This document shows, piece by piece, positions 1 to 32,000 of a stretch of DNA of 32,000 nt. The stretch lies in assembly GCA_041659405.1 (NCBI GenBank), contig JBAZYK010000012.1, forward strand, positions 1-32,000, in the 5' to 3' direction. The position numbers and the translations under genes were made by a program. Under the pieces are notes generated by a model, which was not told where the DNA came from, ran no database searches, and saw only the letters and a program-made list of their open reading frames with translations. Within the stretch, counting starts at the first letter, position 1, and each line of letters starts with the position of its first letter. The DNA comes from Candidatus Altimarinota bacterium. GTDB lineage: Bacteria > Patescibacteriota > Gracilibacteria > UBA1369.

Positions 1-29
1 CGGCAAGCCGTTCACAGGCTTCAGGGAAT

Positions 30-1406
30 TTGTGGGCTTCAAACCGTAATAAGGCCCAATGCCAGAGCTCCGCCACACATAAAAACACATCACTTAAATA
101 CGGTTCCCGCCGCGGCGCATCGCTTTTGATTTCGCTCGGGATTACCACCATCCTCATGCTTATGGCTGTCGGTATTGCCACCACCGTCACATCTTCTATT
201 CGCGATTCGGCCAATTTAAATCGCTCGCGGGAAGCCTATTACGGCGCAGAAGGTGCTTTGGAAGCAGGTCTAATGGCCAACTCCGAAAAAGGTCCAGGAT
301 ACAGTACTAATGGCCAAGTTCCGGTCTATTTCGGGAATTTTAAAACATGTGAATCAAACGATCTGGACTGTTTAGCGAAAGCCCCAAAATATGAAATCAA
401 GGGACAGGTGCAAAAAAAATATTTCTCAGGTGATTACGGCATCCCTACACCCGGAACAGGAACGGTAGGCAAAAACTGCAATCCGTTGAAAGCCCAAATT
501 AAAGATCCACTTTATTTTAATGCAATAGATGGCAAATATTATCCATCACTAGATCTCGACAATAAGTACATTCTGGTTGATCCTCCTGAAGAAAATCCCT
601 GCAACTGGAACAAAATTAAATATGGTGAAAGTGTTTCGATCCCGCTTTATGTAACTGTGGATCAGCAATATATGGAGGCCAACAATTTAACCTGCGACCT
701 GGATCCTTCCAACCCCAAAAAGGATTCATACATTTGCAACCCCAAAGATTTGGGGCTGACTTCTTTGATTATTAGAGTCAGGACGCCATGTGAAAAAGGC
801 GAGGAAATGTGCATTCAAGGCCATAGATATGACTTGAATGACCAAAACCAGGGCGATCTAAAAGTTGGGTACGATGATGCAGTTTTAGACTGGCAGATTC
901 AGGCTTCAGATAAAGGTGGAGGCAAAAGTTATGTGATGGTGCCGTATTATAAGTATAATGATATAACGGCATATGACTCTTCAGATTCAGAAATTTATGA
1001 AAGCCGAATCAATAGTTACCCAAGTAATCAATTAGAAATCAATCAAAATAGCGGTGTTGGAATGGACATTTCTCCGGGTGGCAAACAAAAAGGATCAATT
1101 TACAATTTTTTGACTAATCTAACCCCATGGAATCTTGATGGTGGCATTATCAGAACAGCTCCAACAGATGCCATCAATAAGCCGGTTTTAAAACTCACAG
1201 TTATAAACAAATTAGTTGACTTAAATAATGGTGGAGGTTCGATCCCAAACCTTGAATATCAAATTTTAATAAACACCACAAAAATCAGTCCCGCAGACAG
1301 CTCGCAAACCGTAACGGCCGAAGCTTTTTCAGGTGGCTTTAAGCAGGTACTGGAGTCAAAAACCGCCCAACAGGGAAATCAGATACAATATGTGATTCAA
1401 CAATAA
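30..1406 (+). CDS. PilX/GspK-like minor (pseudo)pilin of a type IV pilus / T2SS-like filament
   Basis: 458-aa ORF. The N-terminus RRGASLLISLGITTILMLMAVGIA (basic-Gly then a hydrophobic helix) is followed by AYYGAEGALEAGL, matching the PilX_N/GspK minor-pilin pattern, with a large unique C-terminal domain. The start is TTG and the frame stays open back to base 3, so the true 5' end may lie upstream of the window. Confidence 0.55.
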   Translation: MWASNRNKAQCQSSATHKNTSLKYGSRRGASLLISLGITTILMLMAVGIATTVTSSIRDSANLNRSREAYYGAEGALEAGLMANSEKGPGYSTNGQVPVYFGNFKTCESNDLDCLAKAPKYEIKGQVQKKYFSGDYGIPTPGTGTVGKNCNPLKAQIKDPLYFNAIDGKYYPSLDLDNKYILVDPPEENPCNWNKIKYGESVSIPLYVTVDQQYMEANNLTCDLDPSNPKKDSYICNPKDLGLTSLIIRVRTPCEKGEEMCIQGHRYDLNDQNQGDLKVGYDDAVLDWQIQASDKGGGKSYVMVPYYKYNDITAYDSSDSEIYESRINSYPSNQLEINQNSGVGMDISPGGKQKGSIYNFLTNLTPWNLDGGIIRTAPTDAINKPVLKLTVINKLVDLNNGGGSIPNLEYQILINTTKISPADSSQTVTAEAFSGGFKQVLESKTAQQGNQIQYVIQQ

Positions 1407-1428
1407 TAAATTTGTATCAAACTTCGCC

Positions 1429-1457
1429 TTTACAAATTTCAAAATTATGGTTATAAT
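1429..1457 (+). promoter_or_regulatory. sigma70-type promoter for the 719-aa surface protein gene
   Basis: TTTACA (1429-1434), 17-nt spacer, TATAAT (1452-1457); sits 27 nt upstream of the ATG at 1484. Confidence 0.4.
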
Positions 1458-1483
1458 TACAACTCTTTTAACCTAATCACCTT

Positions 1484-3643
1484 ATGCGTAAATTAGATGC
1501 TGCCGCTTTAGCTCTAAGTATGAGCTTAGCTGGAAATGGTTGTATTGGTGAAAACACCAGGGGGCATAGTGCGGAAATTGAACATATTGGTGAGCAAACA
1601 CAGGCATTGATTAATAGTTACGGACAGCTTCAAAGTGCGCCTTTTGCTAATCCAAATGCTATTGAAGGTGAGCCGAGTTTTTTGCCAAAAAGTGGAAAAT
1701 ATGATCATAAAATTTTATTCGTTTCAGATCGTTTCTCCGCTCCAAAAAAAGTTGATATATTATCAACAAAATTTGATGGAGTGAGCTACTCCACGCCACA
1801 AGCAGTTCTTGGATTAAATGATCCGGTTATCAATGAACAAAGCCCATTGATATGTGTACCTATAGATGGTTGCCCCACACCAAAAATTTTATTCAATTCA
1901 AACACTGGTGGCCCTACAAAATCAAGAGTTCGTGATTTTATTGAAGGAGATGGCGTAAATCCCGATAGCGCACCTGCAAATACTGAAGTGGTTTTGGGAA
2001 ATAACATTAATACTCTTGGGACGTTCTTTAGGCCCTCGGCCATTCATAACGGCTACATTTACGGTGGTTGGGATCCAAACGTGGACTACAACATTGCCCG
2101 CTTCAAAGTTGCGGAAATGTTAAACAATCCTAAACCGGAATTAATCAAAGGAGCCAGCGATCCCAACCTAGATGAAACGCACATCTCATTTAACGGGGAT
2201 GGTACAGTTTTATTAACCACAGCACCTACCGGAATCAATCAAGGAGAAATCAGTGAATGTGAATTTGATGAGGTCAATATTGCTGTTCAAAATTGCCAGA
2301 AGGTCCCTTCCATGAGTGGAAACCCGGCCACACAAGCAAATGCCTCTCACATTACCGGAACAAATCTTGTAGTTTTAAATGATTCCAACACGCCAAATTT
2401 CAAACCCCAAATCAAAATCGCCACAATCACTTCCCCTAAACCGGACGGTGGTGCACCGGATGGTGGTATTTCAGACGCAGGTGTAGACGCAGGCGCAGAT
2501 TCCGGTGCCCCCGATTCCGGCGCAGATGCAGGCAGTGATGCCGGGGCCCAAGACGGCGGTGTCGACGGTGGTAGCCAAGATGCCGGTGTTGGTGGCGCAG
2601 GTGGTGCAGGTGGCGCAGCTCCGGACGCAGGCCAAGGTGGCCAATCCCCGGACGGTGGTGCGGCTGGCGCAGGTGGAAAAGGCCAAGGTGGAGCTGGTGG
2701 TATCGGCGGCGGCCTCAACACCGGCGGTCATGCCGGCCAAGGCGGTTCTCCAGCTGGAGGCCAAGGCCAAGGCGGCAGCGCGGGCGGCCCCGCAGAAGAC
2801 GGTGGCGCTGGTGGTTCAACCCCGGATTCAGGCACAAAAGACGCCGGTTCAGACGCCGAAACTCCAACTTGTACAAAACTTGAAAACGGTACAATTGTAG
2901 ACAACGCCGCAAATTTAAAACTTTCTTCATGCCAACCGGACGGTTCTTTTGAAGCGGAAGTCCTTGGCCCGGTCACAATCACAACAAAAGACGGAAAAGA
3001 AATTAAAATTTTTGGAATTACAAAAGGTCAAAATAACACTATTAAATTCACTTATCCAAACGGATTCATCCCGGGCGCAGGTATTGTGAATGCCGGCTTT
3101 CTTCAGGAAGAACATGATGATGGCACAGACTGGAATGCGAAGTTTTTAGGTGGATATTTAGGTGCAGATGGAACAGGATGGGTAATTGCCTCCGAGAAAT
3201 CCACTTTTGATAGCGCAGTTAAATTAAACAAAATGACTGCTAAAGAAGCTGAATCATTAGACACAGCACTCAAGACCCTAAACGCTGATACCTCAGCCAA
3301 ATTCGTAGCCATTCATCAATATGATGGTAGCTCAAAATTTTGTTATCCCGGAAGTGACTCCAATCAAAACTGTACAAACGTTCCGGATGATACAAATTTA
3401 TATTTAAAAGTTCAGGGCGGCAAAGTTACAGGCGCCAGTGACAACCCGGATGGTTTTACAACCGTTAAAGTTGATCCGGTAAAAAATGGTGAACCTGAAC
3501 AACCCGGAAGTTGTGGGGCCTGCGAAGTTGGCCCAGGCGCATTCAATTCCGTAGACCATGGCCAAGATTCAACCTATGCAGCATTGGCCGCACTGACAAT
3601 TCTTGGACTTGCAGCTCGCAGAAAAAATAGGGCAACCGCCTAG
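1484..3643 (+). CDS. large secreted/surface protein: lipobox-like signal, Gly/Ala/Asp-rich low-complexity core, C-terminal Cys-motif + TM + basic anchor
   Basis: 719-aa ORF. N-terminus MRKLDAAALALSMSLAGNGC is a signal peptide with a lipobox-like LAGNGC. The central ~140 aa are DAG/DSG/GQGG-type low complexity. The C-terminus is GSCGACEVGPG...AALAALTILGLAARRKNRATA. Confidence 0.85.
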   Translation: MRKLDAAALALSMSLAGNGCIGENTRGHSAEIEHIGEQTQALINSYGQLQSAPFANPNAIEGEPSFLPKSGKYDHKILFVSDRFSAPKKVDILSTKFDGVSYSTPQAVLGLNDPVINEQSPLICVPIDGCPTPKILFNSNTGGPTKSRVRDFIEGDGVNPDSAPANTEVVLGNNINTLGTFFRPSAIHNGYIYGGWDPNVDYNIARFKVAEMLNNPKPELIKGASDPNLDETHISFNGDGTVLLTTAPTGINQGEISECEFDEVNIAVQNCQKVPSMSGNPATQANASHITGTNLVVLNDSNTPNFKPQIKIATITSPKPDGGAPDGGISDAGVDAGADSGAPDSGADAGSDAGAQDGGVDGGSQDAGVGGAGGAGGAAPDAGQGGQSPDGGAAGAGGKGQGGAGGIGGGLNTGGHAGQGGSPAGGQGQGGSAGGPAEDGGAGGSTPDSGTKDAGSDAETPTCTKLENGTIVDNAANLKLSSCQPDGSFEAEVLGPVTITTKDGKEIKIFGITKGQNNTIKFTYPNGFIPGAGIVNAGFLQEEHDDGTDWNAKFLGGYLGADGTGWVIASEKSTFDSAVKLNKMTAKEAESLDTALKTLNADTSAKFVAIHQYDGSSKFCYPGSDSNQNCTNVPDDTNLYLKVQGGKVTGASDNPDGFTTVKVDPVKNGEPEQPGSCGACEVGPGAFNSVDHGQDSTYAALAALTILGLAARRKNRATA
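2440..2870. repeat. GC-rich cryptic low-complexity repeat block inside the 719-aa CDS
   Basis: Reiterated ggtggtgc / gcaggtgg / ggccaaggtgg units encode PDGG, DAGxDAG and GQGG runs. A hand count of line 2581-2640 gives 43/60 G+C (72%). The block generates several spurious ORFs on both strands. Confidence 0.8.
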
Positions 3644-3686
3644 TAAGTTAAGCCTAAAAAGCTTGGTTTTGATAGCCTAAAACTCC

Positions 3687-3725
3687 AAAAAATGCTATAA
3701 TAAAGGGATTTATAGCATTTTTTTA
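3687..3725 (+). terminator. intrinsic-terminator-like hairpin with U-tract
   Basis: Perfect 14-bp inverted repeat, aaaaaatgctataa (3687-3700) / ttatagcatttttt (3710-3723), with a 9-nt loop. It ends in a run of 7 T, 44 nt after the stop at 3643. The stem is AT-rich with only 2 G:C pairs. Confidence 0.5.
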
Positions 3726-5852
3726 ATGCCACTTAAGCAAACCGCCAAACCATTTTGGAAAAATAAAACTTATGCAGCAGTACTTTTTGGTCTTGTTTCG
3801 GCCATTATTTTTGCTTTATTAGCGGCTACTCAAGCTTTTAACCCCTTGCAGCTAAGATTCGCCGATTACCTTTATTCAGAGCGTAAAACTGCAGATATTA
3901 TAATCGTAAAGGTTGATGATAAATCCTTAAGTACAAGTGATGGATTAGGCAATTTTGAAAATTGGAATCGTTCGTACTTTGCAAAAGTATTAAATACAAT
4001 CAATAAATATAATCCAAGCGTTGTAGCTTTCGATTTCCGCTTTAAAGATGCAAAGGATGAAGAAAATGATCAGGTTTTTAAGAAGTCGCTGGAAGGCACT
4101 CTTAAGCCAATAATTATTTTTTATGCTCAGCTCAGTAAGACTGTTAATGGATATTCGGTAGAGGGAAAAGAAAGAAAAACTGCAAAGCCCATAAAATTGT
4201 TTTCCGAAATTAAAAACATAATTACTGCGATCACTAATTTTATTGCAGACCCCGACGCCGTCGCCCGCCGCATTCCTCCATTCATTTTCAATGAAGCCTC
4301 AAACACCTACAACGAAAATCTTTCGCTTGCCATCGCTCGCCGCGTTTTTGGTGACGCTTCAATGCCGCAAGCTCCGGATTTTACGCCTGATCAATATTCA
4401 ATAAATAAAGCTGACGGCAGTAAAATAAACATCCCTCTGGAAGATGGCCAGATGCTGATTAATTACGCTTCCAATCCCGAAAAGACCGGCTATTCAAACG
4501 TCTCTTTTGTTGATGTTTTCAGAGAAAATTTTGGCAACGGGGATCCGCAAAAACTTTTTGAAAATAAAATTGTTTTGATTGGTCCAACTGCACTTTATTT
4601 TAAAGATCAGGTCCCGACTCCAATGAATAAAAAATATTTAATGGATGGCGTGGAAGTGCATGCCAATGCGCTTCAAACCATTTTGGAACAGAAATTTCTT
4701 CGCAATGAAAGCCTCACCGAAAAAGCGATAATCATCATGTTTTTGGCTTTTGGTGGAGCTTTTCTTTTTATGTTTACCAAAATTCGCTGGTCGCTTTTGG
4801 CTCTTGTTGCAACACCAACCGTTTACACACTCGCGGCTCCTTTTGCCTTTCAGCACGGCCTTATTCTTGATTTAATTCATCCGTATCTCACGCCTGTAAC
4901 GGTTTTTGTGGCTGTCTACATGTATCGTTATGTCACTGAATTTAAGGAAAAATTGGCTTTAAAAAGCGCTTTTGGCAAATATGTGAATCCGGAAGTGGTT
5001 AATCAGATTATGGCTCATCCGGAAAAACTTAAACTGGGCGGTGAAAAACGCGCTATAACCGTTATTTTTACCGACATAGTACATTTCACCACTTTGTCCG
5101 AAAACCTTAAACCGGAGAGCCTTGTGGCTCTTTTAAACGAGTATTTTGAGGCCATGTCCGGGGTTATTCTGGCAGAAGGTGGAACTCTTGATAAATTTGA
5201 AGGAGACGCCATTATGGCCTTTTTTGGAGCTCCGCTTGAACAGCCGAATCATGCGCTTAAAGCCTGCACGGTAGCACTGAAAATGCGCCAAAAACTTGGT
5301 CAATTACTGCAAAAATGGCAAACAGACGGCCCACTTCCGGGTGGTGAAAAGAAGCCAATGCTTGATTTCCGCTGTGGAATCAGCTCCGGCGAGGCAATTG
5401 TAGGAAATATTGGATTTTCCGAGCGCTTTGATTACACCATTATCGGCGATACCGTGAACTTGGGTTCAAGGCTTGAAGGAGCCAATAAAAAGTATTCAAC
5501 CAGCATCATGATCAGCGAGCCGGTTATGCTTCTGGTTCAAAATTATTTTGAAATGCGCGAGTTGGACACAATCAAAGTTATGGGCAAGAACAAGCCAATG
5601 AAGGTCTATGAACTTCTGAATTATAAAGGCCAACTTGTGCCACAGGCGCAAACATTGCTTGCACTTTATGGCCAGGGAATCCAGCTTTATCACGAACGCA
5701 AATTCGCCGAAGCTTTGGAACAATTTAAAAAAATCCTGGAAACATACCCAACCGACGGCCCATCAAAATTATACCGCCAGCGTTGTGAGGTACTAAAAGA
5801 TTTCCCTCCAAAACCCGATTGGGATGGAGTATTTGAAATGGGGACTAAATAA
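3726..5852 (+). CDS. CHASE2 sensor domain-containing class III adenylate/guanylate cyclase
   Basis: 708 aa. An N-terminal TM is followed by a CHASE2-like periplasmic region (IIIVKVDDKSL...VVAFDFRF) and a three-TM block. The class III cyclase core reads ITVIFTDIVHFTTLSE...FEGDAIMAFFGAP...GEAIVGNIGF...DYTIIGDTVNLGSRLE. The tail is TPR-like. Confidence 0.9.
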   Translation: MPLKQTAKPFWKNKTYAAVLFGLVSAIIFALLAATQAFNPLQLRFADYLYSERKTADIIIVKVDDKSLSTSDGLGNFENWNRSYFAKVLNTINKYNPSVVAFDFRFKDAKDEENDQVFKKSLEGTLKPIIIFYAQLSKTVNGYSVEGKERKTAKPIKLFSEIKNIITAITNFIADPDAVARRIPPFIFNEASNTYNENLSLAIARRVFGDASMPQAPDFTPDQYSINKADGSKINIPLEDGQMLINYASNPEKTGYSNVSFVDVFRENFGNGDPQKLFENKIVLIGPTALYFKDQVPTPMNKKYLMDGVEVHANALQTILEQKFLRNESLTEKAIIIMFLAFGGAFLFMFTKIRWSLLALVATPTVYTLAAPFAFQHGLILDLIHPYLTPVTVFVAVYMYRYVTEFKEKLALKSAFGKYVNPEVVNQIMAHPEKLKLGGEKRAITVIFTDIVHFTTLSENLKPESLVALLNEYFEAMSGVILAEGGTLDKFEGDAIMAFFGAPLEQPNHALKACTVALKMRQKLGQLLQKWQTDGPLPGGEKKPMLDFRCGISSGEAIVGNIGFSERFDYTIIGDTVNLGSRLEGANKKYSTSIMISEPVMLLVQNYFEMRELDTIKVMGKNKPMKVYELLNYKGQLVPQAQTLLALYGQGIQLYHERKFAEALEQFKKILETYPTDGPSKLYRQRCEVLKDFPPKPDWDGVFEMGTK

Positions 5853-5912
5853 AAACAGCCTGAAGCATAAATTCATTTCACTGCAAAATTGCCAACCCCG
5901 TTTTTACACCAA

Positions 5913-6533
5913 TTATTTTTCAATATTTAGGGTAGGAGAACTCACGTTTCCATAAATACTTCCAGGGCCAACCTCATTTGGATCGTTAACAATTTTTATC
6001 TGTTCTCCATCAGCTTTTTCTGCTTTCCAATAAATTCTTGGCGGAAGAGCTTCAAGCTCTTCAGGAGTAAAATCTTTTTCGACACTGAACTTTCCTGCCT
6101 GTAAATCAACTTCAAACAGTGACTCACTCTCTTCGTTGATTGAATCTGTTGCAAAAGCCTTAAGTACAAATGCTTCAGGATTCGAGGCCTGAATAGAAGC
6201 TTTATTTCCCGCAAAAGCTGTATGAAAATGACGATCCTGCATAGCTTCCATGGCGTCAGCAACGCCTTCATTGGAATTTGTTGAACCAGAAGAGTCAGTT
6301 GCAGTTTGAGCAACAGCATCTTTATGAGCACCGGAATCATGATCCACCTGGCCACCGCAAGCGGCAGCAACAATCACCAAAAGCGGAGCTAAAGCCTGCC
6401 TAAATCTGCCCATAAGTGAGCGCACTTCAGAAGTTCTTGTGGAACCACTTTCAACTCTAGTTCCAACAGGAACAGTTAGACCTGAATCTACTGTTCTACC
6501 CGAATCCGCAGATGATAAAGGTGAATTTCTCAT
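5913..6533 (-). CDS. hypothetical lipoprotein
   Basis: Internal signal peptide with lipobox MGRFRQALAPLLVIVAAAC|GG. The start is ambiguous: TTG 6587 (ORF track), ATG 6533, or ATG 6413, which puts the signal peptide at the N-terminus. A good promoter at 6559-6587 excludes 6587 and favours 6533 or 6413. Confidence 0.6.
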   Translation of the reverse strand: MRNSPLSSADSGRTVDSGLTVPVGTRVESGSTRTSEVRSLMGRFRQALAPLLVIVAAACGGQVDHDSGAHKDAVAQTATDSSGSTNSNEGVADAMEAMQDRHFHTAFAGNKASIQASNPEAFVLKAFATDSINEESESLFEVDLQAGKFSVEKDFTPEELEALPPRIYWKAEKADGEQIKIVNDPNEVGPGSIYGNVSSPTLNIEK

Positions 6534-6558
6534 AAAATATTTAAAATCCTCTAACCCA

Positions 6559-6587
6559 AAAATAACACGAAAAGGGTTGATTTTCAA
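6559..6587 (-). promoter_or_regulatory. sigma70-type promoter for the lipoprotein gene
   Basis: On the minus strand: TTGAAA (6587-6582), 17-nt spacer, TATTTT (6564-6559). Confidence 0.35.
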
Positions 6588-6604
6588 GCCAAAACAGCTA
6601 TAAT
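6577..6604 (+). promoter_or_regulatory. sigma70-type promoter for the 368-aa surface protein gene
   Basis: TTGATT (6577-6582), 16-nt spacer, TATAAT (6599-6604); sits 27 nt upstream of the ATG at 6631. Confidence 0.4.
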
Positions 6605-6630
6605 TACAAGCCGTTATTTATAAGATATTT

Positions 6631-7737
6631 ATGAGCATTCAAGGACCAGATGGAAACGATCACACTATGGACGAAACCACTGCCCCGGGGACAGTAGTAA
6701 AGGTAACTCCGGATGAAACCCCAATCCCAACTTTTGTTGATGCGGGATCTTCGGATGCCACACCTGCACCGGTTGAAGCAGTAGCAAACCCTGTCGAGAA
6801 TTTACGTAAAGGGCCTTCAGGCGCAAGAACAGCACTGGCAATAATCGCCATTGCTACAAGCACTGCCCTTGCTGGTGGCGGAAGTGGGACGGATGAAAGA
6901 AGAAAGTTCACTCCGGGCCCATCACGCGTTTCTATCCGCCATGGAGCTTCAGGACAAGGTGGAAGCAACGGCCAAGGTGGCGCTGATAATAGCGTTCCCC
7001 CCGAAGAAGAATGCCCAACCCCCGTTAACGCAACACCTCCAAAATTCGTTCAAAAAGGAAAAGAAACAACAGTGGAAGGTGGATACGGAGCGTTATTTTC
7101 CCTTCCTATAGCTCCAGATACTATTATCTTTACATATAATGCCACTCTTGGCGCGAATGCCGCAGCAAAAGGCCAATTAAGACTCATTGATGGCGGAAAA
7201 ATCTGCATTCTTGAAACTGGCAAAAATTCCAAAGAAAATTCAACAGTTGAGGTGAAAGGTGAAGCTTCTGTTTCCATTAGAACCACTGGTAAATATTCCG
7301 TAAGTATTAGCCACAAAGCTCCTCAAAATCCAGGGGAACAACCTCAAATAGAGAGCATTAAAATTAGAGCATTGGAAGGCGAAACCATTATTGAGCAGGA
7401 AGGAAGAGACGAGCTAATTTCATTACGGGCAGGCGATACAGAAGGAAAAATAGCAGGTCAGGAAGCCGAGATTTCACTTGATATTGAAAGATTAAATGAT
7501 GCGATTTTAGGAGGCAATTGCGCTATTATAAGCCAAGGTCCGGGAGTTCCAGACTCACATGGGCAATCCGGTGATTCAAGCGACACAACGGTTTTAATTT
7601 TTGCCTGCACCGTGGGGATAGGCGCTCTAGCTCGTCGCCAAGGGCAAAAAGCAAAGGAAAAAGAATCAAAGGCAAAAGTAAAATCTCCAAAATTACCTGT
7701 GAATCATTTTTCCGGAAAAGGACAAAAACAAGCTTAG
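6631..7737 (+). CDS. hypothetical surface protein with internal TM/signal-anchor, GQGG stretch and C-terminal TM + Lys/Arg-rich tail
   Basis: 368 aa. It has a hydrophobic segment ALAIIAIATSTALAGGG, the stretch GASGQGGSNGQGGADNS, and the C-terminus DSHGQSGDSSDTTVLIFACTVGIGALARRQGQKAKEKESKAKVK. Confidence 0.7.
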   Translation: MSIQGPDGNDHTMDETTAPGTVVKVTPDETPIPTFVDAGSSDATPAPVEAVANPVENLRKGPSGARTALAIIAIATSTALAGGGSGTDERRKFTPGPSRVSIRHGASGQGGSNGQGGADNSVPPEEECPTPVNATPPKFVQKGKETTVEGGYGALFSLPIAPDTIIFTYNATLGANAAAKGQLRLIDGGKICILETGKNSKENSTVEVKGEASVSIRTTGKYSVSISHKAPQNPGEQPQIESIKIRALEGETIIEQEGRDELISLRAGDTEGKIAGQEAEISLDIERLNDAILGGNCAIISQGPGVPDSHGQSGDSSDTTVLIFACTVGIGALARRQGQKAKEKESKAKVKSPKLPVNHFSGKGQKQA

Positions 7738-7745
7738 AAAACTTT

Positions 7746-10286
7746 CTACCCCTGCACCACAAAGTTCACCAGTCTGCCGGGGACGTAAATTTCTTTCAGC
7801 ACTTTTTGGCCTTCCAGATATTTGCCAACGTTTTCGGCTTTGCGGGCGGCTTCCAGAATATTTTCTTTGCTTTCTGTGGCGGCAAGTTGGATCTGTCCGC
7901 GCAATTTTCCATTTACTTGAATTGGCAGAGTGAGCATATTTTCGGCAATCATTCCAGGATTATATTTTGGCCAGCTTTGGTCAAAAATGCTGGATTTTTG
8001 GCCGTCCGTTTTTGCCGATTTGTCCTTACCTGATTTACCCGCCCCGTCGTGACCCGTTTTGCCCGCCCCCGCACTTCCAATCTGCTCCCAAATTTCTTCG
8101 GCCAGATGAGGCGCAAGTGGCGCAATCAAGGCCGTAATCGCCTTTTTACTTTCCGGATCAAGACTCATTTTGCCAACATTATTTACAAATTGCATCAACG
8201 CGGAAATCGCCGTGTTAAAGTGGAATTTTTCAATATCTTCAGTAACTTTTTTGATTGTGCGATGAACATTTCGCGCCAAAGTTTCTTTGTCCGCGCTGCT
8301 GACCGGCTGCGAGGATTTCGCCGCGTCCTGCTGTCCGTTCGCTTGTCCGCCCTCGCCCGTCATCATCAAATAAAATTTCTCCACAAAACGGGCAATACCG
8401 GTAATGCCTTTATCATTCCAGTCGCCGCCATCTACAAAAGGTCCCATAAACATCAGATACATGCGAAAAACATCACTTCCATATTTTTCCACAAACTGGT
8501 CCGGGCTGACCACGTTGCCCTTAGATTTACTCATTTTGGCGCCATCTTTGGTGATAAGTCCCTGATGCACAAGTCTCTTAAAAGGCTCGCTTTTACGATC
8601 ACCAACCAAAACTTTATGTGCAAAACGGGCATACAATAAATGCATGCAGGCATGTTCCGGGCCACCGATGTACATGTCCACAGGAAGCCATTTTTCAACC
8701 ATTTTTGGATCAAAAGCTTTTTTCTCTCTATTTTCGGAAGGGTACCTTAAAAAATACCAGCTGCTATCCACAAAAGTGTCCATTGTATCCACTTCACGCT
8801 CGGCTTTTCCTCCACATTTTGGACATTTCGTTTTTAAAAAACTCGGCAGACTTGCCAAAGGGGATTTGCCTTTTGGCTTATAATCAGCGATTTTTTCGGG
8901 AAGCAAGACCGGCAAATCTTTTTCCGGAACCGGAACATCTCCACATTTTTCACAAATAATCATTGGAATCGGCGCGCCCCAATAACGCTGACGACTAATC
9001 AGCCAGTTACGTAATTTATAATTGATCACAAACTTACCGGCATTTAATTTAACCAATTTTTCGGTGATTTTTTGGCGAGCCTGAACCGAAGTTAAGCCAT
9101 CAAACTCCGCGGAATTATAAAGAATTCCATCACCCGTAAAACATTCTTCCAGATCACGAATTTTACTGTCATCACTGCCATCCGCGGGCTTGATTGTCGT
9201 TTTTAAAGCAATTTTATATTTCTTGGCAAATTTGAAATCACGGACATCGTGCGCATCACCAAAAACCGCACCGGTTCCATAATGCATCAACACAAAATCA
9301 CCCAGCCAAACCGGAATTAAATCGCCATTGATCGGATTGATAACATAAGTTCCGGTTGGAACACCCGTTTTTTCGCGATCCTCCGCGGTACGTTCAATAT
9401 CCGTTTCTTTACGGGCTTTGTCCATGTATTCCTTGGCCTTTTTCAGATTTTTCGCTGTGGTAATTTCCAAAACAAGCGGATGTTCCGGCGCTAAAACCAA
9501 AAATGCCGCGCTAAACAAAGTGTCTACACGTGTCGTAAAAATCGAAACCTGTTTATCCAGTTTCTGGCCTTTCTCATCAGCCAATTCAAAAGTTACTTCG
9601 GTTCCTTCACTGCGGCCGATCCAATTTTGCTGCATCAGCTTGGTCTTTCCGGGCCAGTCCAGGGAATCAAACTTCAATAAATCTTCGGCATAATCACGAA
9701 TATTAAAGAACCACTGTGTCAGATCTTTTTTAGTAACTTCGGTCTTGCAGCGCTCACAATGGCCATCTTCAACCTGTTCATTGGCCAAAACCGTTTTGCA
9801 GGAAGGACACCAGTTTACCGGCGCCTTTTTGCGATAGGCCAGCCCCATTTTATACATTTCCAAAAACACCCATTGAGTCCATTTGTAATATTCAGGATGG
9901 CTTGTTACAACCTCTTTTTCCCAGTCAAACATTGTTCCCATGGCCCTAAGCTGCATTCGCATATATTCCACATTTTTTTCGGTTGTTTCTCGTGGAGGAG
10001 CCCCCGTTTTAATGGCATAGTTTTCCGCAGGTAATCCAAAACTATCAAAACCAATCGGTTCAAACACATTAAACCCCTTCATGCGCATGTAGCGGCCCCA
10101 GGAATCGGCCGGAGCATAATTGTACCAGTGCCCAATATGCAATTTATCGCCGGAAGGATAAGGAAACATCACCAAATTATAATATTTTGGTTTGGATGAA
10201 TCTTTAAGATCTGTATGATTAAATTTGGCTTTTGCCCAATATTTTTGCCACTTTTCTTCAGTCTCGCGGGGTTGATAAATAGGCAT
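7746..10286 (-). CDS. leuS: leucine--tRNA ligase
   Basis: 846 aa. It carries the class I HIGH motif (DKLHIGHWYNY), KMSKS (GAKMSKSKGNVV), CP1/editing and Zn-cysteine motifs (CPSC...CERC), and is LeuRS-like end to end. Confidence 0.97.
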   Translation of the reverse strand: MPIYQPRETEEKWQKYWAKAKFNHTDLKDSSKPKYYNLVMFPYPSGDKLHIGHWYNYAPADSWGRYMRMKGFNVFEPIGFDSFGLPAENYAIKTGAPPRETTEKNVEYMRMQLRAMGTMFDWEKEVVTSHPEYYKWTQWVFLEMYKMGLAYRKKAPVNWCPSCKTVLANEQVEDGHCERCKTEVTKKDLTQWFFNIRDYAEDLLKFDSLDWPGKTKLMQQNWIGRSEGTEVTFELADEKGQKLDKQVSIFTTRVDTLFSAAFLVLAPEHPLVLEITTAKNLKKAKEYMDKARKETDIERTAEDREKTGVPTGTYVINPINGDLIPVWLGDFVLMHYGTGAVFGDAHDVRDFKFAKKYKIALKTTIKPADGSDDSKIRDLEECFTGDGILYNSAEFDGLTSVQARQKITEKLVKLNAGKFVINYKLRNWLISRQRYWGAPIPMIICEKCGDVPVPEKDLPVLLPEKIADYKPKGKSPLASLPSFLKTKCPKCGGKAEREVDTMDTFVDSSWYFLRYPSENREKKAFDPKMVEKWLPVDMYIGGPEHACMHLLYARFAHKVLVGDRKSEPFKRLVHQGLITKDGAKMSKSKGNVVSPDQFVEKYGSDVFRMYLMFMGPFVDGGDWNDKGITGIARFVEKFYLMMTGEGGQANGQQDAAKSSQPVSSADKETLARNVHRTIKKVTEDIEKFHFNTAISALMQFVNNVGKMSLDPESKKAITALIAPLAPHLAEEIWEQIGSAGAGKTGHDGAGKSGKDKSAKTDGQKSSIFDQSWPKYNPGMIAENMLTLPIQVNGKLRGQIQLAATESKENILEAARKAENVGKYLEGQKVLKEIYVPGRLVNFVVQG

Positions 10287-10355
10287 ACGAATAAATTTAA
10301 AGAAGAGCCGCTCAATATTCTATCGATAGCTCCAACAAAAAACAAGCTGCCACCC

Positions 10356-10387
10356 AACCTTTGAGGTTCCCTACAACCTCAAAGGTT
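10356..10387 (-). terminator. 13-bp perfect inverted repeat between the DUF3307 gene and leuS (possible terminator/processing hairpin)
   Basis: aacctttgaggtt (10356-10368) / aacctcaaaggtt (10375-10387) with a 6-nt loop; the right arm overlaps the stop codon at 10386-10388. On the minus strand a T6 run follows only after 13 nt, so the geometry is not canonical. Confidence 0.4.
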
Positions 10388-10940
10388 AAACGCGGCTTAA
10401 AAGGAAAAAATAGAAAATTGAAAAGGCTATAAAACGTATCAACATCGCTACATAATCAAATTCCATATTGGTATCCTGTTCTTTTTGGCGATGAAATTGA
10501 AATTTCAAAATTGAATAGAAAAAAGTCACAACAACACTAAAAATCCAGTAAATCATCATACCTACATTGGCATAAACCGGGATTTGGCTTTTCGCAGTTT
10601 CCGCTCCGCCAAACTCTTCCAGAACAAACGCGCCCAGTAATATCACAATCAAATGCAATTCCTGATCCGCCAAAAAAATCTTCACATATCTTTTATCTCC
10701 TTTTTCAAAACGAATTTTTAGTGAATCGATTAAGAAATGAGAAATTGCAATAACCGTTACTACAATTGGAAATTGGGGTTTGGATAAAAACGGAAAAAGC
10801 AGTAATAAACTTGTCACCCAATGAATAAAAACGTGCATGAAGACACCTTGCCAGTGCTTTTTCTTCCAGGTAACCAGTTTGTTTGGTTGGAAGACAAAAT
10901 CCGCAAGCAGATGGGCCAGAAGTAAATAAAGTAGAATCAT
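10386..10940 (-). CDS. DUF3307 family membrane protein
   Basis: The N-terminal LLAHLLADFVFQP motif (HxxxDFxxQ) is typical of DUF3307, with a second H-rich segment (ISHFLIDSLK) and multiple TM helices. ATG at 10940; the ORF-track TTG at 10949 is an alternative start. Confidence 0.75.
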   Translation of the reverse strand: MILLYLLLAHLLADFVFQPNKLVTWKKKHWQGVFMHVFIHWVTSLLLLFPFLSKPQFPIVVTVIAISHFLIDSLKIRFEKGDKRYVKIFLADQELHLIVILLGAFVLEEFGGAETAKSQIPVYANVGMMIYWIFSVVVTFFYSILKFQFHRQKEQDTNMEFDYVAMLIRFIAFSIFYFFLLSRV

Positions 10941-10972
10941 AATCAGCAAAACAGAAAATAGGAAAAACGGAA

Positions 10973-11416
10973 TTAATCGGATTTAAGGTTAATTTTGAGT
11001 CGTTTCAGAAATTCACTGCTGATGCGGCTGGCCATATTAGGGTTGGAAGCCACCAGCTTAATAAAGTCGTCTTTTCGTAAAACGAAAACTTCGCTTTCTT
11101 CCATGGCCTGCGCCGTAGCATTGCGGGGTTTCTCGGAAATAATGGCCATTTCTCCAAAAAAATCATTATTACTTAAAGTTGCAACGTCAACCTCTTCATC
11201 CGGGGTTGGAGCTTCATGGAAAATGCGCACTACGCCTCTTTTAATAATAAACACGGAATCTCCGGGATCATTTTCACGGAAGATAACCTGCTTGGCTGGA
11301 AAATATTGAAGCGTGATTTGTTTGATGATCTCGCGATGATCTTCTTCGTTAAGTTCTTCCAGTAAAGGAAACTTCTTTAATATTGGTAAAATTGAGATTG
11401 TTGATTCTTCTGTCAT
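10973..11416 (-). CDS. standalone cyclic nucleotide-binding (CAP_ED) domain protein
   Basis: The cNMP-binding signature is FGEMAIISEKPRNATAQA, with an upstream beta-roll (VIFRENDPGDSVFIIKRGVV). Start taken at ATG 11416 (MTEESTIS...) because the ORF-track extension to 11521 runs through a consensus promoter. It lies 23 nt upstream of the DUF3307 gene. Confidence 0.85.
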   Translation of the reverse strand: MTEESTISILPILKKFPLLEELNEEDHREIIKQITLQYFPAKQVIFRENDPGDSVFIIKRGVVRIFHEAPTPDEEVDVATLSNNDFFGEMAIISEKPRNATAQAMEESEVFVLRKDDFIKLVASNPNMASRISSEFLKRLKINLKSD

Positions 11417-11446
11417 TTTTGAAGTGATTAAATAGTAAATCTTCAA

Positions 11447-11474
11447 ATTATAACACAATCCCAAATAAATGCAA
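11447..11474 (-). promoter_or_regulatory. sigma70-type promoter with extended -10 for the cNMP-binding/DUF3307 operon
   Basis: On the minus strand: TTGCAT (11474-11469), 16-nt spacer ending in TGT, TATAAT (11452-11447). Confidence 0.45.
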
Positions 11475-11508
11475 GTATTTAGACAGTATTGGTCTTGGAA
11501 TAAAGGTA

Positions 11509-11537
11509 TTGACATTTCCAATAGAATGTTTTAGAAT
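11509..11537 (+). promoter_or_regulatory. near-consensus sigma70 promoter for the 97-aa gene
   Basis: TTGACA (11509-11514), 17-nt spacer, TAGAAT (11532-11537); sits 42 nt upstream of the ATG at 11579. Confidence 0.45.
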
Positions 11538-11578
11538 GATTCGAATACATTGAAATTAAATAACAAAAACCAATACCA

Positions 11579-11872
11579 ATGCTCAAGTACATCAAACAAA
11601 ACAAGAATATTATCGTAGTGGCAGTCGCTCTGTTTATGATTTCCATGTCGACTTTAATGTTTTTTCTTGGAGCAAATAATGACTTACATCAGAGTGAATA
11701 CAAGACTGATGTAATTAATGTTGAAACAACAAATACTCAAACTCATGAGCCAAAGACGCAAGAAAAAGCTACTCCGGCTGTAAAGGCGGAGCCAAGCAAC
11801 AAGCAAATCAAGAACGCTCCAAATAAAGCCGTAACCAGGCTGATGGCGGAAAAACCTGCGGATAGCCTCTAG
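11579..11872 (+). CDS. small single-pass membrane protein, hypothetical
   Basis: 97 aa with an N-terminal TM (IIVVAVALFMISMSTLMFFL) followed by a polar T/K/E/P-rich tail. A consensus promoter lies upstream. Confidence 0.5.
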   Translation: MLKYIKQNKNIIVVAVALFMISMSTLMFFLGANNDLHQSEYKTDVINVETTNTQTHEPKTQEKATPAVKAEPSNKQIKNAPNKAVTRLMAEKPADSL

Positions 11873-11917
11873 TAATACAAATTAACCGGCGATTCATAAA
11901 TTCGCGCGCTAATTTGC

Positions 11918-12847
11918 TTATTCCTGTTTCTCACGCGCGCTGATTTCCGGTGCGTTGGTCAATTTTAGAAATGTAAAAATCCAGACCGAGGAAGAAAAAA
12001 CCGAGACAACTGCGCCAAGATATGAAGCAAAAATCAAAGCAATAAATCCAACCACGCCTCCAATCACAAAGCCAAAGAAAGGCAAACTTGAAGCTGCGAT
12101 AAAATAAATAACGACCAAAATAGCCATTGGAACCAGCAGTACAAAGATAATCTGCAGTACAATGCGCACGGCAATCACCATCATCAAAAAAGTAATCATG
12201 ATCGAAGTATCCCAGTGCTTGGCAACCAAAGAGGCGCTTTTGGCCATAGCTTCAGTGATTTTGCAGTCATCGATAACCAGGAAATAGTTGGTAAAGCTGA
12301 AGAAAAAAGTCAAAACAAGGCTTACAACCAAAATAATCAGGATAATTGGGAGCAAAGTTTCAAAGGCCGGCCAGCCAAGCAGCCTTAACGCAATGCCCGC
12401 TTCCCCCAAAATCGAAAATAAACTAAAAGAACGGACGATCAATGAGTAATTAAAAAGAGGCAAAAAATTCATCAGGCCATGACGAATTCCATCTTTCATT
12501 CTGACATCCTGTTGATTCTTTTTTCTGGCAATAAGCTGGATAGTGGCGCCTTCAATGAATGGTGGCAACAAAAAATACAACAGCCCATATATAATCAGCA
12601 CTATTAACAAAGGGATAATTAGGTCTTTATGCGCTTCCGCAATACTAAAAGCTTCTCGAAGAACGGTTGTTAAAAAGTTGGAACTGGAATCCTCAAAAAA
12701 CGACTTAAATGAGAGAAATTGGTAGAGGATATAGCCAACTCCAAAGATTGTGCCCAAAAATGAAGGGATAAAGGCATACCAAACGATCATTTTTTTGTTT
12801 TCCTGTGTAAAAAGCCAAGCTTCGCCGATGATCTGTCGATAATTCAT
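11918..12847 (-). CDS. polytopic membrane protein, hypothetical
   Basis: 309 aa with at least 6 predicted TM helices. ATG start, with its own promoter at 12878-12906. Confidence 0.75.
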   Translation of the reverse strand: MNYRQIIGEAWLFTQENKKMIVWYAFIPSFLGTIFGVGYILYQFLSFKSFFEDSSSNFLTTVLREAFSIAEAHKDLIIPLLIVLIIYGLLYFLLPPFIEGATIQLIARKKNQQDVRMKDGIRHGLMNFLPLFNYSLIVRSFSLFSILGEAGIALRLLGWPAFETLLPIILIILVVSLVLTFFFSFTNYFLVIDDCKITEAMAKSASLVAKHWDTSIMITFLMMVIAVRIVLQIIFVLLVPMAILVVIYFIAASSLPFFGFVIGGVVGFIALIFASYLGAVVSVFSSSVWIFTFLKLTNAPEISAREKQE

Positions 12848-12877
12848 ACAATAATTGAGAGCTAAAGCACGGAAGTT

Positions 12878-12906
12878 ATAGTATCAAAACGAGATACTCT
12901 TGCCAA
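12878..12906 (-). promoter_or_regulatory. sigma70-type promoter for the 309-aa membrane protein gene
   Basis: On the minus strand: TTGGCA (12906-12901), 17-nt spacer, TACTAT (12883-12878). Confidence 0.35.
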
Positions 12907-12928
12907 GCATGAAAATATTTGATAATTT
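12900..12928 (+). promoter_or_regulatory. sigma70-type promoter for rpsO
   Basis: TTGCCA (12900-12905), 17-nt spacer, TAATTT (12923-12928). This leaves a leader of roughly 65 nt before the rpsO ATG at 13000. Confidence 0.35.
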
Positions 12929-12999
12929 AGATGTCGGACTTTACTCCTCAAAACTTCCTCAAAGGACAATTTTTATACTTTAAGCATAACCTAAGCCCA

Positions 13000-13263
13000 A
13001 TGAAAAGAGCACAGAAAAAAACTATCATCAAATCTTACGCAATCCACCCAAAAGATACAGGATCCCCACAGGTTCAGGTTGCAGTTTTAACGGAAAGAAT
13101 CAATCAGCTTTCAAAACATCTGGAAGAGCATTCAAAAGACAATCACTCCCGTCGTGGACTTTTGATGATGGTAGGTAAAAGAAGAAAGCTTTTGAATCAC
13201 TTGCGCTTGAACGAAAAGGACAAGTATGAAGAATTGGTAGGAAAACTTTCACTTCGCAAATAA
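13000..13263 (+). CDS. rpsO: 30S ribosomal protein S15
   Basis: 87 aa from ATG 13000 (MKRAQKK...). [50 protein letters not shown] aligns along the full length of bacterial S15. The ORF-track start at 12931 would add a non-homologous 23 aa. Confidence 0.95.
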
Positions 13264-13351
13264 ATCAGCGCAAAACGCTTTCAACGCGTCTTGCCGCTCT
13301 TTATCCACGCTCCTCGAAAAGCAAAATAGTCACAAGTTACAGGTTCTAGCG

Positions 13352-13425
13352 GATTGCAAAAGGCAATCTTTTAAAACTTGTTACTTGGACAAATGCTCTA
13401 GAGGGGAGATATTTTTTAACCCTCT
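13352..13425 (+). promoter_or_regulatory. structured rpsO-pnp intergenic leader (two hairpins)
   Basis: Hairpin 1 is gattgc-aaaag-gcaatc followed by tttt (13352-13372). Hairpin 2 is agaggg-(14 nt)-ccctct (13400-13425), ending 8 nt before the pnp ATG. Confidence 0.3.
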
Positions 13426-13433
13426 TTAACAAG

Positions 13434-15632
13434 ATGGAAAACAACAAATTCTCAGTAAACATTGCCGGACGAACTCTAACGATCGAGACCGGTTTTTTGG
13501 CTAACCAATCGCATGGTGCGGTTACAGTTTCTTTGGGTGACACAGTCGTTTTTGCCAGCGCTCAAATGGGCGGAACACGTGAAGGCACCGATTTCTTCCC
13601 AATGATGGTTGATTACGAAGAAAAATATTACGCTGCCGGCAAAATCAAAGGAAGCCGCTTTGTAAAGCGTGAAGGCAGACCTTCCGAACGTGCAGTTTTA
13701 AATTCACGTTTAATTGATCGTCCGATCCGTCCGCTCTTTCCAAAGGGCATGACTAACGACGTACAGCTTATTTGTACTGTTCTTTCCGCTGATTTGGAAG
13801 TTGAACCGGCTACAACGGCTTTAATTGCCGCTTCTGCCGCTTTAAGTATTTCCGGAATGCCTTTTAGTGGTCCGGTTGCTGCTGTTCGCATGGGATTGAT
13901 TGTTAAAGATGGAAAAGAAGAACTGATTATCAATCCAACTTATAAACAAATTGAAGAGGGAAGACTGGATTTGGTGGTTGCAGGTACATTGGAAGCTATT
14001 ACCATGGTGGAAGCAGCTTCAAGTGAAGTTTCCGAAGACATCATGCTCAAGGCTCTTGAAATGGCTCATATCGAAATCAAAAAAATCTGTGAATTGCAGA
14101 ATGCCTTTAAGGAATTTTACAAAAAGCCGGCTCGCGAACCAAGTATTGTGGTAATGCCCGACGAAGTAAAAAATGCTGTTGCAAGCGTTATTACCAAAGA
14201 AATGCTGGATACGATTTCCGGCAAAACCAAAGGTGAAGTTAAAGAAAAAATTCACGTGTTTGAAGACATGCTCAAAGAAAAATATAATGAGCAAATAAAG
14301 GCCGGAACATTCAAGGAAAAAGACCTTATGTTCACGCTTAATGCCATGATGGAAAGCAACATGCGTGAAAATATTTTGAGCAAAGAAATTCGTTTGGATG
14401 GCCGTAAGATTGACGAAATTCGTCCAATCAGCTGTAGCGTTGGCGTGCTTCCAAGACCTCACGGTTCAGCGCTTTTCCAACGTGGTGAAACTCAGGCTCT
14501 TTCAATTACAACACTCGGTTCACCTGGATCCGCGCAAATTGTGGATACAATGGATGAAGATGTAACCAAGCGTTACATGCATCACTATAATTTCCCACCT
14601 TATTCCGTTGGCGAAGTTAAGCCTTTACGTGGACCTTCCCGTCGCGATATTGGACATGGCGATTTGGCTGAAAGATCACTTATTCCGGTTCTTCCAACCA
14701 AAGAAGAATTTCCTTATACAATCTGGGTGGTTTCCGAAATTATGAGCTGTAATGGTTCAAGTTCTATGGCTTCTGTCTGCGGATCTTCACTTTCATTGAT
14801 GCACGCCGGTGTTCCAATCAAAAAACCGGTTGCCGGAATTGCAATGGGACTTATTTCCCGTAATAAAGACATTTCTAAAGGATACAAAATCCTTACAGAC
14901 ATCCAGGGAATGGAAGATTTTGCCGGTGATATGGACTTTAAAGTAACCGGTACAAAAGATGGTATCAACGCGCTTCAAATGGATATTAAAGTTAAAGGAC
15001 TTTCCGTTGAAGTAATGCGTGAAGCTTTGGAGAGAGCCAAAAAAGCCCGTCTGGAAATTTTGCAAAAAATGTTCGAAGTTATGCCTGCTCCAAATAAAGA
15101 GCTTTCCAAATATGCTCCAATGATCATGCATCTTAAGATTAAGCCGGAACTTATTAAGGTTGTTATTGGTAAGGGTGGCGAAACAATTCAAAAAATTACC
15201 GCTGAATGTGACGTTGAAATCGACATTGAACAGGACGGTTTGGTTGTGATTACGGCCAAAGATCAGGAAAGTGGCCAGAAAGCCGTTGATTGGATTAATC
15301 GCTTAACTTACATGCCAAAAGCCGGTGATGAATTTGAAGCAAAGGTTGTCAAGATTATGGATTTTGGTGCTTTTGTTGAGTTCTTGCCCGGGAAAGAAGG
15401 TTTGGTTCACATTTCTCAATTGGCCTGGACACGCGTAAATAAAGTTGAAGATGTAGTTGGAGTGGGAGATATACTTAAAGTGAAACTTATGGAAGTTGAT
15501 GATCAGGGAAGATTCAATCTTTCACACAAACTTACTCTTCCACATGAATTCAAATTGGGAGAACAGGAAAATGGTGGTGGCAATGGGGCAGATGGTAGCG
15601 CTCCAGCGCGAAAACCGTTCATCCGCAGATAA
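13434..15632 (+). CDS. pnp: polyribonucleotide nucleotidyltransferase (PNPase)
   Basis: 732 aa with two RNase PH domains (FFPMMVDYEEKYYAAGKIKGSRFVKREGRPSE; DIQGMEDFAGDMDFKVTGT), plus KH (VIGKGGETIQKI) and S1 (GAFVEFLPGKEGLVHISQL) domains. It follows rpsO in the classical arrangement. Confidence 0.97.
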   Translation: MENNKFSVNIAGRTLTIETGFLANQSHGAVTVSLGDTVVFASAQMGGTREGTDFFPMMVDYEEKYYAAGKIKGSRFVKREGRPSERAVLNSRLIDRPIRPLFPKGMTNDVQLICTVLSADLEVEPATTALIAASAALSISGMPFSGPVAAVRMGLIVKDGKEELIINPTYKQIEEGRLDLVVAGTLEAITMVEAASSEVSEDIMLKALEMAHIEIKKICELQNAFKEFYKKPAREPSIVVMPDEVKNAVASVITKEMLDTISGKTKGEVKEKIHVFEDMLKEKYNEQIKAGTFKEKDLMFTLNAMMESNMRENILSKEIRLDGRKIDEIRPISCSVGVLPRPHGSALFQRGETQALSITTLGSPGSAQIVDTMDEDVTKRYMHHYNFPPYSVGEVKPLRGPSRRDIGHGDLAERSLIPVLPTKEEFPYTIWVVSEIMSCNGSSSMASVCGSSLSLMHAGVPIKKPVAGIAMGLISRNKDISKGYKILTDIQGMEDFAGDMDFKVTGTKDGINALQMDIKVKGLSVEVMREALERAKKARLEILQKMFEVMPAPNKELSKYAPMIMHLKIKPELIKVVIGKGGETIQKITAECDVEIDIEQDGLVVITAKDQESGQKAVDWINRLTYMPKAGDEFEAKVVKIMDFGAFVEFLPGKEGLVHISQLAWTRVNKVEDVVGVGDILKVKLMEVDDQGRFNLSHKLTLPHEFKLGEQENGGGNGADGSAPARKPFIRR

Positions 15633-15768
15633 TAGCAACACCGGATGTCGGTGTGTCACAAAAAAATAATCAAAAATGCTCAATCGAAATTTTCCGGTTG
15701 GGCATTTTTGTAATGCGCGCGTTAAAGTTGTATTATATCAATCGTTGTATTCTTTAATTTTCTTCCAC

Positions 15769-16875
15769 ATGAAGAAGTTTCTACTGGTGCCGATAGCTTT
15801 CATGCTTTTCGGTGTTTCTACAGCCTTTGCGGACATAATTCCTGCAGGACAAAAAGCTGTGCCTGCCTGCTCTAATTTTGATATTGCCAGTTTTCCTAAA
15901 CTAAAATTGGTTGCTCAAGAAAAAAACATGCAAGGCGTTAGTACTTATGTTTATGAAGTTAAAAACGGCGATTGTGCAGCTGTTAAAGGCTATAAATTTG
16001 ATCCGGTAAAAGTTTATGCCGTTGATGCCTCCACTACAGTTTCTGCCAACTACAATCCATCCGGTGATGCTTATGCATATCCAACAGATATAGCTGTTGT
16101 TACAAGTCCCGTATATTTGCCAGTTGCTGACTCAACAACTTATATTCGTTATGAATACAAAATTTTAGGTGTGGATAACTCAAACAAAAAACTCAAAATC
16201 GGCTTGGGAGCAAAGGAAACCAATGTATTGGCGACTGATTATATTGTAGCTCCGGTTGCAGGCCTGGATGATCATATTAATTTACCTTCAGTTCCATTTC
16301 TTGATGTGCCTGTTACCTCTATATATTTTGATGCAGTTTCTTACCTTAAAGCTCAAGGCGTTATCTCCGGTTACGCAGACGGCACTTTTAAGCCAAACAA
16401 CCCAATCAACCGCGCCGAATTCACAAAAATCATCATGGGATCATTAAACGATGCAGCTGGAATTGAGGCTTGTTTAAGCAATTATCAAACAAATGGGGGA
16501 TTGGTTGTATTTAGCGACGCAAGAACTACTCTTCAGAATTCAACACCGGCATGGTATTTAAAATATGTTTGCTATGCCAAAAACAAAGGTTTCATTAACG
16601 GCTATCCGGATGGAACTTTTAAACCGGATAATTTTATCAATTTTGTGGAAGCGGCAAAAATTTTAGCAAATGTTTTCCAGCTTGGATCCGATGCGCAGCC
16701 AAATGACCCTTGGTATAAAGTTTATGTCGATGTTTTGGCTTATCAAAAGGCTATTCCTACAACTATTTTAAAGTTTGCTCAACAAATTACTCGTGGCGAA
16801 ATGGCTGAAATGGTCTATCGCCTAAAAACCGGAAATAAAACTAAGGCATCAATGTCTTATTCACAAATGAACTAG
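15769..16875 (+). CDS. secreted S-layer homology (SLH) domain protein
   Basis: Start at ATG 15769 gives the signal peptide MKKFLLVPIAFMLFGVSTAFA. The C-terminal half holds three SLH-like repeats (FLDVP...GVISGYADGTFKPNNPINRAEFTKII; GFINGYPDGTFKPDNFINFVEAAKIL; ...ITRGEMAEMVYRL). Confidence 0.85.
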   Translation: MKKFLLVPIAFMLFGVSTAFADIIPAGQKAVPACSNFDIASFPKLKLVAQEKNMQGVSTYVYEVKNGDCAAVKGYKFDPVKVYAVDASTTVSANYNPSGDAYAYPTDIAVVTSPVYLPVADSTTYIRYEYKILGVDNSNKKLKIGLGAKETNVLATDYIVAPVAGLDDHINLPSVPFLDVPVTSIYFDAVSYLKAQGVISGYADGTFKPNNPINRAEFTKIIMGSLNDAAGIEACLSNYQTNGGLVVFSDARTTLQNSTPAWYLKYVCYAKNKGFINGYPDGTFKPDNFINFVEAAKILANVFQLGSDAQPNDPWYKVYVDVLAYQKAIPTTILKFAQQITRGEMAEMVYRLKTGNKTKASMSYSQMN

Positions 16876-16902
16876 TCGAACCGGATCTGTTTGATCATAA
16901 CA

Positions 16903-17337
16903 ATGCCATACGAACAACAATTTTTTAGCGCACTGGCTCTAACCGTTTCCCTTGAACTTGCTGCCGGCATCATCCTAATCAAGATGGTGCCGACCCTGTT
17001 CGGGATGGGCGAACTGGTGCCTTCCGCAAAAGGCGCTAAGGGCGCAAATAAGGCGCAAGAGGGAACACATGGCTCACAGGCGGCAAAGGCGCGTTGGCTC
17101 AAAATAATTTTTGGCATCATTTTGGCTTCAACATTAACGTTGCCCTACGTCTGGTTTTTGTGGCCATTTTTCTTTCAAGAACGGATCACCTACATTATTA
17201 TCAGCGAACTGTGGGCATGGCTAATGGAAGCCATATTTTACCGATTTTACTTTGACATGAATTGGAAAAAAGCCCTGACATTTTCTTTCATCTTAAACGC
17301 CTGTTCGTTTTTAATTGGGCTGGTGGTGATGTGGTAA
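16903..17337 (+). CDS. small polytopic membrane protein, hypothetical
   Basis: About 144 aa from ATG 16903 (the ORF track uses TTG 16891). It has hydrophobic helices plus a polar K/G/A/Q loop (SAKGAKGANKAQEGTHGSQAAKA). Confidence 0.6.
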   Translation: MPYEQQFFSALALTVSLELAAGIILIKMVPTLFGMGELVPSAKGAKGANKAQEGTHGSQAAKARWLKIIFGIILASTLTLPYVWFLWPFFFQERITYIIISELWAWLMEAIFYRFYFDMNWKKALTFSFILNACSFLIGLVVMW

Positions 17338-17346
17338 TTGCATTTT

Positions 17347-17375
17347 TTGCCAAAACCGGCATTTGCATATATATT
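17347..17375 (+). promoter_or_regulatory. candidate promoter of the mntA-hepT operon (would give a leaderless or near-leaderless mRNA)
   Basis: TTGCCA (17347-17352), 17-nt spacer, TATATT (17370-17375). The ATG at 17382 is 7 nt after the -10 element. Confidence 0.3.
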
Positions 17376-17381
17376 TAAGCC

Positions 17382-17768
17382 ATGAATATTGCAGACCTAA
17401 AAAAAGCCTTCTTGAAAATCCCGGCCATCAAGCTGGTATATCTTTTTGGTTCGCAAGCTACAGGCAAAGCAGGACCATTAAGCGACCATGATTTTGCTTT
17501 TTATCTTGAAGAAAAAAATCCCAAGAAAAGATTTGAGCTAAGACTAAAACTTTATGGGATTTTAAGTTCCCATCTTAAAACAGACAATATTGATGTTGTG
17601 ATTCTTAACGATACCGATGGACCCGAACTTAAATATGCAATTATTACAGAAGGTAAACTTATTTATAGCAAAGAACCTTACAATATTATGGTTGAACCAC
17701 GAATTCTTAACGAATATTTTGACTTCAGGGAAGGCCTTTTAAGAAATAAAATAATTAAAATCGCATGA
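17382..17768 (+). CDS. mntA: MntA-type nucleotidyltransferase antitoxin (type VII TA)
   Basis: 128 aa with the GSX10DXD minimal-NTase motif (GSQATGKAGPLSDHD). It overlaps the downstream HepT gene by 4 bp (ATGA). Confidence 0.9.
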   Translation: MNIADLKKAFLKIPAIKLVYLFGSQATGKAGPLSDHDFAFYLEEKNPKKRFELRLKLYGILSSHLKTDNIDVVILNDTDGPELKYAIITEGKLIYSKEPYNIMVEPRILNEYFDFREGLLRNKIIKIA

Positions 17769-18184
17769 CCGCAGCGACAACAATTCAAAATAAAATCAGT
17801 TACTTGAAGAAAATCCTTAAAATAATTAAGGGATTTAAAAAATATTCCCTGACAATAATTGAAGAGGATTTATTGGTAAAAGGAGCCGTAGAACGTTACC
17901 TCTATCTTCTCTGCCAGGCTTCAATCGATTTAGCTGAGGCCGTAATTACTTACAAGCATCTGCGCAAACCAACAACATACAAAGAAACTTTTGAAATTCT
18001 GTCCGAGGAAAATATTATTACACCTAAATTGCGGGAAAAACTTATCAGTATGGTCGGTTTTAGAAATATAGTTGCTCACGATTATGTAAAGATAGACTAC
18101 AAAATCGCCTATGAAATCATTCATGAAAAGCTAAAAGACATTGAAGATTTTATTAAAAAAATTGCCATAAAACTTAATGTTTAG
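17765..18184 (+). CDS. hepT: HepT/DUF86 HEPN-domain RNase toxin
   Basis: 139 aa with the Rx4HD HEPN motif (RNIVAHD), translationally coupled to mntA. Confidence 0.9.
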   Translation: MTAATTIQNKISYLKKILKIIKGFKKYSLTIIEEDLLVKGAVERYLYLLCQASIDLAEAVITYKHLRKPTTYKETFEILSEENIITPKLREKLISMVGFRNIVAHDYVKIDYKIAYEIIHEKLKDIEDFIKKIAIKLNV

Positions 18185-18230
18185 CCGGCCCCTGAAACGT
18201 AAAACACTTTACCCTGTTAAAATTAATTGA

Positions 18231-18282
18231 TTCCCCACGCACGAAGTGCCTATTTCTACTGCTGGCGAAGCGAGCTCCATTT
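18231..18282. repeat. dispersed intergenic repeat, copy A
   Basis: ttccccacgcacgaagtgcctatttctactgctggcgaagcgagctccattt. It matches 27511-27563 at 46 of 53 hand-aligned positions, including a 23-nt identical core. It contains a GCAC-GAA-GTGC mini-hairpin and lies between the convergent hepT and pdxT genes. Confidence 0.75.
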
Positions 18283-19126
18283 AGATCAGCCCCAAAAAAT
18301 ACTCATGCAAGCGCGTGTCTCCGGTTAATTCCGGATGAAAAGTTGAAGCGAGTAGATTTCCTTGTTGCACCAATACGATTTTTCTTTCATGAGTCGCCAG
18401 AATTTGCGGCGCACTAGAGTTTTTTTCTAAATCTTTCGCGATTTTGAAAATTCTCCCCCGGGGGACAATTGGTTGTACACTCACAATAATTGGCGCGCGA
18501 ATAAAGGCGGCTTTTAAGCCATTAATTCCAATAGCTGGGATATCGAGCTCAGTATAAAAACTATCAATTTGGCGGCCATAGGCGTTGCGCTGAACCGTCA
18601 TATCCATCAAACCCAAATGCGGTGGAACAATTTCTGCCTGAATGTTTTTAGCTAAAACAATTGCACCGGCACAGGTTCCCCAAATCGGTAGATCACGATT
18701 GTAATCTTTGCGAGATTTGCCTGCGTCGAGCTGCTTTTGAGCTTCAGATCGCCCCTGCCCCGCCACCCGTTCCTTAATTGCCTTCATCAATCCCGTTTCC
18801 TCCAAAAAAAATCCGATAACCGTGCTTTCACCTCCGGGAATAATTAACGCATCCACCTGCGCCAAATCCGCCACAGTTCGGACTTCCAAAACCTCACATC
18901 CCAATTTTTTCAAAATGCGTTCATGCTCAATTACGTCGCCTTGAAAAGCCAAAATTCCAACACGGGAAAAGTTTTTTCCTCGCGAAGATGCCGAAGAGGT
19001 CGAAATTTGTGGGCTTGCTTTTGTGGATTTTTCTGTCGTATTCACGGCTTCGTTGACGAAGCCCTTAATTTTGGCTTGCTGTAAAGGAGGCTTTGTCTTG
19101 CACTCTAATTTATTGTAATTTAACAT
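18281..19126 (-). CDS. pdxT: pyridoxal 5'-phosphate synthase glutaminase subunit PdxT, with N-terminal extension and internal insertions
   Basis: Class I glutamine amidotransferase motifs VGILAFQGD, IIPGGEST, WGTCAG and FHPELT are present. It lies 42 nt downstream of pdxS. At 281 aa it is well above the ~190-200 aa typical for PdxT. Confidence 0.9.
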   Translation of the reverse strand: MLNYNKLECKTKPPLQQAKIKGFVNEAVNTTEKSTKASPQISTSSASSRGKNFSRVGILAFQGDVIEHERILKKLGCEVLEVRTVADLAQVDALIIPGGESTVIGFFLEETGLMKAIKERVAGQGRSEAQKQLDAGKSRKDYNRDLPIWGTCAGAIVLAKNIQAEIVPPHLGLMDMTVQRNAYGRQIDSFYTELDIPAIGINGLKAAFIRAPIIVSVQPIVPRGRIFKIAKDLEKNSSAPQILATHERKIVLVQQGNLLASTFHPELTGDTRLHEYFLGLI

Positions 19127-19168
19127 TCCTCAAAATTCTTAAAATACTCTTACTCGTTCGCAAACGAG

Positions 19169-20086
19169 CTACAAATTTTTTCCACGGTCCTGCATTCTGG
19201 TTTCCACACTCCCTGCCTGAATGCCAAACATCGCTTCTCCAAGACCTTCACTGACTTTTGCCAACATGGCCGGATCTTGATAATGCATGGTTGCCAAAAC
19301 AATTGCTCTTGCCCTTTTTTCCGGATCTTTAGATTTGAAAATTCCTGATCCAACAAAAACTCCTTCTGCCCCAATTTGCATGAGTAGTGCCGCATCGGCC
19401 GGAGTCGCAAGTCCACCTGCTGCAAAATTCACCACCGGCAATTTTCCCAAATCGCGAACTTTTTTCACAAGTTCCACTGAAACACGTTGTTCACGTGCAT
19501 ATTTGGCAAGAGCCGCCGCTGACATTTTTTTCAAACCGGCAATTTCTCCCAAAATTAGGCGCATATGACGAACAGCTTCAATTACATCACCGGTCCCAGG
19601 TTCGCCTTTAGTGCGAATCATGGCAGCACCTTCAGCGATTCTACGCAATGCTTCTCCCAAATTGGTAGCTCCACAAACAAACGGTACCTTGAAATCCGAT
19701 TTTACAACATGGCGGTTATCTGCAGGAGTTAAAACTTCGCTTTCATCAATAAAATCAACTTCCAAAGCTTCCAAAATCTGGGCTTCCACAAAATGACCAA
19801 TGCGAACTTTTGCCATAACCGGAATAGAAACGGCCGCCTGGATTTCACGAATCAGTTTTGGATCGCTCATGCGGGCAACACCACCTTGTGCTCGAATATC
19901 CGCAGGCACACGCTCCAAAGCCATCACAGCAACGGCACCCGCTTTTTCGGCAATGCGCGCCTGGTCGGCATTAACTACGTCCATAATGACCCCACCTTTC
20001 AACATTTGGGCCAAATTTTCTTTGATTGAAAGCGTACCTTTTACATCTAGCTTACTGTTCTTGGATTTTGTGGATTGAGTTGGCAT
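19169..20086 (-). CDS. pdxS: pyridoxal 5'-phosphate synthase lyase subunit PdxS
   Basis: 305 aa. [46 protein letters not shown] and the rest align end to end with PdxS/SNZ. Confidence 0.97.
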
Positions 20087-20160
20087 TTTTGCCTAAAGTT
20101 AAAGGATTTTTATCTGTTCACGGCGAAAAGAACTTTATCAATCTCAAAGCTGTTCGTCAA

Positions 20161-20967
20161 TTACTCTTTCGCAACCGGACCATTTCCTTTTTTCTTGAGC
20201 ATAAAGAGCAAAAGGGCTCCTGCAACTACCATGGCTAAAGACAGAATTTGTCCCTCGGTAAAATATTTCAAAATATAGCCGATTTGAACATCCGGCTCAC
20301 GCGTAAACTCAATCGCAAAACGAAAAATTCCATAAAAAATCAGAAAAATTCCGGTCACCACGCCGGTTCTTTTTGTCTTTTTGCTAACAAAATAAACAAT
20401 CATAAATAAAACCAAACCTTCAAAAAAAGATTCAAAAAGTTGAGATGGATAACGACAATTTCCCGGATCATTTGGAAAATGCAGACAAATTTTTTGGGCC
20501 AAGGCGGAACTACCGGCGATCCTGCCATAAAGTTCGCCATTGATAAAATTGCCAAGTCTTCCAAGTAAAAGCCCAATTGGCGCGATTGCAGTCACCGCGT
20601 CACTCATTCCTAAAAGTTTCACTTTATATTTTTTGCTCATAATCCAAAGGCCCAGGCACACGCCCAAAAGTCCACCATGAAAAGACATGCCACCTTCCCA
20701 AACCGCCAGAATTTTAAGCGGGTTTTGGAAATAATAAGGCAAATTATAAAAAAGAATATAGCCAAGTCTTCCACCCAAAAGTACTCCCAAAATTATCACA
20801 ATCAACATGTTGTCGATTTGCGTTTCACTTAAGTTCATTTTTTTAGCGATTTTGGAGTTGTGCAGCCAAAAATAGCCAATCAAAAAGCCAAGAGAATACA
20901 TCAATCCATACCAATGAACCGCCAGCGGCCCGATGTTAAACAGGATCGGATTAAAATACCAGGGCAT
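20161..20967 (-). CDS. lgt: prolipoprotein diacylglyceryl transferase
   Basis: 268 aa with Lgt signatures HWYGLMYSLGFL, GGRLGY, SFHGGLLG and GRLGNFINGELYGR. Confidence 0.95.
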   Translation of the reverse strand: MPWYFNPILFNIGPLAVHWYGLMYSLGFLIGYFWLHNSKIAKKMNLSETQIDNMLIVIILGVLLGGRLGYILFYNLPYYFQNPLKILAVWEGGMSFHGGLLGVCLGLWIMSKKYKVKLLGMSDAVTAIAPIGLLLGRLGNFINGELYGRIAGSSALAQKICLHFPNDPGNCRYPSQLFESFFEGLVLFMIVYFVSKKTKRTGVVTGIFLIFYGIFRFAIEFTREPDVQIGYILKYFTEGQILSLAMVVAGALLLFMLKKKGNGPVAKE

Positions 20968-21108
20968 ATAAATTAGTTAATGAGGATGCGTAATTCCTTG
21001 GGTATTGTACGGGAAAATTCACCAAAGCCAAACTGAAAAATGAATATAATTGAACATAGGTATATAATAAACAATGTTTTGCCTCGATCACTCACATAAC
21101 CAAAAAAA

Positions 21109-21714
21109 ATGATTTATCTGGAACTACTGGGGTTGGTTTTATTGGTCAATATTGCTCCCGCGTTTGTCCCTCCAACTTGGACTATTCTGGTTTATTTTAT
21201 TGTTAAACATAATCTTTATTTGCCCTTGGTTGTTGTTTGCGGCGTAGCTGCAGCCACTCTTGGACGATTCATTTTGTCCAAATATATTGGCATAATCAGC
21301 CATTCACTTTTTAATGAAGAACAAATTGAAAACATTGGCTATATTGGCAAACGTCTGGGCAAAACCAAAAAAGCGAATTTCTTTTTTACTTTTTTATATT
21401 CATTAACTCCGCTTTCTACTACGGCGCTTTTCGTGGCTGCAGGAATTGCGAAAATCAGAATGGATATGGTTTTATTGGGATTTTTCTTAGGAAGAGTTGT
21501 AAGTTACACCGTTTTAGCTACATCAGCCAGAGCTTTATCAAGTAATATGACTTCAGCTGATGGCGGCGGGTTGACCTGGGGGAGTATAGTGAAGATTTTA
21601 CTCGCGGCTATCGTATTTTTGTTTTTTATTTTTATTGATTGGAAGGCTTTATTGGAACACAAGAAAATCCGCATAAAATGGCACATCTGGCGCTGGAGCA
21701 AGAAAAAAGATTAA
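21109..21714 (+). CDS. polytopic membrane protein, possibly DedA/VTT-like
   Basis: 201 aa with about 5 TM helices. The N-terminal LVNIAPAFVPPTWTILVYF weakly resembles the DedA/YqaA re-entrant motif; family assignment is tentative. Confidence 0.6.
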   Translation: MIYLELLGLVLLVNIAPAFVPPTWTILVYFIVKHNLYLPLVVVCGVAAATLGRFILSKYIGIISHSLFNEEQIENIGYIGKRLGKTKKANFFFTFLYSLTPLSTTALFVAAGIAKIRMDMVLLGFFLGRVVSYTVLATSARALSSNMTSADGGGLTWGSIVKILLAAIVFLFFIFIDWKALLEHKKIRIKWHIWRWSKKKD

Positions 21715-21741
21715 ACAAGGAATTTTGCCGCAAGTCGGGTC

Positions 21742-22401
21742 TTACAGAAAGTGAAAACTTCCTACGATCTGTTGAAAGTATGCGTTTGGATCAGGCCACA
21801 ACTCTCTTTTTAAGATCTCGAAAATTTCCTGATTTTTCATGATTATTGCCATTTCCGTATTGCTATAAACTGGCTTCCCGTCCTTTTCATCAACAGCTAC
21901 CGGGTCTTTTAAATAAAGCAGCGTCGTCCCATCCCGTTTTTCCGTTTTAAGAATTGTCATTGGTGGCAAAGTTCCTCTTTGTTTATTTTGCCTTTTAAGC
22001 CAATCGTAAACATCTTTTGCCGCAGTTTCATTTGCTGAAATATTGATTAGCCAAGGGCCATCGGTGCCTTTATTTGAAAAGCCTATAGTTTTAGGGCCAT
22101 CTTCCAATAAATCCAAATTATTCGGATACAGAAGACTATATTGTTTGCTACGATCGGTATAACTGTTCAATTTTGAATTATAATTTTTTGGAATGATAGT
22201 TTGATTTTCGGGAATTTGGGCTTCAGTCTGGGTTAAAACTTGAGTTTGAGAAGTTGGAACCAAAGCCGTAGTTGGAGTTGACGATGTATTATCTACCGCC
22301 GTTTTTTGTGGAGGTAAGTTTAGCAAAATAATCCAAATACCGGTCATTAAAACAAGCACTAAGGTGAAAACGAAATATTTATTTTTCATATATTGTTTCA
22401 T
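21742..22401 (-). CDS. membrane-anchored extracytoplasmic protein, hypothetical
   Basis: 219 aa with an N-terminal TM anchor (YFVFTLVLVLMTGIWIILL), a T/Q/S-rich linker and then a globular domain. Confidence 0.65.
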   Translation of the reverse strand: MKQYMKNKYFVFTLVLVLMTGIWIILLNLPPQKTAVDNTSSTPTTALVPTSQTQVLTQTEAQIPENQTIIPKNYNSKLNSYTDRSKQYSLLYPNNLDLLEDGPKTIGFSNKGTDGPWLINISANETAAKDVYDWLKRQNKQRGTLPPMTILKTEKRDGTTLLYLKDPVAVDEKDGKPVYSNTEMAIIMKNQEIFEILKRELWPDPNAYFQQIVGSFHFL

Positions 22402-22470
22402 GGTTATTAAATAAAAATTATTTTTTTAGACGTGTAAGTTTTCGGCACAATTATATTCTTTTTAGGGAGT

Positions 22471-22495
22471 GGGGCGCCAGACTTGCTGGCGCCCC
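22471..22495 (-). terminator. GC-rich hairpin downstream of the island gene (terminator-like, no U-tract)
   Basis: ggggcgccag-acttg-ctggcgcccc is a perfect 10-bp G+C stem 66 nt after the TGA stop at 22562-22564. No T-run follows on the minus strand. Confidence 0.45.
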
Positions 22496-22561
22496 GATTG
22501 GGAAGGATGTTCGGAGGGATCGCATCGGGTGATCAGGTTGCCCTGCCACGCCGATTGGTGA

Positions 22562-23194
22562 TCAACCGCCGGTGATCTGGTACACGGTGTACTTTTGTTG
22601 CCCATTGATCGTGACCATCTTGAGGAAGGCGGCGACCGTTTGGCAGTGTATGCGGACCGTCTTGTCGAGCTTGTAGTTGCTGTCGATCCAGCAGATGTTG
22701 CCGCCGATGTTGGACGACACGATGGCCGTGTGAGGGCCCGGGAGGTTCATCTGAACGACGTTCCCGGGTTGCGCGTTCCAGATGCTGCCCATGTTCTGGA
22801 CTTTGCTGCTGCCGCACCAGTACCAGCCGGTTTCGCCAGGGCAGGTCGCCGGGATCGTGATTGTCCCCTTCGAGGCATCGCTGACGACTTTGCGAGCCCA
22901 GTTCTTGCAGTTCAGGCCGACGTATTTGCCGTTGTCGGCCTTGGCCCGGTTCAGGATGGTGTTGTTCCTCGACCACTGGCCGAGGGCCTTCCACCACTGC
23001 GCCCACCACGTCAGGGCGTCCTCGTTTTCGCCGATTGACGAGTCGTCCTCCACATCGTCCTGCGCATCGTCCTGCGCGTTGGTCGTGTCCGAGCCGAGAA
23101 GCTCCTCTTCGGACGGCGCAATGCAGCCGAAGCTCACCACGCTGATGCCGAAGGCCAGAGCCACGATCAGACACAACTTCAGAAACGTTTTCAT
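22562..23194 (-). CDS. CHAP / NlpC-P60-like papain-fold amidase lipoprotein (putative peptidoglycan hydrolase)
   Basis: Start at ATG 23194 gives the signal MKTFLKLCLIVALAFGISVVSFGC with a lipobox, preceded by an SD (GAAGG, 6 nt upstream). An acidic linker (DDAQDDVEDDSS) follows. Candidate catalytic residues are Cys in GLNCKNWARKVV, His in GNVVQMNLPGPHTAIVSS and a polar residue in ICWIDSNY, in CHAP-domain order. Confidence 0.7.
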   Translation of the reverse strand: MKTFLKLCLIVALAFGISVVSFGCIAPSEEELLGSDTTNAQDDAQDDVEDDSSIGENEDALTWWAQWWKALGQWSRNNTILNRAKADNGKYVGLNCKNWARKVVSDASKGTITIPATCPGETGWYWCGSSKVQNMGSIWNAQPGNVVQMNLPGPHTAIVSSNIGGNICWIDSNYKLDKTVRIHCQTVAAFLKMVTINGQQKYTVYQITGG

Positions 23195-23447
23195 ACCGTA
23201 CCTTCTTTCAATGATCAATCCAGTTGGGCTATTTGCCCACTATCATGGACCCCAATGTTCATGACGCCCCGACATTAGCAATCCAGTCATTAAATTTTTC
23301 TAAACTGAATCTGAAATAATCATGAAAGTTGAAACTACGCGTGAAAAAATTTGCCAAACTATTAAACCCCCGCAATTCACCGCAAGATGATTGACTTTTT
23401 AAGTTAAAAGCGCTTAAATACGCACTCAACCAACTCAAAAAAAACAC

Positions 23448-23744
23448 ATGCTCGGAGGAAATTTAGAGAATGAATCAGAAGTTACTCTACATGCCAAAAT
23501 ATTTACCGGCCCAAAAAAATGCAAGAAATGGGATGATGAAGTTTGGGGGGTAATTGACCAACTGCAGGCCTCTGGTCATGTAATTAACTATGAGGGTTTT
23601 GATGAAACGGGCGAAGTATTTTGTGTAACAGTGAAGATTTGTGAAGAGGTTAGGGCAATTTTGGCCAAAACCGATATCATTTTTTCGATCACTCCACAAT
23701 TCGGTCGTTTTCATGGTATTCCACCGCAAAATAAACAACTATAA
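23448..23744 (+). CDS. hypothetical protein
   Basis: 98-aa ORF with balanced, soluble-like composition and no recognisable motif. The overlapping antisense ORF looks less protein-like. Confidence 0.4.
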   Translation: MLGGNLENESEVTLHAKIFTGPKKCKKWDDEVWGVIDQLQASGHVINYEGFDETGEVFCVTVKICEEVRAILAKTDIIFSITPQFGRFHGIPPQNKQL

Positions 23745-23765
23745 AATCAAATATAATCCCGCTTT

Positions 23766-24011
23766 CTAGTGCTGATTTGTTGATTTCGGAGCGGTAACCG
23801 CAGGAGCATAAGGATCAAATTCCGGCTCTTTAAAATGATCGTAAACAACCGCAACGGCAACGCCAACAGCAATCGCTATCGTCGCATAAACCTGGTATCT
23901 TGTTCCGGCATTTTCCCAATTCCATTTAGAATTGGTTATATCTTTTGATTTTGGTCGTCCTACAGGTTCTCGAACGGCTTCTTCTCCAAGTTGTTCATTT
24001 CCCAAATCCAT
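23766..24011 (-). CDS. small membrane protein, hypothetical
   Basis: 81 aa with one TM (VYATIAIAVGVAVAVVY). A promoter (TTGACT-16-TATGAT) lies upstream. Confidence 0.5.
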   Translation of the reverse strand: MDLGNEQLGEEAVREPVGRPKSKDITNSKWNWENAGTRYQVYATIAIAVGVAVAVVYDHFKEPEFDPYAPAVTAPKSTNQH

Positions 24012-24035
24012 ATTAAAAAAAGTTAAGTAGGCCCA

Positions 24036-24063
24036 ATCATAAGGATTTTATATTTTTAGTCAA
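24036..24063 (-). promoter_or_regulatory. sigma70-type promoter for the 81-aa gene
   Basis: On the minus strand: TTGACT (24063-24058), 16-nt spacer, TATGAT (24041-24036). Confidence 0.35.
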
Positions 24064-24077
24064 CTGCATCCGCCTGA

Positions 24078-25094
24078 TCATGCACTTTTCCGCCCACACC
24101 GCTCAATCAATTTCTTTTGCAAAATAGTTCGGGCAAGCCCGGAAATAGTCTTTTTATCATGACCATCTTCCAGATTTTCTTCAGGACTTAAGCCATCAGC
24201 ACGCACCATGGTGGCCGTACAATCACCATTCGTTCTAATAGTTCCAAGTGGATCTTTTTCCACGGCAACCGGCAGCACACTAAGCGTATCCAAAACCACC
24301 AGCACTTTTCCATAATCAAGTTTAGGGTGGCGCTTAGCCACTTTTTCTATGGCATTACTTAAATCCGCGCACCATTTTTGTCGATTTTCGGTATGTGCAA
24401 TTAGACCATTTTTACCGCGGGTTCCCTCAAAAAAGAACAAAACACTTTCGCAGTCCGCAAGCGTTTCAACAATTTCTATCGCAACTCTCATGATTTCACC
24501 GTCCCTGTCTTCTTTTAGATTTTTACGACTGACCAAAATCGGGTTCCTGCTGGCAATAGTTTGACCAATAACCGGCAGATTTACGTTGTCATCCTTCATG
24601 ACATACCTGAAGTTTTTCACACCCGCTTTTCGCAATAGTTCAGCCAACAAATTGGTTTCCAGCCCTCCACCTTGGTGATTTGCCAAGAAAAGATGTGGCT
24701 TCTTTGCAAATTCCTCGGGGGGTAATTCGGAATCCACAGCAACATTAACGCCCAAAAATTCCAGAGCTTTCAAAAAAAGCCCCTCAGCATCCATAATCGC
24801 GGCATTAATTTCCTGATAATTAGCTCCACGCATAACATTAGATTGAACCACCGCGCCAATCCAGCCCGCTACCAAGGCTATTTTAAAGGCTATATGGCCG
24901 CCCAATCGACTAACAACATCCTTCTTATCAAGTTCAGCATGAATGATTCGATAAAGCTCATCAATCGGCAAAGTTTGCAAATATTCCAGGTCTAAAAGAG
25001 CAGGATCCTGATCTAGCTCCGGAAGCGCTAAACTTAGAGCTGGTTCCGCAGGGACGCACTCTTCTTCCGTTGAATTTTTTAAATCGAGACCCAT
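24078..25094 (-). CDS. PlsC-family (lysophospholipid/glycerol-3-phosphate) acyltransferase-like protein
   Basis: 338 aa. Block I is LANHQGGGLE (NHx-type), block III is FFEGTRGKNG (FPEGTR-like), and there is a ~110-aa N-terminal extension. Confidence 0.65.
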   Translation of the reverse strand: MGLDLKNSTEEECVPAEPALSLALPELDQDPALLDLEYLQTLPIDELYRIIHAELDKKDVVSRLGGHIAFKIALVAGWIGAVVQSNVMRGANYQEINAAIMDAEGLFLKALEFLGVNVAVDSELPPEEFAKKPHLFLANHQGGGLETNLLAELLRKAGVKNFRYVMKDDNVNLPVIGQTIASRNPILVSRKNLKEDRDGEIMRVAIEIVETLADCESVLFFFEGTRGKNGLIAHTENRQKWCADLSNAIEKVAKRHPKLDYGKVLVVLDTLSVLPVAVEKDPLGTIRTNGDCTATMVRADGLSPEENLEDGHDKKTISGLARTILQKKLIERCGRKSA

Positions 25095-25118
25095 TAACTA
25101 TAAAACTAAAAGGCCACA

Positions 25119-25146
25119 ATAATAAGCACTTGAGACAATTTGTCAA
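25119..25146 (-). promoter_or_regulatory. sigma70-type promoter for the acyltransferase gene
   Basis: On the minus strand: TTGACA (25146-25141), 16-nt spacer, TATTAT (25124-25119). Confidence 0.35.
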
Positions 25147-25179
25147 ACTTCTTAAACCAAGGCCTTAGATTTGATGGGA

Positions 25180-25443
25180 TTATGTGTTTTTTTTGATGGA
25201 TCTCCGACCTACCAACTTCAACTTTTCTTCCCGGGAAAGATGTTTTATCCGGTTTTCTTCTTTTGAAGCCAAAGAGCGATTGCGAAATTTTTTTGAATAA
25301 ACCAGCCTAACAGGCCTGCGCGCTTTTGTGTATTTTGCGCCAAGTTTGGACTGATTATGCTCCTGAATTCTGCGCTCCAAATCAACCGTAATGCCGGTAT
25401 ACAAAGTTTCATCGGCGCACTTAAGAATGTAGAGGTAATACAT
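25180..25443 (-). CDS. GIY-YIG nuclease family protein (UPF0213/YhbQ-like)
   Basis: 87 aa. MYYLYILKCADETLYTGITVDLERRIQEHN gives the GIY...YIG-type motifs and conserved Arg/Glu of short standalone GIY-YIG proteins. Confidence 0.9.
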   Translation of the reverse strand: MYYLYILKCADETLYTGITVDLERRIQEHNQSKLGAKYTKARRPVRLVYSKKFRNRSLASKEENRIKHLSREEKLKLVGRRSIKKNT

Positions 25444-25520
25444 GATTTTGGATTTATCTATTTCTTTTATTTTAACATATCTCTAAAATAAGCCCCTAAC
25501 AAAGGTTTTTGGCAAAAAAT

Positions 25521-26042
25521 ATGGCATTATCTAAAGCTCCAGAAAAATATTTAGGATTACCGGCTGCCTTACCGGCGCCAGCGCAAGCACCAGCAGTTTC
25601 GCAGGCACCCGTAGCGACCATCAAGGCTGCTATTAGAGAAGAATTCATAAGATTTATGCTGGAAGGAATCGACGATTTTGTCCTGAATAAAAACAATGTA
25701 TTAGAGGTCGAATTTCCACCTCATATTGCCGGTAAAATAGATGAACGTACCGCCGGAATAATCAAAAGAATTGTAGATCTCCGACATTTAGTGGTTGTAG
25801 AACAAAGCGCTGGTAGGATGGTCTTACTAAAATACGCAACTTATATGCAATTAACTCAACACATTGATAGTTTCATTACAAACAGAGGATCCACAGCGGT
25901 AACATTAACTCTGGGCGATAATTCATGCTTAATCGACTGGCTTAGACAATTGAGCACAAACCTATCGTTATCAATGGTTGTAAATGGCCAAAACCCTCGC
26001 CAGATTCAAGTTATCCTAAGAAAGAAACCCGGAGTTAGGTAA
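25521..26042 (+). CDS. hypothetical protein with Ala/Pro-rich N-terminus
   Basis: 173 aa from ATG 25521 (the ORF track uses TTG 25509). The N-terminus is LPAALPAPAQAPAVSQAPVAT, followed by a globular region with no recognisable motif. Confidence 0.6.
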   Translation: MALSKAPEKYLGLPAALPAPAQAPAVSQAPVATIKAAIREEFIRFMLEGIDDFVLNKNNVLEVEFPPHIAGKIDERTAGIIKRIVDLRHLVVVEQSAGRMVLLKYATYMQLTQHIDSFITNRGSTAVTLTLGDNSCLIDWLRQLSTNLSLSMVVNGQNPRQIQVILRKKPGVR

Positions 26043-26109
26043 TTGGTTTGACTCGGATTTGAGTTTGGATTATACGTGATTACGTTTTTACAAAAATTAA
26101 TTATATTTT

Positions 26110-27507
26110 ATGGCTAACGGGTTGGAACAACATGGAACATGCGAGGAGTTAATGGAAAGTCCGCAAATAGTGGAGATTCAACGTTTAGATGAGTTAATGA
26201 AAACTCCGCAAATAGAGGAGATTCAACGTTTAGTGGCTAGAAATATAGTCTTGGCGAAGATTCTTGGCGAACAACGTACGACTCAGTCTTTTTCTACCGC
26301 CGATGAGTTGGCGAATGCATTTAAGGGAAAATTGCTGACGGCCGGAAAAACCGGTTTGGAGGCCATGGAAAAGGCAAAAATTAAATATAAAGATTTGATT
26401 GAAACAGCGGGCATTACCGATGAGGATTTGAGAAAAGTGTTTGAGATGGTTTGGGTTTACAGTCGTTTGGCCAATCCCACTGGTGAGCTTTTAGAGGAAG
26501 CAATTTCAGGAATTGAAGGAGCGGAAAAGACGGCTATTTTTGCGTCCGGACTTGGGGCTATTAATGCCGCAGTGAGGCAATTTGTGCCACCTGCCAAGGC
26601 TGACGGGGAAAAGTATGTTAAGGGCGGAAAAATTGTGGTAATTGGCAGTATTTATGGTGGAACTTACGCTCAGCTGATGAACATATGCAAAGAGACCGGC
26701 CGACAGCTTGAGTTTTTGTCGATTTCTGATTTTAAAGCGCAGGGTCTTAGTGATCATACTTCCATGGTTTTTTGCGAAACCAGCAACAATCCAACATTGA
26801 ATGTTGTTCCATTAAAACGTGTTGCGGAAGAGGCAAGACGGGTTGGGGCGGTTTCCGCTTGCGATAATACTTTTACTCCAATAACCGTGCGTCCCGTGGA
26901 AAACGGCATTGATCTTACGATTACTTCAATGACCAAATATTTTAACGGAAGAAGTGAGAGTTTGGGTGGTTGCGTTTCGGGAAACGCTGAATTAATTGGG
27001 GAATTTTCGGATCTTCAGGAAGGGCAGCGCATGCTGGGTGGCGCTATTATGGATCCGCGTGTGGCAAAAAAGTTCTTAGAGCATTTGGCAAATCTTCCGG
27101 AAAGACTTTTTAAAGCGACTCAAAATGCCAGGGGTGTTAGGGAGGTTGCTATTCGCTCCGGGTTTCGGGCAAAAACTGTTGAAGATTTTCCGGAATATTC
27201 TAGAATTAGAAATCCCGCGATTCCTGCAAGTGTGAGCAATGGCATGGTGTCTTTGTTTATGGATGATGCACAACAGGCAAGCGCTCTGGTCGACATGCTG
27301 ATTAAGGAAGGCATTGGTCATGGCGCGGTTAGCCTTGGGGCAGAGGGGACATATTATTGCATTCCGGGGCGGACAACACACTCGGAAATGCCGGAGGAAG
27401 AAATGGCGCGCGCCGGCATAACTCCCGGATTGGTGCGAATTTCCTGTGGGATTGAACCGGATCTTATTCAAAGGTTTGAAAAAGTTCTGACCGATTTTGC
27501 TAAATAA
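26110..27507 (+). CDS. Cys/Met-metabolism PLP-dependent enzyme family protein (cystathionine gamma-synthase / methionine gamma-lyase-like) with N-terminal extension
   Basis: 465 aa. Family blocks are AIFASGLGAI, IYGGTY, ETSNNPTL, CDNTFTP and the PLP-lysine block SMTKYFNGRSESLGG. A ~90-aa N-terminal extension contains a tandem 15-aa repeat. Confidence 0.8.
   Translation: MANGLEQHGTCEELMESPQIVEIQRLDELMKTPQIEEIQRLVARNIVLAKILGEQRTTQSFSTADELANAFKGKLLTAGKTGLEAMEKAKIKYKDLIETAGITDEDLRKVFEMVWVYSRLANPTGELLEEAISGIEGAEKTAIFASGLGAINAAVRQFVPPAKADGEKYVKGGKIVVIGSIYGGTYAQLMNICKETGRQLEFLSISDFKAQGLSDHTSMVFCETSNNPTLNVVPLKRVAEEARRVGAVSACDNTFTPITVRPVENGIDLTITSMTKYFNGRSESLGGCVSGNAELIGEFSDLQEGQRMLGGAIMDPRVAKKFLEHLANLPERLFKATQNARGVREVAIRSGFRAKTVEDFPEYSRIRNPAIPASVSNGMVSLFMDDAQQASALVDMLIKEGIGHGAVSLGAEGTYYCIPGRTTHSEMPEEEMARAGITPGLVRISCGIEPDLIQRFEKVLTDFAK
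26146..26235 (+). repeat. 2 x 45-bp tandem repeat inside the PLP-enzyme CDS
   Basis: gagttaatggaaagtccgcaaatagtggagattcaacgtttagat (26146-26190) and gagttaatgaaaactccgcaaatagaggagattcaacgtttagtg (26191-26235). They encode ELMESPQIVEIQRLD / ELMKTPQIEEIQRLV. Confidence 0.9.
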
Positions 27508-27510
27508 AGT

Positions 27511-27563
27511 TCCATCACGCACGAAGTGCCTATTTCTATTGCGAGCGGAGCGAGTTCCATTTT
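27511..27563. repeat. dispersed intergenic repeat, copy B
   Basis: ttccatcacgcacgaagtgcctatttctattgcgagcggagcgagttccattt starts 4 nt after the stop at 27507. It shares a 23-nt identical core with 18236-18258. Confidence 0.75.
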
Positions 27564-27652
27564 TAGTTGGGGTATGCTTAAAGCAGCTTTTAATCAGGCT
27601 CAAAATTTGCTATAATAATAAGAATCAAAAATCAGCTTATGAGCTCAAAGCC

Positions 27653-28225
27653 ATGGAAATAAAAAAAGCAAATCCGGAATATGAAATAACAAACCTTGAA
27701 AAAAAGGTGCTGGTCAATTTGTGGCTTGATGACTACGATAACATTTTTTCGGATTTTGATCCGCGCCCTTATTCTTTGCGGGAATTATCAGACGATTTTC
27801 TAAATGAAACAAAAAAAATAATCAACGAAATAACAAATGAAAATCTGGAGATAGTTTTTCTGATTCCTCAAAGCCTAAAAAACAAAACCACAGAACATAT
27901 AATCGCCACCAGGTTACACTCATACTTTAAAAAGAAAGCACACCATCAGGAGGCCGAGCAAAAAAAAGACAGAAGAAATGGCATAATACTAAGTTTAATT
28001 GGAGGAGTGCTAATGATCGGAGCGACATTTTCAGCCCAGATGGAAAACAATCAATTATTTTACAATTTTCTTCGCATTTTATTGGAACCGGCAGGTTGGT
28101 TTATGACATGGTACGGCCTTGATCACATTTTCTACATCGCAAAAGAAAAGAATCATGAGTTAAGATTCAATAAAAAAATGGCAAAAGCCGAAATCGTTTT
28201 TGACGCTTATAGCAATCGCGAATAA
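27653..28225 (+). CDS. hypothetical membrane protein (soluble N-domain + two C-terminal TM helices)
   Basis: 190 aa from ATG 27653 (MEIKKANPEYE...). The ORF-track start at 27497 merely translates the intergenic repeat. TM helices are ILSLIGGVLMIGATF and LLEPAGWFMTWYGL. Confidence 0.6.
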   Translation: MEIKKANPEYEITNLEKKVLVNLWLDDYDNIFSDFDPRPYSLRELSDDFLNETKKIINEITNENLEIVFLIPQSLKNKTTEHIIATRLHSYFKKKAHHQEAEQKKDRRNGIILSLIGGVLMIGATFSAQMENNQLFYNFLRILLEPAGWFMTWYGLDHIFYIAKEKNHELRFNKKMAKAEIVFDAYSNRE

Positions 28226-28279
28226 AAAATCATAGTTCAGACTATCGCAAGCTGGGGCTTTAGAACAGGTTATGCCGCA

Positions 28280-28654
28280 TTACTCGGTGTCCCCAATTTC
28301 AGTATATCCTCTTGCACCCCTTCTTGCGCCTCCATTTCCGCCACGGCCTATTTTTTTCTTAATATCAGCTCGCACACCTTCAACAACTTGAACCTCCTCA
28401 GGTACCTCGGGAGTACTGCCAGGGGTATGCTTCATAAGCATGGACTTTATTGGCTCAAAATCTCCACTTTTTAAAAGTTCCACCATCTTTTTCAACTCCG
28501 GCATTGTAAGTGGAGTAAATCTAAAGCTGGTTAAGGTCATATTAAGCGTGACTACATTTAAACTGCGGACATTCCTCCCTGATAAGACTGCAATAATTTC
28601 GTCAACTAATTTTTCATCAGATTCCTGTTCAGGAGCCCCAGAAACATTCTCCAT
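28280..28654 (-). CDS. hypothetical protein with C-terminal RGG-like basic tail
   Basis: 124 aa with an acidic N-terminus and the C-terminus KKKIGRGGNGGARRGARGY. ATG start, with TATAAT about 45 nt upstream. Confidence 0.55.
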   Translation of the reverse strand: MENVSGAPEQESDEKLVDEIIAVLSGRNVRSLNVVTLNMTLTSFRFTPLTMPELKKMVELLKSGDFEPIKSMLMKHTPGSTPEVPEEVQVVEGVRADIKKKIGRGGNGGARRGARGYTEIGDTE

Positions 28655-28797
28655 ATTAATTTAGATAAGGGACAATAATTGGTAAGACACTCGGTAAATT
28701 ATAAAACATTAAACGATATTTTACCAGTCGATATTCAAGGCGCGATTCAATAAATGCTGAGGATAAAGATGCTTTGAGTGCCTTTAACTAAAAGAAG

Positions 28798-29346
28798 CTA
28801 TTTTTGCCCTCCTAATAAAGCTGAGATTTGCTGTCTTAAAACATCACTTTTCCCTGCGCGTTCTTTTGCTGCTCTTAATTGATTTATTCTTTGATCTAAA
28901 TATTTTTTTAAGACAGTTACCGCATTTTGATCTTTAAGAACAAATTTAAAAAATGCAGCTTCGACCTCATCGCTCGCTCTGGGAAACTTTCGATCTTCAA
29001 AAAAGTGCAATAAGTCTTCTGATGACAATTCAGTTAAGGTATATAAAACCCCATCAACTTCTTCTGAATTTTCATGAGATCTTAACCACTGTTGGCCTTC
29101 TTCGGTTTGGAAAAAATTAGCTAATAAATACATTCGCAAATACCTGTCTTGCATATCAATTAATGCCTCTACTCCATCAGTAATAGCAGATCTATTTGGT
29201 TCTGCAGAAGCATCAAAATTTCCCAAAATTTCGTCTTGCTTAGGATCAGCATCCCATAAGGACAATCGAAATTTATCGGGGGAATTTGGATCTTCTAAGA
29301 CTATTGGTCTTTGTCTTCTTCTAATTTCATCAATATCTATTGGCAT
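28798..29346 (-). CDS. hypothetical acidic soluble protein
   Basis: 182 aa with no TM or signal and no recognisable motif. Its promoter carries the conserved upstream box. Confidence 0.65.
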   Translation of the reverse strand: MPIDIDEIRRRQRPIVLEDPNSPDKFRLSLWDADPKQDEILGNFDASAEPNRSAITDGVEALIDMQDRYLRMYLLANFFQTEEGQQWLRSHENSEEVDGVLYTLTELSSEDLLHFFEDRKFPRASDEVEAAFFKFVLKDQNAVTVLKKYLDQRINQLRAAKERAGKSDVLRQQISALLGGQK

Positions 29347-29373
29347 AAAATTAAATAAAAATTACAGGTGTTA

Positions 29374-29431
29374 AGTAAAACATAAATGCGCCATAAAGTC
29401 AAGAAACTCCTGGTGGCGCGACGTTCAAACT
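29374..29431 (-). promoter_or_regulatory. promoter (TTGACT-17-TTTACT) plus conserved upstream box, copy 1
   Basis: On the minus strand: -35 TTGACT (29402-29397) and -10 TTTACT (29379-29374), 28 nt before the ATG at 29346. The box 29398-29431, gtcaagaaactcctggtggcgcgacgttcaaact, parallels 30864-30898. Confidence 0.4.
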
Positions 29432-29442
29432 AGTCTTAGCAA

Positions 29443-30813
29443 TTAAGATGGAGAACACCCATAGTATGAATATAAATATCTTAATGCGCGTTGCGATTTA
29501 GCCAAATCGATTTGAATATTTTGAATATCCTCAATATTTCCTTCTCTATTGCTAACAAAAATCCAATTTCTTAGAGGATTTGATGTGTTTTTTTGATTAT
29601 GCAATACAATGCCCATGCAATCTAATATCTTTAGAACTAAAGCAGTAGTACTCGCGTGCCATTGCTTTTTACATAGTAAGCTCATTCTCAGTAACTGTTC
29701 AACTCTCTGTTTTATTTTTAACTGTGCATCGAGGTCGCCTTTGGCAGCAGCTTTAATATCATCTACCTGAAGGAGGTGTGGGTTATTTTGATATTTTCTA
29801 ATCAGATCTTGTTCATTTAAATCCGAACCTAAACTTAATGTAAAATCGTCTTCTGTTAAAAATACCTTAGTACCTTCAAGAACAGAATTTAACAATCTTC
29901 GTGCTGAACTTTGTACATTTTTAAGTGTTAAGTCGTCAACATATTGCTCAGTTGAACGACATCGCATCGCAATAAAACGATGATAAATATCTCCATCTTC
30001 ACCATAATGAACAGAACAATCATATCCTCCGCTGGCTAAGTATGCTGATGCGCGAAAAGCAGTATTGGCTCCTGTGATGTTTACAGAAGAATAACTTTTA
30101 ATTTTTTTTTGATTAAATAAATCCATAAGTTCAATTATCATTTCTCGAATCCACAATTCGGGGGCTTGTCGTGATGCAGATTCAACATCACTTGGACTAG
30201 AATAAAAAACTGACCTGCCGGCAGCATATTCAAGCATGGACCGGTCTAAAAATCGTCTGATGGTTGTTTCAACATAATCACTTTTTAATTTCACGCAGTC
30301 GCTATCGTTACTAATCACAATTGGATCAGATTGATTTCTTTGTTTGGCACAAGTACAAGCAATTTCAGTAAGCAAACTCCTTACATTCCCCAACGCAACA
30401 TTATCGGAAAAATGCTCTCGAAACGAATGAACTTTCAATTTAGGGAATTGGCTTTTTATTTCGGCTATTTCAGCTTCAAGAACTTGGGCGCGGGAAGAAA
30501 AATCTAATTCATCTATTTCTGGTCCGGCATTAATACAAATCAAAATTTCAAAATCAAAGCATGTCTGTTTACAATATTGTTCCAGAGTTCTTTTTAAGTT
30601 CTGCTCTTTGGCATGACATGGAATTGCTACAAATGTTCGACTACCTTCAGCAATAGGTAAACGGTTGCTAATCTCCATTATTTTTGAACATCTTGCCGAG
30701 TCGGTAGAAGCTAATTTAGCAAAGAAAAGCTCATATTCATGTTCAAAATCGAGTTTTACGCTAGGATTTGCCAAAACAGTTTCACTTAAACCTTCATAAT
30801 AAGGCTGAGACAT
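29443..30813 (-). CDS. GT-A fold (family 2-like) glycosyltransferase-like protein, soluble
   Basis: 456 aa. FVAIPCHAKEQNLKRTLEQYCKQT...ILICINAG resembles the GT2 N-terminal block. NDSD is a DXD-like motif, and GANTAFRASAYLASGGYD...GEDGDIYHRF is the GT2-like C-terminal block. An extra ~130-aa helical C-terminal region follows. There is no TM or signal peptide. Confidence 0.6.
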   Translation of the reverse strand: MSQPYYEGLSETVLANPSVKLDFEHEYELFFAKLASTDSARCSKIMEISNRLPIAEGSRTFVAIPCHAKEQNLKRTLEQYCKQTCFDFEILICINAGPEIDELDFSSRAQVLEAEIAEIKSQFPKLKVHSFREHFSDNVALGNVRSLLTEIACTCAKQRNQSDPIVISNDSDCVKLKSDYVETTIRRFLDRSMLEYAAGRSVFYSSPSDVESASRQAPELWIREMIIELMDLFNQKKIKSYSSVNITGANTAFRASAYLASGGYDCSVHYGEDGDIYHRFIAMRCRSTEQYVDDLTLKNVQSSARRLLNSVLEGTKVFLTEDDFTLSLGSDLNEQDLIRKYQNNPHLLQVDDIKAAAKGDLDAQLKIKQRVEQLLRMSLLCKKQWHASTTALVLKILDCMGIVLHNQKNTSNPLRNWIFVSNREGNIEDIQNIQIDLAKSQRALRYLYSYYGCSPS

Positions 30814-30839
30814 ATAGCTTGAAACAAATTTAAGATGCT

Positions 30840-30898
30840 AAAATAGCACATTTTATCTAATGTGTCAATGGAGCTCCACATGGCGCAATGTTCAAACT
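30840..30898 (-). promoter_or_regulatory. promoter (TTGACA-17-TATTTT) plus conserved upstream box, copy 2
   Basis: On the minus strand: -35 TTGACA (30868-30863) and -10 TATTTT (30845-30840), 27 nt before the ATG at 30813. The box 30864-30898 is gtcaatggagctccacatggcgcaatgttcaaact. Confidence 0.45.
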
Positions 30899-30975
30899 TC
30901 AACTAATTTATAAAAAAATTAGAATATTTTAATCTGCATACACTAAAATGAGCTGGAATATAAATTGATACAACC

Positions 30976-31512
30976 ATGAAAATTATTATTCCAAATGAAA
31001 TAATTGAAACCAAAATATTCTTTGTCAGGGGAAGGAAAGTCATTATGGACAAAGACTTAGCCATACTTTATGAGGTGCCTACAAAGCAACTTAATCAGGC
31101 TGTAAAAAGAAATATAAGCCGATTTCCTGAGGATTTTATGTTCCAACTCAATGAAAGTGAAGCGGGGGTTTTGGAATCTGGAATTGATTTAGTACAGGCA
31201 AACAACTTGAGGTCACAATTTGTGACCTCAAGTTACGGTGGAAGACGCTATCGTCCCTATGTTTTTACGGAACAAGGTATCGCTATGCTATCAAGTGTAT
31301 TAAAAAGCGAACGTGCTATTCAGGTCAACATCCAGATCATGAGAACTTTTATCAAATTGAGAGAAATGTTGTCGAGTAATAAGGCATTGAGGGATAGGAT
31401 TGAAAAAATAGAGAAAAAATACGACAATCGTTTCAAGATTGTCTTTAAAATGATTAAACAACTAATAGACGAAGAAAAATCGCAACAAGGGATTGGCTTT
31501 CGCCTTCAATAA
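30976..31512 (+). CDS. ORF6N domain-containing DNA-binding protein (KilA-N/Bro-N-like, phage antirepressor-type)
   Basis: 178 aa. The N-terminus IFFVRGRKVIMDKDLAILYEVPTKQLNQAVKRNISRFPEDFMFQL is the ORF6N signature, and the C-terminus is coiled-coil-like. Confidence 0.85.
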   Translation: MKIIIPNEIIETKIFFVRGRKVIMDKDLAILYEVPTKQLNQAVKRNISRFPEDFMFQLNESEAGVLESGIDLVQANNLRSQFVTSSYGGRRYRPYVFTEQGIAMLSSVLKSERAIQVNIQIMRTFIKLREMLSSNKALRDRIEKIEKKYDNRFKIVFKMIKQLIDEEKSQQGIGFRLQ

Positions 31513-31676
31513 AAAGGGCGCTTTACTTAAAACACAAAATTTATATTTTTGGAGCTCCTTGCGGGCTGCTGTGCGAGAATCGGGCTGACATCCATTTCAT
31601 CCTTGGGAATCGTCAAAGTTTTACATCCCAAATAATAAAATAGCCGCACTCTGACCGCACTTTGATTGGGATAAGG

Positions 31677-31704
31677 TTGACAAAATTGTAAAACAAGCTA
31701 GAGT
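31677..31704 (+). promoter_or_regulatory. sigma70-type promoter for the terminal partial ORF
   Basis: TTGACA (31677-31682), 16-nt spacer, TAGAGT (31699-31704). A second TATAAT at 31736-31741 lies 12 nt before the ATG. Confidence 0.3.
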
Positions 31705-31753
31705 GTCTAGCCGCTCGACGCATGTTTTATTAAGTCTATAATCAAAAATTATA

Positions 31754-32000
31754 ATGGAGGAAACAGCAGATTTAGGTAATTCCGAATTTAGAACTAAAGT
31801 TCTTCCCCAAATTTGTGGATATTTAGATATAAATATCGATGATATAGCCCAGATAAGTCCCAGAGATCTAGTTGATAAAATTCGCGATAATCTACGAAAT
31901 AAAAGAGTAAATGGGAAAGCCATTCCCAAAAAAGAGAGACTATTAGATTGGATTTTAGGACATGACATTCCAAATCCATTTAGTTTAAGACAATTTGTGG
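31754..32000 (+). CDS. hypothetical protein, 3'-truncated by the window edge
   Basis: Not in the ORF track because it has no in-window stop. Hand translation from ATG 31754 gives MEETADLGNSEFRTKVLPQICGYLDINIDDIAQISPRDLVDKIRDNLRNKRVNGKAIPKKERLLDWILGHDIPNPFSLRQFV, with no stop to base 32000. Its soluble-like composition and upstream promoters make it preferable to the antisense ORF 31621-31968. Confidence 0.45.
   Translation, partial: MEETADLGNSEFRTKVLPQICGYLDINIDDIAQISPRDLVDKIRDNLRNKRVNGKAIPKKERLLDWILGHDIPNPFSLRQFV

Follow-up and report, generated by a model that had tools for sequence, protein, structure and literature searches.

An apparently old compositional outlier: a GC-rich gene for a predicted CHAP-type lipoprotein and its conserved expression signals in Peregrinibacteria

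Autolysins under the control of membrane partners include PcsB or CwlO with FtsEX, and the NlpC/P60 lipoprotein Spr/MepS. The gene described here (gene X) with its neighbour may resemble these systems, as a membrane-surface cysteine hydrolase and a genetically linked membrane protein that could gate it; however, the partner of X is not FtsX-like and there is no ABC ATPase. In the type VI effector-immunity pairs Tae2/Tai2, likewise, a small papain-like amidase is followed by the gene of a small exported partner. Unlike Tae2, X carries a lipoprotein signal peptide of its own; genes for type VI secretion are absent from its vicinity, and the X-partner module is also found beside ribosomal operons. 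The CHAP (PF05257) endolysins and autolysins, such as Ly7917 (5d74), PlyGRCS, LysK CHAPK, PcsB, and LytN, have a papain-like fold in common with X, with the nucleophile Cys at the N-terminus of a helix, the His in a beta strand, and the acidic-x-Asn motif in the strand that follows. The catalytic residues of CHAPK are C54/H117/E134/N136 (PMC4126393), and the spacing in X, C-59-H-16-D-x-N, is nearly the same. However, X is just 12-18% identical in sequence to CHAP domains, and two additional helices (WWK..Q..RN..I) form a segment at its N-terminus. CHAP lysins are modular with a wall-binding domain, whereas X is a stand-alone lipoprotein, always beside a membrane-anchored, PsbP-like-looking partner.

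In composition, X can be compared with two other kinds of genes. Horizontally acquired genomic islets show an abrupt one-gene compositional break, as X does; unlike them, X is without mobility signatures, is syntenic and congruent in relatives, and has host-type amino acids and near-saturated synonymous sites. The anomalous coding-sequence composition of pmoCAB of type Ia methanotrophs was ascribed to selection and not to transfer (PMC6650546). X is similar to pmoCAB in that one gene set departs from the composition and codon usage of its genome in a way that may be read as an adaptive expression trait. However, the shift of X is far larger (GC3 +0.4 to +0.6) and towards the rare codons of the genome, and it occurs in tiny CPR genomes together with a private Shine-Dalgarno sequence (SD) and leader.

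Composition and expression signals of gene X

The earlier note on this DNA had pointed to an abrupt switch in composition over about 820 bp, with one gene of GC3-rich codons and no integrase, repeat or tRNA beside it, and these observations were confirmed. In the window (the whole stretch of 32,000 nucleotides that was analysed), G+C is 0.592 within the island and 0.407 over the remainder, and the edges are sharp in 200-nt windows (0.56-0.64 within, 0.335-0.385 alongside). The low-GC background that it described holds for the two 300-nt flanks (0.30 and 0.36 G+C), but the genome here has about 41% G+C and not 30%. Gene X has GC1 of 0.49, GC2 of 0.45, and GC3 of 0.86, as against a mean GC3 of 0.358 (sd 0.070, maximum 0.54) for the 33 other open reading frames (ORFs) of the window (z = 7.2). 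GC3 is even along the whole coding sequence, and the surroundings are AT-rich (27-42% G+C in the promoter region, 35-44% in the first 500 nt of the partner gene). The 66-nt non-coding 3' UTR of X in the window is also 59% G+C, which hints at a regional rather than a codon-level force, although it includes a duplicated hairpin flank. The only other GC-rich patch of the window (2301-3000) has nothing to do with X; it codes for a low-complexity linker of Gly, Ala, Asp, and Pro.

A contig in ENA (L027) is 100% identical to positions 20976-32000 of the window, including both junctions of the island. Since this assembly is independent, the island is not chimeric; moreover, independent assemblies from at least seven other metagenomes contain the GC-rich X between the same flanks. 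No mobility gene, tRNA, Rfam family, or convincing flanking repeat was found at the island flanks, and promoter/terminator, tRNA, Rfam, and repeat scans of the X region gave nothing that marks a mobile element. Dual coding was considered for three long ORFs in alternative frames, 22533-23174(-), 22595-23038(+), and 22782-23264(+), and rejected: these ORFs are by-products of the high GC3, conservation is better in the main frame of X, and the synonymous sites of X are free to vary.

Table 1. Positions of gene X, its partner, and the associated sequence elements in the window
Feature	Position	Strand	Remarks
GC-rich island (as drawn in the earlier note)	22465-23285	none	X coding sequence and structured UTRs
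Gene X, prolipoprotein	22562-23194	(-)	210 aa; lipobox VSFG/C24; CHAP-type domain; GC3 0.86
Acidic linker of X	about residues 27-58		Between lipobox and CHAP-type domain
Divergent CHAP-type cysteine peptidase/amidase domain of X (predicted)	about residues 59-210		Cys96, His155, Asp171-x-Asn173
Upstream box TTTAGAAAAATTTAATG	23288-23304	(-)	Candidate -35/UP element or regulator site
Candidate -10 hexamer TAATGT	23272-23277	(-)	5-6 nt upstream of H1; TAnAGT-type in orthologues
Leader hairpin H1 (GUCAUGAACAUUGGGGUCCAUGAU)	23242-23265	(-)	Sequence conserved in 7/7 orthologues
Leader hairpin H2 (GGGCAAAUAGCCC)	23226-23238	(-)	Stem sequence wholly different among orthologues, pairing always kept
Shine-Dalgarno sequence GAAGG	23201-23205	(-)	6 nt before the ATG of X
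3' hairpin GGGGCGCCAG-loop-CUGGCGCCCC	22471-22495	(-)	Candidate 3' stabiliser or atypical terminator
Partner gene	21742-22401	(-)	219 aa; N-terminal membrane anchor; PsbP-like-looking domain

Gene X carries its own set of expression signals (Table 1). The well-placed SD, which had been described as unusual, forms the strongest anti-SD duplex among the 34 ORF starts (-6.4 kcal/mol), most others being near 0; a GAGG-type SD precedes X in 7/7 orthologues and is nearly absent from other genes of the genome. Hairpin H1 occurs as a single copy per locus, invariably before X, and the mRNA is predicted to start at this hairpin or close to it. The hexamer TAATGT is the putative -10 element, as assigned from its conservation; the consensus promoter scan of the window did not call it. 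The window, L008, and L001 have the box TTTAGAAAAATTTAATG in identical form, and the other four orthologues have it in a related one. At the 3' end, a 5-nt loop separates two 10-nt arms of 100% complementarity (22471-22480 and 22486-22495), and no T-run follows. A 10-bp stem without a U-tract is present as claimed, but it is not strictly all-G/C since it has nine G:C pairs and one A:T pair. A GGGGCGCC-type 3' stem is conserved in the orthologues of X. Neither the leader nor the 3' element has a gathering-score match in Rfam 15, and only chance-level matches appear at E<=10.

The predicted lipoprotein and its partner

The N-terminus of X consists of a signal peptide and lipobox (MKTFLKLCLIVALAFGISVVSFG followed by C), in which the Ser at -3 is atypical. 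G23-C24 is unchanged in the first four aligned X proteins, and the lipoboxes of orthologues read LIAGC, LIPGC, and LMSGC. The lgt gene is located in the same window (20161-20967; PF01790, E 5e-70). The AlphaFold model of X, built on an alignment of 112 sequences, has a pLDDT of 96.8, and its best structural matches in the PDB are all CHAP domains, i.e. Ly7917 (E 8e-5), PlyGRCS, Lys2972, PlyC, and LysGH15, with TM-scores of 0.51-0.60 and a Foldseek probability of 1.00. When PDB and BFVD are taken together, CHAP domains still lead (probability 1.00, TM-score 0.51-0.63), with phage CHAP lysins heading the list from the viral structure library; Tae2 is also among the structural matches (E 0.016). 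In the model, Cys96 opens a helix (96-108) and His155 lies within a strand (153-162). Both residues are invariant in the X clade, and across the 112 family sequences the Cys is conserved in at least 90% and the His in 100%.

The family profile matches the CHAP sequence of Ly7917 (E 2e-4) with the His and the E-x-N motif lined up; D171-S-N173 of X is aligned with this E-x-N, and one orthologue has E instead of D. Although 44 of the 112 family members weakly match the Pfam CHAP model (PF05257) at E<0.1 (best 8.8e-6), X itself reaches no Pfam or NCBIfam threshold and has no CHAP match even at E<=10. Since the window protein misses this model, the family, which is uncharacterised and comprises about 319 clusters, is by its sequences regarded as a divergent sister of PF05257 rather than a member as curated. 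Overall, three proposed features of X are supported by these results (a lipoprotein signal, an acidic linker, and a Cys...His...polar domain of CHAP or NlpC/P60 type), as is the papain-like fold that was to be looked for. The model and the alignments together show the fold and the catalytic motif, and the enzymatic activity is predicted from them. A phmmer match to the polymeric Ig receptor was dismissed as a chance GWYWC match. A phage origin of X was rejected since neither a relative nor the leader motif was found in IMG/VR; a broad alignment was too divergent to be used on viral contigs.

The partner gene has a host-like GC3 (0.33), and its homologue lies directly downstream of the X orthologue in L008, L001, L021, and L018 (25-50% identity); family-wide, the link is present more weakly, through shared motifs. 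It is thus a conserved partner, and the earlier suggestion that an insert may have displaced part of its promoter is not supported. A possible PsbP/Mog1-like domain of the window partner matches Pfam PsbP/PsbP_2 weakly (E 0.075); among 10 partners, three match PF01789 (best 5.8e-5) and two match PF18933, all weakly, and a PDB sequence search with the partner gave no match.

Descent of X and the source of its high GC3

Seven orthologues of X from Peregrinibacteria, 44-63% identical, form a monophyletic clade, and the upstream box, the two-hairpin leader, the SD, and the 3' hairpin are common to all of them. The branching of the clade agrees with partner-gene similarity, host relationships being taken here from a few linked genes and not from a species tree. 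The window shares further synteny with a Peribacteria locus (L008). GC1 is 0.49 in X, 0.50 in the host, and 0.59 in the homologues from Eisenbacteria, which are native to 70% G+C genomes; the corresponding K/(K+R) values are 0.76, 0.65, and 0.32. Other family members are native to genomes of 52-63% G+C. GC3 of X exceeds the G+C of the host in all seven (0.86/0.41, 0.97/0.375, 0.86/0.45, 0.82/0.49, 0.80/0.47, 0.60/0.39, and 0.53/0.42), at 0.80-0.97 in five and 0.53-0.60 in two.

Between the window and L008, four-fold excess identity is 0.28 for X, 0.27 for the syntenic neighbour, a housekeeping gene, and 0.05 for the partner, with only 28-57 sites in these synonymous tests; the GC3 of the neighbours is 0.32-0.37. 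In distant pairs of X, the choice between C and G is at chance level. A two-fold-site statistic was left out since pooled codon classes inflate its value. At the level of the sequences compared, the synonymous divergence of X is near-saturated with GC3 retained, and its amino-acid composition is host-like. Therefore, given the shared clade and signals, the host-like GC1 and Lys/Arg ratio, and the neighbour-like four-fold divergence, the high GC3 of X appears to be actively maintained.

The earlier note had instead taken X for a gene captured from a high-GC donor, which might be the host of the organism. A recent capture of this kind, with a composition not yet ameliorated, would agree with a GC3 of 0.86 at 41% G+C, with the high-GC-style codons (GGC, ATC, AAC, CTG, ACG), with an SD and a GC hairpin that differ from those of the neighbours, and with the family members native to Eisenbacteria and to other GC-rich genomes. 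However, the same gene with its leader, hairpin, and partner is present in seven diverged lineages of one clade, not absent from relatives, and is syntenic in L008; its GC1 and Lys/Arg ratio are host-like and unlike those of the Eisenbacteria copies, and its synonymous divergence equals that of the syntenic neighbour. The search for a donor phylum did find family members in high-GC genomes, but the best Eisenbacteria match is just 45% and none of the high-GC genomes yielded a close homologue; mobility genes, tRNA, and flanking repeats are all absent. Of four marks of recent transfer, atypical composition alone was found, and location and tree, donor-type composition, and mobility gave no sign of it. 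Recent capture is already largely refuted and is considered very improbable. Alternatively, the event may be ancient: X could have come by a single transfer out of a lineage rich in G+C, or down from an ancestor of this kind, and its GC3 would since have decayed passively and at an unusually low rate, no active force being involved. This would account for the outgroup copies in 52-70% G+C genomes (GC3 0.72-0.95) and for the two clade members already down to 0.53-0.60, and some Peribacteria genomes do reach 58.5% G+C (PMC4736985). Nevertheless, the four-fold sites of X are near saturation and have diverged like those of neighbours with a low GC3. Moreover, GC3 in the lowest-GC host (L008, 0.97) is above the values for relatives sampled from genomes of 52-63% G+C (0.72-0.81), which implies an increase and not a decay, and a second syntenic clade shows the excess again (0.68-0.70 in L012 and L019, as against 0.37 in L013). 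Passive decay is thus judged distinctly unlikely.

It is also conceivable that X is a cassette swapped between lineages via the leader box and the 3' hairpin as conserved flanks, with its G+C kept high by GC-biased gene conversion or by a GC-rich allele pool. Flanking motifs of 17-25 nt are near-identical though the proteins are only about 50% identical, the non-coding 3' UTR of the window is GC-rich, and strain comparisons reveal mosaic recombination tracts in these genomes. Between L004 and L005/L006 there are zero SNPs in X, but this is uninformative because the SNP-free tract spans 2.7 kb within the mosaic pattern and is not gene-specific. Furthermore, the anomaly ends with the coding sequence, the promoter and the start of the partner gene being poor in G+C; strong biased conversion predicts a shift in GC1 and Lys/Arg, none of which is seen; and the tree of X agrees with the similarity among the partners. 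Such an exchange is unlikely. The strong SD and the 5' and 3' hairpins of X recall genes for abundant envelope proteins, such as lpp and ompA of Escherichia coli. X might be extremely highly expressed, with G/C-ending codons being the preferred ones in these bacteria; indeed, in L023 and L024 GC3 of ribosomal-protein genes is above that of the remaining genes, and the GC3 of X matches or exceeds it. In the window, however, the cold-shock gene (GC3 0.36) and the gene of ribosomal protein S15 (0.39) have ordinary AT-rich codons, and the high GC3 of X includes G-ending four-fold codons (ACG, GCG, TCG), which are atypical for optimisation. Translational optimisation was rejected on the ground of these host genes, and its probability is low.

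Compared with shuffles of their synonymous codons, the mRNAs of X fold more stably (mean z -2.0, n=16, as against -0.26 for 13 controls; p 0.001), a result in favour of selection acting on the mRNA. Within the coding sequence, the RNAalifold covariation term is positive, which is unfavourable, and none of the conserved helices is convincing; therefore, any selected structure would be generic. It counts against selection that a GC3 of 0.97 reached by per-site selection would be of unusual strength for symbionts with small populations, and that two clade members reach only a moderate GC3. Overall, the best explanation, which taken as a whole has about an even chance of being correct, may be described as follows. 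X is a predicted Sec-exported, lipid-anchored peptidoglycan hydrolase of a divergent CHAP branch; together with its partner it would form an old two-gene cell-wall module; X, its control signals, and the partner were probably inherited vertically together in Peregrinibacteria (CPR); and the GC island would consist of synonymous positions held at or driven to 80-97% G+C by what we infer to be selection, most probably acting at the mRNA level.

Possible function and significance

According to this explanation, X would be anchored by lipid on the outer face of the cytoplasmic membrane via the acidic linker of about 35 residues, and the partner may regulate, inhibit, or position the enzyme. The earlier note had seen in X a putative attack or attachment factor. 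As a peptidoglycan hydrolase, X would be potentially self-lytic, and for its mRNA selection would most probably favour stable folding, a long life, or tight gating. The private signals, i.e. the promoter box, the two-hairpin leader, the SD in an SD-poor genome, and the GC-rich 3' hairpin, may belong to the design of an mRNA that has unusual stability or is translated conditionally and that may be turned on during division or on contact with the host. It is possible, albeit rather doubtful, that natural selection on the nucleic acid itself has kept X an expression outlier and driven its synonymous sites to 80-97% G+C. Nothing here supports an extreme version, in which these signals are tuned to expression in, or nuclease survival against, a GC-rich host.

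Atypical G+C or codon usage is routinely taken as proof of recent horizontal transfer, and X, an outlier with z≈7, appears nevertheless to be old and vertically inherited. If true, X is a clear natural counter-example to the equation of atypical GC with recent horizontal transfer, a warning for island-calling, and a tractable case for asking which forces keep the synonymous sites of small-genome symbionts far away from their mutational equilibrium. Gene callers trained on host composition can choose the wrong frame of X and, because of this, the family is under-represented in protein databases. The promoter and leader of X may constitute a conserved element for CPR bacteria, in which hardly any regulatory signals are known. 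The pair of an uncharacterised CHAP-like lipoprotein and its partner occurs widely, in CPR as well as in other uncultured bacteria. The envelopes of these organisms are poorly understood, and the pair is a candidate for a core module of cell-wall remodelling or of the interface with the host.

Compositional anomaly and conserved signals of the locus

The single-gene GC-rich island proposed in the earlier note was confirmed. The G+C content is 59.2% in the island versus 40.7% in the remainder of the window, and in 200-nt windows it passes from 0.34 to 0.56-0.64 in the island and to 0.35-0.39 past it. The gene of the island, gene X, has G+C of 0.49, 0.45 and 0.86 at codon positions 1, 2 and 3 (GC1, GC2 and GC3), and it is an outlier (z=7.2) against a GC3 of 0.358±0.070 (maximum 0.54) in the 33 other ORFs of the window. 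L027, an independently assembled ENA contig of the same genome, is 100% identical across window 20976-32000; therefore neither island junction is an assembly artefact, and the chimerism raised earlier is excluded.

As the sequence had suggested, neither a tRNA nor an integrase was found around the island in the window, nor any flanking repeat that is credible, and GAAGG, 6 nt 5' of the X ATG, gives the top anti-Shine-Dalgarno pairing among 34 window starts. Shine-Dalgarno sequences are absent from almost all window genes, whose upstream regions are A/T-rich, and the L027 cold-shock gene has none either; X clearly departs from this pattern. The 3' hairpin is a perfect stem without a following T-run, as described before, but it contains nine G:C pairs and one A:T pair rather than G/C alone. 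Through a direct repeat, the X 3' UTR of the window contains the hairpin flank a second time in degenerate form, which accounts for its unusual length and its 59% G+C in this lineage.

Features of the window and of related loci (window positions unless a locus is named)
Feature	Location	Strand	Description
GC-rich island	22465-23285		Contains gene X
Gene X	22562-23194	-	210 aa; sole long ORF of the island with a sensible product
Partner gene	21742-22401	-	219 aa, GC3 0.33; N-terminal membrane anchor; downstream of X
lgt	20161-20967	-	Prolipoprotein diacylglyceryl transferase, PF01790, E 5e-70; 1.6 kb downstream of X
3' hairpin of X	22471-22495		10 bp; GGGGCGCC-type in 7/7 orthologues
Direct repeat	22486-22501 and 22543-22558		16 nt, 81% identical, 57 nt apart
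Leader hairpin H1	23242-23265	-	GUCAUGACACAUUGGGGUGCAUGAC; sequence conserved in 7/7
Leader hairpin H2			Stem sequence different in each lineage, pairing always kept, 7/7
Upstream box of X			TTTAGAAAAATTTAATG; identical in three orthologues
-10-like hexamer of X			TAnAGT; 7/7
Shine-Dalgarno of X			GAGG-type; 7/7
GC-rich patch 2	2301-3000, in ORF 1484-3643	+	Up to 71% G+C; Gly/Ala/Asp/Pro low-complexity linker
Cyclase	3726-5852	+	CHASE2-adenylate/guanylate cyclase-TPR protein
cNMP-binding protein	10973-11521	-
MNT/HepT-like pair	17382-18184	+	Nucleotidyltransferase (MNT) and HepT-like RNase, 4-nt overlap
Alternative frame over X	L027 1558-2199 (window 22533-23174)	-	Annotated by the caller; Arg-rich, 213 aa
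Single X-partner ORF	L010 9896-11347		483 aa
X and partner	L023 3460-4690; L024 4001-5193		Directly after the S11-S4-rpoA-L17-L13-S9 operon
Frameshifted X copy	L016 10001-10430		Genome labelled Gracilibacteria
L004/L005 region	L004/L005 11250-11550 and 12477-13250		A 14-21% G+C stretch, an HTH_17 gene and a further GC-rich gene; two genes downstream of the X orthologue

Relatives of X with DNA context were gathered from genomes and metagenomes. Seven orthologues, labelled Peribacteria, Peregrinibacteria or not at all, share 44-63% protein identity and form one clade, ((L018,L021),((L004,L009),(L001,(L008,window)))), and similarities of the partner gene give the same groupings; the window and L008 have in common an additional syntenic gene (68% identity). 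Non-coding elements are kept in all seven, though at such divergence they would be expected to be unalignable. H1 occurs once per locus with X always next downstream, and it matched no Rfam family. Within a few nt of the predicted transcription start it contains an AUG, which in six of the seven orthologues begins an upstream ORF of 3-15 codons (MTHWGA, MTHGVP, MTH, MAHGVT and, in the window, MNIGVHDSGQIAQLD, each followed by a stop). In L004 this AUG shares the frame of the main ORF, and the annotation has P0003 start there; in L008 it is missing, with ATT instead. The frameshift in L016 is probably a sequencing error rather than a pseudogene, since that assembly shows hundreds of indels relative to L004.

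A divergent CHAP-type lipoprotein and its partner

The X protein of the window had no match in the sequence family libraries searched. An exhaustive profile search (E<1e-3) collected about 319 clusters, the majority of them small proteins (about 150-260 aa) and none annotated in the library searched by profile, and the members inspected have signal or lipobox-like segments at the N-terminus. The AlphaFold model of residues 59-210, based on an alignment of 112 family members, has a pLDDT of 96.8. Its top structural matches in the PDB are all CHAP domains (Ly7917, E 8e-5; PlyGRCS; Lys2972; PlyC; LysGH15), with TM-scores of 0.51-0.60, followed by the type VI amidase Tae2; phage CHAP lysins are the highest matches in a viral structure library. 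Against PDB sequences, the profile matches the CHAP domains of Ly7917, PlyC, PcsB and LytN, and the His and following E-x-N align with "PHTAIV...WIDSN". The conserved Cys96, His155 and Asp171-x-Asn173 are spaced by 59, 16 and 2 residues, a close match to the active-site residues Cys54/His117/Glu134/Asn136 of CHAPK (PMC4126393). The N-terminus contains a lipoprotein signal (…VSFG before C24), followed by an Asp/Glu-rich linker. These matches, the motif and the signal support the earlier reading of a CHAP lipoprotein, and from them we infer that X is a divergent, membrane-tethered CHAP-type peptidoglycan hydrolase, its activity and bond specificity being likewise predicted. Pfam CHAP is matched weakly by 44 of the 112 relatives; since the Pfam threshold is missed, the family is a sister of PF05257 as curated, not a member. 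In L027 the caller annotated an alternative frame in place of the true CHAP frame; genes with high GC3 can thus be called wrongly in AT-rich genomes, and the family is probably under-counted in protein databases.

Partner homologues lie directly downstream of X in L008, L001, L021 and L018 (about 27-50% identity), and also in L009, L004, L015, L010 and L023-L025, where they were recognised by the motifs Y.D…YP, EW..QN and C-terminal SF[HK]F. Some match Pfam PsbP (best E 5.8e-5). Since the X-partner arrangement is ancestral, it is unlikely that an insert displaced the partner promoter, as had been suggested. In L010, from one Patescibacteria genome, the two genes read as a single ORF. This implies that they fused or that a stop codon was lost, and it supports a functional link between them. 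In L023 and L024 (52-60% G+C genomes), X is 49% identical compared with 68-78% for the ribosomal proteins; therefore X evolves fast.

Other features of the window and of a related locus

The G+C of patch 2 comes from codon positions 1-2, GC3 of its ORF being only 0.34. The ORF encodes a 719-aa secreted protein whose end consists of a Cys-rich segment, then a hydrophobic helix and RRKNR, possibly a C-terminal sorting signal. The MNT/HepT-like pair resembles type VII toxin-antitoxin modules, and the cyclase and cNMP-binding protein point to signalling by cyclic nucleotides in this small CPR genome. The GC-rich gene of the L004/L005 region (257 aa, GC3 0.76) has no Pfam match on record, and this region may represent an islet of its own or the remnant of a mobile element.

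Origin and maintenance of high GC3

X GC3 and host G+C are 0.86 and 0.41 in the window, 0.97 and 0.375 in L008, 0.86 and 0.45 in L001, 0.82 and 0.49 in L004, 0.80 and 0.47 in L009, 0.60 and 0.39 in L021, and 0.53 and 0.42 in L018; the partner and neighbours have GC3 of 0.3-0.5 in all seven loci. The anomaly is a property of the whole clade. The effect recurs in a second, fully syntenic clade, where X GC3 is 0.70 (L012) and 0.68 (L019), but 0.37 at the same locus in L013. Outside these two clades the family is compositionally native to its host genomes, with GC3 of 0.93-0.95 in Eisenbacteria (70% G+C), 0.72-0.81 in L022, L023 and L024 (52-63%), and 0.33-0.39 in L025, L010 and L015 (33-38%).

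The earlier note had proposed recent capture from a high-GC donor, possibly the bacterium's own host. Foreign DNA of not yet decayed composition is argued against by GC1, which at 0.49 equals the host mean (0.50), and by K/(K+R), which is 0.76-0.79 for the window and L008 copies against 0.65 for the host, whereas the Eisenbacteria copies have 0.59 and 0.32-0.35; therefore the protein is low-GC in amino-acid make-up and the excess lies at silent positions only. GC3 is high from first codon to last, the promoter (27-42% G+C) and partner are host-like, and thus the anomaly is essentially confined to the coding sequence. At four-fold sites of identical residues between the window and L008, X exceeds the identity expected from composition by 0.28, the syntenic neighbour by 0.27 and the partner by 0.05, and C-versus-G choice is at chance in more distant X pairs. 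Therefore, silent substitutions have accumulated in X to roughly the same extent as in its neighbours, yet X has not drifted to their GC3. Moreover, GC3 in the most AT-rich host (L008) exceeds that of relatives sampled in 52-63% G+C genomes, which implies that it was pushed in one direction and not simply retained. With seven orthologues sharing signals, host-like GC1 and near-saturated silent divergence, neither recent capture nor a host donor is supported.

Codon optimisation is an unlikely cause of this push, because the cold-shock (GC3 0.36) and S15 (0.39) genes of the same genome use ordinary codons. Biased gene conversion or cassette exchange would fit the 59% G+C of the window X 3' UTR, which carries the duplicated hairpin flank. 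Speaking against it are the sharp limits of the anomaly at the coding sequence, the lack of any shift in GC1 and the Lys/Arg ratio, and the congruence of the X tree with the partner. Evidence for selection on the mRNA is positive but modest. The coding sequences of X form more stable folds than their synonymous-codon permutations (z negative in 7/7 clade members, mean -2.3; mean -2.0 in 16 family members versus -0.26 in 13 control genes, Welch p=0.001), and per nucleotide they are about twice as stable as neighbouring genes. No conserved specific helices were found in the coding sequence; therefore any such selection would act on overall stability or compactness. Taken with the 5'-proximal hairpin, the Shine-Dalgarno that other genes lack and the strong 3' hairpin, this is most simply read as a transcript built for long life or tight gating, as might plausibly suit a self-lytic enzyme.

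In mode of action X may resemble a CHAP autolysin or endolysin domain. As a pairing, X and its membrane partner recall PcsB/CwlO with FtsEX, or effector-immunity pairs, with no components in common. The anomalous composition of pmoCAB in type Ia methanotrophs, ascribed to selection (PMC6650546), is a loose precedent; the shift in X is more extreme and towards the genome's rare codons. A full-text literature search on CHAP-domain hydrolases in Patescibacteria found nothing on the X family, and among the papers listed by the other searches none deals with the family or its leader. The locus presents a new CHAP-superfamily family, a two-gene module and a compositional outlier that selection probably maintains. 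Overall, X has been inherited vertically, has expression signals of its own and has silent sites held far from genome equilibrium, and as such it is of greater interest than a common islet of horizontal transfer.
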